Assembly: GCA_041665485.1 (NCBI GenBank)
Contig: JBAYIT010000005.1
Span: 1,974-65,973 of the forward strand
Direction of reading: 5' to 3'
Length of the DNA: 64,000 nt
From: Candidatus Shapirobacteria bacterium
GTDB lineage: Bacteria > Patescibacteriota > Microgenomatia > UBA12405
The notes beneath the pieces are model-generated. The model saw nothing but the letters and a program-made list of their open reading frames with translations. It was not told the origin of the DNA and made no database searches. The translations under genes were made by a program, and so were the position numbers. This document shows, in pieces, positions 1 through 64,000 of the stretch (positions within the stretch are counted from its first letter, which is position 1; each line of letters begins with the position of its first letter).

Positions 1-1939
1 AACCGAAACTGTCGGTGGTGCCACCAATTTGGCCACGGCGGGAAGAAAGATCACCAATAACTGTGCCTAAGAATTCCGAGGGAGTGGCCACCTCGAACTT
101 CATGATCGGCTCGAGAATCAAAGGCCTGGCTTGAGCAAAAGCATCTTTAATGGCGTAAGCGCCGGCTAATTTGAAGGCAGCTTCGGAAGAATCAACTTCG
201 TGATAAGTGCCATCATAGACAGTGACTTTAACGTCGGTGGCCGGATAACCGGCAATAATCCCCTTCTGGAGAGTTTCTCTAACCCCTTTCTCAATGGCAG
301 GAATAAAGTTGCTAGGAATAGCTCCACCTTTAACACCGTTGACAAATTCGACACCTTCACCCCTGTTCTTGGGCTCAATTCTGATTTTACAATGACCGTA
401 TTGACCGTGACCGCCGGATTGGTGGATATATTTTCCCTCACCTTCGGCATTGGCCGAAATAGTTTCCCGATAAGCGACTTGAGGAACACCGGTTTTGACA
501 TTAACACCAAATTCGCGCTTGAGACGATCGACAATGATTTCAAGGTAAAGCTCGCCCATACCGGCAATAATGGTTTGACCGGTTTCGTGGTTGTAAGTGA
601 CCTTAAAAGTTGGATCTTCAGTAGTAAGGCGGTTAAGGGCAACGCTCATTTTTTCCTGATCATCGGTAGTACCGGGCTCAATGCTTAGAGAGATAACCGG
701 GTCGGGGAACTGGATGGGAGAAAGAGAGATGGGGTTGGCTTTGTCGCAAAGAGTGTCGCCGGTGACGGATTCTTTAAGACCAATACAGGCGACAATTTCT
801 CCGGCATAACCTTCTTCAATCCCCTCGCGCTTGTCGGCGTGCATCAATAAAAGACGGCCGATACGTTCGGATTTCTGCTTGGTGGGGTTGTAGACCTCAA
901 CACCGGTTTTAACGGTGCCAGAATAGACACGGAGATAAGAGAGGGTGCCAACATGGGCGTCGGACTGGACTTTGAAAATAAGACCGGAAAAGGCATCGTC
1001 TTTTTCGGGACGGCGGGTGATTTTTTCGCCGGTAACAACGTCAAAACCTTCGGTGGGAGGAAGATCGATAGGAGAAGGAAGATAATCAACGATAGCGTCT
1101 AAAATCGGATGAATACCCTTGTTTCGCCAAGCGGCGCCACAGAAAACCGGAAAAAGTTTGCGGTGAATAGTGGCTTGCCTTAGAGCTGATTTCAACTCGG
1201 GAATAGAAATTTCCTGATCGTTTAGGAATTTTTCCATTAGGGCTTCGTCTTCCCCGGCAATTTTTTCCACCATTTGGGCACGGGCCTTGGTGGCAGAATC
1301 AAGATATTCCGGAGTGACATCTTTGACGGTAAACTCGAGACCTTCTTCGTCTTTGTCGTAAATAATCATCTTCATTTCCATTAGATCGATAACACCGGTA
1401 AAATCGTGCTCTTCACCGATGGGCAAGACCATAGGAATGATAGGACAGTGGAGTTTTTGGTTGATGGAATCGAGAGTTTTTTGGAAAGAAGCGCCAACTT
1501 TGTCCATTTTGTTGACAAAAGCCAGGCGGGGAACGCCGTATTTGTCGGCCTGACGCCAGACGGTTTCGGATTGGGCCTGAACACCGGCATTGCCATCGAA
1601 AATCATGATAGCGCCATCCAAGACACGCAAAGATCGCTCGACTTCGGCGGTGAAATCGACGTGGCCGGGGGTGTCGATGATATTGATACGAATGTCTTTC
1701 CAAAAGGTGGTAATACAGGCAGATTGAATGGTGATGCCCCGCTCGCGCTCCTGATCCATGGTGTCGGTGGTGGTGGTGCCCTCATCGACGGAGCCAATTT
1801 TGTGGATTTTACCGGTATAAAAGAGGATGCGCTCGGTGGTGGTGGTTTTACCGCCGTCGATATGGGCAATAATGCCGATATTACGGACTTTGTGCATAGG
1901 AACATCACGATTTTTGGAAAGTTTGATTTGATCAGCCAT
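1..1939 (-). CDS. fusA: elongation factor G (partial; C-terminus runs off the window start)
   Basis: Minus-strand frame open from ATG (rc of cat at 1937-1939) to position 1. N-terminus reads MADQIKLSKNRDVPMHKVRNIGIIAHIDGGKTTTTERIL (G1 P-loop), then RGITIQSA and IIDTPGHVDF. Absent from the ORF track because there is no in-window stop. Confidence 0.9.
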   Translation of the reverse strand, partial: MADQIKLSKNRDVPMHKVRNIGIIAHIDGGKTTTTERILFYTGKIHKIGSVDEGTTTTDTMDQERERGITIQSACITTFWKDIRINIIDTPGHVDFTAEVERSLRVLDGAIMIFDGNAGVQAQSETVWRQADKYGVPRLAFVNKMDKVGASFQKTLDSINQKLHCPIIPMVLPIGEEHDFTGVIDLMEMKMIIYDKDEEGLEFTVKDVTPEYLDSATKARAQMVEKIAGEDEALMEKFLNDQEISIPELKSALRQATIHRKLFPVFCGAAWRNKGIHPILDAIVDYLPSPIDLPPTEGFDVVTGEKITRRPEKDDAFSGLIFKVQSDAHVGTLSYLRVYSGTVKTGVEVYNPTKQKSERIGRLLLMHADKREGIEEGYAGEIVACIGLKESVTGDTLCDKANPISLSPIQFPDPVISLSIEPGTTDDQEKMSVALNRLTTEDPTFKVTYNHETGQTIIAGMGELYLEIIVDRLKREFGVNVKTGVPQVAYRETISANAEGEGKYIHQSGGHGQYGHCKIRIEPKNRGEGVEFVNGVKGGAIPSNFIPAIEKGVRETLQKGIIAGYPATDVKVTVYDGTYHEVDSSEAAFKLAGAYAIKDAFAQARPLILEPIMKFEVATPSEFLGTVIGDLSSRRGQIGGTTDSFG

Positions 1940-2002
1940 GGGAATCAGTTAACAGTTTTCAGTTACGAGTTGCGAGTTGAAAAACAGTTTAATTAAATAA
2001 TT

Positions 2003-2035
2003 TAAAAAATAAAAAAGATTGCAGGCATGGCCTGC
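2003..2035 (-). terminator. rho-independent terminator candidate after the Bro-N gene, about 65 nt upstream of the fusA start
   Basis: Perfect 6-bp GC stem gcaggc-atg-gcctgc (2021-2035). On the minus strand it is followed by UCUUUUUUAUUUUUU (rc of 2003-2020). Confidence 0.45.
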
Positions 2036-2065
2036 GAATGAAGTTATGATAACACAAGTACAGAA

Positions 2066-2107
2066 AATTTTTAATTTTAAATTTTTAATTTTTAAACAAT
2101 TTTTAAT
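2066..2107. repeat. 42-bp AT-rich dispersed repeat, copy 1 (second copy at 59768-59809, 41/42 identical)
   Basis: aatttttaattttaaatttttaatttttaaacaatttttaat matches 59768-59809 with one mismatch. Both copies sit on the upstream side of a minus-strand core gene (fusA, gatB) at the edge of an accessory insertion. Confidence 0.7.
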
Positions 2108-2398
2108 ATCTAATTTTTAAATACTAAAAAAACAAAACAGGGGTGGGGTGGAGAGGAGGAAAAGGGCTTGATATAATTCGACATGGGAAAATGTGTAATT
2201 AGTATGTCGATGCATGATTGGGGACGTAACATTCAAGAAAGAATAGATATAATTGATGAGGTTAGTGGTTGCAGTTACTTTTCTGCTTGTGGGACTAAGG
2301 GAAACCGTTGCTCGGCTACCAAAGAAGAACAGTGCCCGGCGACAAAATTTCCAGAACTGGCGCAAGAAGTTGAAGCGAGATGGAAAGGAGAAAAGAAT

Positions 2399-3238
2399 CT
2401 ACTTTAACTCTTTTTTCTTATCTTTTGCTTTTGGTAAATAGTTTTCTTTGGAAACGATTGGCCGACCTAATTCTTTTTCGGTTTGTTTTCTGGCATTTCC
2501 AGCAATGTTTCCGCCCCTGTTGGCGACTTTTTTATTTGCCACAAAAGTATCTGGCTTTTCTTGTTGAGAAATTTCTGTGGTCACCCGCTCACCAAGCATG
2601 TTAAAAATTAATTCCAAATCATTCATATGATCACGTAAATTTTGCCGTTTTAATCCCTTTAATCTTTTGTATTCACTGGGTGTTACGCCAAAAGTGGCTT
2701 TGGAAATTTCAGCGGTCAAAATCTCATATTCTTTTTGTTCTTTTATACCTCGTTTTTGCCACTCATCGGTTAATTCTTCGCGAATGGCAATGCCCCGCAT
2801 TCGTCTCTCTATCCAACTTTCGGGGTACCCCTTGAGTTTATAGAGCAGTCTTGTTCTTTTAGTTGCCAATTCCGGATCTTCAATTTCTTGGACTCGCTCA
2901 TAGCCAACTTTTGCTAGCCAGCGTTTGAATGGCTCGGCTTTGGGTGAGGGAATTGATTGAATAATACGAAAAATTCCTTCTGTATTAGCACAATCTGTTT
3001 CGCGCATTTTTCCATCTGGGGCGAGTACCTTCAACCGGTGACAATTTGTCACCACTTCACTTCCTTCGTCTCTTAATCTTTGAGAGAGTTTGTTCCAATA
3101 TTTTCGTGCTGTTTGATCGTCTTGTTGGCTTGTAAGCGCCTGGACGATATCTACCATTGAAAACCACCACTCGTTATTGTAAATAACTTTGCGTATTTCT
3201 TTTTTTTGAAATATGGCTATTTTTGTTGTGATTTCCAT
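2399..3238 (-). CDS. Bro-N domain protein (DinD / phage antirepressor-like)
   Basis: 279 aa. N-terminus has IYNNEWWFSMVDIVQALT, typical of Bro-N/DinD family proteins; C-terminal half is unrelated. Family assignment is from memory of the domain, not a search. Confidence 0.5.
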   Translation of the reverse strand: MEITTKIAIFQKKEIRKVIYNNEWWFSMVDIVQALTSQQDDQTARKYWNKLSQRLRDEGSEVVTNCHRLKVLAPDGKMRETDCANTEGIFRIIQSIPSPKAEPFKRWLAKVGYERVQEIEDPELATKRTRLLYKLKGYPESWIERRMRGIAIREELTDEWQKRGIKEQKEYEILTAEISKATFGVTPSEYKRLKGLKRQNLRDHMNDLELIFNMLGERVTTEISQQEKPDTFVANKKVANRGGNIAGNARKQTEKELGRPIVSKENYLPKAKDKKKELK

Positions 3239-3454
3239 GCTGGTTTAATTGTATTCCATTTCTTTATACGAAAACAGCCATGTTTGCCTCACACTGTGGC
3301 CTTGCGGGTGTTAGTGTCATGAGGGCTTCGAGCCCTTCAAACAGGTTATTTTAACAAAAGACGACTGTAATTTTTCAATCCCTCTAAATCTCCCTTTAAC
3401 CCGTCAGGTGCCGGGCACGGCAATGGGACTTTAATAAAGATGTTGGTATAAAAT

Positions 3455-4648
3455 ATGGAGATGAAGAAAAAAACGGTGGGGATAATTGGGGGAGGGATTG
3501 GGGGGTTGGTGGCGGGATTACGGCTTTGCCAAAAAGGCTATAAAGTAACGATTTTTGAAAAGGGGGAGGTGTTGGGGGGGCTTTTAGCCGGATTTAAGGT
3601 GGAAGGGACAAACTTGGAGCGGGCCTACCACCATATTTTTGAGAGTGACAAAGAGGTAATTGGTTTAATTAAAGAATTGGGATTGTCAGAAAAGATGGTT
3701 TGGAAAAAAGGAACAATCGGGGTGTATTGGCAAAAAGAGATGTGGCCATTTAATGGCCCAGTCGATTTGCTACGATTTGGGGCGATTCCCCTACTGGACC
3801 GGATTCGGATGGGATTAGTTGGCTTGTGGCTTCAAAAAGATGAAAACTACCAAAAATATATAAAAGTTACGGCGGTGAGTTGGATGAAAAAGTGGGTGGG
3901 AAAGGCGGGCTTTGAAGTGGTGTGGGAGCCACTACTAAGGGCCAAATTTGGGGAAGATTACGACAAAGTATCAATGGCCTGGCTCTGGGCCCGGATTCAT
4001 ACCAGAAGCTCTAAACTTGGCTATTTACTGGGCGGGTTTGAGCAAATTACTAATCGGCTGGCGGAAGAAATTAAAAAAGCGGGCGGAGTTATAAAACTAA
4101 AGACAGAAGTAGATTTGGAAAAAGTTAAAAAAGATTTTGATTTAGTGATTAATACGGGGCCGGTTCCGAGAGTAAAGTATTTGGGAGCGGTGATAGTGGC
4201 ATTTACGTCGAGCCAAAATTTAAGCCAGTATTATTGGCACAATATTAATGACCCTCAGTCCCCCTTCCTGGCTTTTATTCAACATACCAATCTTGTTGAT
4301 AAGAGTGAGTACGGCGGGAAACATGTTTATTATATGGGCGCTTACCTTTCTCACGATGACCACAGATTTGAAGCGGATGAAGAAACGATTAAGAAAGATT
4401 TTCACGAATACTTAAAGCGGATTTTCGCCGATTTTGACCCGGGGCAGATTGATCAGGAGTGGGTGTTTAGATTTAAAAATGCCCAGCATGTGGTGACGAC
4501 GGATTACCAAGAAATAATAAATAAGACAAAGAAGACCAATAGGACCGATAAAATAATTAATTTAAATTTTGCCATGATTTTTCCCCAGGACAGAGGAATT
4601 AATTATGCGGTGCGGGAGGCGGAAAGACTAATAAAATGTCGTTTTTAA
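3455..4648 (+). CDS. FAD/NAD(P)-binding oxidoreductase (amine-oxidase / UDP-galactopyranose-mutase-like fold)
   Basis: 397 aa. N-terminal Rossmann dinucleotide motif VGIIGGGIGGLVAG followed by an acidic residue (FEKGEVLGG); substrate unknown. Confidence 0.6.
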   Translation: MEMKKKTVGIIGGGIGGLVAGLRLCQKGYKVTIFEKGEVLGGLLAGFKVEGTNLERAYHHIFESDKEVIGLIKELGLSEKMVWKKGTIGVYWQKEMWPFNGPVDLLRFGAIPLLDRIRMGLVGLWLQKDENYQKYIKVTAVSWMKKWVGKAGFEVVWEPLLRAKFGEDYDKVSMAWLWARIHTRSSKLGYLLGGFEQITNRLAEEIKKAGGVIKLKTEVDLEKVKKDFDLVINTGPVPRVKYLGAVIVAFTSSQNLSQYYWHNINDPQSPFLAFIQHTNLVDKSEYGGKHVYYMGAYLSHDDHRFEADEETIKKDFHEYLKRIFADFDPGQIDQEWVFRFKNAQHVVTTDYQEIINKTKKTNRTDKIINLNFAMIFPQDRGINYAVREAERLIKCRF

Positions 4649-6024
4649 CAATAAAGTTTTTGCTATTTTTTTTGGCAGTTTGGGGGCTGGCAATAATTTT
4701 TCGGCCCTACAAGAGAGCTTATAAATTATTGATAATTGGGGCGAATTTAGTTTTCTACAGTTTTTTTGGAGTAACAGGACTGGTGGTTTTAGTAAGTGAT
4801 GTTTTACTAAATTACGGACTGCTAAAAATTTTGGGGAGACTAAAAGCGAAAAAAAAGGTTTTGGGGGTTGGAGTGGGTTTGAATTTACTGCTTTTGAGCA
4901 GTTATAAATATTTTAATAATCTGACGGGAATAACGGGGATGGAAATAATTGCCCCGATTGGAGTGTCGTTTTTTACTTTTAAAATTATTAGCGTTCTGAT
5001 TGATAGCTACCGACAAAAGATTCAGGTTAACAGTTTGGCCGACTACTTGGCCTATGTTAGCTTTTTTCCCCAAATATCGGCCGGGCCGATTGCCAGGTTT
5101 AAAGAATTTGCCGAGGATATAAACCAAGAGGAGCAAGGAGAGACGGAAAACAACAATATTGGGCCAAGATTTTGGACCTTAATAATTAGTGGCTGGCTTA
5201 AAATGTATTTAATTGGGAGCTACTTGTATGAAATAGTTAATCAAACGATTAATGCACCTCAAAGCTTTGGCCGGGTGGACTTAATTTTGGGCATGATGAG
5301 CTTGAGTTTTTTTATTTTTGCTAATTTTAGTGGCTATTCGGACATTTCGGAGGCGCTGGCGATGGCGCTGGGATTTAGAACGCCAAAGAATTTTAATAAC
5401 CCTTATCGGGCAGTGGGGATTCGAGATTTTTGGCAAAGGTGGCACATGAGCCTATCGACCTGGCTTAAGGACTACCTTTATATACCAATGGGGGGAAACC
5501 GGCGGGGACGGGCATGGAAATATTGCAATTTACTGGTGACCATGGTGGTGGGCGGAATGTGGCACGGAGCGGAAATTAACTTTTTGGTGTGGGGAGGGCT
5601 ACAGGGAGAAATGCTAATGATTGATCATTTTTTGCATGATACGGTGTGGCCAAAATTGAGAGGGGTGGCTAACTGGATAAAAATAGCGGGGAGAGGCGGG
5701 GGGTGGCTGATAACCTTTGGACTGATAAATATTAGTTGGATTATCTTTTATCCAAAAAACATGGAGGCGTCGGTGACCTATTTTGAATACTTGATTAGAC
5801 CAAGAGAGAACCTGGTGGTGCTGGGCTCGGGTGGGCTTCTGACAATCCTAATTTTGGCGGGGATTTTGAGCGTGAGAGGAGATAAATTTGAGGAAATAAT
5901 GGCCAAAACGTTAACTAAAGCCCCGGGAGTGGTAAGATATGTAGTACTAGTAGTGATATTTTATTTGATTATTACCTTCGGACCAAGTAACTATGTGGCT
6001 CCAGCCGCCTACTTTAATTTCTAA
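4636..6024 (+). CDS. MBOAT-family membrane O-acyltransferase (AlgI/DltB-like)
   Basis: 462 aa, multi-pass membrane protein. Has the MBOAT signature RWHMSLSTWLKDYLYIPMGGNRRG with the catalytic His. Confidence 0.85.
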   Translation: MSFLTIKFLLFFLAVWGLAIIFRPYKRAYKLLIIGANLVFYSFFGVTGLVVLVSDVLLNYGLLKILGRLKAKKKVLGVGVGLNLLLLSSYKYFNNLTGITGMEIIAPIGVSFFTFKIISVLIDSYRQKIQVNSLADYLAYVSFFPQISAGPIARFKEFAEDINQEEQGETENNNIGPRFWTLIISGWLKMYLIGSYLYEIVNQTINAPQSFGRVDLILGMMSLSFFIFANFSGYSDISEALAMALGFRTPKNFNNPYRAVGIRDFWQRWHMSLSTWLKDYLYIPMGGNRRGRAWKYCNLLVTMVVGGMWHGAEINFLVWGGLQGEMLMIDHFLHDTVWPKLRGVANWIKIAGRGGGWLITFGLINISWIIFYPKNMEASVTYFEYLIRPRENLVVLGSGGLLTILILAGILSVRGDKFEEIMAKTLTKAPGVVRYVVLVVIFYLIITFGPSNYVAPAAYFNF

Positions 6025-6889
6025 ACGCCGAAAAGAATCGACAAGATTGTGGTTGTGGGCAGTAATAATACTGACTTCGGTGACTGGCTTGTTTAAAATT
6101 AGGACGCAGGCAAAATCGGCAGAAATGGTTAGCCCGCTGGCACTGGCTCAACTACCGACAACGATACCAACAATTATGCCGACAACGATACCGGCAATAA
6201 CACCAACGATAATACCAACGATAGCACCAATAATAGAAATAAAAGAAATCCAACCAGCCAATATATTAATTATTGGTGACTCGATGGTAATGGAAGGCTT
6301 TGGCCCGGTAGTGGCAAACGATCTGTTGGCTTATTCGGACTTCAAAGTAGTGAGAAAGGGGAAATTTTCAACCGGACTAAACAGGACGGATTTTTTTGAT
6401 TGGTATAAATACTCACTAGAGCTGATTGAGGAATATAAGCCAGAGGCAATGGTGATAATGTTTGGCGCCAACGACAACCAAAATATTTTGGACGGAGGGG
6501 GCAGGGCTTACACGGTAGGCGAGGCGGGCTGGGACGAGGTGTATACCCAAAGAGTGGCCCAATATATGGCCTTAATTAGCCCAATGGTAGAAAAAGTTTA
6601 TTGGGTGGGACAACCGCCGGCCAGAGAAGCGGGGTTTTCCGGAAGATTGAAGCACCTAAACGATATCTATGAGGCCGAAGCGAAAAACTGGAGCAATATT
6701 AAATTTATTTCGACGTGGGAGAGGTTTACTGTTGAGGGGAAATATCAGGCCTCGGTGGCAAACGATCAGGGACTAAAACAGAGGGTAAAAACAGATGACG
6801 GAATTCATTTGACCATTCATGGGGCAAAAATTATGAGTGAAATGGTGATTGGAGTAATCAGGCAAGACCTTAATCTGGCGACGAGGTAA
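5993..6889 (+). CDS. SGNH/GDSL-type hydrolase (AlgJ/DltD-like partner of the MBOAT protein); true start probably internal (about 6124, MVSPLALAQ)
   Basis: Signal/TM segment, PT-rich linker, then IIGDSMVMEGFG (GDS block) and MFGANDNQ (block III), DGIHLT near the C-terminus. The annotated start overlaps the MBOAT gene. Confidence 0.7.
   Translation: MWLQPPTLISKRRKESTRLWLWAVIILTSVTGLFKIRTQAKSAEMVSPLALAQLPTTIPTIMPTTIPAITPTIIPTIAPIIEIKEIQPANILIIGDSMVMEGFGPVVANDLLAYSDFKVVRKGKFSTGLNRTDFFDWYKYSLELIEEYKPEAMVIMFGANDNQNILDGGGRAYTVGEAGWDEVYTQRVAQYMALISPMVEKVYWVGQPPAREAGFSGRLKHLNDIYEAEAKNWSNIKFISTWERFTVEGKYQASVANDQGLKQRVKTDDGIHLTIHGAKIMSEMVIGVIRQDLNLATR
6148..6232 (+). repeat. imperfect tandem repeats (about 24 bp units) encoding a P/T/I-rich linker in the SGNH hydrolase
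   Basis: ccgacaacgataccaacaattatg / ccgacaacgataccggcaataaca / ccaacgataataccaacgatagca encode PTTIPTIMPTTIPAITPTIIPTIAP. Confidence 0.6.
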
Positions 6890-6973
6890 AGAGAGGAATT
6901 ATGAATTTACGAATTTAGAATTTACGAATCTGGAGATAAGAAATAAAATTTAAGAATTTAAAAAATAAGATTT

Positions 6974-7393
6974 ATGAATATCGATAAACGGAATCATTTG
7001 GAAAAAATTCAAAAAGTATTGGTGATGGTGGCGGAAAAAACAAATACGTTGGGTATAGATTGGTATTTAGGATCGAGCGGGGCATTGATGGTTCATGGAA
7101 TAGATGTTGTGCCTAAAGATTTGGACATTTTAACTAATTGGAAAAACATCGAAAAAATAACCGGTGAATTTAAGTCATTTGTTGTTGACAATAACCCCGA
7201 CGGAATTAAACTGGAAATTGAAGGGATTGAGGTGGAGGTGTTAGGATTGTCGGATTTGAGAGAACCAAAACTTGTTTTGTTTAAAAATAGGCTGATACCG
7301 GTTAGTTCTCTTGATGATTTACTTTTATTTTACAAAAGTAGACCCGGTAAAACGGAGATAGTGAGGATGATTGAGGAAAAAACGAGAGGCTAG
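6974..7393 (+). CDS. minimal nucleotidyltransferase-fold protein (Lnu / ANT(2'')-like)
   Basis: 139 aa. IDWYLGSSGALMVHGIDVVPKDLDI fits the pol-beta-type NTase GS...DxD motif and resembles the lincosamide NTase stretch YWLDGGWGVDVLTG...DIDI (recalled, not searched). Confidence 0.45.
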   Translation: MNIDKRNHLEKIQKVLVMVAEKTNTLGIDWYLGSSGALMVHGIDVVPKDLDILTNWKNIEKITGEFKSFVVDNNPDGIKLEIEGIEVEVLGLSDLREPKLVLFKNRLIPVSSLDDLLLFYKSRPGKTEIVRMIEEKTRG

Positions 7394-7431
7394 GAAATTA
7401 GGTGTGGACGTGGCGCAATGACGTTAGATGT

Positions 7432-8787
7432 TTACGGCGTAACCGTAGGAGAAGCGGTGGCGGTGGAGGCGCCGGTTTTGAGGTCGGTGCCGATAGTGAA
7501 GACGATGTCGTAAGTGCCGGTGGCCGGCAGAGTGGCAGAGAAAGTGGCCGGGAAATCGGCTAGTTTAGACTGGAAATAAGCCGAAGACGAGGCTAATTCC
7601 GGCTTGGTGTTGACCAAATTTTCGGTGGCTTTGGTTTTGCTGTTGCCAGTAGTGACATCGGTAAAGCCAAGAGCGACAAGCTTTTGCTTTAAGACTGAAG
7701 CTTGACCGTTAATATCGGTGCCGTTTAAAACTTGAAGCTTGAGAGTTTTGCTGATTTCGGCAATAGAAGGAATGGGAGTGGCAGTGGGAGGAGCAACGGC
7801 AGTGGTGGGGGTGACTTGATTGCCCGGCTCTAGGGGGGGCTCGCCATTAAGAACATTATTGCGACTAACAACGTACCAGATAATGATCGAGGCCAGAGCG
7901 GCGGTGACGATGAAAACAGCAACGATGGGGAGGTAGTTCTTTTTTGGTTCCATTGGTTTTTGGATAGGTAAATTACTATTTGGTAATGAGATTATAGCAG
8001 AAGAAAGGGCGCCGATGACCGGCAAGGGCAAATTGGCGGGGAGGCTAAGCTGGAGAGCAATTTGAGAGGGATTGTATTCGGTGGACTCGATCTTGGGGAA
8101 AATCTCCGATTTTTCCTTGAAATCGACAGGGAGAAAGACCTTTTCCACCGGAGAGCCAAAATAAAGCTGGCTGTAGTTGACGATTTTTTGAATATCATTT
8201 TTTTGATTTTTGACGATACTGGAAAGATAAACCTCACTACCTTGGGCTAAAACCAAAACTGACTCCTGATGAGTTTGGGGATAAACGGCAAAATAGTTGG
8301 GTTTGTAGTATTTGGAAAAAACATTGGCAATGGATTGGGAAACCGAGGCGGTGGTGATAACTTTAAGGCCAAGCTGGCTAAGATTGGCGTAAAGATTTTT
8401 AAGCTTTTCCTGGCAAAGAATGGTGGTTTTGATTAAAGTCTTGCCGGTTTTTTTCTCTAAAACGGCCGAAATCGAATCAGACTCGAGAGGAAAATCGACG
8501 TAACCCTTGGCGAGAACGATGAGCTCTTTGTTGTCGATAGTATCGATTTCGGAATCGTAGACGAAGGTGCGGGTGAGAATAACGTCGTCGGGGATGATTA
8601 ATTTGGCTGATTTAAGGCGGTTTTGACTGAGATAGACTTTAAGAGGAGAGAGGTCGGCCTCTTCCAAGGGCTGGTAGAGATTGAGGTCGAAAGAAGTGAG
8701 GGTGGCAACTGAAGAGGAGATGAGGTAAAGGTCGAGCCCGGCACTTTTGGGCCAAACAACCAGCTGGGGACGAGAAAAGAGTGACAT
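7432..8787 (-). CDS. membrane protein: PilM/FtsA-like actin-fold N-terminal region, TM helix, C-terminal LytR_C-like domain
   Basis: 451 aa. N-terminus GLDLYLISSSVATLTSF ... AKLIIPDDVILTRTF resembles PilM phosphate motifs. TM segment YLPIVAVFIVTAALASIIIWYVV. C-terminal LKLQVLNGTDINGQASVLKQKLVALGFTDV resembles LytR_C. Confidence 0.45.
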   Translation of the reverse strand: MSLFSRPQLVVWPKSAGLDLYLISSSVATLTSFDLNLYQPLEEADLSPLKVYLSQNRLKSAKLIIPDDVILTRTFVYDSEIDTIDNKELIVLAKGYVDFPLESDSISAVLEKKTGKTLIKTTILCQEKLKNLYANLSQLGLKVITTASVSQSIANVFSKYYKPNYFAVYPQTHQESVLVLAQGSEVYLSSIVKNQKNDIQKIVNYSQLYFGSPVEKVFLPVDFKEKSEIFPKIESTEYNPSQIALQLSLPANLPLPVIGALSSAIISLPNSNLPIQKPMEPKKNYLPIVAVFIVTAALASIIIWYVVSRNNVLNGEPPLEPGNQVTPTTAVAPPTATPIPSIAEISKTLKLQVLNGTDINGQASVLKQKLVALGFTDVTTGNSKTKATENLVNTKPELASSSAYFQSKLADFPATFSATLPATGTYDIVFTIGTDLKTGASTATASPTVTP

Positions 8788-8836
8788 CTATGTATAGATT
8801 AGACTAAAAGCTCCAAAATAACAAATTGACAATTAA

Positions 8837-9604
8837 CTAATGTTGAAGTTTTCGATACTCCTCAAACAAGTATTTTATTTCGGGTAGAGCGTAATTCATT
8901 CTTTTTTCCAGTTCCATTGGATCACTCTCCTTTTCGATTTTATACTGTTGAGGATCTTTATCAAAAACAAACGGATCTTCCCAAGATAACCAATCGACCT
9001 CTTTTGTTGATGTTCTATCTCTAAAATAGAAAGCAAGTTGTGAAAGCACCACTAAATCGTGAGCATTGAGGCTGGGAATGGCATCGCCTAATTGTTTGGC
9101 AGTAAGGGCTAAATGACACCAGGTAAAATCTAATGTTTTACCGAACAAAATTCTTCCAGCCTCTGTGACCATTGATTCAACCATGTGGTAATTTTTTGGG
9201 TGAGTTGCCCAGGCTTTTGGAGATCTAAGAAAAAGAGTTGGGGTGTTTTTTGGGCCAATACTATTAATGTCCTGAAAAAAGGCTTGCTTATAGTTTAACA
9301 AGGTGAAGATTGTTCTGTCTGAATAACAAAGATGCAATATTTGATCAGGCTCAGATTGCTTTACGGCGTTTTTGTATCCAGCAACGAGATGATCCCCAAC
9401 AAATGAGTCGTCTGAATTCGTATTGACCAAAAAGAAATCATCATGCTGGAAAAAATTAATTGATTCCGGATTAGAAATTACTGTTTTTGGCGTAACACTG
9501 ACGAAAGCCTTATCAAAGTTCTGCTTCAAAATAGGTAGTATTTGTTTCAGTAACTTTGTTTCGATATTGTTGGGATCGTGAAACGGGAAAACTAACGATG
9601 ACAT
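8837..9604 (-). CDS. hypothetical protein
   Basis: 255 aa ORF in the accessory island; no motif I can assign. Confidence 0.4.
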   Translation of the reverse strand: MSSLVFPFHDPNNIETKLLKQILPILKQNFDKAFVSVTPKTVISNPESINFFQHDDFFLVNTNSDDSFVGDHLVAGYKNAVKQSEPDQILHLCYSDRTIFTLLNYKQAFFQDINSIGPKNTPTLFLRSPKAWATHPKNYHMVESMVTEAGRILFGKTLDFTWCHLALTAKQLGDAIPSLNAHDLVVLSQLAFYFRDRTSTKEVDWLSWEDPFVFDKDPQQYKIEKESDPMELEKRMNYALPEIKYLFEEYRKLQH

Positions 9605-9684
9605 TGAATTATAGTAACATGTACGAGTTTACAAACGAAACATGTTGGTTGAGACGAAAATTAGGACAATAAAGTTATAACCAG

Positions 9685-10155
9685 TTATAACTTTTCCTGA
9701 AGATACTCCTGAAACAACTTTTTTGTGGCCGAATAAAGTGGCATTGAAGCAATTTGTTCTACAGAAAACCATTTTGCGTCTTTAATTTCGTCTTTGTTTA
9801 TTTTGATTTTTTCTTCTAAAATTTCACACTGCCAAAAAGAAAGCATGACATTCGGTATATCGGCCGGTAATTTGACAATTAATTTAACCGGTACAACCTG
9901 AAGATTAAGCTCCTCGAGAAATTCTCTTTTTATTGCTTCCTGCTCTGTTTCACCTTCATTAACACCTCCACCAGGAGGGTAATATTTGTCGGTATAATTA
10001 TCGTTATCGGAGTTTGGTTTTATAAATAAGTATTCCCTTTTCTGTTTATCATTTACCCTTGACACAATTCCTATTACAGCCTGTTTCATCTTTTTAATCA
10101 TAGCACTACCCTCTTTATGTACGAACGAATGAAAGCTTGAAAACGCTTGACTCAA
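9685..10155 (-). CDS. NUDIX hydrolase (likely start at internal Met near 10101)
   Basis: Nudix box GGGVNEGETEQEAIKREFLEELNL (Gx5Ex7REuxEExGu). Confidence 0.8.
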   Translation of the reverse strand: MSQAFSSFHSFVHKEGSAMIKKMKQAVIGIVSRVNDKQKREYLFIKPNSDNDNYTDKYYPPGGGVNEGETEQEAIKREFLEELNLQVVPVKLIVKLPADIPNVMLSFWQCEILEEKIKINKDEIKDAKWFSVEQIASMPLYSATKKLFQEYLQEKL

Positions 10156-10487
10156 AGAAGAGGCCCTCTATATTTACCATCCACATCAAAGTCTTGGCTT
10201 GGAGGAATAGGTTTGTTGCCCTGACAATTTCGTCTTCGACAAAACGGATTGTCATTACCGACAGGACCCAGGCTACCCGCTTTGAATCGAACATAGAAAG
10301 ATGATAGTAAGTCATTCCGATTCATAAGTTTAGACTCAGCGCGATCTACAATTACGGCACAATGATTACATTGAGATCCATCTTCGGGTGGATCAATGAC
10401 AATTACACCAGTGAAGCCATTTCCAATTACCTCCCTGCCAAGTATTTTCATATAACCTATAATAACACGAAGTAGGAGGTTTGTCAA
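10152..10487 (-). CDS. hypothetical protein (Cys-containing, 111 aa)
   Basis: ORF only; the CNHC ... CRRRNC pattern is the only feature. Confidence 0.25.
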   Translation of the reverse strand: MTNLLLRVIIGYMKILGREVIGNGFTGVIVIDPPEDGSQCNHCAVIVDRAESKLMNRNDLLSSFYVRFKAGSLGPVGNDNPFCRRRNCQGNKPIPPSQDFDVDGKYRGPLL

Positions 10488-10573
10488 ATATAGGCTGGGT
10501 GTTTATTTCTATATCGAAGTGGGGAGTTGGGTGAGGAAAGATAAATCGTAATTCGTGATCGGTAAACCGTGAA

Positions 10574-10598
10574 CCGTAAAAAACCGCTTAAGGGGTTT
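10574..10598 (-). terminator. terminator candidate downstream of rpsG (end of the rpoB-rpoC-rpsL-rpsG unit)
   Basis: Imperfect hairpin aaaccgcttaaggggttt; the minus strand then reads UUUUUU (rc of the A-run at 10577-10583). Confidence 0.35.
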
Positions 10599-10612
10599 GT
10601 GCTGATTCCGAC

Positions 10613-10654
10613 GAGATTGCCACGTCGCTTTTGTAACTGCTCCTCGCAATGACG
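10613..10654. repeat. REP-like palindromic dispersed repeat, copy a
   Basis: gagattgcCAcg ... cctcgcaatgacg: conserved 5' GAGATTGC(T/C)(T/A)CG and 3' CCTCGCAATGACG ends with a variable middle. Confidence 0.6.
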
Positions 10655-10684
10655 TTGTTTTTATTAGGCTGGATTGGTCGAAAC

Positions 10685-10730
10685 GAGATTGCTTCGTCTC
10701 CCGATAGCTATCGGGATCCTCGCAATGACG
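10685..10730. repeat. REP-like palindromic dispersed repeat, copy b (contains the perfect palindrome tcccgatagctatcggga)
   Basis: gagattgcttcg-tctcccgatagctatcgggat-cctcgcaatgacg. Confidence 0.65.
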
Positions 10731-10775
10731 TATTTAGAGGCAATGACCCTTCGACAGGCTCAGGGTAAACTACAA

Positions 10776-11258
10776 TTACCAACGTAAATGGGCGAAGGCT
10801 TTGTTGGCGTCGGCCATTCTTTCGATTTCGGCTCTTTTGGCAACAGAGGTGCCTTCGCTTTTGAGGGCGAGGGTGAGCTCGTTGGCCAATTTCAGACCAA
10901 ATGAGTGGAACTGTTTGTTTGGAAGTTTACGGGAATTGGCAATTAACCACCTGACGGCTAGGGAATCCTGACGATGACGACGGACGGGGGTGGGAACCTG
11001 GTAAACGGCACCACCAATGCGACGGGGGCGGACTTCAATTTTGGGACGGATGTTTTCTAGAGCTTGATCGACCAGAGTGGCGACTTCATCTTTGGGATTT
11101 TCTTTTTTTAAAATCTCTAAAGCTTGATAAACCTGCTTTTGGGCAGAAATTTTCTTACCGCCAATAAGGGAAGCGTTGATGATTTTTTGAACCAAAACAC
11201 TCTGATAGATGGGATCGGGGGTGATTTCCCGGGGTTTGATTGGACCTTTGCGTGACAT
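10776..11258 (-). CDS. rpsG: 30S ribosomal protein S7
   Basis: 160 aa; ends ...AEIERMADANKAFAHLRW, the S7 C-terminal signature. Confidence 0.95.
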   Translation of the reverse strand: MSRKGPIKPREITPDPIYQSVLVQKIINASLIGGKKISAQKQVYQALEILKKENPKDEVATLVDQALENIRPKIEVRPRRIGGAVYQVPTPVRRHRQDSLAVRWLIANSRKLPNKQFHSFGLKLANELTLALKSEGTSVAKRAEIERMADANKAFAHLRW

Positions 11259-11263
11259 ATATA

Positions 11264-11343
11264 AGTTATAAAGTTATAAAGTTTGAAAGTTATAAAGTTT
11301 GATAGTTATAAAGTTATAAAGTTTGAAAGTTATAAAGTTTGGA
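11264..11343. repeat. tandem array of ten 8-bp units AGTT(A/T)(T/G)AA (two copies of a 40-bp higher-order unit) in the rpsL-rpsG spacer
   Basis: agttataa agttataa agtttgaa agttataa agtttgat | agttataa agttataa agtttgaa agttataa agtttgga. Occupies almost the whole intergenic region directly before the rpsG ATG. Confidence 0.85.
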
Positions 11344-11346
11344 GGT

Positions 11347-11769
11347 TTATTTGGTGGCGGGGGCGGGGCGTTTGGCACCGTATTTGCTGCGGGACTGAAG
11401 GCGACCGACAACAGCACCGGCATCATATTTGCCACGAACAACATGATAACGAACACCTGGAAGGTCGCGGACACGACCGCCACGGACAGAAACGATGCCG
11501 TGCTCGGCCAGGTTGTGACCAACACCGGGGATATAAGCGGTGACCAGAGCATGATTGCTCAATCTGACTTTAGCGACTTTACGCAAAGCCGAATGGGGCT
11601 TTTTGGGAGTCATGGTTTTAACAACAGTGACAACGCCCTTTTTGGTGGGGTTGATGGTGTTGCTTAACTGGTTTTTAATGGAGTTGAAATTACGGCGAAG
11701 AGCGGCAGTTCTCTGCTTCTCGGTTCTGTCGCGACGACCTTTTTTGATGAGTTGATTGAATGTTGGCAT
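11347..11769 (-). CDS. rpsL: 30S ribosomal protein S12
   Basis: [13 protein letters not shown] ... [18 protein letters not shown] ... [19 protein letters not shown]. Confidence 0.95.
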
Positions 11770-11780
11770 AATTGAAGCAG

Positions 11781-14700
11781 TTAAAATTTAGCTGCCGGTA
11801 TTAAACGTCCGATAATAACATTTTCCTTAAGACCGATCAAGTTGTCGACCTCGGCCAGAAGTGAGGCTTCGGTGAGAACACTGGTGGTTTGCTGGAAAGA
11901 TGAGGCAGAAAGCCAAGAACCAGTTGATAAGGCCGATTGAATCAAACCAAGAAGAACCCGCTTGCCGGTGGCTAATTTGGCGGTTTTGTTGGCGAATTTA
12001 GCTTTTTCATTTTCATCAACAAAAACGGCTCGGGTGATGGTTTGACCATAGAGGAAGTTGGTGTCGCCTGGGTCTTCAATTTTGATCTTATCGCTCATTT
12101 CCTTGACGATAACTTCAAAGTGCTTATCGTGAATGGCGATGCCCTGGGATTCGTAAACACCCTGAATGCTATTGATAAGATACCTTTGAGAGGCTTCGAT
12201 ACCTTTGACCTCCATGACTTCCCGAACATCGAGAGAGCCGGAGCAAAGCTGGGTGCCGGCGGCGATGAGATCACCATCAGCAACTAGCAAGGAAACATTT
12301 GAAGGCAAGAGATAGGTGACAACTTTGGCTTTTTGGTTTTGATCTTTACCACTAAGTTTGACTTCAAAGCCATCAAGAGTTTCCTTAACTTTGACCTTAC
12401 CGCTGATTTCGGCCAGAGGTGAAGGAATTTTTGGAGTTCTGACTTCAAAAAGCTCCTGAACACGGGGCAAACCTTGGGTAACGTCGATACCAAGAACACC
12501 ACCGGTGTGCTTAGTTCGGAGAGTAAGCTGGGTGCCCGGCTCACCGATAGATTGAGCGCCGATGACACCGACGGGGACACCCATATCAACCAGTTTACGA
12601 GTGGAAAGATCCCAACCATAGCACTTTTGACAAATGCCGGTTTTGGAGTCGCAGGTAAGAGGCGAGAAGACGTCGACGGAATCGACACCACAAGAATCAA
12701 TTTGAGAAACGAGCTGATTATCTAAGAGAGTGCCCTTAGTAACAATGACTTTTTTGGTGGTAGGATCGATACAATCGGAAGCAATATAGCGACCCAAAAT
12801 CCGACGGGCAAAGTAGCGCTCGCGGTTTTTGTCGTTACGATTAATAGTAATAAACTGGCTAGTGCCACAATCAGCCTCGCGAATAAGGGAGGTGTGAACG
12901 GCGTCGACCAAACGGCGGGTAAGATAACCGGCATCGGCAGTTCTAAGAGCAGTGTCGGCTAAACCTTTACGAGTACCCCGGGCGCCGGTGACGTATTCAA
13001 AAACGGATAAGCCTTCGCGGAAGTTGGATTTAGTGGGCAGGGGAACAATTTTACCGGTGGGATCGACCATAAGACCTCTCATACCGGAGAGCTGTTTGAT
13101 TTGGTCTTTGGAAGCCCGCTTGATACCGGCGGCAGAAACAATTTTGATGGGAGAATCAGGAGAAAGAGTGTCCCAAGTTTTTTCGGCGATAACTTCGGTG
13201 TAATCCATCCAAATGGCCTGACTTAGACGTTTTTTCTCTTCCTGGCTAATAAGACCATTTTTAAAGTTGTCTTCAACCTGAGAAACTTTAGCATTGGCTT
13301 CGGAAATTAATTTTTCTTTGCCGGGAAGATAGCCACAATCAATCATTGATAATGACAAACCGGAAAGAGTGAAACCGAGGAAACCAATGTCTTTAAGATG
13401 GTCAATAAGCCTGGCGGTTTTGACTCGACCTAAAGTTTCAAGAGTTCTGACAACCAGGTCACTAATCGATTTGGAACCAGCCATAGGCTCGTTGACGTAG
13501 CCGAATTCGGAAGGAAGAATGCGATTAAACATGATCCGACCATAGGTGGTTTTGATAAATTGACCTTCAATTTTTAGGACAATAAGCTCTCTTAAACCAA
13601 GTTTACCGGATTGGTAGGCTAAATCAGCTTCAGCCCGACTACCCAAGATGGGGAGAGTGGCAAAACCGGGCGACTGCTCTTTGGCAAGATCTTCCTCGCG
13701 GACGGAAGTGATGTAATAACAACCGACGGCCATTTCTTGGGAAGGAACGGAGATGGGGTTGCCATCAGCCGGCTTGAGCAAGTTTCGGGAAGGCAACATG
13801 AGAAGTTTGGCCTCTTTTTGGGAATTAACCGAAAGGGGCAAGTGGACACCCATTTGGTCGCCATCGAAATCGGCATTGAAAGCTTTACAAATACAGGGAT
13901 GAAGACGAATGGCGAAACCATCGACCAAAACTGGCTTGAAGGCCTGAATGGAAAGCTTATGGAGAGTTGGGGCACGGTTGAGAAGAACGTAGGTGTTTTT
14001 GGTTATTTTTTCGAGAATGTCGTAGACCTCGTTGACCCGATGATCGATGAGGTTTTTAGCGCTTTTGATGTTGGGGGCCAAACCGGAAATCATCAGTTCA
14101 CGGAGAACGAAGGGGCGGTACATTTCCAGGGCAATTTCCTTGGGAAGACCGACCTGATTTAATTTAAGTTCGGGACCGACGACAATGACGGAACGACCGG
14201 AGTAATCGACGCGCTTACCGAGAAGGTTACGACGGAAACGACCCTTTTTACCACGAAGCAAATCAGACAGAGAGCGAGGGGTACGCTTGGTGGTTTTTCT
14301 CTTATTTTTGGCTGATTTTTGGGAGTCAATTAGAGCATCAACTGATTCCTGAAGCATTCTTTTTTCATTTCTAAGAATGATCTCGGGAGCATTGAGCTTG
14401 AGAAGTTTTTTCAACCGATTGTTGCGGTTAATTAAACGACGATAAAGGTCATTAAGGTCGGAGGTGGCAAAACGACCGCCGGTTAGTTGGACCATTGGAC
14501 GGAGATCTGGCGGAACGACTGGGACATTTTCCAAGATCATCCAAGAAGGAGAAATGCTGTTGGCGATCATGCCATTGAGAATCCTGATTTTGTACATGAT
14601 CTTCTTTTTCTTAAGACGACTGTTGGTTTTGTCGAGTTCTTTTTTGAGATTTTTGACGGTAGCTTCGAGATCTAATTGACCAAGTACCTGAGAAATGGCC

Positions 14701-15536
14701 TCAGCACCCATTCTTGATTCGTAAAAAATATCGGCTTTAAATTGGGAAAGATAAAAACTTTCTTCGTCAGTAATAATAGAGAGAACCTGGATTGACTCGA
14801 TCTTTTCCCTTAGGTATTGAACGAGGCTTTCGATGCGAGTTTTCTCGCTAACAGCCTTGTTTTCCAACTTTTGAATATCCTGCTTCAGTTTGACCTCTCT
14901 TTCTTCAATGGCGATTGAGAGCTGATCTTTGTTTTTGATCTTGGTTTTTAGTTCTTTAAGCTCGGTGGCAGTTTCCAGCTTTTTCTTTTCGGTGGCTGAT
15001 TTAGTTTCGGTGTTGATTTGATCCTGGCGATTTTTAGAATTGACCTCGAGGTTGGTCAAGGCTTCCCGACGCTTGTCCTGATTAACAGAGGTAATAAGAT
15101 ACTTAGTAAAATAGACGACAGATTCCAGCTCTTTTTGAGGAATGTCTAGGATGACACTTAGGGGTGAGGGGGTGTTGCGAAGATACCAGAGATGAGTAAC
15201 GGGGGCAGCGAGGGCGATATGGCCCATTCTTTCCCGCCTGACTTTGGAAGTGGTGACTTCAACACCGCAACGATCACAAACGACGCCCTTAAAACGAATT
15301 TTCTTGTATTTACCACAGTAACATTCATAATCATGGCTCGGTCCAAATATTTTTTCGCAAAAAAGACCATCTTTCTCAGGACGCCAACTACGATAATTGA
15401 TAGTTTCCGGCTTGGTGACTTCTCCGTTTGACCAAGAGAGAATGTCGGCAGGAGAGGCTAATTTAATTCGAAGGCCGCTAAAATCGTTGAGATTTTTGAA
15501 TTTAAACATATGTTTATTCCTGATTTGAGTCATCAA
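11781..15536 (-). CDS. rpoC: DNA-directed RNA polymerase subunit beta'
   Basis: 1251 aa. Catalytic NADFDGDQM motif; N-terminal zinc-binding Cys cluster (YECYCGKYK ... CDRCGVEV). Confidence 0.97.
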
Positions 15537-18500
15537 TTATAACTGTTTTTGGTTCTTCGGATGGAGTGGCGGAAGCGTCGACAATAGCCGTTTCTTCTTC
15601 GGTGGACTCGACTGGTTGATTACCGGTACCTACCGGAGAAATCTCGATTGCCAAACCAGCTAATTCCTTGGTCAAAACCTTGAAAGATTCGGGGATGGCT
15701 GGCTCGGGGATGGGTTGACCTTTAATTATGGCTTGGAAAGCTTGGGTTCGGCCTTCAATATCGTCTGATTTGATAGTCAACATTTCCTGGAGAGTGTGGG
15801 CAGCACGATGTGCTTCGAGAGCCCAAACTTCCATTTCACCTAAGCGCTGACCACCCATTCTGGCCTTGCCACCGAGGGGTTGTTGAGTAACCAGAGAGTA
15901 TGGACCGGTGGACCGAGCGTGAACTTTGTCGTCAACCATGTGGACCAACTTGAGGATATAACTGACACCAACCACCGAGGGTTGATCGTATGGCAAACCA
16001 GTTCGACCGTCAAAAAGCTGGGTCTTGCCAGTGGGAGAAATTCCGGCAGACACGGCTTCGGTAGCAATTTTATCTTCGGAATATTTTTCAAAGACAGGGA
16101 CGGCATAATTTTTGCCTAATCTGAAACCAGCAAAACCAAGCATGGTTTCAAGTATCTGCCCTAAGTTCATACGAGCAATAACGGAGAGTGGAGAAATGAC
16201 CAGGTCTACGGGAGTACCGTCGGCAAGACAGGGCATGTCGTATTCTGGCATAATCCGACAAATAACACCCTTGTTTCCATGGCGACCAGCAATTTTGTCG
16301 CCTTCCTGAATTCGACGTAGTTGAGCGACATAGACCTTGACGGTTTTATTGACTCCGGGATCGAGCTCATCATCCTTTTCTTTATCTAAAATATCTACTT
16401 TAATAACAACCCCACCTTCGCCGTTGGGAATTCTTAAAGAGGTATCTTTAACTTCTCTGGCCTTTTCACCAAAAATGGCTCGAAGTAGTCTCTCTTCGGC
16501 AGTTAACTCCTTTTCTCCTCTGGGCTCAACCTTGCCAACCAGAATGTCGTTGGGGCCAACAGTGGCACCGATCATAACAATACCATCCTGTGTCAATTTT
16601 GATAGCTCATTTTCTGAAACTCCTGGTATATCCTTGGTAAGTTCTTCGCTACCAAGTTTTGTTTCAACAATATCTGCCTTATATTCATAGACCTGAATAT
16701 TAGTCAGAACGTCTTCTTTGACCAGCCGACTGGAGATAAGAAAAGAGTCTTCATAACTTAGACCGTCTATTGAAGCATAAGCGACCAAAATATTGCGACC
16801 GATTGCAAGCTCGCCACCAGATGTTGACGGGCCATCGGCGATAAGATCACCAACGGAAATATTTTGACCTAAGTCAACGACAACCCTTTGGTTATAACAC
16901 GTACCATAAGGCGATGTTCGAGCAAACTTAGTTAAAAAGTATGTTTCTGTTTTTTCGTCGTGGCTAACCTGGCTAAAACTAGTCAGTAGTTTATTTTTTG
17001 GTTTTGAATCGAGACTGACGGTTACTTTCTCTGCATCAACATTAATTACTTTACCACCATGATTGGCTAATATTGCTCTACTCATGGATGACGCAACAAC
17101 TGTTTCCATTCCAGTTCCAACAATCGGTGCTTCTGGTGAAACAAGCGGTACGGCCTGTGTTTGCATGTGTGAACCCATTAGTGCCCTAGTGGCATCATCA
17201 TGATCAACAAAGGGAATTAAAGACGCAGAAGATCCAACTATTTGATTTGGAACCAAGTCAATATATTGTGCAAGTTCAACTGGACCTTCGGAGAATTCTC
17301 CCTGATAACGCAGAGGAATCCATTCTTGCTTAATGTTGTTATTTTCGTCAATATTAATACCAAGGTTTGTTATATAAACTCCATATTCATCATCGGCGTC
17401 AAGATAAACAAAATCGTCGGAGATAGAATAGCTTTTCCCTTTTTTCTCTACTTTTCTAAAAGGTGCCTGAATGAAGCCATAGCTGTCTACTTGTGCGTAA
17501 AGAGCCAGGTAAGTTACCAAACCAATATTGGGTCCTTCCGGAGAGCGAACAGTACAGATACGTCCATATTGAGAGCTGTGAACGTCACGAATGGAAAAAG
17601 CAGCTCGTTCACGGGTTAATCCTCCAACACCAATAACAGTGACACGACGAAGAAGGTCTAATTCTGAAAGCGGATTTGTTTGGTCGAGTATTGCAGAAAG
17701 TTGATTACTCCGGAAAAAAGTATTTAGCGAAGAGATTAATGGTTGGGGGTTAATCATTTGAGAGGGGGTTGGTTTTTCCTTTGTGGAAATAAGACTCATT
17801 CTTTCTTTAACCATTCTTTCGAAACGAGACAAAGCGGGGCGGATGGCAATTTGAGAAACAATTTCACCACAACGACGAAGACGACGGTTGGCAAGACTAT
17901 CGATATCGTCAACTCTCTTAACTTCTCCTTTTTGGAGTTGAATGAGGTATTTGATTGTGGCGATTAAATCTTCTTGACGAAGTACCCAGTTTTGTTTATC
18001 ACTATCATTGAGTTTAAAACCAAATTTTTTATTGAATTTGTAGCGACCAACATTGCCCAATTCATAGGTTCTAAGATCAAAAAATCTCTCTTGAAGAAAG
18101 CGGGTAGCGTTTTCTATAACTGCTGGTTCACCAGGACGAAGTTTTCGATAGAACTCGAGAATTGCATCTTCGGTGGTTTTGGCAACATCGGCCTGAAGTG
18201 TGTTGTTGATGTAGTCAGAAAATTCGGAGACCAACTGTTTGTCTGACATTTGGCAAACTGCACGAAGAAGAATAGTGGCCGGAAATTTCTTTTTGCGGTC
18301 GATTCTGGCAAAAACGACATCCTTCTTGCCAACAAAGAATTCAAGCCAAGAACCGCGACTGGGACGAATTTCGGCATTAAAAAGATTTTTACCGGTGGCT
18401 GGGTCGACTTCGGAGGTGAAATAGACACCCGGAGAACGAACAAGCTGGCTAATAACTCCCCTTTCAATACCATTAATAATGAAAGTCCCCTCATCAGTCA

Positions 18501-18834
18501 TGGTTGGCAAATTAAGAAAAAAGACTTCTTCTTCTTTGGTTTGACCGGTTCTTTTGTTTGTAAGTTGGGCGTTTACCCTCACTGGAACGGTAAAATTCAA
18601 ACCTTTTCTTTTGGCGATTTCAGGAGTGATGGTGGGCGGGTCGATGGTAACTTGGCCGAGTTTTAACTCCCAGTTGTTACCGGTGTAGTCAGAAACCGGC
18701 GAAATTGAAGTGATTGTTTGGGAAAGTTCGGTGTCAAGAAATTGCTGCCAGGATTCTTTTTGGATTTTAATTAAATCAAGCTTGGGAAGATTTGGGTATT
18801 TTTTACCCCAGTTAATACGTTTTGCCGATGACAT
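15514..18834 (-). CDS. rpoB: DNA-directed RNA polymerase subunit beta
   Basis: 1106 aa; conserved beta-subunit blocks throughout; overlaps the rpoC start by 23 nt. Confidence 0.97.
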
Positions 18835-18898
18835 CTACGGTTTTTGTAAAACAATTAAAGCAGCAAGTTATGTGCCAACGGCTTGCCGAATGTCGTCA

Positions 18899-18927
18899 AT
18901 TATAAACCCCATCTCAAGCAAGAGCAA
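18899..18927 (-). promoter_or_regulatory. sigma70-like promoter candidate for rpoB (-35 TTGCTC, 17-nt spacer, -10 TATAAT)
   Basis: Minus strand reads ttgctc-ttgcttgagatggggtt-tataat; the -10 element lies about 65 nt upstream of the rpoB ATG. Confidence 0.35.
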
Positions 18928-18936
18928 GGGGCAGGT

Positions 18937-20340
18937 TTAGAGGAATTTGAAAGTGGAGAGGATTTGGTCAAATTCTGGTTTTGAATTGATGACATCATCT
19001 TTATTGCCACCGCTAAAGTTGAAGACATATGTCGATTTTCCATTGTGAATAACATAAACATAGGCAAAAGATGGAGCCTCTTGATTGGAATTTAAGTTGT
19101 CAATGGAAAAGAGAACCGCTGGTTTTTCTCCTAAAGTTAGACTGGCAATCTTTGTGTTTTGCGAATTGTCGGCAAATGAGTCACCAACTTTGGCGGTAAA
19201 AGCAGAAGAATAAGGGTCTAGGGGCATATTATCGTACCAAATACCCTTGTCGACACGAAGTTCTATCTTCTTGTTTGATGAGCTAGAAAAAATAGATTCG
19301 CCACTTAATTTGGGAGTAGACCAGGTGGACGGGTATTTGTATGTAGAATTAAGTGTGCTGTTGGTATATGTCTTCCAATCGGTAGGGATAGAAGATGTGG
19401 TGGAATCGGTAAATTTGAAGGTGGAGAGGATTTGATTGAACAGGTCTTTGTCAATCTCTAGTAAAGATTCTTTCTCTGGTTCAATTTTTGTAGACGAATA
19501 CTTTAATAAACTTAGACATGTTTTACTGTCGATTTGAGTCTCAACTCTGTCTTCGACAAAATAGTTACCATTCATTTGGTCGGAATTAGTGAATCTGACA
19601 GCCTTCTTATTGTCCAGATTAGTGTCTATTAGTTCGGCCGGATTATTACATTGCCTGTTCTGGACAGAAATTGATATTGTTGAAGTAGTTTTAGAAAGTT
19701 GCATCTTCAGTGGTACATTAGCTAGATCTCCTCCACTACCAGTAACGTCTTTAAGGACATATTTTGGAGAATACTTGAAAGAAAAGTTGTATTCTTTGTT
19801 TTCATAGGTTTTCCAATCGGAGGGGATAGTCGAAGAGGAGCAGTCAAGCTCGGTGCAGGTGATGGTGAGGTCGGAACCACAGGTGCAGGTGTTGCAACCA
19901 TCGGCAGCGGGGAAGGTTTCATTGATGTGATAGCTTTTGTCGTTTAATTGGCAAACAGCAGTAGAGGTGGGGGTGGTGGCGACTGATGGAGTTGGAGATT
20001 GGGACGTAGCTGGCGGGGTGGTGGCAGAAGAAATACTAAAATATTGTTTATATAAATTGTAGGCCAGAGTGGCGACAACGCCAAGAAATATAATTAAGGA
20101 AAGAAAAAAGGCGTATTTGAAAATATCAAAACCTGGTTTAACCGGGGCCACAGTGGCAACAGCCTCAACTGGTAGAGGTGGAGGTGTAGGTGTAGTAGTG
20201 GGTGTGGGTGTGGGTGTGGGTGTGGGTGCAGGAGGAGTTGGTGGCGCTGATGGGATAATGATTGGAGTTGGTTCCGGTTCGGTTGTAGTTAACTTAGCAT
20301 AATCGTCGAGCACTTTTTGATAATCTTGGTTTTCATCCAT
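18937..20340 (-). CDS. membrane-anchored surface protein: PT-rich low-complexity N-terminus, TM helix, Cys-rich segment, two copies of the paralogous domain ending in DQILSTFKF
   Basis: 467 aa. PTPTPTPTPTTTPTPPP, TM FFLSLIIFLGVVATLAY, two domains starting S/TDWKTY and ending FNQILSTFKFT and FDQILSTFKFL. Confidence 0.6.
   Translation of the reverse strand: MDENQDYQKVLDDYAKLTTTEPEPTPIIIPSAPPTPPAPTPTPTPTPTTTPTPPPLPVEAVATVAPVKPGFDIFKYAFFLSLIIFLGVVATLAYNLYKQYFSISSATTPPATSQSPTPSVATTPTSTAVCQLNDKSYHINETFPAADGCNTCTCGSDLTITCTELDCSSSTIPSDWKTYENKEYNFSFKYSPKYVLKDVTGSGGDLANVPLKMQLSKTTSTISISVQNRQCNNPAELIDTNLDNKKAVRFTNSDQMNGNYFVEDRVETQIDSKTCLSLLKYSSTKIEPEKESLLEIDKDLFNQILSTFKFTDSTTSSIPTDWKTYTNSTLNSTYKYPSTWSTPKLSGESIFSSSSNKKIELRVDKGIWYDNMPLDPYSSAFTAKVGDSFADNSQNTKIASLTLGEKPAVLFSIDNLNSNQEAPSFAYVYVIHNGKSTYVFNFSGGNKDDVINSKPEFDQILSTFKFL
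20180..20227. repeat. (GTGGGT)n hexanucleotide microsatellite (5 perfect units plus degenerate units) encoding the (PT)n tract
   Basis: ggtgtaggtgtagtagtg then gtgggt x5 at 20198-20227. Confidence 0.8.
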
Positions 20341-20392
20341 AAATTAATATCTCATTTATTGACAGCAGTGTCAATTTGGAATAGGCTAAATT

Positions 20393-20866
20393 ATGATAAA
20401 AATAATCGCTTTGTTTTTTTTATGGATGGCCTTACCGGTGGGGGTAATGGCCGGAGGATTTAATTTAAAATCAATTGGCGAGGTGGATACTTCAGGCAAG
20501 CAAATTAGACAGTGGTGGTACACAGGAACTCAACCAGTTTTACGCGGTGAAGCCAGCCCGGGAGCGACAGTAATGATTACTATCGACAGTACTCCGGTAG
20601 AAATTAATGCCGACAGCTCGGGTAACTGGGATTACGCAGTGCCGACAGCTTTAACTGAAGGCGACCATAAAATTGAACTAACGAGTGGTGGTAGTAACAT
20701 AAATTTTACTTTAACCATAGGGAACGGTAATGTTAATTGGGAGGCAGTCAATAATGATAGTGAAGCATTGCCGGCGGCAGGCAATTCGATGCCAACAGCG
20801 GTGTTGCTGGTTTTGGGACTCATGTTGACGGGAATGGCCGGGGCTCTGGTAAAATCGAGATCGTGA
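20393..20866 (+). CDS. secreted protein with a C-terminal sortase-type sorting signal (LPAAG, hydrophobic segment, KSRS tail)
   Basis: 157 aa. N-terminal signal peptide; C-terminus ...EALPAAGNSMPTAVLLVLGLMLTGMAGALVKSRS. Confidence 0.55.
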   Translation: MIKIIALFFLWMALPVGVMAGGFNLKSIGEVDTSGKQIRQWWYTGTQPVLRGEASPGATVMITIDSTPVEINADSSGNWDYAVPTALTEGDHKIELTSGGSNINFTLTIGNGNVNWEAVNNDSEALPAAGNSMPTAVLLVLGLMLTGMAGALVKSRS

Positions 20867-21888
20867 AGAAAATTTATATAAAAACGTTTGGATGTGTGCA
20901 GAATAGGGCTGATAGTGAGCGGATAAAAAGTTATTACTGGAACGAGGGCTATGAGCTGACGAACAAGTTAGAGGAGGCGGATTTAGTAGTAATTAACACC
21001 TGTGTCATTCGGGAGTCGGCGGAAAACAGGGCATATGGACTAATAAATCAGTTAAAAGTTAAAAGTTACAAGCTGAAAGTTGTGGTAACAGGATGTTTGG
21101 TGGGAACGGCGATAAGACAGAAAAAAATAAGAGCATTAAAGGCAAAGTTTCCCGAAGTGAATGAGTTTTTGCCGATAACCAAGTTTGATTATCCCAATCC
21201 CCCACTCCGGGATAAAACTAAAGCGGCGATGATACCAATTAGTTCGGGGTGTAACCATTTTTGTTCGTACTGTATTGTGCCATTTGCCCGGGGGCAGGAA
21301 ATTTCAAGAGATATAGAAGGGATATTAAAAGAGGTTGATTGGGCGATTAAAGACGGATTTAAAGAAGTGGTCTTAATTGGACAAAGTGTAAATTCCTATA
21401 ATGATGGCAAATTTTTTGAATTATTAGAAAAAGTGGCCAAAAAGCCATTGGAGAAAGTCTCGTTTATTAGCAGTAACCCATGGGATTTTTCGGATGAATT
21501 GATTAAAGTGATAGCTAAATATAAAAATATTGATCGGTTGATCCACCTACCAATCCAGTCGGGTGATGATGAAATACTAAAAAAGATGAACAGAGGTTAT
21601 ACTAGAGCTTTTTATTTGAAACTAGTCGACAAAATTAAAAAGGAAATTGAAGGGGTGAGAATTTCGACAGATATAATTGTGGGGTTCCCAGGAGAGGACG
21701 AAAAAGCCTTTCAAAACACGGTTAAGCTTTGCGAAAAAGTAAATTTTGATATTGCCTATATCAATAAGTATTCGCCCAGAAGAGGAACGGTGTCGGCCAA
21801 AATTTATGCCGATGATGTGCCGATGGCGGAAAAGAAAAGAAGGTGGATGGTGTTGGAGAAATTGGTTAACGAGAAAGAATTACTTTAA
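20863..21888 (+). CDS. radical-SAM methylthiotransferase (MiaB/RimO family, short form)
   Basis: MTTase N-terminal domain IKTFGCVQN plus radical-SAM cluster SSGCNHFCSYCIVPFARG. 341 aa, so the C-terminal TRAM domain looks truncated. Confidence 0.8.
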   Translation: MKKIYIKTFGCVQNRADSERIKSYYWNEGYELTNKLEEADLVVINTCVIRESAENRAYGLINQLKVKSYKLKVVVTGCLVGTAIRQKKIRALKAKFPEVNEFLPITKFDYPNPPLRDKTKAAMIPISSGCNHFCSYCIVPFARGQEISRDIEGILKEVDWAIKDGFKEVVLIGQSVNSYNDGKFFELLEKVAKKPLEKVSFISSNPWDFSDELIKVIAKYKNIDRLIHLPIQSGDDEILKKMNRGYTRAFYLKLVDKIKKEIEGVRISTDIIVGFPGEDEKAFQNTVKLCEKVNFDIAYINKYSPRRGTVSAKIYADDVPMAEKKRRWMVLEKLVNEKELL

Positions 21889-22881
21889 GTATTTAGCAAT
21901 GTTTTGGTTGTGCTCATCGAGGGTGGTGGCGTAGTACATTTGGCTGTCGAGGCCGGAGATGTAGAAAAGATAGTTGCTTGAAGTTGGATTTTGGGCAGCG
22001 AAAAGGGAGTCAACTCCGGGGTTGCAAATCGGACGGGGAGGCAAGCCAGTATTTTGGTAAGTATTGAAAGGTGAGTTAACTTTAAGGTCTGATTTAGTGG
22101 CAGGAAGCCAGTATTTGACGGGGGGGGTAAGACTATCGCGGGCATACTGAACCGTGGCGTCGATTTGAAGATGCATTTTTAGGGCAAGACGATTTTGCAA
22201 AATACCGGCAACTAGTTGTTTGTCGGGCCGAGTTTTGGCCTCACGCTCTAAAAGTGAGGCGAGAATAATAGTTTCAGAGTTATTTTGAGAAAGTGAGGAA
22301 ATTTTGGTGGCGATTTCTTCGGAAGTAAAACGGCGAGAAAGGCGATAAGTGTCGGGAATAATATAACCCTCGAGACTGGGGTTTAGAGCGATTTGGGAAG
22401 GGAAGAGTTGATTAATTTCTTCCAAACGCATACCGGGCTTAATGGTAACGGTGTATTCAAAGTCGCCACCACGGGTGATAGTGTCAAAAATTTCGGCTAA
22501 ATTTTGATGGCGATTTAAAGTGAATTGGCCAGCGTGGATTTTTGAGGCCTGGCCACTGATTTTGGCATAGAGATAAAAGCTAAGGCGATTCTTGATGAGA
22601 TTGGCGTTAACTAAGGTTTGAGAAATAAGGGACAAACCATCACCTGGGTTAATAGTGATACTTTGGGGCGAAGAAACAGGGGAAACCGGCAAAAAAGAGT
22701 AAATTAGAAAGGCAGGAATTAAGAGAAAAAGAAGAAGACTATATTTCATCAAACAAAGCTCGACGATAAGAGTTTTTCTTGGTGTCGTGAATGAAAATAC
22801 GGCCACAACGGCAAGTAACAGTATTTTTAGTTCTGACAACTTTGGAAATGCCCCGGGAGAGATTGTCGCCACAACCAACAC
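21880..22881 (-). CDS. mltG: endolytic murein transglycosylase MltG/YceG-like (probable true start MKYSLLLF near 22746)
   Basis: YIIPDTYRL, ASLLEREA, LQIDATVQYA, SPFNTYQNTGLPPRPICNPG: the YceG-like signature blocks. Confidence 0.8.
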   Translation of the reverse strand: MLVVATISPGAFPKLSELKILLLAVVAVFSFTTPRKTLIVELCLMKYSLLLFLLIPAFLIYSFLPVSPVSSPQSITINPGDGLSLISQTLVNANLIKNRLSFYLYAKISGQASKIHAGQFTLNRHQNLAEIFDTITRGGDFEYTVTIKPGMRLEEINQLFPSQIALNPSLEGYIIPDTYRLSRRFTSEEIATKISSLSQNNSETIILASLLEREAKTRPDKQLVAGILQNRLALKMHLQIDATVQYARDSLTPPVKYWLPATKSDLKVNSPFNTYQNTGLPPRPICNPGVDSLFAAQNPTSSNYLFYISGLDSQMYYATTLDEHNQNIAKYLK

Positions 22882-22936
22882 AACGGCCTTGAGATAATAG
22901 CCAAGCCTGAATAGGAGAAATTAAATTTTTAAACAT
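22739..22936 (-). CDS. small zinc-ribbon protein (hypothetical)
   Basis: 65 aa with CVGCG ... CRCG; compatible with mltG if mltG starts at the internal Met. Confidence 0.3.
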   Translation of the reverse strand: MFKNLISPIQAWLLSQGRCVGCGDNLSRGISKVVRTKNTVTCRCGRIFIHDTKKNSYRRALFDEI

Positions 22937-22946
22937 TTTTTATTTA

Positions 22947-23333
22947 TTAACTAATAACTCGACGAAGGATAACTGCTGCTGCCAGCGAATCAATGTCTTT
23001 GGAATAATCTCTTTTTTTTCGCCGATTGTCAACAAAGACGGAATTGGCTTCGATAGTACTAACCGCTTCCTCAACCGTCTCTATTGGTAATTTTATCACG
23101 GAGTGGAGTCTGTCAATAAACTTAAGAGTAAGCTTGCCTATTTTTCCCTGACTTAGACCAATATAAATGGAATCAATTTGATATTGGTCAACATAGTCTT
23201 GAATAAAGCTAAAGATGTTATGGTCGTTTTTTATTGACGAAAGAGGGGAAATGACACCGCGAACAGAAATAGCCAGGCCAACTCTTTTGGTGCCAAAATC
23301 AATACCGAGGTAATTCATATTAATTGTCGGCAA
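22947..23333 (-). CDS. ruvX: Holliday-junction resolvase-like RuvX/YqgF
   Basis: LGIDFGTKRVGLAIS N-terminal RNase H-like motif. Confidence 0.85.
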   Translation of the reverse strand: MPTINMNYLGIDFGTKRVGLAISVRGVISPLSSIKNDHNIFSFIQDYVDQYQIDSIYIGLSQGKIGKLTLKFIDRLHSVIKLPIETVEEAVSTIEANSVFVDNRRKKRDYSKDIDSLAAAVILRRVIS

Positions 23334-24036
23334 TTTGAGTTTTAATGATTAGACGGCGAAGATATGTGCCGGGAGGGCTACAAGTGATAAGGGTTAGATA
23401 GCGGTTATCGAAACGTTGTTCGAGAACAGAGAGATCGGTTGGTTGAACTTCGTAAATTTCGGAAACAAGGTATTTATAACCTACAGTATCGTAATTGACA
23501 AAAATCTCGTCGCCAATTTTAAGCCGATAGAGAGTGGAAAAAATAGTCAAGTAAGATTTGGAATTAAAAAATTGGGGCAGAACTGAATGGCCAAAAATAA
23601 CAGTGTTGCCAAGTTGGCCGGGAAGGGCAGTTTCTGGATATTGAATAAGACTTTTTTTGAGATCATTACTACCAACAAGTACCTGAGCATCCTGAACTTT
23701 GAGTTTAGGAATGGAAAGGCGGTAATTTTGGGGAGAACCAGAGTCAAAAGACGGACTGGTGGTGCTGGGAGAAACAAACCAACTTGAGAGTTGAGTAAAA
23801 TCTTCAGATTGGCCCAGAACTACTCCCTGCCGATTATAAAAACTGGCAGATAAAGGATTGACAACCTGATGAAAACGGCTGGCATACTCGATTTGAAAAC
23901 TGACGAGAGGAAAAATAGCAGAAAATAAAAATCCGGCACCGGAAATAAAAAGAGTGAGAGCTAAAAGACGACGAAAGGGAAATTGCTGAGTAGAACGTTT
24001 AGGAGGCTGACTTTTTTTTAGGTAGATGTAGGCCAT
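23320..24036 (-). CDS. sortase (transpeptidase)
   Basis: N-terminal TM anchor; conserved His in GNTVIFGHSV, catalytic Cys in LTLITCSPPGTYLRR (TLxTC ... R). Confidence 0.75.
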   Translation of the reverse strand: MAYIYLKKSQPPKRSTQQFPFRRLLALTLFISGAGFLFSAIFPLVSFQIEYASRFHQVVNPLSASFYNRQGVVLGQSEDFTQLSSWFVSPSTTSPSFDSGSPQNYRLSIPKLKVQDAQVLVGSNDLKKSLIQYPETALPGQLGNTVIFGHSVLPQFFNSKSYLTIFSTLYRLKIGDEIFVNYDTVGYKYLVSEIYEVQPTDLSVLEQRFDNRYLTLITCSPPGTYLRRLIIKTQIADN

Positions 24037-24038
24037 AT

Positions 24039-26054
24039 TTATTGGCTTTTAATTTCAACATTTATCCGGTTGGGATTAAAGGGGAAAAGATTGGTGATCT
24101 GAACCAGATTGAGAGGGCTGGTAAAGCGCCAATTATAAAGCCGAGAAAGAGAGCGACGAAGGATGTTGAGGGCAAGATCGGGACGGCGCCCGGCAATTAA
24201 CTTGGCTATTTGAGCAGTGTCGGCCGACGGAGTGAATGAGCCTTTAATTTGGAGGAAACCCTTGGCGGTAGTGGCTTCGAATTTTTCGGGGATAAATTCA
24301 AAGCTAAAATCGGATAAATTATAACTTGAGGATGAAAGCTGGCTATCTTTGGAAATAAGGCTTTTTATTAGGTCGGAACGACTGGATTCGGAAAGAAGAT
24401 GGGCGGTAAGAGAAATCTCTGCCTTGGCCGATAAAAGGTCAGAGACCTCGCCAACCTCACGGTTCAATTGGATCTTTTCTGATTTGGTCTGCCAAGAGCC
24501 GGAAAGGAGATCGGGAGTAGAAGAGGGAAATTTGATGTTTTTCTTAACTTCTTGAGTAATCTTAGTTTTATCGGCAGTGGAAACTATTTTTACTTCAGAA
24601 CGGTTACCTCCGGAAATTTCCGAACTAGTTCGGGCAACTAACTCGGTTTCGGGATAATCTTTAAAAACTAAATTAGTATTGGTGGCTAAATTAAATTCCG
24701 GGCCGATGTCTGAAGCAATAATGGAAACTTTTGTTTGGCCCATTTCAATAATCCCCTCCTCAAGTTTGGCGGTGCTGGGAGGAACTTGGACAGGCGAGGC
24801 TAGTTCATATTTTTTTTTGCCCTGATCCAAGAGAATTAATCCACGAGGCAAATTTTTTGCTTGGCTAACTTTATTGTAAAGAGTGATTTCACCTTTGGCG
24901 TTGTCACCAATAACTTTAGTGCCAGTGGTGGAAATAGTGGCTGATGTGGCAATATCGAGATTAATTAGACTAGTAGGAACGGAGGACGAACCAAGAACAA
25001 CCGGAATCTTCTCGTCAACAGAAAAAGGAGAGAGAAAAACAATAACACTGGCCGATGGAAGAAGATAAAATAAAACGGCAAAAATAATAACGAAGGCAGG
25101 AACTAACCAAATTTTATGGCTGAAGTTGGGGACCTTGATTTTTGGCAAATTAAGTTCGGGTAACTTGACTGAGGGGCCAGGAACTTTAGGTTCTATCTTT
25201 AGTTCTTCTTTTGGTTCTTCTTTTGGCTCTTCGGGTGGAAGATTGTTACTAAAACCAAGATCGGTAGGATCAACATCAACCAATGAGGGCGTGGTCACAA
25301 GAGGAGCAGATGGAGGCAGAGGCGAGGATGTAGGTGGAGTGATAACAGAAGAAAAGGCGAGAAAGGAGTCTATTGAACTTAAGCTGGTAATTTCAGGAAG
25401 ATGAAGAAAAAAGTCGCGACCATTGAGGGTTGGCCAACGAAAATTAGTGGTTAATTGGATGATTGAGGGGGTGGTTTGGCCAAAAAGAAAGATTTGGGGC
25501 GGAAAAACGGAATCCGGCGGAAAAAGAGAAAAGCAATCCTGAAATATTTGGGGGTCAAAAGGCTTAGTAAACGGATGACGAATTCGTTGAGTTATTTTAC
25601 CGACAATTACCAATGAAACAACAAAAGAAACATCGTCAAAATATGTCAAAACAAAGCTTTGGGGATTAGAATCTTTGCTGGCAAAATACTCAACAACCGC
25701 CTCATCAGAAGGAACAAAACCAAGAGGTTTAAGGGTTAGATCTTTGCAGACTTTTTCAACTAAGCCTAATTTTGAGGAAGTAATTTTACCGTCGGAACTA
25801 ACCCAAAAGGGAGGAATAACGAAACCAACTGAATCCGGTTCTTGATCCTCGGGAAGAGAGATATTGGCAGAGATGGTGAGGATAGCTGAATCAATGGCCT
25901 TAATTAAAGTTTCCGGGCTGTCAGCTTGCCAAGGAGAAATAGGGGCTAAATTTATAGTAGGCAGTGACGTTTGACTTGAAGAAACTAGGGCAACTGTGGC
26001 CGTCGTTTCATCAACATTGATCAACCAGAAACTTGGGTAGATAGTCCTCTCCAT
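24039..26054 (-). CDS. large membrane protein with a PilM/FtsA-like N-terminal region and a proline/lysine-rich repeat linker
   Basis: 671 aa. WLINVDETTATVALVSSS N-terminus; PPEEPKEEPKEELKIEPKVPGP; TM IWLVPAFVIIFAVLFYLL; long extracytoplasmic C-terminus of unknown function. Confidence 0.4.
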   Translation of the reverse strand: MERTIYPSFWLINVDETTATVALVSSSQTSLPTINLAPISPWQADSPETLIKAIDSAILTISANISLPEDQEPDSVGFVIPPFWVSSDGKITSSKLGLVEKVCKDLTLKPLGFVPSDEAVVEYFASKDSNPQSFVLTYFDDVSFVVSLVIVGKITQRIRHPFTKPFDPQIFQDCFSLFPPDSVFPPQIFLFGQTTPSIIQLTTNFRWPTLNGRDFFLHLPEITSLSSIDSFLAFSSVITPPTSSPLPPSAPLVTTPSLVDVDPTDLGFSNNLPPEEPKEEPKEELKIEPKVPGPSVKLPELNLPKIKVPNFSHKIWLVPAFVIIFAVLFYLLPSASVIVFLSPFSVDEKIPVVLGSSSVPTSLINLDIATSATISTTGTKVIGDNAKGEITLYNKVSQAKNLPRGLILLDQGKKKYELASPVQVPPSTAKLEEGIIEMGQTKVSIIASDIGPEFNLATNTNLVFKDYPETELVARTSSEISGGNRSEVKIVSTADKTKITQEVKKNIKFPSSTPDLLSGSWQTKSEKIQLNREVGEVSDLLSAKAEISLTAHLLSESSRSDLIKSLISKDSQLSSSSYNLSDFSFEFIPEKFEATTAKGFLQIKGSFTPSADTAQIAKLIAGRRPDLALNILRRSLSRLYNWRFTSPLNLVQITNLFPFNPNRINVEIKSQ

Positions 26055-26072
26055 TGATATAAGAATACAGCA

Positions 26073-27830
26073 TTAGGCAACTATTTCAGCATAGATTCGC
26101 CTTTTGCCTGAACCGGCCGATTCCTCTTTGGTAATTTTGAGTTTACCAATCTCGCCGGTGGCAGACACATGGGGGCCAGTGCAAACCTCTTTTGAAAAAG
26201 AGTCGATGGTGTAGACAGAAACTATTTCTGGGTATTTATGGCCAAAAAAGGCCAGAGCGCCCTGATTTTGGGCATCGGTAAATTTCATCTCTTCTCGAGT
26301 GACAGGTAGGTTTTTGGAAATTATTTGGTTGACAATTTTTTCGACTTCTATAATTTGGTCTGGAGTTAATTTTTCTTGATGGCTAAAGTCAAAACGAAGG
26401 CGGTCGGCGGTAATATTGGAACCTGATTGCTCTACATGATTGCCCAAAACTTGGCGCAAGGTGGCATGTAAAAGATGGGTGGCAGTGTGGTATTTGGTAA
26501 TAACTTCGGAGTTATCAGCCAGGCCGGATTTAAATTTCCCAGCCGAAAGAGTTTGGGAAAGTTTGATGTGATCAGATTTATATTTTTCAAATTCGCCTTC
26601 ATCTAAATCGAGATTGTTTTTGTTTAATTCTTCCTTAATTAATTCAAGGGGAAAACCAAAATTTTGATAAAGATCAAAAGCCTCTTTGCCGGTAACTTTG
26701 TGATTTCTTTTGATTAATTTATTTATTTCGTTTAGTCCTTTATCTAACGATTTCCTAAATCGGTTTTCTTCGGCTTCTAGAATTGATAATATTTTGACTT
26801 TGTTCTCATTTAATTCAGGGTAGGTGCCGGCGTAATTGGATTGGTTATCTAAAACAGATTGGCCGATAATTGAACAAATATTTTGTTCAATGCCGAGTAA
26901 TTTGCCATGGCGAATACTGCGGCGGATGAGGCGGCGGAGAACGTAGCCGGCTTCTTTGTTGCCAGGCTCGACTCCGTCGGCGATGATAAAAACGGCGGAG
27001 CGGATGTGGTCGGCAATAATTCGAAATGATTTTTGATAATTTAGATCTTGATAACTTTTCCCCGAAATTTCTTCAATTTTTTTGATAATCGACTGCCAGA
27101 TATCAGTAAGATAATTGTCGGAAAAACCATTGAGGACAGCAATGGTCCGTTCGACTCCCATGCCGGTGTCGATATTGTTTTGAACTAATTTTTCATATTT
27201 ACCCTGATCGTTTTTTAAATATTGAATCAAAACATCATTCCAAATTTCCAACCAATTAGGATTTTTAGGATCAAATACTTTGGGTGGATTATTGTCTTTC
27301 CACCAATAAAACATTTCCGTGTCGGTGCCACAAGGGCCGGTAACTCCAGGTGGCCCCCACCAATTATCAACAAGAAAATTAATTCGTTCCGGGGATAAAC
27401 CTAAATCGAGCCAGAGCTTTTGCGAGACAATGTCTTTTTCAGTGTCGCTATTGCCAGCAAAACAAGTGACAGCCAATTTATCAACAGAAATATTTAGGGT
27501 TTTGGTTAAAAATTCAAAACTCCAGGGAATGGCTTCGGATTTAAAATAGTCGCCCAAAGACCAATTGCCAAGCATTTCAAAAAAAGTGTGGTGATAAGAG
27601 TCGCCGACCTCATCGATGTCCCCTGTCCGAATACATTTCTGAATATTGGTTAGTCTCTTGCCAACCGGGTGAGATTCACCGAGAAAATAAGGAACTAAAG
27701 GCTGAATGCCGGAGGAAGTAAAAAGGGTTGATGGGTCGTTTTCAGGAACTAAAGGAGCGCTGGGGATTTCGACATGGCCCTTTTCGACAAAAAAGGCAAT
27801 GAATTTAGCTTTGAGTTCCGAGGCGGTCAT
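26073..27830 (-). CDS. alaS: alanine--tRNA ligase (short form lacking the C-terminal C-Ala domain)
   Basis: Class II AlaRS catalytic core and editing-domain HxxxH motif (HTATHLLHATL); 585 aa. Confidence 0.9.
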   Translation of the reverse strand: MTASELKAKFIAFFVEKGHVEIPSAPLVPENDPSTLFTSSGIQPLVPYFLGESHPVGKRLTNIQKCIRTGDIDEVGDSYHHTFFEMLGNWSLGDYFKSEAIPWSFEFLTKTLNISVDKLAVTCFAGNSDTEKDIVSQKLWLDLGLSPERINFLVDNWWGPPGVTGPCGTDTEMFYWWKDNNPPKVFDPKNPNWLEIWNDVLIQYLKNDQGKYEKLVQNNIDTGMGVERTIAVLNGFSDNYLTDIWQSIIKKIEEISGKSYQDLNYQKSFRIIADHIRSAVFIIADGVEPGNKEAGYVLRRLIRRSIRHGKLLGIEQNICSIIGQSVLDNQSNYAGTYPELNENKVKILSILEAEENRFRKSLDKGLNEINKLIKRNHKVTGKEAFDLYQNFGFPLELIKEELNKNNLDLDEGEFEKYKSDHIKLSQTLSAGKFKSGLADNSEVITKYHTATHLLHATLRQVLGNHVEQSGSNITADRLRFDFSHQEKLTPDQIIEVEKIVNQIISKNLPVTREEMKFTDAQNQGALAFFGHKYPEIVSVYTIDSFSKEVCTGPHVSATGEIGKLKITKEESAGSGKRRIYAEIVA

Positions 27831-27831
27831 G

Positions 27832-27845
27832 AGGGAATTATAACA
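27832..27845 (-). promoter_or_regulatory. conserved extended -10 motif TGTTATAAT-TCCCTC abutting the alaS ATG (possible leaderless transcript)
   Basis: Minus strand reads tgttataattccctcATG; the same 15-nt motif recurs upstream of rpsO and nusA. Confidence 0.35.
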
Positions 27846-27853
27846 ATTTTCGA

Positions 27854-28564
27854 CTATATCCTACCTAGAGATGTTGGGTTTGTTAGATATTGAGAATGAT
27901 CTGGCAATTTCGCATCCAGCAATGCTTGATTTCTTCTTCTACAAGCTCTACATTGTCCACATTGTTGACCATCACTAGATGGTTTTAAACAACTGAAAGT
28001 TGCGACACTTAATAGGTCAGCTTCTAATCCTTCTTCGGAAACGGCTTGAGCAAAGACGGTAGATTTGTCTATATTTAATAGAGGTGCTGATATTTTAAGC
28101 CTACTCCCGGCCCCTGAAACACTATTTCTTGGAGTTAATGCTTGCATTTGTTGAAGGCAGTCTAGCATGGCTCTAGTTTGTGGCATATCTCTCGCATCTT
28201 CTAGAATACTACCGTTAGCGACTTCAATACCACCATGCATCCTGGCATAATCTGCGGCTAATCCATGAATTGAAAAAACGTTGCGCAAAATTGGTAACCC
28301 CCCAAATTCTCCAACACCCCAAAAATTTGTGGCCAAAGATTCAACTCGTAATACTCTTAGTTCAACTCCACATATTTCAGCAACTTGTTTGGCTGACATG
28401 TATTCCTGATAAGCATAATGAGCCCCCCAAGATATGTGCAATCCAACTACTTCCTGTTGGTCACCTCGATATCTTGCTTCTAGTTTTTTGTGCCAAAGTA
28501 AGGCAAATGAGTCAGGACCTCCCGATACTTCGACAAAGACTTTTGGTTTTTGGAATTCAGGCAT
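27854..28564 (-). CDS. queC: QueC-family PP-loop ATPase (7-cyano-7-deazaguanine synthase-like)
   Basis: SGGPDS PP-loop; C-terminal zinc motif CGQCRACRRR as in QueC (CGxCxxCxxR); overall colinear with E. coli QueC from memory. Confidence 0.7.
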   Translation of the reverse strand: MPEFQKPKVFVEVSGGPDSFALLWHKKLEARYRGDQQEVVGLHISWGAHYAYQEYMSAKQVAEICGVELRVLRVESLATNFWGVGEFGGLPILRNVFSIHGLAADYARMHGGIEVANGSILEDARDMPQTRAMLDCLQQMQALTPRNSVSGAGSRLKISAPLLNIDKSTVFAQAVSEEGLEADLLSVATFSCLKPSSDGQQCGQCRACRRRNQALLDAKLPDHSQYLTNPTSLGRI

Positions 28565-28572
28565 ATGTGTTG

Positions 28573-29358
28573 CTAATTTGTAATGTGCTTGACCAGTAAA
28601 CTATTATAAATTTCCACACAGTGCGCAACGTGATCGCGAAAACCCCTATCTTCTGGAAATTCGGTAACATCAGGAACTCTTTCTGTTGGCGATTCAAGAC
28701 AAGTGCTTTGAAGGACGCGAGTGTATAGATGACTATGATCGCCCTCTAGATTATCTAAATTGACGTCATTAGCACTTGGCCAAACGAGATACGAAGGATC
28801 AAAGTCTAAATTAAAACAACTAAAGACTGATGGGAAAACAGAATGAGGATATTGACGAAATTTAGTGGCGTCAACCAAAAAGTATGGCTTTTGGTTGGCT
28901 CGGCACCACTCGATTTGTTTAGCTAAGAGTTCCCAACCGGATTCAATAAATGGAAATAAAGGGCTAGCACCGACTTCTGTTTTCTTTTTCATGCGAGAAT
29001 CGATGCTAAGTCGAGGATCCCGAATAAGGAAAGCTATGGGGTATTGTGTTAAAGAAGCTAGTAGAGGAAAATTCTCACCAACTTGATAGGGCATTTCTTT
29101 TATAACCAGGCCACCGCGTGTTTTTGGCTTATCGCACAGATGACTTATATCAATTGGGTTAAGAATCTTTCTTAAAGCAACTTCGGTCGTATCCCCGCGA
29201 TAATAAGTAGTTTCAAATGGTTCGTGACAATAATATTGTACTTCTGGTGACTGCCAAAATACCCGAGCAAAAACGGTAGAACAACAACGAGGCGGAGATA
29301 CTGCTAAATAGATGTTTGGATAATTTTGCCTTATTTGTTCGGCAGATATTGATCCCAT
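28573..29358 (-). CDS. sulfotransferase-like P-loop protein (tentative)
   Basis: VSPPRCCSTVF resembles the 5'-PSB loop; AFLIRDPRLSIDSR resembles the 3'-PB RDPRD-type motif. Assignment is from motif memory only. Confidence 0.4.
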   Translation of the reverse strand: MGSISAEQIRQNYPNIYLAVSPPRCCSTVFARVFWQSPEVQYYCHEPFETTYYRGDTTEVALRKILNPIDISHLCDKPKTRGGLVIKEMPYQVGENFPLLASLTQYPIAFLIRDPRLSIDSRMKKKTEVGASPLFPFIESGWELLAKQIEWCRANQKPYFLVDATKFRQYPHSVFPSVFSCFNLDFDPSYLVWPSANDVNLDNLEGDHSHLYTRVLQSTCLESPTERVPDVTEFPEDRGFRDHVAHCVEIYNSLLVKHITN

Positions 29359-29471
29359 TGGCTTTGAATGTTAACATCAGGAGGACGAGGTGTCAACAAC
29401 CCACTACATATTGCCTACATATTTAACTTAGATTAAACAGCTTGGCTTGAAAGACGCAGGATTTTTATTAC

Positions 29472-29735
29472 TTATGGTTTTCGTAATCGCTTTGGGCCGA
29501 AGAGGGCGTTGAGGGTGGCCAGGGCGGATTTAATGACCATGATAAGTTTGGAGGCAGAGGTAACTGGGCCGGCAACTGAATTGGTGATTTGTTTGGTGTC
29601 GTCGAGGATGGAGTTGGTTTTTACTAAAATGCTTTTAACATCGGCATAAATTGAGAATATGAAAAAGGCAAGGGCAGCAAATAAAGTGCCCAGGGCTAAA
29701 AGAACACCAGCGGAGAGAATTTGATTTATTTCCAT
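29472..29735 (-). CDS. small membrane protein (hypothetical)
   Basis: 87 aa with one TM segment. Confidence 0.4.
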   Translation of the reverse strand: MEINQILSAGVLLALGTLFAALAFFIFSIYADVKSILVKTNSILDDTKQITNSVAGPVTSASKLIMVIKSALATLNALFGPKRLRKP

Positions 29736-29749
29736 AGTTTCAGTATAGA

Positions 29750-30355
29750 CTAAAAATGATAATTTTTGCTAGTGATAGTAGTTTTGCCGGAAATTGAGCG
29801 GGACTCAATGGTAACATCAAGGCCGGTTTGCGGTATTTTCAGTTCAGTGGAAAATTTACCATCGGGGTCAACTAAAATCGGTTCACCGTTAACAGAAACA
29901 GTGGCTTCAGAATCGGTTTGACCGGTAATGTTGGCAGTATTATCAATAATCAAATTATTTTCCGGCCAAATAACTGATAATTTGGGTGGACGGCTGTAAC
30001 TTAAGTATTCAAAATAGAGATAACTGGCAAAAGCCAAAAATAGGACTAATAAAGATAACTTAAAAATAAAATTGGGAGTTATTCCCAAACTTTGACGACG
30101 GAGAGGGCTAGATGACGACTCACGATTGAAGTCGCGACGGAAAATTCTTAATATTTCTTCACCATTAAGATTGAGAAAGTTGGCGTAATCTTTAATTATG
30201 AGTGAACAATATGGTTCTTGGGGAAAAAGTGACTTATTTTCTTCTTCGATGGCCTGCAAATATTTCTGAGGGATTTTGAGTTTTTTGGAAACCTCAACAA
30301 AATCTAGTTCTTTATCCAGACGGGCGTGAGAGAGAATAGTTGAAGCGCGAAGCAT
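29750..30355 (-). CDS. RodZ-like cytoskeleton protein (XRE-type HTH, TM, C-terminal domain)
   Basis: N-terminal HTH LRASTILSHARLDKELDFVEVSKKLKIPQKYLQAIEEEN, TM FKLSLLVLFLAFASYLYF, C-terminal beta-rich domain. Confidence 0.6.
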   Translation of the reverse strand: MLRASTILSHARLDKELDFVEVSKKLKIPQKYLQAIEEENKSLFPQEPYCSLIIKDYANFLNLNGEEILRIFRRDFNRESSSSPLRRQSLGITPNFIFKLSLLVLFLAFASYLYFEYLSYSRPPKLSVIWPENNLIIDNTANITGQTDSEATVSVNGEPILVDPDGKFSTELKIPQTGLDVTIESRSISGKTTITSKNYHF

Positions 30356-30364
30356 AGGTATTTT

Positions 30365-32485
30365 TTATTCGAGGGTGTCGGATGGCGGAGCATGAGGAAT
30401 AAGAATATCTCTTGGCTTTGCCCCCTGGCCCGGACCAACAACACCAGCCTTTTCGAGTTGATCAAGAAGTCTGGCAGCTCTAGCATAGCCAAGCTTAAGG
30501 TGACGCTGAAAAAGAGAGGCAGAAGCCTTGCCGGAACGACTAATAAGATCAATGGCTTGGGAATAAACAGCGTCGCGATCTTCACCGTCAACAGTCATAA
30601 TATTCGGACTTAGAGAGGTGGGACTTTGAACTGGTTGAGCAATAATCTCGTTATTGTATTCAACCGAGCTTTGTTTTTTCATAAAATCAATAAGGCGACC
30701 AATTTCCTTGTCGGAAATAAAACAGCCCTGGACTCTAACCGGCTTGGCCAGATCAGGAGGAATATAGAGCATGTCTCCGCGACCAAGTAACTTTTCGGCG
30801 CCGGGAGTGTCTAAAACCACCCTGGAGTCAGTCATCGAAGCAACAGCAAAGGCAATGCGGGTAGGGATATTGGCTTTAATTAGGCCGGTAATAATGTTAA
30901 CTGAAGGACGCTGAGTGGCTAAAACAAGATGAATACCAACGGCCCGAGCCATTTGAGCGATACGGCAAACATTGCCTTCAACTTCAGCCGGAGAGAAAAG
31001 CATGATTTCGGCCAATTCATCGATAACGATAACGATATAGGGAATGGACTGAAAGCCAGCCATATTATTGTAACCCTCAATATTTTTGGCGCCAACTTGG
31101 GTAAATTTTTTATAGCGCTCTTCCATTTCGTGGACAGCCCATTTGAGAGCAGAAACCACTTTTTCCGGTTCGACGATAACCGGAGTGAGAAGATGGGGAA
31201 TGCCGTTATAAGGGGTCAGTTCAACCCGCTTGGGGTCGACCATAATAAAGCGAACCTCTTGGGGAGAAGCGCGATAGAGGAGAGTGGAAATCCAAGAATT
31301 AACACAAACTGATTTTCCAGAGCCAGTTTGGCCGGCAATAAGGACATGGGGCATTTTGGAAATGTCGGCAACTTTAGCATTACCGGCCACGTCAAGGCCA
31401 AGAGGAATGGTAAGTTTTGATTTTGCCTGTTTCATAACTTCAGACTCGATAATCCGGCGGATCGGGACCACCTCAAGAGAACGATTGGGAACTTCAATAC
31501 CCACCAAGGGCCGACCAGGAATGGGGGCTTCAACCCGAATTTGACCGCCAGGAGCAGCCAGGGCCATGGCCAAGTCGTTACTTAAACTTAAAATTTTGGC
31601 CAGTTTAGTTCCCAGGGCAACTTCAAGGGCGTACTGGGTAACGGAGGGACTATTGTTGACTTCAGCTACCCGGGCAGTAATACCAAAAGAATCAAGAGTT
31701 TGCTCGATAATTTGAGCATTTTTGCGAACATCACCCCGGTCAGCCTTAGCGCCGGGAGTGTCATCAAAGATGGCGGGGGTGGGATATTCCCAAATACGGC
31801 TAACGGAGTTGGAAACTGTGTCCATCTGATTTGAATTGGTTTTTAAAACGGGAGGAATATTGACAACAATGGGATCTTCATTACGTTTTGGTTTAGAAAT
31901 ATCGGGAAGCTCGACCTGGTCGGCATTTGATTGAACATAGGTGGGCTTAGAATCAGATTTTTCCGATTTTCTTTTGGAAGATAAGCCAATAGTATATTTT
32001 TTAATAACAAGAAAGACATGAACGGTGGTTTTAATAATTTGAGCAATAGAAGTATCAAAAAGAACGACAAAACCAACTATTGTGGTGAAGAAAAAGATAA
32101 TAAAAGAGGTAAGCTCGCCAAAAAGAGTAACCATTTGATCCCAGAGAAATTGGCCGGCAATCCCCTGCTTTAAGAGGCTAGTCAGGGAAACAAACATGAT
32201 TAAAAAACCCAAAAAAATGTTGGGTTCTTTAATGGGAGACTTAATTTTGGCAAACATAAAGGCGATTAAAACTAAAAGGAAGGGAACAAAAATAGAAGTA
32301 AAACCGAAATATTGATTTAAAAGAAGATTGTATTCGGTGGGAATGGGGCCGGTTTGAAGAAAAGAAAATACGGAAATCGTGGCCAAAATTAAAAAGAAGA
32401 TGAAGAAGATAGTTTGGATGGTTTCCGGTTTAAGGGAAAAGGAGGGTAATCCCACAGCCCGCTTTTTTCGCCCACGTTTAGCCAT
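30365..32485 (-). CDS. ftsK: DNA translocase FtsK/SpoIIIE
   Basis: N-terminal TM helices; HVLIAGQTGSGKSVCVN Walker A; C-terminal gamma winged-helix domain. Confidence 0.92.
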   Translation of the reverse strand: MAKRGRKKRAVGLPSFSLKPETIQTIFFIFFLILATISVFSFLQTGPIPTEYNLLLNQYFGFTSIFVPFLLVLIAFMFAKIKSPIKEPNIFLGFLIMFVSLTSLLKQGIAGQFLWDQMVTLFGELTSFIIFFFTTIVGFVVLFDTSIAQIIKTTVHVFLVIKKYTIGLSSKRKSEKSDSKPTYVQSNADQVELPDISKPKRNEDPIVVNIPPVLKTNSNQMDTVSNSVSRIWEYPTPAIFDDTPGAKADRGDVRKNAQIIEQTLDSFGITARVAEVNNSPSVTQYALEVALGTKLAKILSLSNDLAMALAAPGGQIRVEAPIPGRPLVGIEVPNRSLEVVPIRRIIESEVMKQAKSKLTIPLGLDVAGNAKVADISKMPHVLIAGQTGSGKSVCVNSWISTLLYRASPQEVRFIMVDPKRVELTPYNGIPHLLTPVIVEPEKVVSALKWAVHEMEERYKKFTQVGAKNIEGYNNMAGFQSIPYIVIVIDELAEIMLFSPAEVEGNVCRIAQMARAVGIHLVLATQRPSVNIITGLIKANIPTRIAFAVASMTDSRVVLDTPGAEKLLGRGDMLYIPPDLAKPVRVQGCFISDKEIGRLIDFMKKQSSVEYNNEIIAQPVQSPTSLSPNIMTVDGEDRDAVYSQAIDLISRSGKASASLFQRHLKLGYARAARLLDQLEKAGVVGPGQGAKPRDILIPHAPPSDTLE

Positions 32486-32552
32486 ATGGAATCAGTATAT
32501 AGCATTGAGAACCAAGAATTAAGAGCTAAGAACTAAGAAGCAAGAATAAAAG

Positions 32553-33998
32553 TTAATAAGACAAGCCAAAAAGCCAGCGATGGGTGGAGGGGGCGCCACA
32601 GCGGACACATTTACCTGATTCTTCGACTGAATCAAGGGGTAGGCAACGAGTGGTGGCTTTGGTATCTTTTTTAATTTCGGCTTCGCAGTCAGCGTTTTCA
32701 CACCAATTGGCGCGGATAAAGCCACGGGTGGTATCCATAATTTTCTTAAAATCATCGTAATTATCGACAGTGAAAGTGTGATCTTGGGTAAACTTTTTGT
32801 GGGTTTCAAATAAGTTAATCTGGATTTGATTTAATAAATCAGAAACCGTTTGGTGAAGATTATCCAAAGAAACGGTAATTTTTTCACCAGTGTCGCGACG
32901 GCAAACAACCACTGAATTACTAGCTACATCGCGATCGCCGATTTCCAGGCGAAGTGGCACGCCTTTCATTTCCCATTGATTAAATTTAAAACCGGCGGTT
33001 TCGCCATCACGGATATCAATTTCCACCCGGAAATCTTTGATCTTTTCAAGAGTTTCTTTGGCAAAATCTTGGGCTTTAGTGTGCCCCGGAATAGGAATGA
33101 TGATGATTTGGATGGGGGCAATATTGGGAGGTAGTTTTAAACCTTTGGCATCGCCGTGGGCCATAATCAGGCCACCGATTGATCTGGTAGAAAATCCCCA
33201 GGAGTTTTGATAAGGCATAATTTTTTCACCATTTTGGCCCTGAACTGTCCAGTCAAAAGACTTGGAAAAATTTTGGGCTAGATCATGGGAGGTGCAAGAT
33301 TGAAGAGATTTACCATTGGGCATTAGGGTTTCAAAGGTGAAAGTGTCGCCGGCGCCGGGGAATTTTTCTGATTGAGATTTTTTACCCTTAATACCATAAA
33401 TACCGAGTAATTCATTATAAGTTGTTTGATACATATCAAGAGCCCAGTGAACCATGTCTAAATTCTCGGTGGCAGTAGCATGGGCGCAATGGCCTTCTTG
33501 CCATAAGAATTCGGAAGTGCGTAAAAATAAATAAGTTCTTTTTTCCCAGCGAACAACATTACACCATTGATTAATTAAAACCGGCAGGTCGCGCCAAGAG
33601 GATGTCCACTTTTGATACATGTCGTACATGATGGTTTCGGAGGTGGGACGAACAGCCAGACTTTCGGCCAATTTTTCGCCACCGCCGTGGGTGACAACAG
33701 CCAATTGAGGAGCAAAACCTTCAACGTGCTCTTTTTCTTTTTGCAAATAATGCATGGGGATAAAGAGAGGGAAATAGGCGTTTTTAACTCCCCTCTCTTT
33801 AATTTTTTTGTCCATAAAGGCTTGAATGCCTTCCCAAAGGGAATAGCCGTAGGGGCGAATAACCATACAGCCTTTAACCGGGGCATAATCGGCCAATTCG
33901 GCCTTAAGAACAATGTCGTTAAACCATCCGGCAAGATCAGTATTAAAGTCTTTTAGTTTGTCAGCCATATCTTTATTGTAGACGATTAACTTACCCAA
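32553..33998 (-). CDS. proS: proline--tRNA ligase, archaeal/eukaryotic type
   Basis: 481 aa class II core with a C-terminal zinc-binding region (CENADCEAE ... CVRCG) ending in Tyr. Confidence 0.88.
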   Translation of the reverse strand: MGKLIVYNKDMADKLKDFNTDLAGWFNDIVLKAELADYAPVKGCMVIRPYGYSLWEGIQAFMDKKIKERGVKNAYFPLFIPMHYLQKEKEHVEGFAPQLAVVTHGGGEKLAESLAVRPTSETIMYDMYQKWTSSWRDLPVLINQWCNVVRWEKRTYLFLRTSEFLWQEGHCAHATATENLDMVHWALDMYQTTYNELLGIYGIKGKKSQSEKFPGAGDTFTFETLMPNGKSLQSCTSHDLAQNFSKSFDWTVQGQNGEKIMPYQNSWGFSTRSIGGLIMAHGDAKGLKLPPNIAPIQIIIIPIPGHTKAQDFAKETLEKIKDFRVEIDIRDGETAGFKFNQWEMKGVPLRLEIGDRDVASNSVVVCRRDTGEKITVSLDNLHQTVSDLLNQIQINLFETHKKFTQDHTFTVDNYDDFKKIMDTTRGFIRANWCENADCEAEIKKDTKATTRCLPLDSVEESGKCVRCGAPSTHRWLFGLSY

Positions 33999-34161
33999 GG
34001 ACGATTTGATTTCGTGGTACCACCTTAGTTACTTCTCTTGGCTTTACACAGGTTGCATCTGGACCAGCTTGTCGCTGTCATCTCCACGGCGGGAAACCGC
34101 TTCATTGATTTGAAGTAATAATATCAGAGTTTTAAAATAAAAACACCTGATATAATTTGAT

Positions 34162-34506
34162 ATGGCAGAAAGTTTTAAGTGGGAAAAATTTAATATTACA
34201 ATGGCAACTAAAGACGAACTAAGTGGTCTAAAATGGTGGACACGTAGGGGACGTGTGCCAAAAGATGGTGGTTCAGACAACTTAACTGGTGGAACTGCAG
34301 AAGTGGCAACAATTATTCGACAACGTGGTCAGGTGGCAAGGATATCTGGAACAGGAGAAGGGGCAAATACCTATCTTGCAGCGCAGGTGGTTTTGGCCCG
34401 ACTTAAGCACCATGAATGGACTGGGGTAAGTTACAGGATGGGTTCTGTCGATGAGGAAGGAGGTATCAAACGGAGAGTTGCTTACTTAAGGCTAAATTTG
34501 GATTGA
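34162..34506 (+). CDS. hypothetical protein in the compositionally distinct islet; preceded by an extended -10 (TGATATAAT) 6 nt before the ATG
   Basis: 114 aa ORF; tgatataat at 34147-34155 then ATG at 34162. Confidence 0.35.
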   Translation: MAESFKWEKFNITMATKDELSGLKWWTRRGRVPKDGGSDNLTGGTAEVATIIRQRGQVARISGTGEGANTYLAAQVVLARLKHHEWTGVSYRMGSVDEEGGIKRRVAYLRLNLD

Positions 34507-34508
34507 AT

Positions 34509-35826
34509 TTACTCAACTGCTCCATTGGCATAAACCACAGCTTTTGGGCCAACTAGGTTACCTCTGATTAGACACATAATGGTTTCTGAAACAGTTTCCC
34601 AACTCGGTATTATTCGACCATCTGGTTCAGTAGTAAACAGTGACGTTAAAAAAACGAGAACACGCTTAACATCTGGGTGTTGATCTAACGTCGCAAAGTG
34701 CGTATTTTCCCTATCAGTTAATGCTTGGGTCAAATCACCAATCGCACTTTCTAGATTCCTAATCGCCGCTAATCTTAATCTGCGCACATGTTTCCGTCCA
34801 GGTTGAAAGTCTTGTTGTCTGTCCGGTAGTTTGAGAACAGATTCAAAATCATTTCTTGCTGGTACAACTAAACGACTGCCTATACAATCTGAAATATGGT
34901 CGTGATTTACGAGGAACATATTTGCTAAAACCAGAAGGTCTGTAAGATCAAAGTCCCCAAATTTGATATTATCAAACCTAACGGAAGGATGGTCTATTTT
35001 TTTTAATACCTTCTGTTACGTTCCAAGTAGAAGCTCGTTGGCCGGGGACTTTTGTAAAGCAAAAAAAATGAGGATTTGCGCTTAGCGTTGCACTAATGAT
35101 TCTGTCGTTCATTTGATAAGGTTTACCGTCCAGCGCTTTAATTGAGAATCCTCTTGATAACTCAAGTATCTGACGTGCTGTTGAGTTAGGATGTGCTTCT
35201 AAGATCGCCAGAATAGCCCCAGGACACCCTAATATTCTTAACCCTCTTTCTTCATCAAGATAGGTTACTGGTGGTTTTCGTTTGCCTTTTGTACCGGTTT
35301 GTTCGCTGATAACAGGTTTAACTCCTTCAGTTTTTTCAATGGCTAATTCCGAGGGTGAAGAGTCTCTGATGGCAATAACGTCTTCTCTGTGCTGTCTGGT
35401 GGAGGTAAGAAGATCTTCAGATACAGCTCCAGCTTTGAACCCTAGCTCTAGGGTGGGTATTAAACCTTCAATACCTGCGAGATAATCTGGAATAGCTGGT
35501 TGGGCTACTTCTCGCCAAACTCTTTGTGATGAATCCATGTCGCATAATTCCGACTGTAGTGCTTCGATATAACCTGCGACACATTTCACTTGTTCGGTTT
35601 CTGCAACCCTTGAGATTACTTTATCAGCTAGCGCTGACACATCCAATAGACCGTCTGGAGTCAATGTCACCTGACCTGAGGCGAGAGGTTCAGTTTCTTG
35701 AACACTTTGTCTAAGTAATACTTGCTCTGATTTAAGTCTTGCTTCGATAGCTGAAATCGCTTGCTTACCAAAAAGGGCTTTTGATAGTGCCGACCTAGCC
35801 TCTGAAAGATTCTGTTCTGCTGACAT
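34509..35826 (-). pseudogene. about 435-aa gene of unknown function split by a frameshift in a T8 (A8 on the coding strand) homopolymer at 35003-35010
   Basis: ORFs 34978..35826 and 34509..34919 join into one continuous frame if the A8 run is read as A7 (...GIKKIDHPSVRFDNIKFGDFDLTDLLVLANMFLVNHDH...). Codon usage is unlike the flanking core genes. Confidence 0.5.
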
Positions 35827-35881
35827 ATACTCGTATTATATAGGACACTTTAGACATATTCAATACTCAAATCTAGGTTAA

Positions 35882-37624
35882 TTAAACCTCAATCAACAAA
35901 GGCAAGACCATGGGCTCACGGCCGGTTTTGGACATAATGATTTGTTCAATGTGGGCCTGAAGTTGCTCGCGAAGGTATTCGAGATTGGCCGGTTTACTGG
36001 TTGACTCGCTAAATTTCTTAATAATTTCAAGTTTTAGAAATTCCAAAAGATCGGCGTTTTCTTTAACAAAAACAAAGCCACGACTTAAGATGACGGGGTC
36101 TTTTTGCAAAGTACCGTCAACAGTGTTGACTAAAAGAATGACAGTAAACATACCGTCTTCGGCCAGAAGTTTGCGGTCGCGCAAAACGGTGGTGCCTACA
36201 TCCCCAACTCCAAGTCCATCGATGAGGACCTTGCGGAGAGAAACATGATTGTCAATATTAAATTTGCCTTGAGAATTGAAAGTGACAATTGAATCGTAAT
36301 CAGGATTAACAAACTGGTCCTCGGTATAGCCAAGTAACTTGGCCATATTTTGATAACTCTTGATATGGCGGAAGTTTCCGCCAATGGGCAAGAGATATTT
36401 GGGGCGGAGAAGGTTTATCAAGAGAGCATGCTCTTTTTGATAACCGTGGCCGGAAACATGAAGTTCTTCTTTTTCACCATAAACAACCAGAGCGCCCATT
36501 TTGGAAAGGTTATCAATCATGCTGTAGATACTGCTAGTAGTGCCGGGGATATAGTCGGGGGAAGAAAAGATAACTTTGTCACCCGGTTTGATTTTAATTC
36601 GGTGCTTGCCCATGACCATTTTAGAAAGAGCGGAGTCTGGCTGGCCGGCAAATCCGGCGGCCAAAATAAGCAATTTATTGTCGGGGAAATTTTTAATCCT
36701 CTCAATTTCGACAATGTCGGTGTCAGAAAGACTAAGATAGCCCAGTTCTTTACCAACCTTAATGGCACGTTCCACCGAGAAGCCAACAATGACAACCTTA
36801 CGGCCAACAGATTTAGCATATTCGATAGCCTGACTCCAACGAACAATATTACTACTAATGGAGGTGACGAACACCCGGCCTTTGGCAGAAATTATTTCCT
36901 GGCGAAAATGGTCGGCAATTGAAGACTCGGAGGGAGAAAAGCCCTCATGGTCGGAACCCAAGGAATCGGATAAAAGGCAAAGAACACCTTTGTCGCCAAC
37001 TTGAGAAATTTTGTGATACTCAGTTGGTTTGCCATCGAGAGGAAAGAGGTCAAATTTGAAATCAGAACCGTGATAAACAACACCGACTGGAGTAGAAACA
37101 GCCAGATGAAAAGTGTCGGGAATAGAATGATTAACCCGAATAGGAGTTAGAGAAAAAGGGCCAGAAACCAGAGAGGATTTTTCGTCGTAAACATTAATTT
37201 TGGCCCGAATATCGGTTTCAGAAAGCCTGGCTTCAATAAAGGCGGCAGCCAGACGAGGGGCAAAAATCGGCACGTTTTTGCCAATAATGGGGAGAATAAA
37301 GCGGACAGCGCCAATATGGTCTTCGTGGCCGTGGGTAATATAAATACCCAAAATCCGGTCTTTTTTATCTTCAAGATAATGGGTATCGGGAATTTGAAGG
37401 TCGACACCAAAGGCGTCTTCTTCAGGAAAGCCAACACCGCAGTCGACAATAATAATCTGACTGCGTTTGGGGTCGCCTTGAGGCAAATATTCATAAACGA
37501 ACATGTTTTGGGTGACGTCGCCGAAACCACCAAGTGAGATAATTTTAAGTTGATCGCCAGTGGAATTAGTAAATTGTGTCCGCTCAAACTGCGGACGTGA
37601 ATAGTTTTGATTACGTTGAATCAT
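35882..37624 (-). CDS. rnj: ribonuclease J (metallo-beta-lactamase / beta-CASP)
   Basis: HxHxDH motif ITHGHEDHIGAV; 580 aa. Confidence 0.9.
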   Translation of the reverse strand: MIQRNQNYSRPQFERTQFTNSTGDQLKIISLGGFGDVTQNMFVYEYLPQGDPKRSQIIIVDCGVGFPEEDAFGVDLQIPDTHYLEDKKDRILGIYITHGHEDHIGAVRFILPIIGKNVPIFAPRLAAAFIEARLSETDIRAKINVYDEKSSLVSGPFSLTPIRVNHSIPDTFHLAVSTPVGVVYHGSDFKFDLFPLDGKPTEYHKISQVGDKGVLCLLSDSLGSDHEGFSPSESSIADHFRQEIISAKGRVFVTSISSNIVRWSQAIEYAKSVGRKVVIVGFSVERAIKVGKELGYLSLSDTDIVEIERIKNFPDNKLLILAAGFAGQPDSALSKMVMGKHRIKIKPGDKVIFSSPDYIPGTTSSIYSMIDNLSKMGALVVYGEKEELHVSGHGYQKEHALLINLLRPKYLLPIGGNFRHIKSYQNMAKLLGYTEDQFVNPDYDSIVTFNSQGKFNIDNHVSLRKVLIDGLGVGDVGTTVLRDRKLLAEDGMFTVILLVNTVDGTLQKDPVILSRGFVFVKENADLLEFLKLEIIKKFSESTSKPANLEYLREQLQAHIEQIIMSKTGREPMVLPLLIEV

Positions 37625-37754
37625 AGTTAATTAATGCTTGAATCTTTTCCAATAATAATAAAGTCTATTGCGAATGTAGGATAAAACCTGTTGCGAAGGA
37701 CTCGAATCGATTTCAAAGCTTCCGAGAATTCTAACAGGGTTGTTACAAAATAGC

Positions 37755-37812
37755 AATGGCATATGTTATAATGAATTCAATCACGCCCCTCGAGCAATCG
37801 GGGGGATTATTT
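37755..37812 (+). repeat. hairpin/T-run element copy 1: TGTTATAAT - aatcacgcc - hairpin - attattttt
   Basis: atgttataatgaattcaatcacgcccctcgagcaatcggggggattattttt; the plus strand looks like an extended -10 followed by a terminator-like hairpin. Confidence 0.5.
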
Positions 37813-38343
37813 TTGGCATTGTAAAAAAGTAAATCTGGTTTTAAATAATCCTCGTTTGATATTCCAAATTTCTCTACCCAAGTGCCCGTGTTCATAAACA
37901 ACCAATACTTGCTTTTTCTTTTCTATTAAATATCGATAGATTGGCTCAAAGTCGCCATCACCAGTAAAAAAGACAAAAGTTTGATAATTTTCTTCGATAG
38001 ATCGATAAACACTCATACATATTTCAATATCGAAATCACATTTCCGAATTTTAATTAATTTACCCCTAATATTGGCAATGGTGATGTATTTAACCGGCTT
38101 AGTGGTTAGGTTATAGCCAATTTTTTTTATTTGAGTTAAAAAATTTTTTGACTGAGGATTACTATCAGAACCATAATAAAAGTTAATTGATTCGATTTGA
38201 GAATAGGTTTTTAGATATTTATAAAGTTTATTTGGGTCGACTGGTTTTACCAACTCATCCCGCCAGCCATAAACATTGGCGTAGTCAATAAAAACCGCCG
38301 TTTTGCCTTTTAAAAGTAGTTTCTGTGGGCTGGTGTCAGACAT
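37807..38343 (-). CDS. NYN-domain (LabA-like, PIN-like) ribonuclease
   Basis: AVFIDYANV ... FVFFTGDGDFEPI NYN signature. Confidence 0.7.
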   Translation of the reverse strand: MSDTSPQKLLLKGKTAVFIDYANVYGWRDELVKPVDPNKLYKYLKTYSQIESINFYYGSDSNPQSKNFLTQIKKIGYNLTTKPVKYITIANIRGKLIKIRKCDFDIEICMSVYRSIEENYQTFVFFTGDGDFEPIYRYLIEKKKQVLVVYEHGHLGREIWNIKRGLFKTRFTFLQCQK

Positions 38344-38344
38344 G

Positions 38345-38392
38345 TGTTATGCTATTTTAATCACGCCCTCCGATATTATGTCGGAGGGACAT
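38345..38392 (+). repeat. hairpin/T-run element copy 2: tgttatgct - aatcacgcc - ccctccgat/gtcggaggg hairpin - acatttttt
   Basis: Direct repeat of copy 1 sharing the aatcacgcc flank and the hairpin plus T-run; together the copies bracket the NYN gene. Confidence 0.5.
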
Positions 38393-38395
38393 TTT

Positions 38396-39328
38396 TTATG
38401 GGGTATAAACTTGCATTAACCAATTAACTTGGCCGGCTTGGTCAAAATCAATTTTAAATAAATTAGTGTTAAAACAAACGTCACTATCGTAGGAAATGGT
38501 TTTATTGAACTCAGCAACATCTATTTTAGACAGTAGCGCTACGTCGTGGATATCAAGGCAATTAATTTCAGTTTCGAGTGGGAGCTTAAAAGTTCGCGTT
38601 AATTGGTTGCCACCATTTTCTATTCTGTAACCGTTTGGGGCCGAATCATCGTCTATCCACTCGACGTAGTCAATGTCAAAATATGGTTGGTTATTTTTTT
38701 GGTAAACCTTTTTGATGTTGCCAACTTTTACGGTTTTAGAGTTTAGGTGAAAAACATCTTTAGTCGAAGTGGTGGAAGTTGGGGTGGGTAAAAATTTAAA
38801 AGTGGAGAGGATTTGATCGCGGGTATTGTTATCGAAATTCAAAAACACAAACTGAACATAATGTTTATTATCAGGAGTTTTCTTTATGTAGTAATCTCCT
38901 TCGACAACATAACTTGGGCCAGTAAAATTAGTAAAAGTGTTGCTTCCCTTAATGGCAATTGGTAGCAATTTGCAACCCATACCGACTTCACATGAATCAA
39001 CTTCTTTTTTGACAATTTTTAATTCTGAATCATTTGAGATTAAAACATCGATTGTTACCTGTGGGCCAACGGAGTTTTCCGCATATGGGTAATCTATTTT
39101 TTTGAGTGTACGATTATCATCCGGATTTATTTGGTACTCGTTTTTTGGATATTGAAATTCAAAGCTGTATTTTTCATTAACATACGTTTGCCAGGTTGTT
39201 TCCGGAATAGGAGTTGGTGAAGTTGTTGATGGAACTGTCCTAGGGGTTAGTTGGTATTTGTTACTAATGGCGGCTAAAAGTAAAACTATGAAAATCGACG
39301 GAATGAAGAAATAAATAAATTTTGGCAT
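38396..39328 (-). CDS. secreted protein, paralogous-domain family (WQTYxNxKYSFEFQYP ... DQILSTFKFLP)
   Basis: 310 aa. Signal/TM MPKFIYFFIPSIFIVLLLAAISNKYQLTP nearly identical to the downstream paralog; T/P-rich linker. Confidence 0.6.
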   Translation of the reverse strand: MPKFIYFFIPSIFIVLLLAAISNKYQLTPRTVPSTTSPTPIPETTWQTYVNEKYSFEFQYPKNEYQINPDDNRTLKKIDYPYAENSVGPQVTIDVLISNDSELKIVKKEVDSCEVGMGCKLLPIAIKGSNTFTNFTGPSYVVEGDYYIKKTPDNKHYVQFVFLNFDNNTRDQILSTFKFLPTPTSTTSTKDVFHLNSKTVKVGNIKKVYQKNNQPYFDIDYVEWIDDDSAPNGYRIENGGNQLTRTFKLPLETEINCLDIHDVALLSKIDVAEFNKTISYDSDVCFNTNLFKIDFDQAGQVNWLMQVYTP

Positions 39329-39334
39329 TAATGA

Positions 39335-39913
39335 TTAATAAATAAAACTAAAAGTGGAGAGAATTTGATTAAATAAGGTACTCCATTTATTTTCGTACGC
39401 TTTACTGTAGATTGTTTGTATAGAAATACAGTATGTATCAGTGGAAATATTAATACTTCGGATTTTATCGGCTGGTTCATTGCTTAAGTATTCAATAACT
39501 GCTGGGTATTGGTTATTTAACTTAACTTGTTTGGTTAAAATCCCAACTGTTCCACGGGGTAGTTCTGAACATCTGTTGTTGTCGACAGTTATTAATAGCT
39601 TGATACCGGAAACTGTGTCGTATCCAAAGTTCTCATTGATAAATTTTTCTTCATAATCATTGGATTTAATTTCGATTCTTGATCCATTATCTAATCGCGA
39701 TGTTACTGGTTGAGAAAAGTTGTCTGGATATCTGATTTCGAAACTATATTGCTGGTTTTCGTAAGTTTTCCAAGATGTGATTGGAGTCGAAGTTGGGGTT
39801 GGTAAAACAGGGATTGGGGTGGTTTTGGGGATAAGTTGGTATTTACTACTAATCGAGGCAAGGAGGAGGACGATAAAAATGGCGGGGATGAAGAGGAAAA
39901 TAAACTTTGGCAT
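39335..39913 (-). CDS. secreted protein, tandem paralog (WKTYENQQYSFEIRYP ... FNQILSTFSFIY)
   Basis: 192 aa. N-terminus MPKFIFLFIPAIFIVLLLASISSKYQLIP. Confidence 0.6.
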   Translation of the reverse strand: MPKFIFLFIPAIFIVLLLASISSKYQLIPKTTPIPVLPTPTSTPITSWKTYENQQYSFEIRYPDNFSQPVTSRLDNGSRIEIKSNDYEEKFINENFGYDTVSGIKLLITVDNNRCSELPRGTVGILTKQVKLNNQYPAVIEYLSNEPADKIRSINISTDTYCISIQTIYSKAYENKWSTLFNQILSTFSFIY

Positions 39914-40035
39914 TTAGGGACTTAAATAGTAATAACGGGAGAGAGTGAGGAGAAGGAGAACAAAAGCGGTGGCGAGAACTAAAAGGGGAAGTAGGGGAAA
40001 ATTTAATTTGTTAATGAGGGCAGGGCGGGTTTTTT

Positions 40036-41094
40036 TTACCATTGGGGGAGGAAATGTTTAACATTGCTTGAATCGACGATAATTTGTTTGGTTTGGCCGT
40101 CAAAAACCATTAGAGCAACTTTACGGCACATACCTTCAATATTGCGCTTAAGTGTGCGGACACCGGCGTCGAAGCCTAATGGCCTAACAATTTGAGGCCA
40201 AATTTCGGGATTAATTTTAATTTCGTCGGGAGAGAGGCCAGCGTCTTTGAGAGCTTTGGGGAGAAGATAATCTTTGCCGATGTTGACTTTTTCGTCATCG
40301 GTGTAAGAGGGCATCTGAATTACCTCAAGACGGTCCATGACGGCGGTGGCAATCCGAGCAGTGTTGTTGCAAGTGGAAACGAATAGGGCCTGGGACAGGT
40401 CGAAGGGATAATCCAAATAATGATCAGTAAATCGGCTGTTTTGCTCGGGGTCGAGGAGTTCAACAAGAACACCCATAATGGTATTGAGAGCGTCGTCGGC
40501 AACCCGGTCGATTTCGTCAAGAAGAATGACAGGATTATTAGTGCCAGCTTGAGCCAGGCCACGAATAATGGCCCCTGGCTCAGCGTTGGGGTAAACCCGA
40601 GATTGGCCTCTTAAATATAACGGGTCGCCCAAACCACCAAAGGGAATACGAATAAGTTCTCGCCCGAGAACCTCGGCAATCGACATGGCCATGGTGGTTT
40701 TGCCAGTACCGACCAAACCAACAAAAAGCATGATAGGGGCCCGCATTTTCTGATCTGGCTGACGGTGTTTTTGGAGAGCAAGAACGGAGACGTATTCCAA
40801 AATTCTTTCTTTGACGGCATCGAGGCCGTAATGATTTTTATTGAGCTTTTCTTTGGCAAAATTAATGTCGAGAACGTCTTGACTTTGATGATCCCAGGGA
40901 AGTTTGATGACCCATTCAACGTATTTGGAGGCAGATTGATAAAAGGCCCAAAAAGTTTCTTCTGATTTTGAATTAATCTCTAGTTCGGAAAAAAGCTCCC
41001 CTAGTTTATCTTTAAGGCCAACCGGAAGAGAGAGACTGCTAGCTTTGGCCGATAATTTTTCAATCGCTTCTTTAGTCGTCAAAACAGAATCCAT
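40036..41094 (-). CDS. Lon-like AAA+ ATPase core lacking both the Lon N-terminal domain and the protease domain
   Basis: NHYGLDAVKERILEYVSVLALQ, Walker A GLVGTGKTT, ILLDEIDRV Walker B, sensor region; the ORF stops where the Lon protease domain would begin. Confidence 0.7.
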   Translation of the reverse strand: MDSVLTTKEAIEKLSAKASSLSLPVGLKDKLGELFSELEINSKSEETFWAFYQSASKYVEWVIKLPWDHQSQDVLDINFAKEKLNKNHYGLDAVKERILEYVSVLALQKHRQPDQKMRAPIMLFVGLVGTGKTTMAMSIAEVLGRELIRIPFGGLGDPLYLRGQSRVYPNAEPGAIIRGLAQAGTNNPVILLDEIDRVADDALNTIMGVLVELLDPEQNSRFTDHYLDYPFDLSQALFVSTCNNTARIATAVMDRLEVIQMPSYTDDEKVNIGKDYLLPKALKDAGLSPDEIKINPEIWPQIVRPLGFDAGVRTLKRNIEGMCRKVALMVFDGQTKQIIVDSSNVKHFLPQW

Positions 41095-41117
41095 GATTCA
41101 GTATAGAACAAAACCTA

Positions 41118-41182
41118 CGTCATCGCGAGGCCAAAGGCCGTGGCGATCTCAACGGGATTGCTTCGCTACGCTCGCAATGACG
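41118..41182. repeat. REP-like palindromic dispersed repeat, copy c (12-bp inverted arms cgtcatcgcgag / ctcgcaatgacg)
   Basis: Contains gggattgcttcgctacgctcgcaatgacg, near-identical to copy e at 58125-58153. Confidence 0.65.
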
Positions 41183-41188
41183 AAAAAC

Positions 41189-41220
41189 TATCTCCTCGGG
41201 GGGCGGAGGTCGGCGCGGAA
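41189..41220. repeat. 32-bp direct repeat, left copy (orphan duplicate of the pnp 3' end)
   Basis: tatctcctcggggggcggaggtcggcgcggaa is identical to 42359-42390, which encodes the pnp C-terminus RFRADLRPPRR plus the stop. Confidence 0.85.
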
Positions 41221-41261
41221 ACAAAAACTCTGAATCGGTGTGATATTATTCGTTTATATAT

Positions 41262-42350
41262 ATGCCTACTGACAAACTTCCTGAACTGTTTGGAAGAGAA
41301 GGTAATGAGGGTTTTGAGAGAGTCAGACCTTTTTGCTTAGATGTAGCAGATAGAGTAGATGCAGAATTAGCGACAAATAATGGTATTGTAGACCTACCAA
41401 CAATAACGGCATATAGTTATACTCTGTTGCTGGAAGGGGAGTATAGTGAGGGACTTAAAGCGATTTCATATACAAATCAACTTGATGATTATGCTAGAGG
41501 CGTATATGCTTTATCAGAAAAAAATGTTGGTAATGTGGCTGATCTTGGCTCCGAAGATAAGGCTTTATTGGCTTTAGTTCTGTCTATAAATTACTACCGA
41601 ATTGATAATGGCCACAAATATCAACTCAGTCATTTGAAACAGAATGAAGAATATTACCCGGGAAAAGATTTTAGAACTGGACTACAGATGGAAGAGACTT
41701 ACCTGGACCGGATCGGTGGCTGTCTTAGCTCTCTCGGTCTTGACCCAAACAGAACAGCTGATTACATTGCGAAGGCTGATGGCCAAGTACCATTTTCTAA
41801 ATGGCTAGTTCCTGGCGACATTATTGGGTTTGTAGAAGATCCGAGCAAATTTTTAAAGATAGCGCCAGCAAAACAAGAAGAAGTAGCGGTAGGTTTAGTT
41901 ACCCAGGACACAAAAGATACGTTTCCTTCGGTACATTCTCCCTACAGAGATGCAATGAGAAGGGCTATTGACGGATATCAAATAAAAGAAGAACGAGGGC
42001 GAGACCCTAATGTTTTTTTAAGAGAATCGAGGGCGGTAGCCAGAGTTATAAGTAAAAATGCCGATACAGAAACACTAAGACAAACGGGTATATGTTCTGA
42101 TAGCAAATCGATTGGTCGGGCGCTTGGTGATATTCGAAAGAATGGCTTGGTTGTTAACGGGTTGGATCTTGGTGGAGAAGGAAAAAAAAGATTAAGAGAT
42201 TTTCGGAAGGCGATTGTTTACGTTATGGATCCTAGTAGGTTGAAATTAGAAGAGGGAGAAAATCCAGCTGAAATTAGGAGTGTGTTTGAGGAATATTTAA
42301 GAGTACTTGACGAGGTAGGAGCAAAAAAATACAGTAAAGTGATGATTTAA
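41262..42350 (+). CDS. hypothetical protein (cargo of the DR-flanked insertion)
   Basis: 362 aa, no recognisable motif; tgtgatattat 13 nt upstream of the ATG is promoter-like. Confidence 0.5.
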   Translation: MPTDKLPELFGREGNEGFERVRPFCLDVADRVDAELATNNGIVDLPTITAYSYTLLLEGEYSEGLKAISYTNQLDDYARGVYALSEKNVGNVADLGSEDKALLALVLSINYYRIDNGHKYQLSHLKQNEEYYPGKDFRTGLQMEETYLDRIGGCLSSLGLDPNRTADYIAKADGQVPFSKWLVPGDIIGFVEDPSKFLKIAPAKQEEVAVGLVTQDTKDTFPSVHSPYRDAMRRAIDGYQIKEERGRDPNVFLRESRAVARVISKNADTETLRQTGICSDSKSIGRALGDIRKNGLVVNGLDLGGEGKKRLRDFRKAIVYVMDPSRLKLEEGENPAEIRSVFEEYLRVLDEVGAKKYSKVMI

Positions 42351-42357
42351 CCTCTTA

Positions 42358-44547
42358 TTATCTCCTCGGGGGGCGGAGGTCGGCGCGGAAGCGGCCAAAT
42401 TGGGGCCGGGGGCCGAAGTTAGCTTGAGACTCCCGGGGGCCATCGGTTGAACCAGGATGAGCAGATTTAAATTCCGGAGCAGATAACTTTATCTGATGAT
42501 TATCGTTGAAGCCGGAGACACGAACTTTAAGTTTGTCGCCGATTTTCATAATAGTGTTGGGGTCAGATAAAAAGCCACCAGTCATCTCGGAAACGTGAAG
42601 TAGGGCTTCACGGCCGGGAAGGAATTCAACAAAGGCGCCAAAATTTTCAATGCGGGTGACGGTGCCGTCAAACTCTTCGCCAACTTGGACTTCACGAACC
42701 ATCGATTCGATAGCAAAGACGGCTTTGTCAACATTGGCAATATCGGGCGAACAGACGGAAACCCGGCCATCGTCTTCAATGTCAATTTGAACTTGATATC
42801 TCTCCATTAAGGCTTTGATAGTTTTGCCACCACTGCCAACAACTTCGCCAATTTTTTCAACGGGAATGCGGACCATTTTAATTTTGGGGGCAAAAGGGGA
42901 AAGTTCGGCTTTGGGAGCAGTAATGGCTCTGTCCATAACATCAAGAATTTGGAGTCGGGCTTTAGTGGAAGCAACAAAAGTATCCCGAATCATGTCAAGA
43001 GAGAGGCCGGAGCGTTTGATGTCCAGCTGGATGGCAGTAATACCATCCCGAGTACCGGTAATTTTGAAATCCATGTCACCGTGATGATCTTCAATACCGG
43101 CAATGTCGGTTAAAAGCAAATATTTGCCACTGTCGTCGGAAACCATACCAACAGAAATACCGGCAACTTTGTTTTTGATGGGAACACCAGCATCCATTAA
43201 GGATAAAGTTGAACCACAAGTTGAGGCCATCGAAGATGAGCCGTTTTGAGACATAACTTCCGAAGTTAAGGTAATAGTGTAAGGAAACTCATCAACAGAA
43301 GGAATGACTGGCAAAAGAGCTTTTTCGGCCAAAGCTCCGTGGCCAATTTCCCGGCGGCCAGGGCGGCCGAAACGGCCGGTTTGACCGGTAGAAAATGGCG
43401 GAGCGGAGTAATAGTGAATATAGCGCTTAGTAGTTTCTCCTAAAGAATCCTGCAAATATTGTTGTTCGGATAGTGGGCCGAGAGTAGTAATAGTAACCGC
43501 TTGGGTTAAACCGCGTTGGAAAAGAGCCGAGCCATGAGTACAAGGTAAAACGCCGGTTTCAACGGAAACCGGGCGAATTTCGTCAAATCCACGTTTGTCG
43601 TAACGCTGGCCAGCAAGGGTCTGTTGACGGAAATAGCGGTGAATTAACAGGTCGAGAGCTTCCATCAAAAGGGACAGTTTAATTTCGCCTAATTTGATTT
43701 GAGGCTCGTAGGTGGATTCAACTTTTGATCTCAGAGCGATTTCGCCGGCAACATGGGCGCCGTCAGCGCCGGTAGCCATAAAGCTGGCAATATCATCTTT
43801 AAGTAAAGCATCAAGTTCAGAAATAAGACTCTCGGAGGGAGAACCGTTAATAAACTCAATTTTATTTTTACCGTATTTTTTAGCAAATTCAATCAATGAA
43901 GAATTGATTTGATCGCCAGTTTGGAAGGCAGTTTCCATACAAGCAAACATGGTGTCGTTATCAACTATCTGGGCGTCGGCTTCAATCATATTGATACCCT
44001 GACTATCGCGACAAACAAGAAGATCAAGACTGGATTTTAAACTTTCACTAATACTGGGGAATAAAGCCGGCTGGCCGTCAATATGACCAACTCGAACAGC
44101 AGAAACCGGGCCATTGAAAGGAATGTCAGAAATCATTAAAGCAGCGCTGGTGGCCAAAAAGGCGGGAACAACTACGTCGTGGTCTTTATCATTACTTAAA
44201 ACAGTAGCAATGACTTGAACTTCGTTTTTGAAACCAGAGGGAAAAAGAGGGCGGATGGCGCGATCAATAATCCGGCCAAAAAGGACGGCGGTGTCGGAAG
44301 GGCCACCTTCACGTTTAATCCATTTACCACCTTTGATAAAACCACCGGCATAAAGTTTGTCGGAAAATTCAACTGAAAGAGGAAAGTAATCTTTGGTTTC
44401 ATCGAGAGCTCCAAGGGTAACGGTGGCTAAAACAACGGTTTTGCCAAAAGTGGCTAAAACCGAGCCGTTAGCTTGAGGAGCGAGAGTGCCGGTTGAAAGG
44501 GTAACGATTTTGTTCCCAACAGAAATATCAAAGGAGTTGTTGTTCAT
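42358..44547 (-). CDS. pnp: polyribonucleotide nucleotidyltransferase (PNPase)
   Basis: 729 aa; two RNase PH domains, KH and S1 domains; C-terminal basic tail. Confidence 0.95.
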   Translation of the reverse strand: MNNNSFDISVGNKIVTLSTGTLAPQANGSVLATFGKTVVLATVTLGALDETKDYFPLSVEFSDKLYAGGFIKGGKWIKREGGPSDTAVLFGRIIDRAIRPLFPSGFKNEVQVIATVLSNDKDHDVVVPAFLATSAALMISDIPFNGPVSAVRVGHIDGQPALFPSISESLKSSLDLLVCRDSQGINMIEADAQIVDNDTMFACMETAFQTGDQINSSLIEFAKKYGKNKIEFINGSPSESLISELDALLKDDIASFMATGADGAHVAGEIALRSKVESTYEPQIKLGEIKLSLLMEALDLLIHRYFRQQTLAGQRYDKRGFDEIRPVSVETGVLPCTHGSALFQRGLTQAVTITTLGPLSEQQYLQDSLGETTKRYIHYYSAPPFSTGQTGRFGRPGRREIGHGALAEKALLPVIPSVDEFPYTITLTSEVMSQNGSSSMASTCGSTLSLMDAGVPIKNKVAGISVGMVSDDSGKYLLLTDIAGIEDHHGDMDFKITGTRDGITAIQLDIKRSGLSLDMIRDTFVASTKARLQILDVMDRAITAPKAELSPFAPKIKMVRIPVEKIGEVVGSGGKTIKALMERYQVQIDIEDDGRVSVCSPDIANVDKAVFAIESMVREVQVGEEFDGTVTRIENFGAFVEFLPGREALLHVSEMTGGFLSDPNTIMKIGDKLKVRVSGFNDNHQIKLSAPEFKSAHPGSTDGPRESQANFGPRPQFGRFRADLRPPRR

Positions 44548-44551
44548 AAAT

Positions 44552-44821
44552 TTATTTTTTCAAACCGAGATCTTTAATTAATTTAGCGTATCTTTCTGGG
44601 CTATGTTCGGAAAGATAACGAAGCAGACGACGGCGTTTGGCAATTTTGCTTAATAATCCCCTTTTGGCGGGAGAATCGTGCTTGTTGTCGCCCAAGTGGC
44701 CTTGAAGCTTTTCAATCTCTTTAGTAAGAATTGCAACTTGGATTTCCGGAGAACCAGTGTCGCCCTTAGCTTGAGAAAACTTGGTAACGATGGCGGTTTT
44801 TTCGTCTTTAGTTAATGCCAT
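44552..44821 (-). CDS. rpsO: 30S ribosomal protein S15
   Basis: 89 aa; GDTGSPEIQVAILT ... RRRLLRYL. Confidence 0.93.
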   Translation of the reverse strand: MALTKDEKTAIVTKFSQAKGDTGSPEIQVAILTKEIEKLQGHLGDNKHDSPAKRGLLSKIAKRRRLLRYLSEHSPERYAKLIKDLGLKK

Positions 44822-44891
44822 AAAATTTAGCTAAATTCGGTAAAAAAGTAATCGTTTGGGGATGGCTCCCCAAAGACCGAGTTTAGTTACA

Positions 44892-44906
44892 GGAGGGATT
44901 ATAACA
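44892..44906 (-). promoter_or_regulatory. conserved motif TGTTATAAT-CCCTCC upstream of rpsO, followed by a leader hairpin (44856-44873)
   Basis: Minus strand reads tgttataatccctcct, then hairpin ttgggga-tggc-tccccaa, then a U-rich stretch, then the rpsO ATG. Confidence 0.35.
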
Positions 44907-44932
44907 TAAGATCAAAGATCAAATCTCAAAAA

Positions 44933-45160
44933 TCAAAAACTTGACACTAGATTTTTTCTGCCTGCAATTGCCGTGAGGTTAACTCCAACGTCTTTTGGTT
45001 GTCTCAATCCAAAGCCGATAAGAGATTCTAAGGGGGTTTGTTCCCTTAATAAATTATGTGATGGTAATCCGTAATGGTGAGCTTCACCAGGAGAAAAAAC
45101 GCGAACTAGCTCACGTTTAGACCCAAAAAAACCGAGAATTCCGTTGATCTCACGAAGCAT
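44933..45160 (-). CDS. hypothetical small protein
   Basis: 75 aa ORF only. Confidence 0.2.
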   Translation of the reverse strand: MLREINGILGFFGSKRELVRVFSPGEAHHYGLPSHNLLREQTPLESLIGFGLRQPKDVGVNLTAIAGRKNLVSSF

Positions 45161-45166
45161 ATTTAT

Positions 45167-45427
45167 TTAAGCAGTGGGGGTAATGGTAAACGTTGCACCT
45201 CGCTTAAACATACAACCATCGCAATCATTGGCAAACTCTGGATGGACTTCGGGAATAAGACATCTAACTGTCAAGGTTAAATTAGGATCACCCATCATTC
45301 CGACCGATATTTCATCTCTGTGAACAATCCCTGAAGCAGCGCAAGGTTGATTACTTAAACGTCGAACAAGACCGGCGGCAATCAATTCTTCGGGGGTGGA
45401 TTTTGGATTAGAAATTGTTTCGGGCAT
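45167..45427 (-). CDS. hypothetical small protein with a Cys cluster
   Basis: 86 aa; CLIPEVHPEFANDCDGC. Confidence 0.25.
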   Translation of the reverse strand: MPETISNPKSTPEELIAAGLVRRLSNQPCAASGIVHRDEISVGMMGDPNLTLTVRCLIPEVHPEFANDCDGCMFKRGATFTITPTA

Positions 45428-45445
45428 AATTGATTATTGTTTTTT

Positions 45446-46285
45446 TTAAGCTGTGGGGGGGGTAGAGGTACCGGAGGGGGAGAAGGTGCCACCATTATTA
45501 TTAATAAAGGCGGGTTTGGATTCGACGGCTTCGATAGGAGTGGGATTAATTACCGGCTGGGAGAGGCCATTGCCGGGGGCAACTGGCATTTCCGGCTGAG
45601 TGGCTCGGAGGCAGATAGCGCCGGCTTCAAAACTTTCCGGAGAAACATTAATAGAGAAGGACTGGGTAGCAACCCGAAGGCCAATGAGAAGATCTTTGCC
45701 AATATCGGCATTAAGACTTAGCCCAAGCATGGGTAATAAGAAAGTGAAGATTTCGGAAAAGGGAGCGTCGGGGTCAATAATTGAAGCTTTGGCCCAAGAC
45801 TTTTGAACATTAACGGGAGAAACAAAAACCCAGTTGCCTCGATTGACAATTGATGCGTTGGGGCCAAGAGAGCCTTCGTCGCCGAGCATAAAACAAATGT
45901 CAGCCACGGCCGACTGATTGTTGATACTAATTTGATTATTGTCGATTTGAGGCCCAGTGGATTTGGTTTTGACAACCAAGTTCAATTTTCCACCGTCGTC
46001 ATTGTAAGAAACCTGATCGATTTGATCGAGGGGATAAGTTAGGGAAATAACCAGGTCACTACCGCTAAAACTATCGCTTATTAGCTCTAATCCACTAAGT
46101 TTGGAATAATTTTGATCGGTTTTTTGGGGAGAGTAAACTTTAGCCTCAATATTCTTTTGTTTAAGGGAAAGGGCTAAGCCCAGGGCGGCGCCAACACTAT
46201 CAACACTAATTTGAGGAACAACAATGAGAGCAGTTTTGGCAGTGGAAAGAAGTGGGCTAATGGAAGAAACGTTATAATTTTTCAT
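45446..46285 (-). CDS. hypothetical protein, possibly a degenerate DHH-family (NrnA-like) protein by position between infB and rpsO
   Basis: 279 aa. Weak similarity around VVPQISVDSVGAALGLAL and MLGDEGSLG; the canonical DHH His residues are not evident. Confidence 0.25.
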   Translation of the reverse strand: MKNYNVSSISPLLSTAKTALIVVPQISVDSVGAALGLALSLKQKNIEAKVYSPQKTDQNYSKLSGLELISDSFSGSDLVISLTYPLDQIDQVSYNDDGGKLNLVVKTKSTGPQIDNNQISINNQSAVADICFMLGDEGSLGPNASIVNRGNWVFVSPVNVQKSWAKASIIDPDAPFSEIFTFLLPMLGLSLNADIGKDLLIGLRVATQSFSINVSPESFEAGAICLRATQPEMPVAPGNGLSQPVINPTPIEAVESKPAFINNNGGTFSPSGTSTPPTA

Positions 46286-47729
46286 CCTTATAGGCTATTA
46301 TAGCATCGTTTATAGCAAAATCAACATAGGGCTTAAAAGTCAGGCCACATTCATTACCCATTTTGATTTCTTCAACGACGTTTTTGCCTTGTCTGATACC
46401 CTCGATTTTGGTGTCTTTAATTATTTTACCGTCGCGACTTAAATGAACCTGATCACCTTTGGCCAAGCGACCTTTGGTAATTTCAAGGCCAGCAATCCTA
46501 ACCTTGTCGATTTTGAATTCGGCGGTGATTTTGGCTTCACCAAGAGTAGTTTCTTCGATAGTTGGGTCAAGAAGCTTGAGAACCTGAGACTGAATGTTTT
46601 CAATGATTTCGTAGATTATTTTAGATTCAAAGATAGGTACTTTTTCATTATCAGCTAGGTTTTTGATAAAGCGGGGAACAGAAACATTAAAAGCAAATAT
46701 TTGAGCACGACTTGGAGAAGCCAAAAAAACATCATTATCGGTTACGGCTCCAATACCTTGAGAAAGGATAATGACATCGTCTGAAAGTGAGGCTTTGAGG
46801 GCTTCGAGAGTACCTTCAACATCTGCCTTGAGAACTATTTTAAGTTTGGGAGTGTCGGAGATAGTGGGTGAAATTGTTTGATTTTCGACTTTAGAAAGTA
46901 ATGGAGTACTTTCTGTTTTTTGGGAAGAGATAATTGACCCAACTGAAGGCACTTCTTCAAAGCCAAGGATTTCTAGCGGGTCGCCGGGGAGAGCAATATT
47001 AATTTTTTGGCCGTCGGTGCCAGTCATAGCTTTAATCCGGCAGACAATGTTGCCGGCGTAAATAGTATCTCCGACGGTCATTTTTCCTGTTTTAACGATG
47101 ACTGAAGCGATTGGACCGCAGGACTTATCGAGGCGAGATTCGTAAATGAAAGCGGAAAGTGGCGAAGTGGCTCCGTCGGTTAGCTCCATAACATCGGCGT
47201 GAAGTAAAATTGATTCGAGCAATTTATCAACTCCCTGGCCGGTTTTGGCTGAAACAGGAATTAAGGCGACTTGGCCACCATATTCTTCAGGAGTTAGCCC
47301 GGCTTCAACCAATTGGCCCTTAATTTTTTCCGGCTGGCTATTTTCAAGATCAATTTTGTTCATGGCAACAATGACAGGGACGCCGGCTTTAGTGATCTCT
47401 TTTATACACTCCTTTGTTTGAGCCATAACACCGTCGACGGCAGAAATTACCAAAACAACCAGATCAGTGGTTTGAGCACCGCGAACACGCATTTGGCAGA
47501 AGGCTGCATGGCCGGGAGTGTCGATAAAGGTAATAGAACGAGGACTGCCGGAAGTGGACTTGACTTGGGTTTTGTAAGCAGAGATATGTTGGGTAATGCC
47601 GCCAAATTCTCGTTTAGTAACGTTGGCACTGCGAATTCGGTCTAAAAGGCTAGTTTTGCCATGGTCAATGTGGCCCATAACGGCGACAATAGGCGGACGA
47701 AATTGGTCGGTTTTGACTTGATTGGGCAT
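46272..47729 (-). CDS. infB: translation initiation factor IF-2 (short form starting at the G domain)
   Basis: PPIVAVMGHIDHGKTSLLD G1 motif, DTPGH, NKID. Confidence 0.92.
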   Translation of the reverse strand: MPNQVKTDQFRPPIVAVMGHIDHGKTSLLDRIRSANVTKREFGGITQHISAYKTQVKSTSGSPRSITFIDTPGHAAFCQMRVRGAQTTDLVVLVISAVDGVMAQTKECIKEITKAGVPVIVAMNKIDLENSQPEKIKGQLVEAGLTPEEYGGQVALIPVSAKTGQGVDKLLESILLHADVMELTDGATSPLSAFIYESRLDKSCGPIASVIVKTGKMTVGDTIYAGNIVCRIKAMTGTDGQKINIALPGDPLEILGFEEVPSVGSIISSQKTESTPLLSKVENQTISPTISDTPKLKIVLKADVEGTLEALKASLSDDVIILSQGIGAVTDNDVFLASPSRAQIFAFNVSVPRFIKNLADNEKVPIFESKIIYEIIENIQSQVLKLLDPTIEETTLGEAKITAEFKIDKVRIAGLEITKGRLAKGDQVHLSRDGKIIKDTKIEGIRQGKNVVEEIKMGNECGLTFKPYVDFAINDAIIAYKDEKL

Positions 47730-47740
47730 ATTCGTATTTA

Positions 47741-47781
47741 CGTCATTGCGAGGAATTCTAATTTACGACGAAGCAATGACG
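47741..47781. repeat. REP-like palindromic dispersed repeat, copy d (reverse orientation; perfect 9-bp arms cgtcattgc / gcaatgacg)
   Basis: cgtcattgcgagg-aattctaatttacga-cgaagcaatgacg in the 53-bp nusA-infB spacer. Confidence 0.6.
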
Positions 47782-47782
47782 T

Positions 47783-48769
47783 TTAGGTTTTTTCGGCTTG
47801 AACTTTGATTTCAACTCCGGCTAAAATTCCAGCTAAATGGACGTTGTCACCACCGGAACCAATAGCCAAGGCTAATTGATTTTCAGGAACGGTGACAAAA
47901 GCAGTTCCGTTTTCGACAGAAACAACCTTAACACCTTCAGCCGGTGATAAGGCCTGGGCAATAAATTGAGACAGATTTTTGGAGAATTGAATAACATCAA
48001 CCTTCTCTTCATGGGAAAGTTCGCCAAGAATTGACTGAACGCGGGAGCCTTTTTGACCAATACAGGAACCAATTGGGTCGATCCCGGCTTCCTTGGAAGA
48101 GACAGCAACTTTAGTTCTGACGCCGGCGTTGCGGGCAATTTTTTCAACAATAACGGAACGATTGCCAACTTCGGGAACTTCCCTAGCAAAGAGCTGTTTT
48201 ATAAATTCGGGGTCACGGCGGGAAAGAATAATATCGCTTCGGCCACTTTCGTCTTTAATAATATCCTTAATAAGGAAGAGTTTTTTATCGCCAACGGCCA
48301 AGTCTTCAGCTTTAACCTGTTCTTCACGGGGGCAAATGGCCTCAATTCGACCGACGCCAACAGTTTGTTTGAATCCGTCAATTTTGAGAATGGTGCCAGA
48401 AATCAGGGCGCCAATTTTCTTTCGATATTCAGTTAAAATGGTTTCTTTTTCGGCCTCATGAATGCTTTGATCAATAACTTGTTTGGCAGTCTGGGCAGCG
48501 ATGCGACCAAAGCCGGGAGGAGTAACATCTTTTCTTTTGTCGTCGTCGACTTCAACTATCTTAAAAGACCCTGTTTCCGGGGAGAGTTCGGCTTCAAATT
48601 TAGTTTCTTCATCAATAATTGTTCCGTGTTCTTTTTGGTCACGCTTGTAAGCAGAAATTAGGCCAAGCTCGATGGAATCCAAAATTAACTGAACATCAAT
48701 GTTTCTTTCGCCGGCAATTTGAGCAACGGCGGCGGCAAACTCGGTTTTAGGTAATTTTTTTAAATCCAT
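47783..48769 (-). CDS. nusA: transcription termination/antitermination factor NusA
   Basis: 328 aa; N-terminal domain, S1 and KH domains. Confidence 0.9.
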   Translation of the reverse strand: MDLKKLPKTEFAAAVAQIAGERNIDVQLILDSIELGLISAYKRDQKEHGTIIDEETKFEAELSPETGSFKIVEVDDDKRKDVTPPGFGRIAAQTAKQVIDQSIHEAEKETILTEYRKKIGALISGTILKIDGFKQTVGVGRIEAICPREEQVKAEDLAVGDKKLFLIKDIIKDESGRSDIILSRRDPEFIKQLFAREVPEVGNRSVIVEKIARNAGVRTKVAVSSKEAGIDPIGSCIGQKGSRVQSILGELSHEEKVDVIQFSKNLSQFIAQALSPAEGVKVVSVENGTAFVTVPENQLALAIGSGGDNVHLAGILAGVEIKVQAEKT

Positions 48770-48780
48770 ATTTTGTTGAG

Positions 48781-48811
48781 CAACAAAAATGGGGACGATT
48801 CCGCCCCCATT
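48781..48811 (-). terminator. hairpin plus U-run downstream of dnaJ, in the nusA leader (terminator or attenuator)
   Basis: aatgggg-acgattccgc-ccccatt; the minus strand then reads UUUUUGUUG (rc of 48781-48789). Confidence 0.45.
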
Positions 48812-48838
48812 CCGCCGCTTCAGATTAAATTCTTAGAT

Positions 48839-48853
48839 AGGAGGATTATAACA
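48839..48853 (-). promoter_or_regulatory. conserved motif TGTTATAAT-CCTCCT about 76 nt upstream of nusA
   Basis: Plus strand aggaggattataaca; third copy of the 15-nt motif. Confidence 0.35.
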
Positions 48854-48870
48854 CCGCCAGAGCTTTAAAA

Positions 48871-49734
48871 CTACAAAGCCAATTCCTTGAGTAAATCTTT
48901 TTGCCGAGAATTCAAACGGGTGGGGATGGTAACGAGAAGACGGATATAGAGATCGCCAACACCATAGCCGTTAACATCCCGAATCCCTTGCCCTTTAAGG
49001 CGAATAAGAGTGTGGGGTTGAGTGCCGGGTTTAACCCGAACTTTGAGGGGACCAGAAAGGGTGGGAACTTCAATGTCGGCGCCAAGAGTGGCGGTCCCAA
49101 AACTGATTTCTTGATTAACAAAAACATCGTTGCCGTCGCGCTTAAAAATTTTATCAGGGAGAACATTAATATAAAGAATAAAGTCGGAAAACTTAATTCT
49201 TTGACCATCATCAACGCCGGCAGGGATTTTAATACTTTTAGTTTTACCGTCGATACTAACCTCTTTTTGACAACCTTTAGCGGCATCTAAAAAAGAAATA
49301 TCAACCCGATAGGTGGCCAATTGCTGTTGGCGCCGGCCACCGTTGAAGTTACCACCACCGCCAAAAAATTGCTCAAAAATATCAAAGGGATTACTAAAAC
49401 CACCAAAGTCAAAATCGGCATTGCCAAAAGGGCTACCACCGCCACTACTCCAGGTGTAGGAGAAGGGGCCGTTTTGGTCGGTATAAGTGTGGCCACCAAA
49501 TCCGCCAGAGCTTGGGTCAAAAGCAGCGTGGCCGAATTGATCGTAGGCACCCTTCTTTTGATCGTTACTTAAAACTTCATAGGCCTCGTTGATTTCTTTA
49601 AATTTTTCCTCAGCGTCGGGCGATTTATTGCGGTCAGGGTGCCACTCGAGGGCTTTTTTGCGATAGGCGCTTTTAATATCCTCTTTCGAGGCCGATTTAG
49701 TTACTCCCAAAACATCATAAAAATCGGGTTTCAT
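48871..49734 (-). CDS. dnaJ: DnaJ-family co-chaperone lacking the CxxCxGxG zinc-finger domain (CbpA-like)
   Basis: J domain with HPD ([13 protein letters not shown]), G/F-rich region, C-terminal substrate-binding domains; no Cys repeats. Confidence 0.85.
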
Positions 49735-51638
49735 TATTTGACGATTTCGCCTTCTTCGGCGTCCTTTTTATCCTCGGGCTTTTTGTCGTCCGATTTTGAC
49801 TCTTCAGTGGAGCCTGCTGAAGGCCCGGTTTGACCGGGCTGGGAATAAACCGCTTGGCCGACGGTTTGAAGAATTTGACCTAATTCTTCACTGAATTTGT
49901 CCATTTCGTCTTTTTTGACGTCAGTTTTAGTAAGTAATTCCCGGCCGGCTTTAAGTTTCTCCTCGATTTTGTCTTTGTCTTCTGGCTTGACCTTATCGGC
50001 AAAATCTTTAAGAGTTTTTTCGCCGGAGAAAATAGTTGCATCAAGTTTGTTGCGACTTTCAGCTAGGCCACGTTTTTCTTCATCGTCCCGAGCGTGAGCC
50101 TCGGCATCTTTTTTCATCCTCTCGACTTCTTCTTCGGAAAGATTGGTGGCATTTTGAATAGTAATTTTTTGTTCTTTACTAGTTCCCTTGTCTTTAGCGG
50201 AAACAGAAAGGATTCCATTACTATCAATGTCAAAAGTTACCTCAATTTGGGGTGTACCACGAGCCGCGGGAGCAATGCCATCAAGAATAAAACGGCCGAG
50301 AGATTTGTTGTCGGCACTCATGGGACGTTCCCCCTGAAGAACGTTTATCTCTACTTGGGGCTGATTATCAGAATAAGTAGTGAAGACTTGCGATTTTTTG
50401 GTGGGAACGGTGGTATTACGGTCGATAAGAGGTGTTCTAACCCCACCGGCGGTTTCAATACCTAATGTTAGTGGGGTAACGTCGAGCAAGACAATATCTT
50501 TAACTTCGCCAGTTAAGACTGCCCCTTGAACAGCGGCGCCAATAGCAACAACCTCATCTGGGTTAACAGTGGTGTCAAGATCTTTGCCAAAAAAGTTTTT
50601 GACGACCTCGAGAACCTTGGGCATGCGGGTCATTCCCCCAACCATAACAATATCACTGATGTCTGATTTAGAAACACCGGCGTCTTTAAGGCATTTCTCA
50701 ACCGGAGTAATGGTCTTTTGAATCAAGTCGTCAACCAACTTTTCCATTTCCGAACGAGTCAACTTGACCGTTAAGTGAAGTGGCTGTCCATCTTTTTGGG
50801 TAATAAAGGGCAAATTGATTTCAGTCTCGGCAGTGCTACTTAACTCAATTTTGGCTTTCTCGGCGGCTTCACGAATACGCTGGAGAGCTTGAGGATCTTT
50901 ACTTAAATCAACACCGTGCTCTTTTTGAAAATTATCGAGAAGCCAGGAAGAGATTCTTTGATCAAAGTCGTCGCCACCCAAGAAAGTATCACCATTGGTA
51001 GCCTTGACTTCAAAGATGCCATCACCGATTTCAAGAATAGAAATATCAAAAGTGCCTCCACCAAGATCATAAACAGCCACAATACCTTTCTTTTTCTTGT
51101 CGAGGCCATAGGCCAGAGCGGCGGCGGTGGGCTCGTTGACAATTCTTTCTACTTTAAGACCAGCAATTTCGCCAGCTTGTTTGGTGGCTTGGCGTTGGGA
51201 ATCATCAAAGTAAGCCGGAACAGTAATAACAGCACTATCAACTCTTTCACCAAGATATTTTTCAGCATCGGCTTTGGCTTTTTGAAGAATCATGGCGGAA
51301 ATTTCTTGAGGAGTGTAAATCTTACCGCCAATCTCAACAACGGCGGTTTTGTCCTTACCGGAAACAATTTTATAGGAAGCGATTTTTTTGGTTTTTTCGA
51401 CTTCCGGATCGTCAAAACGGCGACCCATCAGGCGTTTTATACTAAAGATAGTATTTTGAGAATTAAGCACCATTTGCCGTTTGGCCAGGTCTCCGACGAG
51501 TTTTTTGATCGGCTCGACAACTGAAGGGATGGTGTTACGACCTTCAGAACTTAAAATAACTTTTGGAACGCCGCCTTCCATAACAGCGACACAGGAGTTG
51601 GTGGTACCTAAATCGATACCAATTATTTTGTTAGACAT
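49734..51638 (-). CDS. dnaK: chaperone DnaK (Hsp70)
   Basis: [22 protein letters not shown], and the other Hsp70 signatures. Confidence 0.97.
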
Positions 51639-51742
51639 ACTTGTTTAATTAATTTAATAACCAATAACCAAAAAACAATTTCCAAACAATTTCCAATTTT
51701 TCAAATTACAATGACCAAACTGTTTGAAATATTGAATATTGG

Positions 51743-52207
51743 TCATTGGGTATTGTTTGGAGTACTTGTAATTTGGTCATTGGTGATTGGAGTTGTTGGC
51801 TTCTTACCAACAACGACCTGGGCTGGGCGGAGGCAGTGGCCATTGAGAAGATAGCCCCGTTTATTAACTTTAATAACTTCATTTTCGGGCCCAGAAGCAG
51901 TGGCGATACACTCCATATTTTCGGCATTAAATGGCTCGTTAATGGCTTTAATTTCAGTCAAGCCTTCGGAGACAAGAACGGTAGCAAATTTATCGATGGC
52001 AATTTTAAGGCCGGGATCTTTTAAGTGGTCGAAGGCCAAATAAAGATCGTCGAGGATATCGATCATTTTACTAATGATGGCCGTAGCTGTCAGGGTAACA
52101 AAGAGCTGACGTTGGGACTCAATTCTTTTTTCGAGGTTGGCATAATCAGCCAACGATCTCTTTAGTTTTTCGGTTAATTCTTGATTTTGTAATTTAAGGT
52201 TGGCCAT
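51743..52207 (-). CDS. grpE: nucleotide exchange factor GrpE
   Basis: 154 aa; coiled-coil N-terminus and GrpE C-terminal domain; gene order hrcA-grpE-dnaK-dnaJ. Confidence 0.8.
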   Translation of the reverse strand: MANLKLQNQELTEKLKRSLADYANLEKRIESQRQLFVTLTATAIISKMIDILDDLYLAFDHLKDPGLKIAIDKFATVLVSEGLTEIKAINEPFNAENMECIATASGPENEVIKVNKRGYLLNGHCLRPAQVVVGKKPTTPITNDQITSTPNNTQ

Positions 52208-52214
52208 AATGGAT

Positions 52215-52955
52215 TTAACTGGTAATAGTGCAAATTAATTCAGCAAAATAATCAACGACCGGGATTATTCGCTGATAATGTACCCTGGCCGGGCCAACAA
52301 CGCCAAGAATTCCCCGATGAGGCCCCGATTGATAAGTTTGATAAACAAAACCACAGGGCTCAAGGTGTTCAACTCCCAGATCTTCGCCGATAAGAAGATG
52401 GATTAACTTCTCCTGGGCAATATCATCAGCAACCGTCGATTTATTGACAATGTCATACCAAAAGGAAGAATTATCAATAAGCGAGAGAACGGTTTTGGTG
52501 ACATCGATATTATAAAATTCCGGCTGTTCTAAAAGATTAGAGGCGCCGAAACTGTAGATTTGACCTTGATCGATAGTGGCAATGGCCAGAGACCGTGTTC
52601 GGCTGGCTAATTCACGGGTAGTTTCCTGAAGAAGACGATCAAATTCATTGCGATAGTCCCAGACTTTTTCTTTAACACCGATTTCTTCGGAAACCTGAAG
52701 CGATTTAGGAGTCATCAGGTTACGAACATAGTATTTAAGACCAATTGAAGTTGGGCACCGGCCGGAAGAAGAGTGACTTTTTTTAAGGTAGCCAAGTTCG
52801 GTCAAAGAGGCCATTTCGTTACGAATAGTGGCTGAGGAAACACCGAGATTAAATTTTTTCTCAAGGTTTTCTGAGCCGACGGCTTCGGCGGTGTTGATGA
52901 ATTCCTCAACAACACATTTTAAAATTTTTATTTGGCGCTGGGTTAAATCCGGCAT
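52215..52955 (-). CDS. hrcA: heat-inducible transcription repressor HrcA (short form)
   Basis: N-terminal winged helix LTQRQIKILKCVVEEF ... GVSSATIRNEMASLTELGYL; position upstream of grpE. Confidence 0.75.
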   Translation of the reverse strand: MPDLTQRQIKILKCVVEEFINTAEAVGSENLEKKFNLGVSSATIRNEMASLTELGYLKKSHSSSGRCPTSIGLKYYVRNLMTPKSLQVSEEIGVKEKVWDYRNEFDRLLQETTRELASRTRSLAIATIDQGQIYSFGASNLLEQPEFYNIDVTKTVLSLIDNSSFWYDIVNKSTVADDIAQEKLIHLLIGEDLGVEHLEPCGFVYQTYQSGPHRGILGVVGPARVHYQRIIPVVDYFAELICTITS

Positions 52956-52956
52956 A

Positions 52957-52983
52957 TTAGCAATATGATAAGCCGACTGCTAA
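52957..52983. promoter_or_regulatory. degenerate CIRCE-like inverted repeat TTAGCA-N15-TGCTAA immediately upstream of hrcA
   Basis: ttagcaATAtgataagccGACtgctaa matches the CIRCE outer arms (TTAGCACTC-N9-GAGTGCTAA) at 14 of 18 arm positions. Confidence 0.35.
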
Positions 52984-52989
52984 AGAGTG

Positions 52990-54168
52990 TCAAGGTAGCA
53001 AACTTGGTTCAGAAAGATTTTGGACTTTGTTGAGTTTGCCAACGATGTTACGGGATTTAGAAGATGCCGAATCAATGGCAGTACTGGCTTCGTGAAGCTT
53101 CTTTTGGGTTTTGTCCAGAAGTTCACCAAAGGTGCCAAATTCTTTACGAATAGATCCCAAAACTGCCCAAACTTCGGAAGATCTTTTTTCCACCGTTAGA
53201 ACCCGGAAGCCCATTTGGAGACTATTAAGCAAGGCAGTGATAGTGTTGGGGCCGGCGACAGTCACCCGATACTGGCGTTGGATAAAATCGATTAGAGACT
53301 GATTCTGAGTCACTTCGGCGTAAAGACCTTCAAGAGGTAAATAAAGAATGGCGAAATCAGTGGTGTGGGGTGGGTCGATGTATTTTTCAAAGATATATTT
53401 GGCTTCGCCCTTAACCCTATTTTCGAGAGCCTTGGCAACAACTTCAATTTGGGAAATATCGGCTGATTTTTGAATTTCTAGGAGGCGCTGATAGTCCTCA
53501 AGAGGGAATTTGGAATCGATTGGCAGCCAACATTGTTTTTCTCTATCGTCTTTGCCGGGGAGTTTGATGGCAAATTCAACCCGGTCATTACTGCCCGGTT
53601 TAACGGCAACGTTTTTGTCGTATTGTTCAGAAATTAAAATTTGTTCAAGTAGACTGCCAAGTTGGACTTCGCCCCAAGTTCCCCGAGTTTTAATATTGGT
53701 TAAGACGTTTCGAAGAGTATCAACACCAGTGGTTAAAGATTTAATTTCACCTAAGTTCTTGTAAACAGCCTCAAGTTGAAGACTAACTTGTTTGAAAGAT
53801 TCACCCAGTCTTTTTTCGAGAGTGTTTTGGAGTTTTTCATCAACAGTTAGCCTCATCTTTTCCAGGCTTTCGGAATTATCTTTTTGAATAAGTTCGAGAC
53901 GTTTTTCGATAGATTCCCGAACTTGGTTAAGGTTTTGGGTGATACCGAGAATTAATTGATCAAGTTTTTGAGAAAAATTATTAAAAGAAGCTCCTAACTC
54001 CTGGCGGTTTAAAGAAAATTCTTCTTTAATATTTTTTTCTAAGCGGTCGCCTGATTCAGTAATTTTCTTTTGAATTTCTTCGGAATTATTGGCCTGTTTT
54101 CTAGTAAAAATCACTGCCAAAACAGCAATGTTTAGAATAAGGGAAATGATGGTTAGGGTGAGGAGCAT
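52990..54168 (-). CDS. rmuC: DNA recombination protein RmuC
   Basis: N-terminal TM, coiled coil, RGTWGEVQLGSLLEQIL RmuC motif. Confidence 0.75.
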   Translation of the reverse strand: MLLTLTIISLILNIAVLAVIFTRKQANNSEEIQKKITESGDRLEKNIKEEFSLNRQELGASFNNFSQKLDQLILGITQNLNQVRESIEKRLELIQKDNSESLEKMRLTVDEKLQNTLEKRLGESFKQVSLQLEAVYKNLGEIKSLTTGVDTLRNVLTNIKTRGTWGEVQLGSLLEQILISEQYDKNVAVKPGSNDRVEFAIKLPGKDDREKQCWLPIDSKFPLEDYQRLLEIQKSADISQIEVVAKALENRVKGEAKYIFEKYIDPPHTTDFAILYLPLEGLYAEVTQNQSLIDFIQRQYRVTVAGPNTITALLNSLQMGFRVLTVEKRSSEVWAVLGSIRKEFGTFGELLDKTQKKLHEASTAIDSASSKSRNIVGKLNKVQNLSEPSLLP

Positions 54169-54174
54169 AGTATA

Positions 54175-54492
54175 TTATTTTATAAACTTTTTGACTTCTT
54201 GGTGGTCGCCGACAAAAACTAAAATTACTTGTTTTTCGGCATGAACAAGATAAAAAATACAGCGATAGCTCAAGTTTATACGAAACTCGCCAACTTCGTC
54301 GACTTGGTTAACTTTAAGGAACTTTTGGCTAACATTTAATTTCTTGATGTTAAGACTTGGGTATTTTGGATCGTTTGATAATAATTTAAGCTTTTGATCA
54401 AAACTCTTTTTTAAACCCTTGGGGATATTCTTGGCAAAGGACCTAGAAAATGATTTGTCAAAAAATACGCCGTAACTGGAATCAAAATTCAT
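54175..54492 (-). CDS. RelE/ParE-superfamily toxin-like protein
   Basis: 105 aa; FRINLSYRCIFYLVHAEKQVILVFVGDHQ resembles the RelE/HigB C-terminal pattern; overlaps the upstream Panacea-domain gene by 11 nt. Confidence 0.5.
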   Translation of the reverse strand: MNFDSSYGVFFDKSFSRSFAKNIPKGLKKSFDQKLKLLSNDPKYPSLNIKKLNVSQKFLKVNQVDEVGEFRINLSYRCIFYLVHAEKQVILVFVGDHQEVKKFIK

Positions 54493-55027
54493 AGGGAATG
54501 AGATTTTTTCTATTTACTAGCGGCAGTTTGTTTTCATCAATAGAGAGAGAATCACCATTATCATCAAAAAAAGTTTCGAGGGAAGAAAGTTTCTTGTCGA
54601 TTATTTGCCCCATTTTTTTGCCGTTACCGGTGGTAATACGGTAAGAATCGGTGGCATGGGACAGAGTAACTAGTTCGCTCTCACTAAGACTGGAATATTT
54701 TTCGATCAATGGATCAATGACTTGACCAACTTCTTTGGAGAGATTAATGGCTGGAGTTGAAGTTAGATGAACAAAATTACCGTCAATTTTAATTAACCCC
54801 CGCTTCTCCATGTTAGCCAACAATGATTTATAGTCGTGAATAACCGGACCGTAATTAATACCGGCGTAAGAGGCCGAAGATAGGTCTTGACCAGTTTTAA
54901 AACGGTAGCCAAACTCAACAAAAAAGGCAATTTTATTAAGCTTTAATTTGCCGCTTTGTTTAGGTTCGAGACGAGCAAGTAAATAAAGGAGATAATCCGA
55001 TGGGGAGAATTTGAATTTTGTAGTCAT
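54482..55027 (-). CDS. Panacea-domain (DUF4065, SocA/PanA-like) antitoxin-type protein
   Basis: KLNKIAFFVEFGYRFKTGQDLSSASYAGINYGPVIHDY matches the Panacea core (KLqKLlYf ... YGPV). Confidence 0.6.
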   Translation of the reverse strand: MTTKFKFSPSDYLLYLLARLEPKQSGKLKLNKIAFFVEFGYRFKTGQDLSSASYAGINYGPVIHDYKSLLANMEKRGLIKIDGNFVHLTSTPAINLSKEVGQVIDPLIEKYSSLSESELVTLSHATDSYRITTGNGKKMGQIIDKKLSSLETFFDDNGDSLSIDENKLPLVNRKNLIPYEF

Positions 55028-55050
55028 GGTTACATGGCGATTTAATTATA

Positions 55051-58000
55051 CTACTTAAACCACTTGCCCTCGAGGGAGTGTAGATGATCGGGGTCGGGGC
55101 AGGCGGGATTAATGGGAAACTCTAGGGCAGTTATTTTAGCGTAGGTGTCGGCAATAAGATTAGTGAGGTTTAACTCGTCTTCGGGTGTAATTTTAAAACT
55201 GGGACGGACAAATTGATCACGGCTATTTTTTTGAATAAAATCAATAGTACCGGTAAGATGGGTATACTTAAAGCTTTTACTTTGGTCAACTAATAATTTA
55301 TAAAAGACTAATTGGCGAAAGTAACTGCCATCGGGCCTTAGATCTTTGGATTTAGTGTCGGGATTGCCGGTTTTAAAATCAACAAGGTTAATTAGGCTGT
55401 CTGGCAATATCTCTATCTTATCTATTTTGCCAGTGATGGGAATGTTTTTAAGCTGAATATTGTAGCTCCTAAAATCTTTCTCACTAAAGCAGTTGGTGGA
55501 AAATTCTCTTTGATAGTGGTTATAGTAATCGGTAAGATGAAGTTTGCCGGTAACCAACAAATCATCATAGTCTTGTTTGACTAAATTTTCCCGGTAAAGA
55601 TTTTTTTGAAAAACGGCTAAAAATTGATCAAGATCAATAAGTTGGCCTGTATTTTTGTAAACAGAAAAAAGATAAGCCAAGCTTCCATGAACACTAGTAC
55701 CAAAAGAGAGGGGTTTAGATTTGGCCTTGGGAATTTTTAAGATAGTGTTGAAAAAAAAGCAGAGGGGGCATTTAAGGTAAGAGTTGAGGTGGGTAATATT
55801 GAAGCGATATTTTTGACTAAAGTAAGTAATTAAATAACCGGCGATATCAGGCTTGAGCGAGGTCAATGGCTTTAGGGTAAATTGGTTTTGGAGAGCCAGT
55901 TCTTCAACTTTTACGTCGGCTGATTTTATATCAAGTAGACTTTTGTCGATTTCACTTAAAAAACGGCTTTGGGGTTGCTCTCGGCCATCGGGGGTTTTGG
56001 TGGTGGAAGAAATATAAATCTGGTCTTTGGCCCGAGTGAGAGCGACGTAGAAAAGACGGCGATTTTCCTCAAGTTCTTCATCATAAAGGGCTTCGGTGAC
56101 TCCGGTTTCAATGATGCCGAGGGGGAGTTTGAGGAGATTTCTACCCCGTGATTCTTCCCAGTGGGAGGCGAGAGTTTTGATCAAAAAAACGTGTTCGAAT
56201 TCGAGACCTTTGGCCTTATGAACAGTTAAAAGATGAATCGATTTGGATGAATCTGACAAAAGCGGAGGAGAAACAAGAGAAATATTTTCTGATTGAAAAA
56301 TAGTAAGGCGAGCAACAATATCACCAAAGTTTAGATCGGAGTTGTTTTTAAACTCGGAGTAAAGCCGATCAAGTTGTTTTAAGAGATTTAGGTTTTGTTT
56401 TTTAAGGACTGATTTAACAAAACCAAATCGGCGGATAATTCGATTAAAATTTTCTTGTGATGAAAAATTATTTAGACGAAGATGGGCCTTTTTTATATTT
56501 ATAAATAATTTGGTCTTTTTTAGGAGTTTGTTTTTAAAGATACGGTAAACTTTTTTGTTTGAGTAGCCAATAAAATCAAAACACAGAACCCGACCCAAGA
56601 GATCTTGACTGTCGGGATTAATAACAAGACGAAAAAGATCGATAAGCTGGTTAATTTCGAGAGTGTTAAAGATATTAGCGCCAAAATCTTTTTGAAAATA
56701 GATTTCGTTTTGAGTCAGAACAGGAATCAGATCATCAAAGTCTTTATTGTTTCGAGCTAAAATAGCGATTTGATTAGGAAGAGTGCCGGAGGTGATTAAA
56801 TCTTTGATGGTCGAGATGATCCAAAAATTCTCTTCAGTGGCCGAGCCAGCCGTGAAAAGATTAATTGGATCGGGGTCAAAACCACGGGTGGGGACGAGAG
56901 TCTTGGCAATCCTATTTTGATTAAAATTAATTAATTGTTGGCTGGCATTGATGATTGAGTGATGACTACGATAATTATTTTTTAAGACAATATTCTGTGG
57001 AGAAAAATCTTGGGAAAACCGTTGAACATTTTCAACAGAGGCGCCCTGAAAACGAAAAATTGACTGATCGTCATCGCCAACAACAAAAATATTGGGTTGT
57101 GATTGATGGCTGGTGAGGAGACGAATAATTTGATTTTGAGCAGAGTTGGTGTCTTGATATTCATCAACCAAAATGTACTGATATCTTTCTTGATATTGAG
57201 ACAAAAGAGTGGGATTTTGGGAAAAAGAATTAATGACTTCAAGAATGAGATCATCAAAATCAAAACGGCGACGGACTAAAAGTTCCTGTTGGTACTGGGG
57301 GTAAAGAGAAACCAGTTCCAGTTGTTTTGGATAATTTTTTTGGCAGTCGTCACAAAAGGCGATAAAGGCTGATTTCATTAATTTTGGATTTATTAGATCC
57401 TTAAGAATGGCCGATATTTTAACCCGGTAGGCAGAGTTCAGATCGGGTATTTTAATAATTTGCTCAAAAATATCGGTGATTTGGGAATAGTTTTTTGGGT
57501 AGGCAGTGATTGATTTTAGTTGTTGATAAAAAGAAAAGGTTAAATCAAGAAAGTTTTTAGCCTGATTAACCAAAAGAGATAAGCTTTCTTTGGAAATATT
57601 TTCTTTTTTAAGGCTACTAATGGCAGAAATAATTTGTTCTTGATAATAGTAGGTATCAACCGGACTTTTGAGAGGGCTTTGAGGAGGAAGAGAGTCAATT
57701 AAGTGGCGGATAATTTGGATTTGTTCGATTTTGTCCAAAGGCTGGCTGTCAAACTGAAATCTAATGAAAAACTCGGGGTTGGACTTAATAATGGAAAAAC
57801 AAAGTGAGTGAAAGGTACCAATTTTGACCGAATGGGCGGTGGAACCAATAATTGACAGAAGCCGAGAACGCATATTTTGAGCGGCATTATCGGTAAAAGT
57901 TAAACAAAGGATAGAACTAGGATCGACTTGGGTTTCCAGTAAAATTTTGGCGACTCTTAGGGCAATAGTTTGAGTTTTGCCGGTGCCGGCTCCAGCAAAC

Positions 58001-58089
58001 ACCATTACTGGCCCTTCGATAGTGTCAACGGCCAGTTTTTGCTCAGGGTTGAGAGAGTTGTATAAATTTAAAAAATTTGTTTTGTCCAT
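55051..58089 (-). CDS. UvrD/PcrA-family helicase fused to a C-terminal RecB-family PD-(D/E)xK nuclease with a Cys cluster (AddA/AddB-like)
   Basis: Walker A FAGAGTGKTQT; helicase motifs; C-terminal CPLCFFFN, DFKTG ... QLVFYKLL nuclease motifs, terminal CPDPDH. Confidence 0.8.
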   Translation of the reverse strand: MDKTNFLNLYNSLNPEQKLAVDTIEGPVMVFAGAGTGKTQTIALRVAKILLETQVDPSSILCLTFTDNAAQNMRSRLLSIIGSTAHSVKIGTFHSLCFSIIKSNPEFFIRFQFDSQPLDKIEQIQIIRHLIDSLPPQSPLKSPVDTYYYQEQIISAISSLKKENISKESLSLLVNQAKNFLDLTFSFYQQLKSITAYPKNYSQITDIFEQIIKIPDLNSAYRVKISAILKDLINPKLMKSAFIAFCDDCQKNYPKQLELVSLYPQYQQELLVRRRFDFDDLILEVINSFSQNPTLLSQYQERYQYILVDEYQDTNSAQNQIIRLLTSHQSQPNIFVVGDDDQSIFRFQGASVENVQRFSQDFSPQNIVLKNNYRSHHSIINASQQLINFNQNRIAKTLVPTRGFDPDPINLFTAGSATEENFWIISTIKDLITSGTLPNQIAILARNNKDFDDLIPVLTQNEIYFQKDFGANIFNTLEINQLIDLFRLVINPDSQDLLGRVLCFDFIGYSNKKVYRIFKNKLLKKTKLFINIKKAHLRLNNFSSQENFNRIIRRFGFVKSVLKKQNLNLLKQLDRLYSEFKNNSDLNFGDIVARLTIFQSENISLVSPPLLSDSSKSIHLLTVHKAKGLEFEHVFLIKTLASHWEESRGRNLLKLPLGIIETGVTEALYDEELEENRRLFYVALTRAKDQIYISSTTKTPDGREQPQSRFLSEIDKSLLDIKSADVKVEELALQNQFTLKPLTSLKPDIAGYLITYFSQKYRFNITHLNSYLKCPLCFFFNTILKIPKAKSKPLSFGTSVHGSLAYLFSVYKNTGQLIDLDQFLAVFQKNLYRENLVKQDYDDLLVTGKLHLTDYYNHYQREFSTNCFSEKDFRSYNIQLKNIPITGKIDKIEILPDSLINLVDFKTGNPDTKSKDLRPDGSYFRQLVFYKLLVDQSKSFKYTHLTGTIDFIQKNSRDQFVRPSFKITPEDELNLTNLIADTYAKITALEFPINPACPDPDHLHSLEGKWFK

Positions 58090-58124
58090 GGATTAATTTA
58101 TAGTGGGCAGTGATATGTCCAGAC

Positions 58125-58153
58125 GAGATTGCTTCGCTACGCTCGCAATGACG
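58125..58153. repeat. REP-like dispersed repeat, copy e
   Basis: gagattgcttcgctacgctcgcaatgacg, 28/29 identical to the core of copy c. Confidence 0.65.
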
Positions 58154-58164
58154 TGGTTGTTTTA

Positions 58165-58333
58165 CCTATTTTACAAGACAGGGGGCGCCGGGTTGAGGAG
58201 ATGAAGGATGGCCGTGCATGGCCCAATAGCCATTACTACATACCCAAGTGTCTTCCGGAGTCATGACGCGGGCAAAAGAAACGAAGAGGATTATGAAAGC
58301 AATGATAAGGATAACTGGCCTCATGGGCCTCAT
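58165..58333 (-). CDS. small ORF (about 55 aa) encoding a putative secreted/membrane peptide (coordinates approximate)
   Basis: MRPMRPVILIIAFIILFVSFARVMTPEDTWVCSNGYWAMHGHPSSPQPGAPCLVK; below the ORF-track size cutoff. Confidence 0.25.
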
Positions 58334-58352
58334 AAGTATAACAGAATAAACA

Positions 58353-59762
58353 TTAGATAAGTAGTTTTTCGAGGATTTGGCGGGCGAGGGCGGGATTGGC
58401 GGAACCAGCGGAAAGTTTCATAAGTTGACCAACTAAAAAGCCGATAGAATTGGGATTCTTTTTGTAGTCGTCGATGGCTTTAGGATTATCGGCTAAAACC
58501 TTTTTGGCTAAGTCTTCGATTTTGCCAGTATCAGAGACTTGAAAAAGATTTTGGTCTTTGGCTAAACTCAAGGGATCAGTGCCAGACTGATAGGAATCAA
58601 TAATTAGTTGTTTGATGGCAGTTGAGGATAATTCGCTTTTGTGATCAAAAAGATTTTTAAAGTGGATGGGATTAATTTTTCCAATATCAATGGAAATAGT
58701 TTTTAATGGTCCGATCATTAAATTGGTAACAAATTTAGCAAATTGAGGGTCAGTAGATTTATCTATGGCTTTTTCAAATGAGGAGGAAAAATCCGAATCT
58801 TCGGCCAAAAGACTGGCGTCGTAGTCGGAAAGGCCAAGTGATTTATATTTGGCAATTTTTTCTTGGGGAAGCTCGGGGATGACGGAGCGAATGGCTTCGA
58901 TATCTTCGTTGGTGAATTCAAAAGGAGGAATGTCGGGCTCGGGGAAATAACGATAGTCGGCACTTCCCTCTTTTTCCCGCTGTAAAAAAGTTTGGTTTTT
59001 ATCGGCATCCCAGCCGCGAGTAGTCTTATTACTAGAATTTTTGGTGATGCCGGTTTGTTGCCAGTCTTGATACTGGCGGTCGATTTCGAATTGAATGGCG
59101 GTCATGACGCCGGTTAGCGAAGCGACGTTTTTGATTTCGGCTAGGGGTGTATAAACAGTCTCTTCCCCTGTCTCAATTTTGAGGTTAACAGTGGGTTCGC
59201 AACGCATACTGCCTTTTTCAATATCAGCATCGGAAATGCTCAAATAACGAATTATTTGCTGAATTTTGTTTAAGTATTTTTTGGCCATTTGAGGGCTTTC
59301 GATATCCGGCTCGGAAACAATTTCAACTAGGGGTACACCGGAGCGATTGTAATCGAGAAGAGTTAGATCGTTAAGATGAACAGATTTACCAGTGTCCTCC
59401 TCCATGTGGACACGATTGATGCGAATGAGGTGGCCATCAATATCGATTTGACCGCCAATAGTAAATGGTTTTTGATATTGGCTAATTTGGTAGCCCTTGG
59501 GAAGATCGGGGTAAAAATAATTTTTGCGCTCAAAAAAAGACTGTTTGTTGACCGAACAGCCTAATGATAGCCCAAGTTTTAAGCACCAGTCGATAGCAGT
59601 TTTGTTGGGGACGGGCAGGGCGCCGGGGAGGCCAAGGCAGACGGGACAGGTGTGAGTGTTGGGGTCAACATGAAAGTGGTCGGCATTACAGTCGCAAAAC
59701 ATTTTGGATTTGGTTTTGAGTTCGACGTGGACTTCAAGACCGATGATGGGAGTAATAACCAT
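58353..59762 (-). CDS. gatB: Asp/Glu-tRNA amidotransferase subunit B
   Basis: PIIGLEVHVELKTKSKMFC N-terminus and C-terminal YqeY-like tail. Confidence 0.93.
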   Translation of the reverse strand: MVITPIIGLEVHVELKTKSKMFCDCNADHFHVDPNTHTCPVCLGLPGALPVPNKTAIDWCLKLGLSLGCSVNKQSFFERKNYFYPDLPKGYQISQYQKPFTIGGQIDIDGHLIRINRVHMEEDTGKSVHLNDLTLLDYNRSGVPLVEIVSEPDIESPQMAKKYLNKIQQIIRYLSISDADIEKGSMRCEPTVNLKIETGEETVYTPLAEIKNVASLTGVMTAIQFEIDRQYQDWQQTGITKNSSNKTTRGWDADKNQTFLQREKEGSADYRYFPEPDIPPFEFTNEDIEAIRSVIPELPQEKIAKYKSLGLSDYDASLLAEDSDFSSSFEKAIDKSTDPQFAKFVTNLMIGPLKTISIDIGKINPIHFKNLFDHKSELSSTAIKQLIIDSYQSGTDPLSLAKDQNLFQVSDTGKIEDLAKKVLADNPKAIDDYKKNPNSIGFLVGQLMKLSAGSANPALARQILEKLLI

Positions 59763-59767
59763 AATTT

Positions 59768-59809
59768 AATTTTTAATTTGAAATTTTTAATTTTTAAACA
59801 ATTTTTAAT
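59768..59809. repeat. 42-bp AT-rich dispersed repeat, copy 2 (overlaps the last codons of the ClbS-like gene and the gatB upstream region)
   Basis: aatttttaatttgaaatttttaatttttaaacaatttttaat. Confidence 0.7.
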
Positions 59810-60246
59810 GACTTAATTGTCTGTAAGTGATCGGTAACATGTTGGATCCAGATTGAAAGATATTTTTGTGGAGTACGACTTTTTTTCTCTGGAAATAGCG
59901 GTTTGTCCCAATAAATTTTATCCAAATTTCTTAATTTGTTAATTAGTTTTTGACTGGTCTGTTGATAGGTTTTAATCACATTTTGATAACTATCGTTTTT
60001 GAACTTGGCGGTAGAATTTTTATTAAGATTAGGGATAGTAACCCAAATAGATTTTTCAATTTTATTATTGATTAGGTTGTCTAATTCTTCAATAAAATGT
60101 TCATCCCAGCCAACAAGATGGGCAATGACATCTTTCAAACTCCACTTATCGAATATAATTTCCTCTCTTTTGGCGGCAGGAAAAGAGGAGATGGTTTCAA
60201 AAAAATCTTTTGAGGCGGATTGGAACTGGCTGATTCGGTCGGTCAT
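59794..60246 (-). CDS. ClbS/DfsB-like (DUF1706) four-helix-bundle protein inserted between gatA and gatB
   Basis: 150 aa; WSLKDVIAHLVGWDEHFIEEL resembles the DUF1706 core (family recalled, not searched). Confidence 0.4.
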   Translation of the reverse strand: MTDRISQFQSASKDFFETISSFPAAKREEIIFDKWSLKDVIAHLVGWDEHFIEELDNLINNKIEKSIWVTIPNLNKNSTAKFKNDSYQNVIKTYQQTSQKLINKLRNLDKIYWDKPLFPEKKSRTPQKYLSIWIQHVTDHLQTIKSLKIV

Positions 60247-61712
60247 AATTTAGGGGATTTCAGATGGTAATCGGTGAGGTTTTGGAACTGGTGGCCGAGG
60301 GAGAAGAGTTGAGATTCGGCAAAGTAATTGCCAATAAGCTGGAAGCCAACAGGAAGGTTTTGGGCAGTGAAACCGCCTGGAAGAGCGAGGGAGGGAAGGC
60401 CGGCGACATTAATACAGACAGTGTAAACATCGGCCAAATACATTTGAAGTGGATCGTTGGCTTTTTGGCCAATAGGCCAAGCGGGGGTGGGAGAAACGGG
60501 CGCCAGGATAACATCAACTTTTTCAAAAGCTTTTGAAAATTCCTGTTGAATTAAGTGCCTGACTTTCCAGGCTTGAGTGTAATAAGCATCGTAATAACCC
60601 GCAGAAAGGGCGTAGGTGCCAATAATAATCCGGCGCTTCATTTCCGGCTCCATAAATTCACCACGAGTGGAGAGATAATATTCAAGAAGGTTGGTTTGAT
60701 CACGTTTTGATTGGCCGAAACGAAGGCCGTCGTAGCGGGCCATGTTAGAAGAAATTTCGCAAGGAACTAAAACATAATAGACATCAATACCAAGACCAGT
60801 ACTGGGAAGACTAATATCGATAATTTGGGCGCCTTGAGCTTTAAGAGCTTCGACATTGTTTAGAACAATTTTTTTGACTTCGGGATCAAGGCTACCTTCA
60901 AAATATTCCTTAGGTAGGCCAATTTTTAGGCCAGTAAATTTTGATTGGTTTAGGAGGTTTAAATAATCGGGAACTGACTCTAGACTCGAAGTGGCGTCGA
61001 ACTGATCGTGGCCGGCCATAATGCCAGTAATTAAAGCGGCGTCCTGACTAGTTCTAGTAAAGGTGCCAGGGCAATCAAAAGAAGAGGCCATAGCAGTAAT
61101 ACCATAGCGGGAATTTCGGCCGTAGGTTGTCTTAATGCCAGTAAGACCACAAAGAGAAGCTGGTTGGCGGATAGAACCGCCAGTGTCGGTACCAAGAGCG
61201 AAAGTGCAAAAACCGGCAGAAAGGGCGGCAGCCGAACCACCACTAGAACCACCGGGGACTAGATCCAAATTCCAGGGATTGTGTGAAGTGAAAAAACCGC
61301 TATTTTCAGTACTGGCGCCAAAAGCAAAAGTGTCGGTGTTGGTTTTGCCAATTAAAATAGCATCTTCGTCAATCAGATGCTGATAAACAGTCGAGGAATA
61401 TTGAGGAATGAAACCCTTTAAAACTTGAGAACCAGCGGTGGTTTCGACACCTTGAGTCAAATAAATATCTTTAACGGCCATGACAGCGCCGGCGAGTTTA
61501 CCAAGGGGTTTGCCGGTGGCGATTTTAGTGTCAATCTCCTTGGCTTTATTGAGGGCAACTTCTTTTGTGACAGTAATAAAAGCTTTAACTTGAGGGTCAA
61601 ATTTTTCAATTCTGTCTAAATATTTTTGGGTTAATTCGAGACAACTAATTTGTTTGCTAACCAAGAGGTCACGGATTTCTAAAATAGTTAATAAATTTAA
61701 ATCGAGGGTCAT
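60243..61712 (-). CDS. gatA: Glu-tRNA(Gln) amidotransferase subunit A
   Basis: Amidase signature GGSSGGSAAALSAG; 489 aa. Confidence 0.95.
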   Translation of the reverse strand: MTLDLNLLTILEIRDLLVSKQISCLELTQKYLDRIEKFDPQVKAFITVTKEVALNKAKEIDTKIATGKPLGKLAGAVMAVKDIYLTQGVETTAGSQVLKGFIPQYSSTVYQHLIDEDAILIGKTNTDTFAFGASTENSGFFTSHNPWNLDLVPGGSSGGSAAALSAGFCTFALGTDTGGSIRQPASLCGLTGIKTTYGRNSRYGITAMASSFDCPGTFTRTSQDAALITGIMAGHDQFDATSSLESVPDYLNLLNQSKFTGLKIGLPKEYFEGSLDPEVKKIVLNNVEALKAQGAQIIDISLPSTGLGIDVYYVLVPCEISSNMARYDGLRFGQSKRDQTNLLEYYLSTRGEFMEPEMKRRIIIGTYALSAGYYDAYYTQAWKVRHLIQQEFSKAFEKVDVILAPVSPTPAWPIGQKANDPLQMYLADVYTVCINVAGLPSLALPGGFTAQNLPVGFQLIGNYFAESQLFSLGHQFQNLTDYHLKSPKL

Positions 61713-62005
61713 TTGTCGATGGTTTGGGGAACAATAAAATAGCCGTTTTGTGAGTTTGCCTGACCCAAGGCTTTATCTTGGGGTAATGACTCTTTGATTT
61801 CGTCGGGGCGAAGAACATTTTTAGTCTTGCCGATTTGAAAAGTGGGAACAATTTGACTAACGTCGACTTGAGACAGATGGCCGATATGTTCCAAAATAGG
61901 CAGTAATTGAGAAGTGTAAAGTTCTTTTTCTTCGGGAGTTAATTTGAGCCGGGCCAATTTGGCCACGTGGTCGATATCAATTTGGGGTGTTTGACTGTTA
62001 TCCAT
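61709..62005 (-). CDS. gatC: Glu-tRNA(Gln) amidotransferase subunit C
   Basis: 98 aa; IDIDHVAKLARLKLTPEE. Confidence 0.85.
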   Translation of the reverse strand: MDNSQTPQIDIDHVAKLARLKLTPEEKELYTSQLLPILEHIGHLSQVDVSQIVPTFQIGKTKNVLRPDEIKESLPQDKALGQANSQNGYFIVPQTIDK

Positions 62006-62026
62006 CTTTGGGTTGATTATAACAAC

Positions 62027-63036
62027 CTAATTTCCAGACTTGAACAGTCTAGCTTTGAGGCGGAGGAGTTGCCAGCGGTATTTGTCAATTAAGTTATAAA
62101 GTTTATAAAGTTGCAAGTTTATCAAGAGATCGTAAGTACCGACGAATTGGACTAGGTCGCCGCCATAGCCTTGTTTGAAACGATGAAAGCCGTAACCATT
62201 GTCTATTTCCTTGGCATCGGGGCCAAGACAACCCCACATATCAAAAGATTTGAGTTTTAGAGATTTACCCAGTTTGATTACTTCCCACATCAAAAGAGTG
62301 GGGGCCATGACTTCGCGGTTGGTGTCTAGTGAAGCGCCGTATGGGTAAAAAAGGCGGTCTTTTTCAATAAAAAGCATGAATGAGGCAAGGGGTTGGTTTT
62401 GATAACTGGCAGTCATTATTCGAACTTTACCGGTGTTTTTTAATAGTTGCCAAAGTTTTTGATGATAAGAACGAGTATGGAGATAAAAACCCTGGCGCTT
62501 GGTGGTGTCGAAAAGTAGGTCTAAATAAACTTTAAAACCAGCGTCGGTGGTGGTGTCTTCAACTTTAACGTTGTAACGATTGGCGATACGAATGTTTAAC
62601 GGGTTTTGGGGTGCATGATAGCGAGAAGTTCGTCTTCGGTTTTAGTGAGATCAACGATAAAAGAATAAGGGTAAAAAGCAACTTTGGGAGAAACAACAAG
62701 GTTCTCGAAACCATAGCCAGTTTTACCAATAACATCGGGCTCAAATTTAACAAAAATAGCGTTTTCGTCGAGGGCGATTTTTTGAATATTGGTAATAGTC
62801 TCCTGCGTAATCTCCGGACCACGGAGAACGGTGCCGATAGAAAAGTTAGTGTGAGGAATTTTGTGGAAGGAAACGGAGTAGGCCGAGACCATTTTGGCTT
62901 TATCAAAAACTCCAAGGCGATAAACCTTGTGGCCCTGGCTTGTTTGAAAATCACCCCATTCCCAGGTTTGAACTGGATGGCGAACTAGGTCGTTGTATTG
63001 CTTTTTTTCTTCGGTATAGAGAATTCTGGTAATCAT
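62027..63036 (-). pseudogene. FemX/FemAB-family aminoacyltransferase gene with a frameshift at a ccccaaaaccc tract near 62605-62625
   Basis: N-terminal ORF (62596..63036) has QTWEWGDFQ. C-terminal ORF (62027..62416) has FHRFKQGYGG. A third frame (APQNPLNIRIANRYNVKVEDTTTDAGFKVYLDLLFDTTKRQGFYLHTRSYHQKLWQLLKNTGKVRIMTASYQNQ...) bridges the two pieces without a stop. Confidence 0.6.
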
Positions 63037-63039
63037 GAC

Positions 63040-64000
63040 TTAGTATATATCAGGATCGTAGATGAAATCGGAATCTGACCCTGGTTTTTGGGAACGGAGG
63101 TCGTGGATGATTTGGGTAGATTCGCGAAGTTCGGTTAAATCTGTGGGGATTTCATGGAGAAAACGAGAAGGTTCGTTTAGAGAACTTTTACCATAAAATA
63201 GGCGACGAGTGGCATAAGTTAAACATAAAAATTCTTTGGCCCGAGTAATGCCAACATAACAAAGACGACGTTCTTCTTCGATATCGTCATCAATTAGACT
63301 TCGAGAGTGGGGCAAAATCCCCTCTTCAAGTCCGACAATAAAGACGGCTTCAAATTCCAAACCCTTACTACTGTGCAAAGTCATTAGCCGGACGCCTTGT
63401 CTTTTTTCTTTGGAGCGGTTTTTTTCTTGAAGAGAATATTCCTGTTGAACCAGAGCAATGTTTTCTAGAAAATCGGCAAGTTTGGGGAAAGAAGTGGCCA
63501 CCGATTTTAGTTCTTTAATATTTTCTAAACGACGTTGATCATCTTCATCACTAGGGTCAAATTTATTTAAATAGCCGGAATTGGTTAAAACTGATTCTAA
63601 GACATCAATTGATTTTGATTTAGGAGAAAAGTTACCGAGATTAGAAACAAAAAGGGTTTTGAGTTTTTTGCCCAAGGCTTTTTCGATCCGGCCTTCCGAC
63701 AATTTGTCTTCAGGATTAAAGATAAAACGGAGCATGGCGACTAGATCTTTGATTTCAGCTCGGTCGTAAAAGCGTAGACCGCCAACAAGAACATAAGGGA
63801 TCTCGGCTTTAAGAAAGGCTTCTTCGATTACCCGTGATTGAGCATTGGTGCGATAAAGAACGGCAATATCGGAAAAAGCGAGATGGTAATTCATAACCAG
63901 AGTATTGATTTCATTCCCTACAAAACTGGCTTCATCGAGCTCCGAGGCGGCGGAAAAAACATGAATCAACCGGCTGTCTGGTTTGGTGGCCTTGAGGCTT
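63040..64000 (-). CDS. UvrD/PcrA-family helicase, C-terminal portion (5' end lies beyond the window end)
   Basis: MTLHSSKGLEFEAVFIVG (motif V/VI region), GITRAKEFL; the frame is open to the window edge. Confidence 0.8.
   Translation of the reverse strand, partial: SLKATKPDSRLIHVFSAASELDEASFVGNEINTLVMNYHLAFSDIAVLYRTNAQSRVIEEAFLKAEIPYVLVGGLRFYDRAEIKDLVAMLRFIFNPEDKLSEGRIEKALGKKLKTLFVSNLGNFSPKSKSIDVLESVLTNSGYLNKFDPSDEDDQRRLENIKELKSVATSFPKLADFLENIALVQQEYSLQEKNRSKEKRQGVRLMTLHSSKGLEFEAVFIVGLEEGILPHSRSLIDDDIEEERRLCYVGITRAKEFLCLTYATRRLFYGKSSLNEPSRFLHEIPTDLTELRESTQIIHDLRSQKPGSDSDFIYDPDIY

Follow-up and report, generated by a model that had tools for sequence, protein, structure and literature searches.

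In this study, we found that a 42-nt AT-rich sequence, present twice in the 64,000-nt stretch of DNA analysed here (the window), is the core of a cassette of ~51-57 nt that lies at the starts of housekeeping and tRNA genes in several classes of Patescibacteria (CPR). We regard it, with about even confidence for and against, as a sigma70-type promoter module for leaderless transcripts, normally placed directly 5' of genes. The source of the window is a Candidatus Shapirobacteria (Microgenomates) MAG as judged by GatB and EF-G comparison, and the two copies are found near fusA and directly before gatB.

The earlier note had reported that 41 of 42 nucleotides are shared between the two sites, and the search of the window and of its shuffles bears this out. 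AATTTTTAATTTTAAATTTTTAATTTTTAAACAATTTTTAAT occupies 2066-2107 of the plus strand, and the second plus-strand copy, at 59768-59809, differs only by T to G at 59780. No further match with up to three mismatches was found in the 64-kb window, and 100 dinucleotide-preserving shuffles of the window gave none. A 28-nt core is 100% the same in both copies (2080-2107 and 59782-59809), and ungapped similarity extends over 51 nt (2066-2116 and 59768-59818; 90%). The 42 nt contain one G/C, and Tandem Repeats Finder reports a 7-nt AATTTTT periodicity in both copies. Since fusA and gatB are both encoded on the minus strand, the functional reading of the 42-mer is its reverse complement, ATTAAAAATTGTTTAAAAATTAAAAATTnnAAATTAAAAATT. 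In gene orientation the cassette is TTTaAAAATTnaatc-ATTAAAAATTGTTTAAAAATTAAAAATT-nn-AAATTaAAAATT, with the 42-mer as the core of its ~51-57 nt, and the region at about -40 to -60, composed of ATTAAAAATTG and an upstream TTTaAAAATT block, has the A/T-tract composition of an UP element.

The window copies are single units with no partner arm and no significant fold (z -1.5 and +1.9), and on these grounds a hairpin or terminator role was ruled out for them. The G+C-rich hairpin and U-run of an intrinsic terminator are also missing from the cassette, and the terminator scan finds a separate feature at 2035-2021. Rfam gave no match on the window at the gathering threshold and none on 1900-2200 at E<=1, and no tRNA was detected by a tRNA scan of the window. 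A profile search of the window with nhmmer recovered the two copies and weak echoes at 22924-22944, upstream of yceG; the cassette therefore represents a minority class, and the idea that it is the general promoter of every window gene was rejected. Upstream of dnaK, GGAAATTGTTT repeats at 51673-51696 with an 11-nt period resemble a diverged cassette and are not an nhmmer match. The features of the two junctions are as follows.

1 to 1939, minus strand: fusA (EF-G), running off the window, with an extended -10-like TGtTAACTG (1954-1946) 6 nt before its ATG
2005 to 2035, minus strand: intrinsic terminator-like hairpin GCAGGCcatGCCTGC (hairpin 2035-2021) and T-run, between cassette and fusA
2046 to 2074, minus strand: promoter-like site TTAAAA-17 nt-TGtTATCAT, the -35 inside the last block of the cassette and the -10 in the flank common to relative L053
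2066 to 2116, minus strand: fusA-proximal solo cassette copy (42-mer at 2066-2107), in the divergent spacer between fusA and ORF74
2183 to 2407, plus strand: ORF74, Cys-rich, no family match, with TGaTATAAT (2169-2177) and 5 nt before its ATG
2399 to 3238, minus strand: Bro-N domain gene, part of a ~1.5-kb insertion, compared with L054 and L055, that separates the FAD-oxidoreductase gene from fusA
3455 to 4648, plus strand: FAD-oxidoreductase gene, on the far side of the Bro-N/ORF74 insertion from fusA
58353 to 59762, minus strand: gatB, 469 aa, without a Shine-Dalgarno (SD) site, its ATG 5 nt after the cassette
59768 to 59818, minus strand: gatB-proximal solo cassette copy (42-mer at 59768-59809), with family-like similarity up to 59818
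59794 to 60246, minus strand: ORF150, a DinB_2/DUF1706 (ClbS-family) ORF of 150 aa, wedged between gatA and gatB
60243 to 62005, minus strand: gatC (61709-62005) and gatA (60243-61712), with a 4-nt ATGA overlap

The repeat had been described in the earlier note as standing immediately upstream of a conserved gene at both junctions. This is true of gatB, where the last block of the cassette, AAATTAAAAATT (59779-59768), stops 5 nt before the ATG (59762), but not of fusA, where the copy stops 126 nt upstream of the ATG (1939) with an intrinsic terminator between. On the minus strand the gat genes are ordered gatC-gatA-ORF150-gatB. The DinB_2 ORF overlaps gatA by 4 nt (ATGA), 31 nt of cassette lie between it and gatB, and its final codons and stop (59796-59794) are themselves encoded by the gatB copy. 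The region upstream of gatB is less structured than its shuffles (z +1.86).

Profile searches with nhmmer found no cassette copies in the relatives L049-L055. In L049, the closest relative (GatB 87%), gatA, DinB_2, and gatB follow each other with 4-nt ATGA overlaps on both sides and without the 42-mer or the cassette. The order in L050 is gatA-NUDIX-gatB with two ATGA overlaps, gatA and gatB of L052 overlap by ATGA, and in L051 a 109-nt gap between gatA and gatB is filled by a different, G+C-rich repeat (CGTCATTGCGAG). Compared with L049, the window has 40-44 AT-rich nt more at the dinB/gatB junction, and the exact placement of these extra bases is ambiguous, as AATTAA on both sides allows two alternative alignments and only AT-rich microhomology is seen. 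Since L049 contains the DinB_2 insertion without the 42-mer, the repeat was not carried in by the accessory gene, and the cassette was gained separately; its deletion in L049 would be a less parsimonious alternative to gain in the lineage of the window. As an observation apart, the gatA/gatB junction of related Shapirobacteria is a hot spot for small wedged genes (DinB_2/ClbS-like or NUDIX) with ATGA overlaps on both sides (L049 3558-4004; L050 3468-4004; window 59794-60246).

The fusA junction has a different layout. Toward fusA, the cassette is followed by an 11-nt spacer, TGtTATCAT, the G+C hairpin with its T-run (2035-2005), AT-rich DNA with 7-nt AACTSG repeats, TGtTAACTG, 6 nt, and the ATG; the 7-nt repeats, of the form (C/T)AACT(C)G, occupy 1945-1985. 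ORF74 points away from fusA and toward the Bro-N gene. According to L054 and L055, rpsG and fusA were already separated in the ancestor of the clade by LytR_C and a divergent FAD-oxidoreductase gene, and compared with these two relatives the window has an extra ~1.5 kb, the Bro-N gene and ORF74, beside fusA. L053 (EF-G 92%) has the TGTTATCAT-hairpin-T-run segment in common with the window, so that the terminator hairpin and the 20 nt preceding it (to 2053) are conserved, and homology between the two picks up again precisely where the cassette ends, with 51 nt absent from L053 and only 15 nt of its left flank in existence. Seen by itself, the succession of a TGnTATCAT box and, ~10 nt later, a G+C hairpin with T-run upstream of fusA is ~90% conserved between the window (2005-2053) and L053 (26-75), and L055 (4920-4965) has the same architecture in a different sequence. 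This unit, which has no Rfam match, might act as an attenuator or insulator or might encode a short RNA. In L053, the closest fusA relative, a phage-integrase-family gene (2666-3484) is located just downstream of fusA.

The genome that received these cassettes seems to start translation without SD sites. None of the 43 window genes has an SD-like motif (GGAG, GAGG, or AGGA at -17 to -4), versus 7% at random positions, and in 18 of the 43 a TAnnnT box ends 4-10 nt ahead of the ATG, versus 11% at random. Several window genes have full TTGACA-17-TATAAT sites 5-9 nt before the ATG. In other CPR loci, SD-like motifs are also present at the random rate only (14/203). Because SD sites are missing and -10 boxes lie 5-10 nt before start codons, mRNAs of the source genome would be mostly leaderless, and leaderless mRNAs appear to be the rule in it. 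In an SD-free genome with -10 boxes at gene starts, the promoter of a non-overlapping cistron is accordingly expected directly upstream of it. In the full-text literature searched, we found no description of leaderless expression in these lineages, nor any prior description of the cassette. TATAAT-like boxes 5-10 nt before start codons can be seen, for example, at 18937-20393, 26073-27850, 34140-34165, and 61980-62030.

The cassette is distributed far beyond the source genome. A scan of 185,579 species genomes gave 46 exact matches of the 28-mer at 45 loci in 31 other assemblies, and the named sources (Paceibacterota, Moranbacteria, Falkowbacteria, Magasanikbacteria, Campbellbacteria, Zambryskiibacteriota, and Saccharibacteria) all belong to Patescibacteria. 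A metagenome scan added 41 further contigs with the 28-mer, and viral contigs gave 0 matches, on which ground a phage origin of the cassette was rejected. The full 42-mer, in either window version, is exact in a few other genomes (L004, L007 and L013; L014 and L035), and several MAGs have 4-7 copies, with seven exact cores in DBS2-1.bin63 and six in co232_117. Two proteins of co232_117, a MAG labelled 'uncultured Gammaproteobacteria', are identical to Falkowbacteria proteins at NCBI, which suggests that such labels (L002, L016, L017, L022, L045 (CAZZBC01), and other 'binchicken' MAGs) are unreliable and at least partly wrong. Judged from the flanks outside the search pattern, the conserved unit measures ~57 nt. 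Its last block is retained in these unselected flanks (A38-40 96%, T42 92%), and the best-conserved motif is the TTG in ATTGTTTAAAAATT. Copies within one genome are not closer to each other in their flanks than copies from different classes. The earlier note had considered that the 42-mer might simply turn up at random AT-rich intergenic sites. It does occur at ~70 other intergenic sites in CPR genomes that are unrelated to operon interruptions, but these sites are gene starts and not random ones.

The distance between cassette and gene start is narrowly set. In 24 of 73 unique copies, the ATG of a long ORF follows the core by 15-45 nt, with a mode of 21-23 nt, whereas only 2 of the 73 stand in the opposite orientation at such a distance. 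The resulting interval of 5-10 nt between the last block and the ATG is the spacing of ordinary TATAAT boxes to the ATG in the source genome. Mature tRNA 5' ends are located 21-22 nt after the core in L023 (Arg), L024 (Asp), L085 (Thr), and L059 (Gly), and a fifth copy, in L007, has the same distance to a tRNA that is truncated where the locus is cut. Measured from the last block, these tRNA genes start after 6-8 nt (L023 4705-4826; L024 1630-1755; L059; L085; L007), and if this block is the -10, the tRNAs would be transcribed with almost no 5' leader. The protein genes downstream of cassettes are housekeeping genes that recur across lineages: gyrA three times (L035/L078, L084, and L043), NIF3 three times, dnaK, EF-G, atpE, atpF, atpA, secY, infB, dnaG, ruvA, and RNR. 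Comparison of the gyrA loci of L078 and L084 gives 100% identity for the upstream cassette and ~80% for the flanking spacer, and the distant gyrA locus of L043 retains 40/42 positions. A cassette that stays invariant while its flanks diverge points to purifying selection and speaks against neutral repeat DNA. The genes on either side of every short-distance copy are co-directional, and a search for such a copy in a divergent intergenic region, which would require a promoter, gave none.

In other genomes, the cassette often has a second form, in which two copies are paired back-to-back as an AT hairpin (fold z -3 to -4). A T-rich arm is followed by a loop and then by a more degenerate A-rich copy aimed at the next gene, so that the whole spacer between tandem genes is a hairpin of ~110-130 nt. 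In ~14 of the first 48 copies, the T-rich strand begins at a stop codon or just beyond it and forms the 5' arm of such a hairpin. Over the paired copies, conservation is much stronger in the A-rich, gene-proximal arm than in the other arm. The cassette is also found within rRNA genes. A 170-nt hairpin with the full 42-mer replaces the 4-nt loop of a 23S domain I helix in L031 (456-625; z -9.5), and the core is present in a 16S insertion of L093 (about 5900-6000) and a 23S insertion of L033 (about 1500-1560), always co-oriented with the rRNA. In L024, a copy is located between tRNA genes.

As a promoter, the cassette would combine alternating A/T tracts in the UP-element position with a weak TTAAAA/TTTAAA as -35 and, in its last block, an A-rich AAAAAT/AAAATT as -10. 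UP elements have been described in PMC12641261 as alternating A- and T-tracts upstream of the -35, and transcription as starting about 7 bp after the -10. The start of transcription from the cassette would lie 0-4 nt ahead of the ATG, or of the mature 5' end of a tRNA, and the RNA would be leaderless, as befits SD-free genomes such as the source genome. The sequence, distribution, geometry, and presence or absence of the cassette are observed directly; its promoter activity and start position we infer. The last block, which offers AAAAAT/AAAATT, is 5-10 nt before an ATG or tRNA 5' end in 29/73 copies. Both window copies are solo, unpaired cassettes gained in the source lineage. The gatB copy replaced the dinB/gatB ATGA overlap and would give gatB its own start and an independent expression after the loss of coupling. 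The fusA copy landed 15 nt upstream of the pre-existing TGtTATCAT box and can supply it with a -35 and UP sequence, and the resulting TTAAAA-17-TGtTATCAT, which a consensus scan calls at 9/12, is a possible hybrid promoter. A short transcript from this copy would meet the terminator after ~35 nt. Any benefit to fusA itself is doubtful, because the terminator intervenes and fusA has its own -10-like box 6 nt from the ATG. The position of the copy, its derived insertion, and the leaderless, SD-less context favour, for gatB, the portable promoter or UP-like module that the earlier note had envisaged. For fusA, which a terminator and a distinct -10 box part from the repeat, the idea is weakly supported.

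Several observations count against the promoter reading. The gatB copy scores 8/12 for TTGACA/TATAAT, the consensus scan does not call it, and only TTAAAA/TTTAAA (4/6) is in register as its -35. The conserved TTG is 4-7 nt too far upstream for a canonical -35; TTGTTT was tried in this role and rejected for want of an acceptable -10 at 16-18 nt. The conservation of all ~57 positions across CPR classes is far beyond what a promoter normally needs. To these are added the hairpin arms abutting stop codons, the core in rRNA insertions, the terminator after the fusA copy, and the absence of a short-distance copy from divergent spacers. Because of the weak gatB consensus, the out-of-register TTG, the conservation at every position, the hairpin and rRNA contexts, and the missing divergent-spacer copy, explanations by a mobile element and at the RNA level keep some weight.

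It is unlikely, but deserves consideration, that the cassette is a palindromic repeat of mobile or selfish nature (of the MITE, REP, or RPE type, or an IVS-like AT hairpin) of which the window copies are decayed half-elements with an incidental or exapted promoter activity, a view compatible with the promoter reading. Such a repeat would account for the presence of copies at both window sites and their absence from relatives, with a sharp boundary that at the fusA site is judged on 15 nt of left flank only, and likewise for the multiple copies in single MAGs (seven in DBS2-1.bin63, six in co232_117), the many copies paired back-to-back as long AT hairpins (z -3 to -4), and the copies in 23S and 16S insertions (L031, L093, and L033) and between tRNA genes (L024). 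However, no transposase was found near the copies, and neither defined ends nor a clear target-site duplication at the window sites; the window copies do not have two inverted arms, and viral contigs have no matches. The flanks of same-genome copies are also no closer to each other than those of copies from different classes. The gene-proximal A-rich arm is better conserved than its partner, unlike terminal inverted repeats, the cassette is kept invariant at orthologous gyrA sites as the flanks diverge, and its orientation and distance are strongly biased toward gene starts. Less probable still is a signal acting in polycistronic transcripts, either as an unstructured A/U-rich translation enhancer for SD-less internal cistrons or as a processing site for an RNase (III/Y/J) that frees leaderless mRNAs, tRNAs, and rRNA fragments. 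The typical sites are operon-internal (atpE, atpF, atpA, secY, infB, and gatB), the short-distance copies are all between co-directional genes, the gatB upstream region is less structured than shuffles (z +1.86), and paired copies form hairpins, rRNA insertion hairpins being classic RNase III substrates. An enhancer of translation, however, leaves the same spacing to tRNA 5' ends unexplained, and it is the primary sequence that is conserved and not the pairing, as the partner arms are degenerate. In addition, ordinary genes have canonical -10 boxes exactly where the last block of the cassette sits, which makes a DNA-level reading simpler.

Two further explanations have little left to recommend them. 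The earlier note had proposed a common insertion mechanism, with the repeat as an element end or attachment sequence, and both copies do adjoin DNA that is missing from some relatives. But the DinB_2 insertion of L049 and the NUDIX insertion of L050 are without the repeat, each accessory segment has it on one side only, scans of neighbouring ORFs detected no integrase domain, the separation of rpsG and fusA is ancestral, and ~70 unrelated gene starts of other genomes have the same sequence. That the repeat is an attachment site, or a scar left by accessory-gene insertion, is therefore very improbable. Chance coincidence of low-complexity AT-rich DNA is favoured by the 7-nt AATTTTT-like units of which the sequence is built, but it is practically negligible in view of 0 matches in 100 shuffles, of fewer than one random 28-mer match expected by our own arithmetic in 596 Gb versus the 46 found, and of the restriction of all matches to one phylum.

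Comparison with known systems places the cassette between promoters and intergenic repeats. The rrnB P1 promoter of E. coli is an example of a UP-element-containing sigma70 promoter. Like such promoters, the cassette has A/T tracts at roughly -40 to -65 and a putative -35/-10 pair at 17-18 nt, and precedes translation-related, tRNA, and other housekeeping genes. Unlike them, it has weak hexamers (8/12), a tract repeat of 7 nt instead of about 10 nt, and a conserved TTG out of the -35 register, and all of its ~57 positions including the spacer are near-invariant across the phylum. Promoters of leaderless genes were reportedly described by Cortes et al. (2013, cited in PMC12641261) and are known from Mycobacterium, Deinococcus, and archaea. 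The cassette shares with them a putative -10 box 5-10 nt before the ATG, the lack of a Shine-Dalgarno sequence, and an own start for each non-overlapping cistron, but differs in being one stereotyped sequence at many genes and genomes that is also found before tRNA genes at the same spacing.

Palindromic intergenic repeats with outward promoters or with insertion into RNA genes include the Correia elements of Neisseria, the Rickettsia palindromic elements, and REP/BIME. The cassette resembles these in being multi-copy, often palindromic, about 100-130 bp long when paired, presence-polymorphic, and both intergenic and inside rRNA genes. In contrast to them, it is purely A/T, has unequally conserved arms, shows no TA duplication or defined termini, and is common to several classes rather than one genus, and in the window it is present as single arms. 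RNase III is known to excise intervening sequences from the 23S rRNA of Salmonella, Campylobacter, and Leptospira, and CPR rRNAs also carry insertions. The 170-nt AT hairpin of L031, which contains the 42-mer, similarly lengthens a 23S helix tip, whereas the cassette is mainly at protein-gene and tRNA starts and neither window copy is in an rRNA gene. Near-invariance over ~57 nt across a phylum is the unusual property of the cassette, and in other respects it is akin to a UP-type promoter or a palindromic intergenic repeat.

To our knowledge, almost nothing is known about the initiation of transcription and translation in CPR/Patescibacteria. A non-coding sequence of 42-57 nt that is the same across classes at the 5' ends of gyrA, dnaK, fusA, atp genes, secY, and tRNAs would give thousands of uncultured genomes an anchor for the annotation of their gene starts and transcription units. 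The cassette is a candidate strong promoter for emerging CPR genetic systems and can serve to test how a leaderless genome without SD sites copes with the loss of operon coupling through gene insertion, and its presence inside rRNA insertions ties promoter-like DNA to rRNA expansion hairpins. More speculatively, and rather unlikely in its entirety, it might be a phylum-wide, sequence-invariant, and portable 'gene-start cassette' (~57 nt solo, ~110-130 nt as an AT hairpin) that is copied into operon junctions, tRNA clusters, and rRNA helices, and that by itself ends upstream transcription or processing and starts a leaderless RNA at a fixed 6-8 nt downstream. It would then be a modular answer for uncoupled SD-less cistrons, possibly read by a conserved factor besides RNA polymerase.

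Other repeats are present in the window. The rpsL-rpsG spacer is filled at 11256-11357 (and 62088-62120) by ~10-12 tandem copies of an 8-bp unit (AGTTATAA/AGTTTGAA), which on the coding strand puts TATAAC 6 nt before the rpsG ATG and is another AT-rich repeat array at a gene start. Families were found in neither Pfam nor NCBIfam for the 139-, 255-, and 111-aa ORFs and ORF74, nor for a 362-aa ORF (ORF362; 41262-42350, plus strand). The latter is inserted between a Lon-like AAA gene and pnp (42358-44547, minus strand) and is flanked by an exact 32-nt direct repeat (41189-41220 and 42359-42390), the second copy of which is 1 nt downstream of the pnp stop; from its sequence, this arrangement looks like an insertion with a duplicated target. 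A second intergenic repeat, the G+C-rich CGTCATTGCGAG, often occurs as inverted pairs, with nine copies at up to two mismatches, five of them exact, a number of nine that 0/100 shuffles reach. Its sites include the following.

Window: 10643, 10719, 41118, 41171, 47741, and 58142
L051: 3900-3990, in the gap between gatA and gatB

Follow-up and report, generated by a model that had tools for sequence, protein, structure and literature searches.

A CGTC-tagged family of short palindromic repeats in operon spacers of a Candidatus Shapirobacteria genome, probably of the REP/REPIN type

In the window, by which we mean the whole 64-kb stretch of Candidatus Shapirobacteria DNA that was analysed, Pfam searches confirmed the genes of ribosomal protein S7 (rpsG), NusA, IF-2 (infB), a Lon-like AAA+ protein, PNPase (pnp), GatB and a UvrD/PD-(D/E)XK helicase-nuclease. 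Spacers between these genes contain short repeats, which an earlier reading made from the sequence only had described as five dispersed copies, and all of them were recovered here. The exact 12-mer CTCGCAATGACG is present at positions 10643, 10719, 41171 and 58142 on the plus strand and at 47741 on the minus strand, and its one-mismatch version CTCGCGATGACG is found at 41118 on the minus strand. The five exact occurrences compare with approximately 0.008 expected by arithmetic over both strands of 64 kb. When up to two mismatches were allowed, nine matches were obtained against 2.6 ± 1.5 in shuffled sequence, a number reached in none of 100 shuffles, so that the repeat family in the window is confirmed. 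The left end GAGATTGCTTCG, which is always accompanied by the right end, is not significant when scored by itself with up to two mismatches (10 matches versus 5.3, with 10 reached in 3 of 100 shuffles). The number of loci remains five, but the number of units is six, since the copy at 41118-41182 consists of two inverted units, named here C1 and C2.

Two units are located on the minus strand in the 288-nt spacer after rpsG. Unit A (10612-10654) reads CGTC-ATTGC-GA-G-GA-GC-(AGTTACAAAA)-GC-GA-C-GTG-GCAAT-CTCG; it has the scaffold of the 33-nt class of units, with an enlarged and unstructured loop (predicted DNA fold of -3.9 kcal/mol, z +0.28), and lies 124 nt upstream of the next ORF start at 10487. 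Unit B (10684-10730), whose CGTC end follows the rpsG stop codon by 45 nt, has the same scaffold, its apex being replaced by the perfect 18-nt palindrome TCCCGATAGCTATCGGGA (10699-10716) that had already been noticed (-8.7 kcal/mol, z -1.7). This 18-mer recurs outside any unit in an unrelated locus, L112. In the same spacer, at 10739-10765 on the plus strand, half of a right end, GGCAATGAC, is fused to a second dispersed motif, CCTTCGACAGGCTCAGGG, the spacer as a whole being a mosaic of repeats made of A, B, the half unit and CCTTCGACAGGCTCAGGG.

The inverted pair is situated upstream of the Lon-like gene. Its left half, unit C1 (41118-41150, plus strand), reads CGTC-ATCGC-GA-GGCC-AAA-GGCC-GTG-GCGAT-CTC, lies 23 nt upstream of the Lon-like gene start and has a fold z of -2.4. 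The sequence-only reading had noted partly self-complementary ends, and these do form a 5-bp ATTGC/GCAAT stem in the other units, whereas in C1 both sides are changed to ATCGC/GCGAT, a compensated variant that was found seven times elsewhere. The right half, unit C2 (41153-41182, minus strand), belongs to the 27-nt class and has a GCGTAGC mini-hairpin as its apex. The ancestral pnp stop codon, still present in a 32-nt duplicate at 41189-41220, precedes the CGTC end of C2 by 5 nt. For the pair as a whole, a fold of -16.8 kcal/mol (z -3.0) was predicted. A 1.17-kb gene insertion is also present 6 nt from C2, bounded by the duplicate of the pnp 3' end and not by units.

Unit D (47741-47781, plus strand) fills the nusA-infB spacer, leaving 1 nt to the nusA stop codon and 11 nt to the infB start. 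On its 33-nt-class scaffold sits an apex of 12 nt that is AT-rich (-9.0 kcal/mol, z -3.9), and GACG takes the place of the tail, so that both of its ends read CGTCATTGC and form a 9-bp terminal inverted repeat. Unit E (58124-58153, minus strand; CGTC-ATTGC-GA-GCGTAGC-GAA-GCAAT-CTCG) is of the 27-nt class and differs from C2 in two tail bases only; it lies 12 nt after the stop codon of a 55-aa ORF (58166-58333) and 34 nt before the start of the helicase-nuclease gene. A putative seventh copy in a convergent spacer (7412-7423, plus strand) is truncated, consisting of the right end only (GGCGCAATGACG) and lacking the left arm, and no further unit was found in the 7.7 kb of the source contig beyond the window.

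On the canonical, complementary strand every unit can be written as CGTC-ATTGC-GA-(upper stem and loop)-G(A/T/C)(A/G)-GCAAT-tail, with ATCGC/GCGAT replacing the basal stem as described. All six window units start with CGTC, which remains outside the stem in the folds, and their tails are CTC, CCC or GAC variants. For a wider comparison, 466 unique units from about 240 loci were collected by anchoring on the right end and ATTGC only; these scans required exact ends, and the numbers of units and loci given here are those among the matches listed, not a census. Positions that the search did not impose are nevertheless conserved in the 466 units: ATTGC is preceded by G in 97% and followed by four bases conserved as Y-D-C-G at 71-96%, and the tail is conserved as C/T, A/C, G, that is, GCAAT-CCA-G on the CGTC strand. 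The positions following GCAAT in the wider family are C (97%), C (62%; T 33%), A (53%; C 29%) and G (46%).

Both stems covary. In the basal stem, whose first two pairs were fixed by the search pattern in this tally, TGC/GCA was counted in 353 units, CGC/GCG in 7 and CAC/GTG in 1, with one-sided mismatches in about 9; within the 33-nt class, the first two pairs are A-T and T-A in 56 of 57 units. In the upper helix of 57 distinct 33-nt units, changes on both sides were observed at all five pairs, and 25 doubly changed cells compare with 5.3 ± 1.7 after shuffling; none of 500 shuffles reached 25, and slid controls were lower. Two upper-helix positions are G.A/A.G in approximately 75% of the 33-nt units and Watson-Crick in the remainder. 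The internal loop GA/GAA was compared by inspection with kink-turn and loop-E motifs, which were rejected on the basis of strand lengths and sequence.

The conserved portion of the 466 units is the arms and not the apex, which varies from 3 to more than 30 nt. The most frequent apices, GCGAAGC (61 units), GCGCAGC (28), GCGTAGC (20) and GCGGAGC (12), vary at one position only and are thus identical to the d(GCGNAGC) mini-hairpin of Hirao and colleagues (PMC13037366) with all four N, sheared G.A pairing being implied at the flanking tandem G.A. In DNA this mini-hairpin melts at 70-76 °C, versus 39 °C for the related RNA octamer r(GCGAAAGC) (PMC13037366). It is a structural motif and not a genetic element, and in the units it is a dispensable apical module, being replaced in A, B, C1 and D. 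Long variable cores (122 units) fold better than their shuffles, with a median z of -1.65, and 44% of them were matched or beaten by at most 5 of their own 100 shuffles. The predicted DNA fold energy of the short units of 27-31 nt is no better than that of shuffles (z about 0); the stability of these units is taken from the literature on G.A/GNA motifs, which lie outside nearest-neighbour models. We also considered whether the variable apices are, as a general rule, nested copies of other repeats and rejected the idea, as just 7 of 65 long cores recur outside units, all as short G+C-rich strings; real recurrences are the 18-nt palindrome of unit B and the core of the unit in locus L221.

The exact motif was found in at least 240 loci of Proteobacteria, Bacteroidota, Chloroflexi, Patescibacteria, Firmicutes, Planctomycetes, cyanobacterial plasmids and phages. 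The range comprises well over a dozen bacterial phyla, Saccharibacteria included, as well as viral contigs, plasmids and prophages, and there was no exact occurrence in 5,426 E. coli genomes. Among 80 relatives (NusA 64-89% identical; 854 kb), 24 pattern matches were obtained, of which about 15 were judged to be true units. The nusA-infB spacer could be measured in 66 relatives; in most of these it is 0-35 nt long and empty, and it is occupied in two of them only (L290 and L288). In the closest relatives the pnp-lon spacer is 18-46 nt long and empty, with the same CTATACTGAAT box kept, and another relative, L301, has a unit of its own at the pnp stop. As orthologous spacers are empty in most relatives, copies have been gained and lost, and we infer mobility only from this pattern of presence and absence. 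Comparison with further metagenome contigs of this organism was uninformative as to strain polymorphism, the identity being 99.97-100%. There is no sign of a recent burst, since the apices are unique in four of the six window units.

The units occur as singletons and as close pairs, 119 of 158 such pairs being inverted with their CGTC ends outward and a spacer mode of 22-26 nt; C1 and C2 are arranged likewise and represent the one inverted pair among the five loci of the window. It had been proposed that all copies lie upstream of minus-strand starts. This is true, every window unit being found 11-124 nt upstream of a start codon, but it is incidental, as most units are nearer to the stop codon of the preceding gene. 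Scanning of the window for terminator-like sites (a G+C-rich hairpin followed by a T run) revealed none that coincides with a unit, so the units are not intrinsic terminators. No flanking duplication was detected at the six window units, and a conserved target sequence is not visible either. The term MITE-like that had been offered therefore applies loosely at best, since target-site duplications are not visible and true terminal inverted repeats are restricted to unit D. A literature search by sequence strings returned only primers and unrelated matches.

Several features of the family are shared with the CGTC-tagged REPs, among which the dRS3-type repeats of Neisseria are also counted. These REPs were described as families CGTC-1 to CGTC-4 by Di Nocera, De Gregorio and Rocco (2013, BMC Genomics 14:522, PMC3733652) and include the Rickettsia RPE-4/-6 repeats. 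According to that description, the CGTC-tagged REPs, like the present units, have an unpaired CGTC at one end and a stem that starts with A-T and T-A, form mainly inverted pairs, are intergenic near ORF 3' ends between co-directional or convergent genes, cross phyla and have no associated transposase gene. The tail of the wider family fits their CCA, the window tail being mostly CTC instead. Some units of Sphingomonas wittichii CGTC-1 appear to share the ATTGC stem start, as judged by back-translation of REP-encoded peptides such as VIAAVAAMM. The four families are described there as having a continuous stem of 8-9 bp and a loop of 4-5 nt, whereas the units here fall outside that description: their basal stem measures 5 bp, a conserved 2x3 internal loop of purines separates it from an upper stem in which tandem G.A pairs occur, and the apex varies greatly in length. 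In that study palindromes with more than one mismatch and those with unusual loops were pruned away (PMC3733652), so that the present family is probably absent from the catalogue. Patescibacteria, Chloroflexi, Firmicutes, Planctomycetes and Nitrospirae, together with phages, are among the apparently new hosts for CGTC REPs.

The family also resembles the GTAG REPs and REPINs in being made of short imperfect palindromes with a conserved unpaired tetranucleotide, present in high copy number downstream of genes, in forming inverted doublets that can be folded as one long hairpin, and in its presumed recognition as single-stranded DNA. Unlike the GTAG REPs that are accompanied by a RAYT (TnpA-REP, Y1 HUH), it has the tag CGTC and, in the 2.9 Mb searched, no RAYT bracketed by units; moreover, GTAG REP families are mostly lineage-restricted, whereas the present family keeps one 12-mer across phyla. 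The combination of small repeats in one spacer, as after rpsG, is reminiscent of the BIMEs of E. coli, the NIMEs of Neisseria and the RIMEs of rhizobia, but there is one such cluster in the window and its orientations do not alternate regularly.

The sequence-only reading had suggested looking for a cognate transposase, and none is associated with the units. A RAYT/TIRYT HMM built from the supplement of PMC3733652 matched two ORFs in 2.9 Mb, both outside the window and neither of them flanked by units on both sides. The match in the relative L289 is flanked by GTAG-type REPs, which are a different sequence family from the CGTC units, and the match in L118 starts at the edge of the locus, with one unit about 190 nt downstream. 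No GTAGAGACGC-type (GTAG) REP was found in the window, and no RAYT gene flanked by CGTC units was found in the window or in the fetched loci (approximately 72 kb of the source genome was read). All-against-all clustering of 1,867 ORFs from the 240 loci revealed no family concentrated beside units. Of the 15 ORFs with a unit on each side, 10 were analysed with Pfam, and their products were ordinary ones: capsid, portal, SAICAR synthase, a response regulator and one IS256-like fragment. The ORF at 41262-42350 was considered as a candidate recombinase and discarded, having no Pfam, NCBIfam or PHROG family and being absent from relatives.

Taken together, the repeats are probably a non-autonomous palindromic element of the REP/REPIN type, belonging to or closely allied with the CGTC-tagged REP superfamily and acting in hairpin form, not as operators. 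The REP-like character that had been suggested is upheld by the CGTC-tagged architecture that defines family membership, the hairpin with its covarying stems, the singletons and the inverted pair in stop-codon-adjacent co-directional spacers, the cross-phylum range, the presence or absence of units at orthologous positions and the failure to find a transposase linked to them, all of which we regard as established. The element is apparently selfish. Its functional form would be an intrastrand hairpin in which the unpaired CGTC tag is followed by the 5-bp basal stem ATTGC/GCAAT, a conserved asymmetric purine loop with GA opposite G-H-R, an upper stem in which tandem G.A pairs are frequent, and an exchangeable apex, whose commonest form is the GNA triloop of the GCGNAGC DNA mini-hairpin; the structure would end in a short tail, which is CTC in the Shapirobacteria lineage but CCA in most hosts. 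Copies would come and go in short spacers, mostly just 3' of stop codons, and would be co-transcribed with housekeeping operons. We tentatively suggest that the element might spread via a single-stranded DNA intermediate on which an HUH-type (Y1/RAYT-like) or other enzyme acts in trans. By analogy with E. coli REPs, an inserted and transcribed hairpin may modestly alter 3'-end stability or translation termination of the upstream gene.

Selection as RNA elements, transcribed hairpins in 3' UTRs or spacers that shield the upstream mRNA against 3' exonucleases or delay ribosomes at the stop codon, is a rather unlikely alternative account. The REPs of E. coli reportedly have both effects (Newbury 1987; Liang, Rudd and Deutscher 2015), and the window units lie 1-45 nt after stops in co-directional operons. 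In the wider collection, 23 singletons have an ORF stop no more than 10 nt before the CGTC end, versus 10 with a stop at this distance before the tail end, and in the Shapirobacteria clade the CGTC strand runs in sense in about 8 of 9 singletons (our own tally). However, the orientation with respect to transcription is weakly biased over all singletons (46 sense versus 30 antisense), and most units are in inverted pairs; the empty orthologous spacers of most relatives argue against a conserved requirement. GNA triloops, like tandem G.A pairs, stabilise DNA more than RNA, and wobble pairs show no strand preference. Rfam searches of the whole window at the gathering score gave no match, and the units gave chance-level matches only at E values up to 10.

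It is also possible, if improbable, that these are pan-bacterial single-stranded-DNA hairpin elements, whose identical arms (CGTC-ATTGC-GA ... GHR-GCAAT-CCA) would be kept by widespread unlinked machinery and whose apex would be an exchangeable cassette. Candidates for such machinery are an HUH enzyme acting in trans, an activity of replication or repair, and spread by phages, and the cassettes would include the GCGNAGC mini-hairpin, the palindrome TCCCGATAGCTATCGGGA and the CCTTCGACARGCTCAGGG motif version of L221.

A function as single-strand initiation or replication signals, in which a primase or replication protein would recognise the GCGNAGC mini-hairpin on exposed single-stranded DNA, is considered very unlikely. 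Mini-hairpins of this sequence are indeed found in origins of the phage G4 type and in plasmid ssiA, and they withstand binding by SSB (PMC13037366), and the units are present in phages and plasmids. The CGTC strand is moreover biased to the C-rich strand (83 versus 51 loci overall, significant); when divided by source, this bias is significant in viral contigs only (51 versus 26 loci) and absent in bacterial genomes (31 versus 25). Many units, including the four window units named above, lack the mini-hairpin apex, and it is the arms that are conserved; copy number and position, after stops and in pairs, fit REPs better.

A shared operator, or another protein site on double-stranded DNA co-regulating the downstream minus-strand genes, had been proposed as the alternative, and the ATTGC/GCAAT ends do resemble half-sites with a start codon downstream of every unit. 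Across the family, however, the half-sites are separated by 12 to more than 40 nt (17-34 nt among the six window units), which is incompatible with a fixed dimer on duplex DNA, and identical sequence recurs in plasmids, in bacteria of unrelated phyla and, in phages, between the genes for capsid and portal. Promoter-like sites never overlapped units in a scan of the window, the downstream genes are functionally unrelated, and the same genes lack units in most relatives. Owing to the variable spacing, the cross-phylum range and the stop-codon adjacency, we reject this highly improbable reading. Integron attC-like or other site-specific recombination sites can practically be dismissed in spite of a superficial likeness (the basal stem is conserved, the central region unpaired and the terminal structure variable) and of the gene insertion near C2, because the unit ends CGTCATTGC and GCAATC do not fit the attC core-site consensus RYYYAAC/GTTRRRY, the flanking genes are housekeeping genes and not cassettes, the edges of the insertion are not units, and integrase or recombinase domains were absent by Pfam from the neighbouring ORFs tested.

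With the REP-type element as the favoured reading, the finding bears on the CPR, including Candidatus Shapirobacteria, whose genomes of about 1 Mb have very short spacers. In the present genome such units follow the stop codons of nusA, pnp and other core genes at a distance of only 1-12 nt. Even these small genomes would thus still be invaded, and the 3' context of essential operons would be altered. The units also create spurious ORFs in metagenome protein catalogues (...RRDCFATLAMT..., MLRYARND...), and their masking is advised. The G.A/GNA signature suggests that the active form is the DNA strand. With arms that are identical in hundreds of unrelated genomes, phages and plasmids but missing from E. 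coli, the family is well suited to phylogenetic profiling for the mobilising enzyme, and if the pan-bacterial reading were true, the family would represent a mobile-DNA mechanism without a dedicated transposase.

The right end of the repeat, the conserved 12-mer CTCGCAATGACG, is present in five exact copies and in one with a single mismatch in the 64 kb, where about 0.008 exact copies would be expected by our own arithmetic for exact 12-mers. When two or fewer mismatches were allowed, nine matches were found, a number reached in none of 100 dinucleotide shuffles (2.6 ± 1.5 matches), so the excess stands against shuffled sequence. The left end by itself shows no significant excess, and the right end is always present beside it. 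The sequence at all five places is as described in the sequence-only reading, but 41118-41182, taken there as one copy, contains two units in inverted orientation, and there are therefore six units at the five loci: A (10612-10654), B (10684-10730), C1 (41118-41150), C2 (41153-41182), D (47741-47781) and E (58124-58153). A putative right-end remnant (7412-7423) and a half end (10739-10747) were also observed.

Read on the CGTC strand, all six units share a scaffold of CGTC, ATTGC, GA, upper stem and apex, G-H-R, GCAAT and tail. The apex is GCGTAGC in C2 and E, and GGCC-AAA-GGCC in C1, whose basal stem is altered on both sides (ATCGC/GCGAT). The scaffold is longer in units A, B and D (G-GA-apex-GA-C), the apex being a 10-nt loop closed by GC/GC in A, a perfect 18-nt palindrome in B and an AT-rich stretch of 12 nt in D; because GACG replaces the usual tail, unit D has 9-bp terminal inverted repeats. 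The palindrome of unit B, TCCCGATAGCTATCGGGA (10699-10716), was found identical in the unrelated viral contig L112 (approximately 4807-4824), outside any CGTC unit, and its 14-nt core is present twice in another viral contig, L056 (1144-1157 and 2386-2399), so that it seems to be a recurrent module of its own. Adjoining unit B lies the single window copy (10748-10765) of a second widely dispersed motif, CCTTCGACARGCTCAGGG, which is also present in loci L005, L023, L080, L221 and L301; unrelated viral contigs have exact copies, and a CGTC unit of L221 uses a version of the motif as its apex.

A scan for the exact pattern GATTGC, 4-34 nt and then CTCGCAATGACG identified at least 120 stretches in viral contigs and at least 120 in species-representative genomes. 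Among the genome matches listed are Alpha- and Gammaproteobacteria (Bradyrhizobium, sphingomonads, Micavibrio, Rickettsiales, Legionellales), Bacteroidota (Pedobacter, Hymenobacter, Tannerella, Rikenella), Dehalococcoidia and other Chloroflexi, Nitrospirales, Planctomycetota, Patescibacteria, Saccharibacteria, Melainabacteria, Oscillospiraceae, Sporomusa, Armatimonadetes, Zixibacteria, Ignavibacteria and Haliangium. Plasmids of Novosphingobium, Methylobacterium, Methylosinus, Legionella and three cyanobacteria, as well as Helicobacter canis prophages, carry the motif; one Novosphingobium replicon has it at 40 or more places, and none of 5,426 complete E. coli genomes contains it.

Re-extraction anchored only on the right end (at most one mismatch) and the nearest ATTGC yielded 466 unique units, with conservation beyond that imposed by the pattern: the base preceding ATTGC is G in 97%, Y-D-C-G follows ATTGC at 71-96%, and the tail on the CGTC strand reads GCAAT-C-C-A-G. 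Two length clusters, of 27 and 33 nt, can be observed. The basal stem pairs as TGC/GCA in 353 units, CGC/GCG in seven and CAC/GTG in one, versus about nine one-sided mismatches. In the upper helix of 57 distinct 33-nt units, all five pairs vary on both sides, with 25 doubly changed cells as compared with 5.3 ± 1.7 in shuffles (0/500 reach 25), and slid-partner controls score below the true pairing; G.A/A.G pairs occupy two positions in about 75% of these units, the remainder having Watson-Crick pairs there. The long-apex units (n = 122) have a median z of -1.65 against shuffles, five or fewer of 100 shuffles folding as well in 44% of them. The apices of the 27-nt class are GCGAAGC (61), GCGCAGC (28), GCGTAGC (20) and GCGGAGC (12), and that of a 25-nt class is G-GNA-C. 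The sequence d(GCGNAGC), known as the "mini-hairpin", melts at 70-76 °C as DNA, and the related RNA octamer r(GCGAAAGC) at 39 °C (PMC13037366). When the window copies were folded, B, C1, D and the C1/C2 pair gave z values of -1.7 to -3.9 and the short units about 0, in a nearest-neighbour model that does not capture mini-hairpin stability. The active form is probably the purine-rich CGTC strand, as DNA.

In 119 of 158 pairs no more than 60 nt apart, the units are inverted with the CGTC ends outward; their spacers (mode 22-26 nt) open with CAG, close with CTG and in many cases are palindromes too. These inverted pairs, C1/C2 included, are REPIN-like doublets. Among singletons with co-directional neighbours, the sense strand is the CGTC strand in 46 cases versus 30, and in about eight of nine in the Shapirobacteria clade by our tally. 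Where an ORF stop lies within 10 nt of a singleton, it precedes the CGTC end in 23 cases versus the tail end in 10. The CGTC strand leans overall to the locally C-rich strand, a bias stemming from viral contigs only. Along the whole window, GC skew on the plus strand is positive (+0.06 to +0.22), a marked excess of G; most long ORFs, among them rpoB/rpoC and those for ribosomal proteins, are encoded by the minus strand, which gives an unusual C-rich coding strand.

The NusA and S7 proteins of the window match, without any difference, NCBI proteins of a Candidatus Shapirobacteria bacterium MAG, which puts the 75-kb source contig in the Microgenomates group of the Patescibacteria. Pfam assigns S7, NusA, IF-2, PNPase, a Lon-like AAA+ protein, a UvrD/PD-(D/E)XK helicase-nuclease and GatB among the window ORFs, and all six units lie in spacers of minus-strand operons. 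Unit B lies 45 nt after the rpsG stop, C2 is 5 nt past the ancestral pnp stop, D sits between the nusA stop, 1 nt away, and the infB start, 11 nt away, and E follows a 55-aa ORF by 12 nt. The placement upstream of minus-strand starts proposed from sequence is thus correct but incidental, because B, C2, D and E closely follow the preceding stops (1-45 nt). As a secondary consequence, units could influence mRNA 3' stability or, within about 15 nt of a stop, termination; such an RNA-level role leaves the distribution of the units unexplained. The units also create spurious short plus-strand ORFs (58103-58266 and 10649-10787; peptides ...RRDCFATLAMT..., MLRYARND... and ...EIASSPDSYRDPRND...), which could pass for genes in automatic annotation.

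Other repeats occupy window spacers. About ten tandem 8-nt units (AGTTATAA / AGTTTGAA; 11258-11339) take up the greater part of the spacer between rpsL and rpsG, related arrays with a 7-8-nt period are present in three further spacers (21050-21081, 1943-1979 and 62088-62120), and comparable arrays of short period lie between nusA and infB in relatives L291 and L293. The AT-rich intergenic repeat AATTTTTAATTT(T/G)AAATTTTTAATTTTTAAAC (2057-2130 and 59759-59831), also found in the nusA-infB spacer of relatives L298, L300, L301, L308 and L317, could belong to promoter regions or be another lineage-specific element.

Orthologous spacers were compared in 80 metagenome loci (854 kb) encoding NusA relatives, mostly 64-73% identical and one 89%; same-strain contigs, identical to the window, are uninformative on gain and loss. 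About 15 of 24 pattern matches were judged true units, a density of about 0.02 per kb versus 0.09 per kb in the window. The nusA-infB spacer could be measured in 66 relatives, most of which have 0-35 nt there and no unit; only L290, with a unit pair whose first stem is doubly compensated (ATCAC/GTGAT), and L288, with a degenerate unit, are occupied. The pnp-lon spacer is 18-46 nt without a unit in about half of the relatives, the closest included, and these keep the CTATACTGAAT box that comes after pair C in the window; in L301, an independent unit abuts the pnp stop. Units occur in the dnaJ-nusA spacer of other relatives and not in that of the window. As orthologous spacers differ in occupancy, units come and go spacer by spacer. 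The window pnp-lon spacer also received a later 1.17-kb insertion (41189-42390), bounded by an exact 32-nt direct repeat (41189-41220 = 42359-42390) that duplicates the pnp 3' end and preserves the ancestral stop. Its single plus-strand ORF (41262-42350, 362 aa) matched no Pfam, NCBIfam or PHROG family and was not found among the 80 relatives; other inserted genes sit there in many of them, which makes this spacer a hot spot.

The alternative that the copies are a shared operator, suggested by their position before start codons, was rejected because half-site spacing varies, the range crosses phyla and includes phages, promoters are not overlapped and orthologous sites are empty. Terminators (the units have no T runs), attC sites (unlike core sites, no integrase) and known RNA families (no tRNA, rRNA or other Rfam family at gathering score in the entire window) were dismissed.

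A cognate transposase was sought, and none was found linked to the units: clustering of all ORFs from 240 loci revealed no protein family concentrated beside them, and genes with units on both sides are ordinary genes. A RAYT/TIRYT profile built from a published alignment matched two ORFs in 2.9 Mb, none within the window. One, a RAYT-like Y1 transposase gene in relative L289 (20100-20984), is flanked by classical GTAG REPs (GTAGAGACGC-N-GCGTCTCTAC), a family distinct from the CGTC units; GTAG-tagged REPs are also present in the nusA-infB spacer of L309, and the window has none. The absence of a linked enzyme agrees with the statement that CGTC REPs have no dedicated transposase (Di Nocera et al. 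2013, PMC3733652). In a Patescibacteria MAG (L159, 555-1839), two inverted CGTC units enclose a fragment of an IS256/Mutator-family transposase, a single case that may represent an IS inserted in a unit pair.

As defined by Di Nocera et al. (PMC3733652), CGTC-tagged REPs have an unpaired CGTC, an 8-9-bp stem opening A-T, T-A, a 4-5-nt loop and a CCA tail, form mostly inverted dimers and lie near ORF 3' ends. The present family departs from this definition only in lacking a continuous stem and a small loop. In their pruning, palindromes were dropped when they had more than a single mismatch or an unusual loop, and according to the same authors bulged classes probably escaped detection. The REP-encoded peptides that they list fit other stems (ATTCCCGC, ATGCCCGG, ATACCGTGG); back-translation of peptides suggests that some S. 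wittichii CGTC-1 units would open with ATTGC as well. Compared by description, Bradyrhizobium CGTC-1 ("loops of different length") or N. aromaticivorans CGTC-2 may be the present family. Our literature searches found no paper on REPs in the Candidate Phyla Radiation (CPR) and, by sequence, none quoting the units.

The REP-like dispersed family proposed from sequence is thus borne out by the CGTC-tagged architecture, the paired arrangement and the gain and loss at orthologous spacers: the repeats are a real, well-structured CGTC-tagged REP/REPIN-type family in a CPR genome, and possibly an uncatalogued bulged family among CGTC-tagged REPs. The most useful new leads are a hairpin signature of DNA type and a very wide range of hosts.

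Follow-up and report, generated by a model that had tools for sequence, protein, structure and literature searches.

A gene that both NCBI and JGI annotate as 7-cyano-7-deazaguanine synthase (QueC) lies next to a sulfotransferase-like gene in the 64-kb stretch of DNA analyzed here (hereafter the window), which raises the question of whether the two enzymes act together and, if so, in which pathway. Both open reading frames were confirmed on the minus strand. The sulfotransferase-like gene (261 aa, positions 28573–29358) is the first of the pair, and the second encodes a 236-aa PP-loop ATP pyrophosphatase of the QueC family that has a zinc ribbon (27854–28564). A sequence-only reading of this DNA had placed them 9 nt apart; the actual spacer is 8 nt (28565–28572). 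The motifs quoted in that reading (SGGPDS, the CGQCRACRRR zinc site, SPPRCCST, and LIRDPRLS) were all confirmed by translation.

Judged by its motifs and predicted fold, the 261-aa protein is a PAPS-type sulfotransferase. It matches the Pfam family Sulfotransfer_5 (PF19798) at 29.2 bits (gathering score 23.2). A PDB search with the single sequence returned no match and the family profile was required: with it, the CurM sulfotransferase (4gbm, E = 8e-5) and TPST1 were retrieved, and both PAPS-binding motifs aligned. The 5'-phosphosulfate-binding loop SPPRCCST (29275–29298, minus strand) aligns to SSPRSGST of the CurM enzyme, and the 3'-phosphate-binding motif RDPRLSIDS (28996–29022, minus strand) to VRHPYSVIES of CurM and VRDGRASVHS of TPST1. 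The family alignment contains 58 invariant positions, which include R24, S27, and T28 in the first motif and R113, D114, P115, R116, and S121 in the second (R24, S27, T28, R113, and S121 across 30 homologs). Structure prediction, proposed earlier as a check on the sulfotransferase assignment, yielded a sulfotransferase fold: the AlphaFold2 model has a pLDDT of 94.4, and its best Foldseek matches in the PDB are all sulfotransferases (CurM, TPST1/2, and OLS), with TM scores of only 0.4–0.53. The CurM/OLS activating sulfotransferases and the tyrosylprotein sulfotransferases, its best profile and structural matches, share with it a PxxRSGST-type 5' loop and an RxxxxSxxxS 3' motif, yet identity is only 12–16% at a TM score of about 0.5. 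Unlike them, it is a stand-alone enzyme of 260–280 aa from an uncharacterized family, PF19798, which has invariant motifs of its own (HEPFE, KEMPYQ, ETGW, and DNLxGxHxHLY). The proposed sulfotransferase-like operon partner is thereby borne out.

The 236-aa protein is, from its sequence, a diverged member of the QueC family and not an ordinary QueC. It matches Pfam QueC (PF06508) at 65.8 bits (gathering score 22). Against the NCBIfam QueC models it reaches only 42.6 bits for TIGR00364 (cut-off 150.3) and 26.2 for PRK11106 (cut-off 378), and against the QatC model NF041925 only 12.3 (cut-off 280); these scores agree with the earlier suggestion of a QueC paralog working outside queuosine synthesis. 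The AlphaFold2 model (pLDDT 91.2) is closest to QueC structures 2pg3 and 3bl5 (TM 0.66–0.77, E = 2e-7), with Cap9 (9nto_B) as third-best structural match, and Cap9 is also the best PDB match by sequence (E = 6e-4). The PP-loop SGGPDS (28508–28525, minus strand), which binds the α/β-phosphates of ATP, does not vary within the subfamily or among wider QueC relatives. The zinc-binding motif of canonical QueC is also present as CLKPSSDGQQCGQCRAC (27941–27991, minus strand; C192-x9-C202-x2-C205-x2-C208, containing R206), with a cysteine spacing one residue longer than C(x)8CxxCxxC. The features in common with canonical QueC (PF06508 cluster 1, TIGR00364), namely the fold, SGGxDS, the C-terminal Cys4 site, the RN motif, and the Asp of YPDC, suggest that the QueC-like protein probably adenylates an acidic group with ATP, after which a nitrogen nucleophile attacks.

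Other positions set the protein apart. Of the three substrate motifs of canonical QueC, two are replaced: YxQxHxxE has become WGAHYAYQE (W46-G-A48...E54) and YPDC has become LEDA (L121-E-D-A), with only E54 and D123 retained. In Escherichia coli QueC, Y35 and Y131, the tyrosines of YxQ and YPDC, are essential (PMC13329287); both aligned residues are replaced in the window protein. All subfamily members share four residues (E86, R94, E122, and R206). R94 is the conserved Arg of the RN motif, whereas the other three are variable in the next-closest QueC relatives and new with respect to canonical QueC; R206 occurs in 11/11 subfamily members and in only 1/20 of those relatives. Like Cap9, most members retain FGQ(x)5E, the RN motif, and the Asp of YPDC; the Tyr of YPDC is not kept. 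All members except the window protein and a single close relative keep the Gln of FGQ, so the window clade may differ in function. Cap9 of type IV CBASS and QatC of QatABCD are likewise QueC scaffolds repurposed outside queuosine synthesis; Cap9 retains Y/FxQ and YxDC motifs, which are missing from the window protein.

Within the window, the core pair stands alone beside an alanyl-tRNA synthetase gene, and the accessory genes of related loci described below are absent. The AlaRS gene (26073–27830, minus strand; NCBIfam PRK01584, 732 bits against a cut-off of 529) begins 23 nt downstream of the pair on the same strand and may be associated with it or be a mere neighbor. An extended −10-like sequence, TGTTATAAT, was read by eye in the intervening spacer, so AlaRS may be transcribed from a separate promoter. 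Upstream of the sulfotransferase gene, the 113-nt spacer contains a promoter-like site (TTGACA-17-TAACAT with TG; 29368–29396, minus strand); this is a match to the consensus only, and such sites are no more numerous in the region than expected from shuffling. The GC3 of the pair is atypically low for the window. A non-exhaustive survey of the 64 kb recognized no PAPS-synthesis gene (gene list, Pfam on ten unclear ORFs, and tblastn with PAPS synthase) and, as already noted for the vicinity of the pair, no queD-, queE-, queF-, or tgt-like gene (gene list and Pfam on the same ORFs). Rfam searches of the window and of the surroundings of the pair identified no RNA element, and PADLOC matched only its generic QueC model, leaving the sulfotransferase unmatched.

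Are the two genes linked elsewhere? A word-indexed homolog search retrieved only the protein itself and one relative when the QueC-like sequence was used alone, and only five sequences with the subfamily alignment; an exhaustive HMMER search was therefore needed to define the subfamily. It is very rare, with 7 cluster representatives among 1.84 billion. Using the subfamily HMM, we found a gene of the sulfotransferase family at a distance of zero to three genes in 15/15 distinct loci with enough flanking sequence (the window, L001, L028, L043, L044, L053, L056, L057, L059, L060, L062, L063, L064, L065, and L066), which answers the co-occurrence question posed by the sequence-only reading. These loci were collected from the QueC-like side, independently of the sulfotransferase, and cover six QueC-like clades with a mutual identity of only 25–50%. 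Pair order and orientation vary (co-directional, divergent, or interrupted by inserted genes). This recurrence in every related locus places the pairing far beyond chance. Unlike canonical QueC, the subfamily was never linked to queD or queE, always to a sulfotransferase. We conclude with considerable confidence that the pair is a functionally coupled, non-queuosine module using PAPS and ATP. The loci appear mostly Patescibacteria-like, with low GC and small gene sets, on the basis of the window, L044, and general gene content; a scan of viral contigs identified no subfamily member. Full-text literature searches found no paper combining a QueC-like protein with a sulfotransferase, in line with the earlier statement that this pairing is not known from Qat, type IV CBASS, or dpd systems, and a 2026 survey of PF06508 does not mention sulfotransferases.

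The neighbors of the pair in related loci point to its possible chemistry. In L053 and L055, and in no other locus, a bifunctional ATP-sulfurylase/APS-kinase (PAPS synthase) gene lies directly downstream of the QueC-like gene; in L053 it separates this gene from a sulfotransferase homolog of 29% identity, and the L055 sequence stops within it. Seven loci carry a RimJ/RimL-family GNAT (Acetyltransf_3), whose likeness to MccE and RimL is at the family level only. L059, L064, and L066 encode Hint-type HIT proteins. A gene of the PNP_UDP_1 family is found in L062 to L065, either separating the two genes of the pair or next to them, and L062, L063, and L065 have a methyltransferase gene. Aminoacyl-tRNA synthetase (aaRS) genes flank the module in 7/15 loci, among them AspRS in L028, L063, L065, and L066, LysRS in L044, and AlaRS in the window. 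In L066, a divergent AspRS paralog adjoins the QueC-like gene (231 bits against a cut-off of 353, catalytic motifs intact) alongside a canonical AspRS, and L054 contains an ortholog of the paralog. HIT, PNP, and AspRS are housekeeping genes too in small genomes and could partly be syntenic passengers. None of the 15 loci showed queD, queE, queF, tgt, or folE; no Cap10 or Qat gene was found in the related loci, no KAP ATPase or TatD gene near the pair in the window or related loci, and no ThiF-family gene among the neighbors scanned. The 407-aa protein beside the module in L059 and the 427-aa protein in L060 are unrelated to each other or to any other locus. The suggestion of a possibly new nucleoside or small-molecule pathway gains from this conserved module and its PAPS synthase, AspRS, HIT, GNAT, and PNP-like partners; we sharpen it towards nucleoside sulfate or sulfamate chemistry because the module is obligate and has these partners in relatives.

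The sulfotransferase family itself is broader. About 44 of its 49 species-representative loci have no QueC-like gene, and in about a quarter of these (about 10–12 loci from several phyla, with a sulfotransferase of about 50% identity) it shares an operon with the genes for SbnA, SbnB, and a ThrC-like enzyme. SbnA and SbnB in those operons exceed the NCBIfam equivalog cut-offs; with the ThrC-like enzyme, they are makers of L-2,3-diaminopropionate (Dap). This linkage indicates an amino-acid acceptor for the sulfotransferase family. AspRS, HIT, and PNP genes were found within 8 kb in 0/44 of the loci lacking the QueC-like gene. A 251-aa protein downstream of a stand-alone sulfotransferase (L002) proved not to be a hidden QueC-like protein.

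Because the pair always occurs together, and relatives add AspRS and antidote-type genes, we propose a sulfur-containing nucleoside toxin over queuosine: our tentative reading is a sulfated or sulfamoylated nucleoside product that acts on aaRS. First, the sulfotransferase would transfer sulfate from PAPS to a small-molecule hydroxyl, as its motifs, its fold, and the PAPS synthase of relatives suggest; the accessory genes point to the 5'-OH of adenosine or a similar nucleoside as acceptor. By analogy only, the QueC-like PP-loop enzyme might then adenylate the new acidic group with ATP, much as canonical QueC adenylates the CDG carboxylate and the PP-loop protein CysD acts on sulfate, and ammonia would displace AMP to give a sulfamate, namely a nucleoside 5'-O-sulfamoylated as in AMS and dealanylascamycin. 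Since the subunit of ATP sulfurylase that transfers the adenylyl group, CysD, is a member of the PP-loop superfamily, it is plausible that this fold could adenylate a sulfate oxygen. It is conceivable, by this analogy, that the QueC-like enzyme forms the S–N bond and is a sulfamate synthetase, the first known converter of a sulfate ester to a sulfamate; our literature search returned no paper showing a PP-loop enzyme amidating a sulfate ester, and formation of the S–N bond of natural sulfamates is stated to be unknown (PMC9113183). In the last step, suggested by the gene sets of related loci, the sulfamate would mimic AMP and be turned by aaRS into tight-binding aminoacyl-sulfamates, with AspRS, the AspRS-like paralog, the GNAT, the Hint-type HIT protein, and the PNP-like enzyme serving in aminoacylation, self-resistance, or detoxification. 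Speculatively, sulfotransferase and sulfamate synthetase could thus provide ultra-small Patescibacteria with AMS-like pro-toxins that hijack the aaRS (mainly AspRS) of hosts or competitors. Counting against the nucleoside model, every chemical step is inferred, the accessory genes are missing from the window, no PAPS-synthesis gene was recognized in its 64 kb, and the Dap-linked members of the sulfotransferase family suggest an amino-acid acceptor.

Across the wider set of related loci, the gene logic in part recalls that of the ascamycin/dealanylascamycin and nucleocidin clusters of Streptomyces: there is a sulfotransferase throughout, PAPS synthesis in L053 and L055, an enzyme of the nucleoside salvage type, a methyltransferase, and an aaRS gene that may be an additional copy, with an aaRS-like paralog in L066 and L054. 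The ascamycin cluster encodes a sulfotransferase, PAPS genes, a methyltransferase, a phosphoribosyltransferase, and two AlaRS homologs (PMC4257720): the AlaRS-like AcmF attaches the amino acid to the nucleoside sulfamate, and AcmD, an additional AlaRS, confers self-resistance (PMC12945691). AspRS, in turn, is hijacked by dealanylascamycin and AMS, yielding Asp-sulfamate adducts (PMC12262901). The loci described here differ in that they appear mostly Patescibacteria-like instead of actinomycete, are linked mainly to AspRS instead of AlaRS, and have as candidate S–N-forming enzyme the QueC-like PP-loop protein in place of the proposed AcmN, AcmG, or AcmI; the described ascamycin cluster has no QueC-like gene. 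A second parallel is microcin C-type immunity (MccE/RimL, MccH), as related loci carry an Acetyltransf_3 GNAT, a Hint-type HIT protein, and AspRS. HIT hydrolases detoxify aspartyl-adenylate mimics, and MccE and RimL are acetylating enzymes in resistance to such compounds. A paper on N-alkylated aminoacyl-sulfamoyladenosines names acetylation-based resistance as a concern for compounds of this kind (PMC3817062). AspRS is the target of microcin C-type warheads. Unlike microcin C clusters, the related loci showed no MccB (ThiF-like) gene among the neighbors scanned, nor was an MccA peptide gene noticed, and the window itself lacks the immunity-type genes.

Other explanations have to be weighed against the nucleoside sulfate or sulfamate. 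The least probable, an ordinary QueC (preQ0 synthase) that happens to lie beside an unrelated sulfotransferase, would fit the public annotation, the Pfam score, and the retained PP-loop and zinc motif; we reject it on equivalog scores far under both cut-offs, on the replacement of both residues aligned with the essential tyrosines, and on a context of sulfotransferase linkage in 15/15 loci with no que genes. An amino-acid-derived product is rather unlikely. Here the sulfotransferase would N- or O-sulfonate Dap or serine, and the QueC-like enzyme would adenylate the carboxylate and close or amidate it, giving either a monobactam nucleus, by β-lactam-synthetase-like closure of N-sulfo-Dap followed by GNAT acylation, or an Asn/Gln/Asp antimetabolite. 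The ST-SbnA-SbnB-ThrC-like operons of the same sulfotransferase family speak for it, as does the fact that PP-loop enzymes such as β-lactam and carbapenam synthetases close β-lactams and that Dap is N-sulfonated before ring closure in sulfazecin biosynthesis; the Asp/AspRS link could also suit an aspartate analog. However, SbnA/SbnB and the QueC-like gene never occurred together in the 49 and 15 loci examined, which is why we rank monobactam-type ring closure lower, the PNP-like, HIT, and NUDIX neighbors indicate nucleosides or nucleotides, and the AspRS paralog would be left without a role. We also consider it unlikely that the pair, with GNAT, HIT, PNP-like enzyme, and a resistant AspRS, forms a resistance module inactivating a foreign aminoacyl-adenylate-mimicking or nucleoside antibiotic. 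GNAT and HIT proteins are known immunity enzymes against such compounds, in L060 the pair has genes for an APH-type kinase, an Erm-like rRNA methyltransferase, a Fic protein, and an integrase as neighbors, and the low GC3 of the window pair is compatible with horizontal acquisition. A PAPS synthase in the operon and strictly coupled, sequential-looking enzymes are nevertheless more typical of biosynthesis, and antibiotic inactivation by a PP-loop enzyme has no known precedent.

The partial retention of QueC motifs calls for two further comparisons. Queuosine is located in tRNA-Asp, FGQ(x)5E, RN, and the Asp of YPDC are retained in the majority of the subfamily, and some loci link AspRS and a nucleoside phosphorylase-like gene to the pair, so the QueC-like enzyme could handle a deazapurine or purine carboxylate and the module make or salvage a modified base or nucleoside for tRNA-Asp-type tRNAs. 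We regard this as improbable, given that tgt, queD, queE, queF, and folE were not seen in the 15 loci, that the essential aromatic residue of YPDC is replaced, that no sulfated tRNA nucleoside is known, and that the GNAT and HIT genes would have no role. Anti-phage defense seems very improbable; in this scenario the QueC-like enzyme, like Cap9 and QatC, would attach a small acid to the N-terminus of a protein, and the sulfotransferase would be an accessory. QueC-family enzymes deazaguanylate proteins in type IV CBASS and Qat, Cap9 is the best PDB sequence match, and L043 has a CD-NTase-like gene and Cap15 about 1.2 kb away. Yet that locus has no Cap10, and the CD-NTase–Cap10 operon of type IV CBASS is absent from the window and from 14/15 loci; unlike Cap9 and QatC, the QueC-like protein is partnered by a PAPS sulfotransferase, without a conserved effector, Cap10, QatA, QatB, or QatD. 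The QatC score and the generic PADLOC match do not support defense either, the pair is set among housekeeping genes in the window and most loci, and viral contigs yielded no member.

The QueC scaffold, a textbook small-molecule enzyme, has recently been found reused for protein modification in phage defense. The pair represents a further reuse, strictly coupled to PAPS-dependent sulfation, of which we found no description in the searchable literature. If the sulfamate reading holds, two small enzymes would constitute a compact route that supplies the missing S–N bond step; the most potent inhibitors of aaRS known include aminoacyl-sulfamoyl adenosines. Candidate-phyla-radiation bacteria, usually viewed as metabolically minimal dependants, would then possess a chemical weapon or signaling molecule, and the divergent AspRS paralog would be a new member of the aaRS-like enzymes that act in secondary metabolism. 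Should the proposed chemistry be wrong, the finding would still matter for annotation, since the label 7-cyano-7-deazaguanine synthase would falsely imply a queuosine/preQ0 capacity in these genomes.

The sequence-only reading had placed a QueC-like gene next to a sulfotransferase-like gene in the window; both ORFs were recovered on the minus strand with exactly matching coordinates (27854-28564, 236 aa, and 28573-29358, 261 aa), separated by an 8-nt spacer, and all four motifs quoted for them were found. Identical proteins in public records are assigned to Candidatus Shapirobacteria, a lineage of the candidate phyla radiation. The pair is embedded in a long series of co-directional housekeeping genes (MltG, RuvX, sortase, AlaRS, the pair, a RodZ-like HTH protein, FtsK and ProRS), and the other genes of the window (EF-G, RpoBC, GatCAB, the DnaK operon) are usual for candidate-phyla-radiation genomes. 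Third-position GC is 0.25 and 0.30 in the pair versus 0.37-0.42 in the flanking housekeeping genes, total GC being equal, as might result from horizontal acquisition or from another codon regime. The 113-nt spacer 5' of the sulfotransferase (ST) gene contains a promoter-like site, recognized by its match to the consensus only. AlaRS lies 23 nt downstream of the pair. An extended -10-like element, TGTTATAAT, lies within the stretch formed by this spacer (27831-27853) and the last part of the QueC-like gene, just 5' of the AlaRS start, and AlaRS may therefore be transcribed separately from the pair. Three other stretches (2399-3238, minus; 34162-35826; and 37807-38343, minus) hold a BRO-N domain protein, an NYN-domain protein and a three-ORF block without Pfam match, the block being placed between ProRS and RNase J. 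BRO-N domains are typical of phages and mobile elements, and these genes may have entered the housekeeping region as small insertions of mobile or accessory DNA.

The 236-aa protein is not a canonical QueC. It scored above the Pfam QueC threshold (65.8 bits), and its AlphaFold2 model (pLDDT 91) best matched QueC structures (TM 0.66-0.77), followed by Cap9 of type IV CBASS. Scores against the equivalog models TIGR00364 (42.6 bits, cut-off 150.3) and PRK11106 (26.2 bits, cut-off 378) and against the QatC model (12.3 bits, cut-off 280) were far lower. By membership tests, this member of the PF06508 superfamily is neither canonical QueC nor Cap9 nor QatC. [quoted passage not shown] PP-loop, zinc and RN motifs are retained in the window protein, as is the Asp of YPDC; YxQxHxxE is altered to WGAHYAYQE and YPDC to LEDA. 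NCBI and JGI records label it 7-cyano-7-deazaguanine synthase at less than one-third of the equivalog cut-off; this label is probably an over-annotation, which spreads the false implication that queuosine or preQ0 can be made.

Among 1.84 billion cluster representatives, searched exhaustively with HMMER, only seven QueC-like matches had E <1e-10. They form a subfamily whose own invariant residues are E86, R94, E122 and R206, the last lying within the zinc knuckle CGxCRxC and found in only 1 of the 20 next-closest QueC relatives. Divergence is greatest in the window clade, from which the Gln of FGQ has been lost. Several members carry an added N-terminal, degenerate QueC-like domain without PP-loop. 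Such tandem proteins make up about half of the subfamily (the proteins P0123, P0125, P0127 and P0130, and those encoded in the related loci L028, 5978-7204, and L066, 7443-8684); loss of the SGGxDS loop from the second domain suggests a pseudo-dimer with only one catalytic half.

The 261-aa protein exceeded the Pfam Sulfotransfer_5 threshold, and the top structural matches of its model (pLDDT 94) were sulfotransferases. A profile built from 30 homologs matched TPST1 as well as the CurM sulfotransferase (E 8e-5); the 5'-phosphosulfate loop and the 3'-phosphate motif are each covered by the alignments, and their residues are invariant across the family. This family is large and strongly conserved (at least 355 matches at ~50% identity, all unannotated), and ranges over Acidobacteriota, Chloroflexota, Myxococcota, Bacteroidota and others.

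Linkage was assessed from both sides, the QueC-like loci being gathered independently of the ST loci, which were sampled from 49 species-representative genomes. HMM searches located an ST-family gene 0-3 genes from the QueC-like gene in 15 of 15 distinct loci with enough contig; two further contigs, too short for this test, were left outside the 15. The linked loci represent six QueC-like clades with 25-50% mutual identity, in which the genes are co-directional (overlapping or with 8-60-nt spacers), divergent, or separated by one to three inserted genes. Since the linkage has outlasted such divergence and rearrangement, we conclude that the pair is functionally coupled and, from the QueC-like side, obligate. 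From the ST side, the QueC-like gene was present in just 3 of the 49 loci, so the ST family also works in other contexts.

In two related loci, a bifunctional ATP-sulfurylase/APS-kinase (PAPS synthase) provides independent evidence that the module uses PAPS: in L053 it separates the QueC-like gene from a 29%-identical ST homolog, and in L055 it directly follows the QueC-like gene, the contig stopping inside it. An Acetyltransf_3 (RimJ/RimL-family) GNAT was found in seven loci (L043, L044, L054, L059, L063, L064 and L066) and Hint-type HIT proteins in L059, L064 and L066; L064 also has a second, larger HIT/DcpS-like protein (3735-4505), a single occurrence. A PNP_UDP_1-family protein, weakly AMP-nucleosidase-like and usually alongside a class I methyltransferase, is located between the core genes in L064, downstream in L065 and beside the pair in L062 and L063. 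Bona fide AspRS occurs in L028, L063 (where the GNAT, ST and AspRS reading frames overlap), L065 and L066, and LysRS in L044. L066 has two AspRS genes, one canonical (2601-3929, minus, 469 bits) and one divergent (5989-7440, plus, 231 bits against a cut-off of 353), the latter 2 nt upstream of the QueC-like gene, with an altered N-terminal region, a QSPQ motif and intact class II motifs 2 and 3. Its ortholog in L054 (1251-1688, plus), from a different clade, lies 49 nt downstream of the QueC-like gene; this paralog may be an aaRS-like (aminoacyl-tRNA synthetase-like) biosynthetic or resistance enzyme. Assuming one AspRS gene in ~800, a rough estimate puts the chance that AspRS would lie no more than three genes from the module in three or more independent clades far below 1e-3. 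AspRS, HIT and PNP genes were found within 8 kb in 0 of 44 ST loci without the QueC-like gene. Across the 64-kb window itself, no GNAT, HIT, PNP, AspRS or PAPS gene was recognized, leaving the core pair and AlaRS only.

Other neighbors were seen in one locus each. In L062 the QueC-like gene is followed directly by that of a CobW/COG0523 GTPase (2995-3570), which may act as zinc chaperone to the zinc-dependent QueC-like enzyme, and a NUDIX hydrolase gene lies upstream of ST in L065 (6265-6732). In L043 a CBASS pair, a CD-NTase-like gene and Cap15 effector (3920-5454), lies ~1.2 kb from the QueC-like, GNAT and ST genes, separated from them by a PLD-like gene. The module in L060 (132-6998) adjoins an integrase, a Fic protein, an Erm-like rRNA adenine methyltransferase and an APH-type kinase, a setting suggestive of an island of mobile or resistance genes.

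The gene logic of the module is similar to that of aminoacyl nucleoside sulfamate clusters. In the ascamycin cluster, two AlaRS homologs accompany PAPS genes and genes for a sulfotransferase, a methyltransferase and a phosphoribosyltransferase (PMC4257720); the AlaRS-like AcmF uses Ala-tRNA to alanylate the nucleoside sulfamate, and AcmD, an extra AlaRS, gives self-resistance (PMC12945691). AspRS is hijacked by the nucleoside sulfamates dealanylascamycin and AMS, yielding Asp-sulfamate adducts (PMC12262901). Aspartyl-adenylate mimics are detoxified by HIT hydrolases. The enzymes that acetylate compounds of this kind are MccE and RimL. One paper flags resistance via acetylation as a concern for aminoacyl-sulfamoyladenosines (PMC3817062). 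The module differs from these clusters, however, in its candidate S-N-forming enzyme and its host group.

Sulfotransferases move SO3 from PAPS onto a hydroxyl or amine. QueC-family PP-loop enzymes use ATP to adenylate an acidic oxygen, after which a nitrogen nucleophile displaces AMP. In this way QueC turns a carboxylate into an amide and on into a nitrile, whereas in Cap9 and QatC the carboxylate is coupled to the N-terminal amine of a protein. CysD of ATP sulfurylase is a precedent within the PP-loop superfamily for adenylating a sulfate oxygen. The S-N step, from sulfate ester to sulfamate, has been stated to be unknown (PMC9113183). Based on these family chemistries, the nucleoside and AspRS accessory genes and the ascamycin precedent, we propose a conversion of nucleoside sulfate to sulfamate, in which ST would produce a nucleoside 5'-sulfate, the QueC-like enzyme would adenylate it, and ammonia would then yield the sulfamate. 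From gene context we infer that the acceptor is a nucleoside and that the module is connected with aaRS enzymes; S-N bond formation by the QueC-like enzyme is a conjecture by analogy. Points against the proposal, or unexplained by it, are the lack of the accessory and PAPS genes in the window and the divergence of the window clade.

The main rival to a nucleoside acceptor is an amino acid, which would lead to N-sulfo-Dap, a monobactam-like product or an amino-acid antimetabolite. It is suggested by the commonest non-QueC context of the ST family, a recurrent operon of ST, SbnA, SbnB and a ThrC-like PLP enzyme (L003 10001-14229; also L004, L008, L018, L029, L033, L037, L040 and L041) in Bacteroidota, Rhodothermales, Xanthomonadaceae, Opitutales, Myxococcota and others. 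Both SbnA and SbnB exceed their NCBIfam equivalog cut-offs; together they make L-2,3-diaminopropionate (Dap), and the operon looks like an uncharacterised pathway combining Dap with sulfation. Yet in the 49 + 15 loci compared, the Dap genes and the QueC-like gene never occur together. In a neighbor-joining tree, QueC-linked STs are deep-branching and the stand-alone and Dap-linked STs form a derived group, a topology that makes an acceptor switch within the family possible. Besides the nucleoside sulfamate proposal, roles of the module in resistance, in tRNA or deazapurine metabolism, or in defence are possible, at lower probability.

A survey of PF06508 described ten clusters, none with a sulfotransferase partner, and full-text literature searches combining QueC-like with sulfotransferase, or PP-loop with sulfamate, found no papers. 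The pairing is real, conserved and rare, and as far as we found undescribed in the literature. The analysis shows that the two genes are coupled, that the module is linked to PAPS and that the QueC-like protein is not canonical QueC. It confirms the sequence-only observation and supports its interpretation, a QueC paralog paired with a sulfotransferase-like protein in a possibly novel pathway. The QueC-like protein represents a new functional subfamily on a scaffold for which repurposing is already known, and these two small enzymes make the question of how the sulfamate S-N bond is formed directly testable.

Follow-up and report, generated by a model that had tools for sequence, protein, structure and literature searches.

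A probable frameshifted orphan gene in a lineage-specific insertion between rnj and proS of an uncultured Shapirobacteria genome

The interval between rnj and proS was analysed in the genome of an uncultured Shapirobacteria (CPR), within a window of 64,000 nucleotides that comprises the whole stretch of DNA under study and to which all coordinates refer. Read along the minus strand, the order of features was rnj, a 1,375-bp insertion (35881-34507) located between two core genes, a 114-aa ORF in antisense orientation, a pair of divergent promoters, a T-box(Pro) leader, proS and ftsK. The original prediction had described 34044-35880 as one compositionally foreign islet. This held for 34507-35881 only, while the region 34044-34506 had background tetranucleotide composition and was conserved in the closest relative (L063/L064), for which the proS, rnj and ftsK products were 89-93% identical to those of the window at a dS of ~1.4. 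Rather than one islet, the interval comprises native DNA with regulatory elements and a small ORF, next to which is one foreign insertion.

The T-box(Pro) leader (33994-34114, minus strand) was located directly upstream of proS, in native DNA outside the insertion, and was identified through Rfam family RF00230 and its conservation, with a match (36.6 bits, E 5e-6) that was below the gathering score of 93. The T-box motif AAGGUGGUACCACG was present in the antiterminator bulge and a CCC codon (Pro) was located as the specifier in the hairpin loop of an ultrashort Stem I, ahead of an aminoacyl-tRNA synthetase gene. The leader also preceded proS in L005, L018, L020, L021, L022 and L063, its identity to that of L063 was 95-98%, and a consensus fold across six Shapirobacteria included 24 pairs, six of them with compensatory changes. 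Leaders of this type, with an ultrashort Stem I, are known from actinobacterial ileS. The leader described here shared with them the conserved T-box sequence, the antiterminator helix and a K-turn-like base with a hairpin whose loop consists of the codon (CCC) and then a purine, and differed in its sub-threshold Rfam score, the CPR host, an archaeal-type ProRS and the lack of an obvious terminator. A 78-aa ORF at 34044-34280 overlapped the T-box leader and is not credible as a gene.

A divergent promoter core (34117-34157), identified by a repeat search and from the sequence itself, consisted of an inverted repeat with two extended -10 boxes. On the minus strand, TGATATTAT is the predicted extended -10 of the T-box/proS transcript, while TGATATAAT (34148-34156) on the plus strand is the one predicted for the 114-aa ORF and, as had been noted before, lies close to its ATG (34162), with a spacing of 5 nt. 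The predicted transcript starts are at about 34112 for T-box/proS and about 34162 for the 114-aa ORF. Across 34071-34165 there was one mismatch to L063. The idea that a leaderless promoter marks foreign DNA was rejected, since a Shine-Dalgarno-like motif was found for only two of the 46 genes in the window and a leaderless look is therefore the norm in this genome; a TATAAT-like box immediately 5' of the ATG was also present in several core genes. A foreign origin of 34044-34161 was likewise discarded, as this segment is native, carries the T-box leader and the divergent promoters, and is the best-conserved DNA locally.

The 114-aa ORF (34162-34506, plus strand) is a lineage-conserved resident of the interval. 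A 74% identical ORF (P0004) occupied the same place between proS and rnj in L063/L064, and the ORF and the T-box leader together were the most conserved DNA of the neighbourhood relative to this genome. Its supposed foreign origin was not supported, given this counterpart at the same site and a composition within background. The ORF had also been called divergent, which is correct with respect to proS and incorrect with respect to the split gene described below, to which it is convergent. Other Shapirobacteria have small ORFs at this position, to which a weak HMM link was found, and the 114-aa reading frame was the only frame open in both genomes.

The substitution pattern of the 114-aa ORF was anomalous. 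Relative to the closest relative its dS was 0.30, compared with 1.4-1.5 for the flanking genes, such that synonymous sites were approximately five-fold more conserved than in neighbouring genes, and substitutions were distributed 21/19/21 over the three codon positions. A recent recombination tract would be an alternative cause of the synonymous conservation. A non-coding RNA under the ORF was considered and rejected, as Rfam returned nothing there and no alternative frame was open in both genomes. Folding z-scores across the ORF were -0.55 on the plus strand and -1.73 on the minus strand.

Among 23 Shapirobacteria relatives, both the length and the content of the rnj-proS or rnj-ftsK interval differed. 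For rnj-proS the length ranged from 380 to 2,230 bp, and contents included IS200-like transposases, RelB/RelE-like pairs and a cyclase with a SIMPL protein. These comparisons argue fairly firmly for a Shapirobacteria hot spot of accessory DNA between rnj and proS.

The lineage-specific insertion (34507-35881) was missing at the same syntenic site in L063/L064, where proS, the 114-aa ORF and rnj are contiguous. The alignment to L063 ended at 34442 and restarted exactly at 35882, and in L063 the 114-aa ORF and rnj overlapped by 15 nt. Compared with L063 10300-10350, the right junction, TAGGTTAA[TTAA]ACCTCAAT (35874-35890), is a leftover of this ancestral overlap of the 114-aa and rnj tails with a 4-nt TTAA duplication, and AGGCTAAATTTGGATTGA (34489-34506) is its diverged counterpart, which now terminates the 114-aa ORF. 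The junction sequences point with reasonable firmness to an entry of foreign DNA at the convergent 114-aa ORF/rnj overlap. The insertion would have copied the short overlap sequence, leaving both resident genes with intact ends. This polarity comes from one close relative, and a deletion in L063 between short AGGYTAAA repeats would be the alternative.

The insertion was the sole compositionally foreign part of the interval. Its tetranucleotide deviation (z=4.3) was the maximum in the window and none of 396 same-length windows were as high, which places it beyond background in the k-mer comparison that had been proposed, while 34044-34506 (z=1.4) was inside the background. The reported deviation in codon and oligonucleotide usage was therefore upheld for the tetranucleotides of 34507-35881 and not for 34044-34506, and codons were only moderately atypical, with a Karlin-type codon bias of z ~1.2 that was equalled in extremity by 0.12 of length-matched core-gene segments (p about 0.1) and a GC3 of 0.29 compared with 0.39 in core genes. 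The G+C content of the interval was ordinary (0.41-0.43). No integrase, transposase, terminal inverted repeats or tRNA were found at the insertion with profile libraries and repeat and tRNA searches, the search for flanking terminal repeats or att sites gave only short chance-level matches, and no second copy was found in the window or in 61 related loci. As marks of a horizontal islet, the insertion had absence from the closest relative and oligonucleotide deviation, and its sole trace of mobility was the short diverged target duplication.

Within the insertion is a split gene with its own promoter. A near-consensus sigma-70-type promoter (TTGAAT-17-TATAAT, 35835-35863, minus strand; 10 of 12 matches in a promoter scan) has a -10 box that ends 8 nt before the ATG, which predicts a leaderless or near-leaderless mRNA with a start at about 35826-35828. 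The upstream ORF (34978-35826, minus strand) encodes 282 aa, of which the N-terminal half is helical; it also has a Lys/Glu/Thr-rich linker and, at approximately aa 200-270, an HTH-like stretch, and stops nine codons past a run of eight A residues in the mRNA sense (minus strand; T8 on the plus strand). This run is at 34997-35004 and not, as had been given, at 35003-35010. The downstream frame (34509-35015, minus strand), identified by three-frame translation, contains a 136-aa ORF with an ATG at 34919 (span 34509-34919) and is open further upstream to 35015, beyond the A8 run. Both reading frames were thus open across 38 nt (35015-34978), and the A8 run falls within these. Deletion of one base in silico joined the 282-aa and 136-aa ORFs into a single 438-aa frame, so the original prediction that the two minus-strand ORFs fuse on a seven-base reading was borne out, as was the presence of STARQILELSRG in the product. 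A second eight-base homopolymer (35061-35068, minus strand; A8 on the plus strand, T8 in the mRNA sense, codons HFFCF) was located inside the 282-aa ORF.

One ancestral gene is likely because the A8 run lies inside the 38-nt overlap of open frames, and both ORFs very probably derive from one gene that was broken at the homopolymer. The coding score was highest of the six frames in the own frame of each ORF, and that of the 282-aa ORF was low (-0.11 bits per codon, with core genes at -0.12 to +0.43). NCBI and the gene callers annotate two genes and no pseudogene, and it is conceivable that the 282-aa and 136-aa ORFs were two genes from the outset, in a cassette such as a toxin-antitoxin-like or regulator-effector pair, with the homopolymer a coincidence. 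The 136-aa ORF has an ATG, Shine-Dalgarno sequences are not required in this genome, and the same interval holds accessory pairs in relatives. We nevertheless consider an original pair of genes unlikely, as the downstream frame continues without a stop for 32 codons 5' of the ATG, exactly enough to clear the run, and the chance of a run of at least eight inside the 38-nt overlap was ~0.01. The junction segment, of 25 codons only, also scored highest as coding in the downstream frame, and there was no toxin or antitoxin match in PADLOC or Pfam.

The fused protein and the 114-aa protein had no match in Pfam, PADLOC, PHROGs or NCBIfam, in agreement with the earlier statement that none of the products belongs to a recognised family. 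Three sub-domains of the fused protein, covering residues 183-277 among others, had no Pfam match at E up to 10. The orphan protein had no match among PDB sequences, and only self hits were returned from 5.8 billion clustered proteins and from an exhaustive HMMER search of 1.84 billion representatives. It was not found in IMG/VR viral contigs, and tblastn against phage and plasmid records returned nothing. AlphaFold2 models made without an alignment were too poor for use, both for the 438-aa fusion (pLDDT 35) and for a 132-aa central piece (pLDDT 38.7). At the HTH-like region (residues 183-277) a helix-helix-strands arrangement was modelled at pLDDT 35-39, and with this and the Pfam result the call of a winged helix was left unconfirmed. 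The protein might be a DNA-binding factor with an HTH-like centre, an assignment that is statistically unsupported, and its source might be a mobile or defence-type element that has otherwise been lost.

Some features fit a small IS-like element of 1.4 kb, in which an orfA with an HTH and a catalytic orfB are joined by an A-run frameshift and the target is duplicated. The length of 1,375 bp is typical of an IS, two ORFs are combined with an A-run, and the first ORF has an HTH-like stretch towards its end. Target sequence including TTAA was indeed duplicated at the junctions, and IS200-like transposases occurred at the same interval in relatives. Such an element is very unlikely here, however, as the insertion is without terminal inverted repeats and without a transposase or recombinase domain, is present as a single copy in the window and in none of 61 related loci, and has no homologue among the 1.84 billion representatives, which is very unlike an IS family.

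In other Shapirobacteria the rnj-ftsK interval holds a bacterial-type proS, and the insertion matches its position and orientation. A decayed relic of that gene, displaced by the archaeal-type proS, was considered on account of a resemblance between the ProRS N-terminus (LFGK...LAxGxxTLxPxGL; BLASTP per-subject E 0.008) and residues 18-72 of the 282-aa ORF. An HMM of 13 bacterial-type ProRS, however, gave the fused protein -2.8 bits, which ranked 235 of 2,001 against shuffles, and there was no tRNA-synthetase Pfam match. A relic would be expected downstream of the conserved T-box leader and not upstream of its promoter, and the segment was missing in the closest relative despite the same archaeal-type proS. 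With the failure against shuffles and the implausible position, a proS relic was effectively refuted and is extremely improbable.

The homopolymer had been proposed as the switch of a phase-variable contingency locus, in which replication slippage among seven, eight and nine bases would give mixed ON and OFF cells. Simple-sequence contingency loci are known from Haemophilus, Neisseria, Campylobacter and Helicobacter, and their tracts usually exceed the genome background in length. The locus resembles these in having a homopolymer within a probably horizontal coding sequence and a one-base ON/OFF potential, as a one-base change recovers the long ORF, and two eight-base runs occur within 72 nt. 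It differs from them in run-length constancy, tract length and product. The run was of eight bases in every public assembly, namely ENA ERZ27249449, Logan SRR6484324 and SRR18595301, and the NCBI and JGI copies; these five contigs represent at least three separately sequenced samples and are consensus sequences, at which level minority run lengths are invisible. Assembly contigs passed through the A8 site unbroken, and the DNA was identical in the ENA, Logan (two runs), NCBI and JGI assemblies. The seven-base (438 aa) and nine-base (277 aa) products were absent from approximately 15 billion proteins, and the 90%-identity protein cluster had a single member. A variable-gap pattern meant to detect run-length variants did not match any copy of the locus among JGI metagenome contigs, and a second scan of these contigs with the 114-aa alignment also returned nothing.

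Nor was the tract length notable, since runs of eight are common in this genome and A/T runs of at least eight were observed 14 times in the 64-kb window compared with ~31 expected under a first-order Markov model. No surface, restriction-modification or defence family was matched. There was no sign of phase variation in these assemblies and protein collections, and a phase-variable locus is quite unlikely. A contingency locus in a CPR bacterium would, if true, be noteworthy, and to our knowledge phase variation has hardly been explored in CPR episymbionts.

The A8 run could also act as a programmed recoding site, at which transcriptional slippage or a +1 ribosomal shift gives the 282-aa and 438-aa products in a set ratio. 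The run is a slippery homopolymer 16 nt before the zero-frame stop (TAG) with the downstream frame open across it, the remainder of both ORFs is intact, and a stable run of eight in all assemblies is as expected of a selected site. With both ORFs otherwise fully intact, the split state agrees equally well with a functional two-product arrangement and with a young pseudogene. In bacteria, appreciable slippage of RNA polymerase is mainly a feature of runs of nine or more, and A8 runs are common in this genome. The frame is restored only by the loss of one A or the gain of two, and homologues that could show conservation of the site were not found among the 1.84 billion representatives. In tssM1 of Citrobacter rodentium, a poly-A tract (A11) 28 nt before a stop results in ~20% full-length product (PMC4256274). 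Related poly-A frameshifts occur in Shigella spa13 and Thermus dnaX, and +1 transcriptional realignment is known in IS elements (PMC5009743).

The locus is like tssM1 in that the A-run is a short distance ahead of a premature stop (16 nt, compared with 28 nt in tssM1) and the +1 frame reads through the run into the C-terminal part, such that a short and a long product would be possible. Unlike tssM1 it has a short run, with A8 compared with the A11 of the documented bacterial case (PMC4256274), is known from DNA alone, and belongs to an orphan gene without homologues, located in a foreign insertion and forming no part of a known machine. On balance programmed recoding has a low probability. 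If true, transcriptional frameshifting on a short tract would have an example in CPR. A further proposal, that the insertion is the remnant or whole of an undescribed selfish or defence CPR element with two isoforms, a DNA-binding one of 282 aa and a fusion of 438 aa, the latter made through RNA-polymerase slippage, is rather unlikely. A selected recoding site at A8 would explain the otherwise intact ORFs and the invariant run length.

We favour as moderately probable an inserted orphan gene with a recently fixed frameshift, in a state of early pseudogenisation or as a split gene. An ancestral gene of ~438 aa would have gained one A in an A7 run or, equivalently, lost two from an A10. The cell may now make mainly the 282-aa truncated product, and the 136-aa part could perhaps start from its own ATG, an independent start that is conceivable because the genome initiates without Shine-Dalgarno sequences. 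It might also be that RNA polymerase, by dropping one A, gives a small percentage of full-length protein.

Homopolymer frameshifts are known in the reduced genomes of Buchnera and Blochmannia, as young pseudogenes or as genes partly rescued by polymerase infidelity. The split gene resembles these in its one-base change at an A/T homopolymer, which is fixed in a gene otherwise intact, and in its small AT-leaning genome. There, intact orthologues prove the frameshift, whereas here the ancestral frame is deduced from the frame overlap. The insertion is also comparable to orphan genes in core-gene hot spots, with syntenic flanks (rnj, proS and ftsK), a content that differs in every relative, deviant oligonucleotides, its own promoter and no homologues. 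It is unlike them in having no integrase, tRNA or att-type repeat, and in a site that is a duplicated 15-nt convergent overlap.

The insertion is most likely a real and ordinary lineage-specific event, and an ON/OFF switch is not favoured. The evidence points to a common situation, in which a lineage-specific orphan gene in a recombination hot spot was then broken or split at a homopolymer. The value of this reading is mainly for annotation, where two "hypothetical proteins" would become one frameshifted gene, the 78-aa ORF is no gene, and the left part of the "islet" becomes a T-box leader and a conserved small ORF.

Other features of the interval may be of wider interest than the split gene itself. 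An ultrashort-Stem I T-box(Pro) leader is common to Shapirobacteria with two different ProRS types, the genome is nearly free of Shine-Dalgarno sequences and has -10 boxes that abut start codons, and a small ORF has synonymous sites conserved approximately five-fold more than those of its neighbours.

On this Candidatus Shapirobacteria (CPR/Patescibacteria) contig, the interval between proS (32553-33968/33998, minus strand) and rnj (35882-37624, minus) carried minus-strand ORFs of 282 aa (34978-35826) and 136 aa (34509-34919) and a plus-strand ORF of 114 aa (34162-34506). In the closest relative, a related species (contigs L063/L064) whose proS, rnj and ftsK proteins were 89-93% identical to those of the window (dS ~1.4), the gene order was ftsK, proS, 114-aa ORF, rnj with no other gene among them, and the 114-aa ORF and rnj overlapped tail to tail by 15 nt. 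The DNA alignment with L063/L064 ended at 34442 and restarted exactly at 35882; this gap and the contiguous order in the relative place the predicted foreign segment at 34507-35881 (1,375 bp). At its right end the window retained TAGGTTAA[TTAA]ACCTCAAT, the former overlap sequence plus a 4-nt duplication, and at its left end stood AGGCTAAATTTGGATTGA, a diverged copy of the old overlap that now terminates the 114-aa ORF. As copies of the old overlap stand at both ends, the insertion appears to have duplicated the 114-aa ORF/rnj overlap and left both resident genes intact.

The rnj ... proS ... ftsK synteny was preserved in 23 Shapirobacteria relatives. The rnj-proS interval ranged from 380 to 2,230 bp with different content in each, and is an accessory-DNA hot spot in Shapirobacteria (stretch downstream of rnj in L004-L025, L045, L048 and L060). 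It held IS200-like Y1 transposases in L006 and L009, RelB/RelE-like pairs in L019, L023 and probably L025, and an adenylate cyclase with a SIMPL protein in L021; no counterpart of the 282-aa or 136-aa protein was found in the intervals of the 23 relatives. No inverted repeats, tRNA or recombinase were found accompanying the insert and no second copy was found in the window or 61 related loci; that it is itself an IS-like element was considered very unlikely. ProRS at this locus was ~470 aa (archaeal-type), ~570 aa (bacterial-type) or ~405-417 aa (short bacterial-type), and the suggestion that the split gene is a ProRS relic, which failed an HMM test, was the least credible of the readings.

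The original prediction had described the whole of 34.0-35.8 kb as compositionally foreign, which is valid for two-thirds of that interval since the exact insert had the highest tetranucleotide chi-square among same-length windows (z=4.3, reached by 0/396) while 34044-34506 lay inside the background (z=1.4). The G+C of the interval was ordinary and its codon bias only moderately atypical (p ~0.1), with a GC3 of 0.29 versus 0.39 in core genes. By a three-periodic Markov score both split-gene ORFs favoured their own frame, with values near the lowest seen in core genes.

Two other regions of the window stood out in composition or codon usage. Region 37501-39900 had a low G+C (0.34-0.35) and strong tetranucleotide deviation (z up to 3.6), contained an NYN-domain gene and orphan ORFs, including a 310-aa orphan adjoined by a partial paralogue, and aligned only in patches with L063. 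Region 200-6889 (plus) had high GC skew and long ORFs (3455-4648, 4636-6024 and 5993-6889) with the strongest codon-usage deviation in the window, on the plus strand unlike nearly all other window genes; this stretch, too, may be atypical or acquired.

The T8 homopolymer (plus strand) was located at 34997-35004, six bases to the left of the 35003-35010 originally assigned to it. It fell within a 38-nt stretch in which both minus-strand frames are open, the downstream frame from 35015 and the upstream frame closing at 34978. One base fewer joined the two ORFs in silico into a 438-aa frame, in agreement with the predicted ~435 aa, and one base added gave an immediate stop. A/T runs of at least 8 numbered 14 in 64 kb versus ~31 expected under a first-order Markov model, so the tract is unremarkable in itself. 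The probability of such a run landing inside the frame overlap was ~0.01, and the best coding score of the 25 junction codons was that of the downstream frame; on these grounds the two ORFs very probably had a single gene as ancestor, and it is unlikely that they were two genes from the start. The 136-aa ORF was given a later start by NCBI (92 aa, MFA6519135.1) and 136 aa by other gene callers, and the frameshift was flagged by none of the annotations.

The same 282-aa product, whose C-terminus requires the eight-base run, was encoded exactly in contigs of ENA ERZ27249449, Logan SRR6484324 and Logan SRR18595301, and NCBI and JGI copies encoded identical proteins. Five contigs inspected were 99.995-100% identical to the window in DNA and each was continuous through the run. 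The seven-base (438 aa) and nine-base (277 aa) products were absent from ~15 billion proteins, and the 90%-identity cluster of the protein had one member. The run is therefore eight bases wherever the organism has been assembled, at the level of assembly sequences, and an assembly artefact is unlikely as different assemblers and different runs concur. The contingency locus first proposed has for these reasons no support in assembled sequences and protein collections, and we regard phase variation of the homopolymer as distinctly unlikely.

Programmed slippage at the A8 run would also reconcile the two frames. The closest documented analogue for slippage rescue of a split gene is tssM1 of Citrobacter rodentium, where an A11 run 28 nt ahead of the stop yields ~20% full-length protein (PMC4256274), and +1 shifts by realignment also occur in IS elements (PMC5009743). 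Eight bases, in contrast to A11, is short for such a mechanism, and we hold programmed slippage improbable here. The feature is real and of an ordinary kind, a lineage-specific orphan insertion plus a homopolymer frameshift, and an inserted orphan gene with a fixed frameshift, either a young pseudogene or a split gene, is the probable explanation. An orphan gene of ~438 aa would have inserted where the two convergent genes of the rnj-proS hot spot overlapped, after which its A7 run grew by one base and the change was fixed. The main product at present would be the 282-aa protein, while the 136-aa part may be made from its own ATG and a rare full-length protein may arise via polymerase slippage.

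The claim that no family could be recognised was borne out, as the fused and 114-aa proteins had no match in any profile library searched. An exhaustive search of 1.84 billion representatives returned for the split-gene protein only itself and a piece of the 136-aa ORF, and no homologues were found in viral, phage or plasmid collections. AlphaFold2 without an alignment gave a pLDDT of 35-39. From these low-confidence models and the sequence, our guess at the layout would be an N-terminal half made up of helices, joined by a charged linker to a wHTH-like part (perhaps two helices at the STARQILELS stretch, then strands), and a mixed C-terminal part.

The split gene had its own near-consensus promoter (TTGAAT-17-TATAAT) with 8 nt from the end of the -10 box to the ATG. 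Among the 46 window genes examined, all ORFs of at least 150 aa, just 2 had a Shine-Dalgarno-like motif, and several core genes had a TATAAT-like box within ~5-10 nt of the ATG (e.g. the genes ending at 9604, 27830, 41094 and 46285). Initiation that is leaderless or independent of Shine-Dalgarno sequences thus seems to be the norm for this bacterium, and the leaderless-type promoter loses its value as a foreign mark.

A search of 5.8 billion clusters gave the 114-aa protein a single relative, P0004 (74% identity), encoded in L063/L064. The first ~80 codons (34162-34408, plus) had ~90-93% DNA identity to L063 versus ~81-82% in neighbouring core genes, and dS was 0.30 versus 1.4-1.5. Substitutions per codon position were 21/19/21 and dN/dS was 0.56; the 114-aa frame was the only one open in both genomes. 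Neither a stable RNA fold or Rfam family nor another reading frame accounting for this conservation was found in the window/relative comparison, and the low dS possibly reflects a recent recombination tract or nucleotide-level constraint of another kind. Five relatives at a greater distance have small ORFs that are placed and oriented in the same way. An HMM built from these ORFs gave 14.4 bits for P0004 and 7.8 bits for the window protein, in each case above the maximum of 2,000 shuffles (7.1), which weakly supports membership in a fast-evolving positional family.

Directly upstream of proS was a T-box leader (33994-34114, minus; Rfam, E 5e-6, 36.6 bits, under the gathering score) with the hallmark sequence AAGGUGGUACCACG. 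No Rfam family above the gathering threshold, tRNA or tmRNA was found in the 64-kb window, and a full-text literature search found no paper linking T-box riboswitches to CPR or Patescibacteria. Stem I was cut down to a short hairpin with CCC (Pro) and a following purine in its loop; in Shapirobacteria T-box(Pro) leaders the loop was U(U/G)UCCC(G/A) above a K-turn-like base. Matching leaders stood upstream of proS in six other Shapirobacteria loci (L005, L018, L020, L021, L022 and L063), and a consensus fold of six leader sequences, the window's included, had 24 pairs, 6 with compensatory changes. Leaders of L005, L018 and L021 ended in a U-tract terminator while those of the window, L063, L020 and L022 did not. 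The leader stands before both archaeal-type and bacterial-type proS, the latter in L005, which suggests that the synthetase gene was exchanged in situ behind one retained leader. A 78-aa ORF (34044-34280) overlapped the T-box leader and was discounted as a gene. Between leader and 114-aa ORF, an inverted repeat of two extended -10 boxes (34117-34157) faced outward toward each. Across the 7.4 kb alignable with L063, conservation was highest in the leader/promoter/114-aa tract, at 90-95% identity in 150-nt windows versus a mean of 79%; the 34044-34506 part, shared with L063 and ordinary in composition, is not of the foreign origin once ascribed to it.
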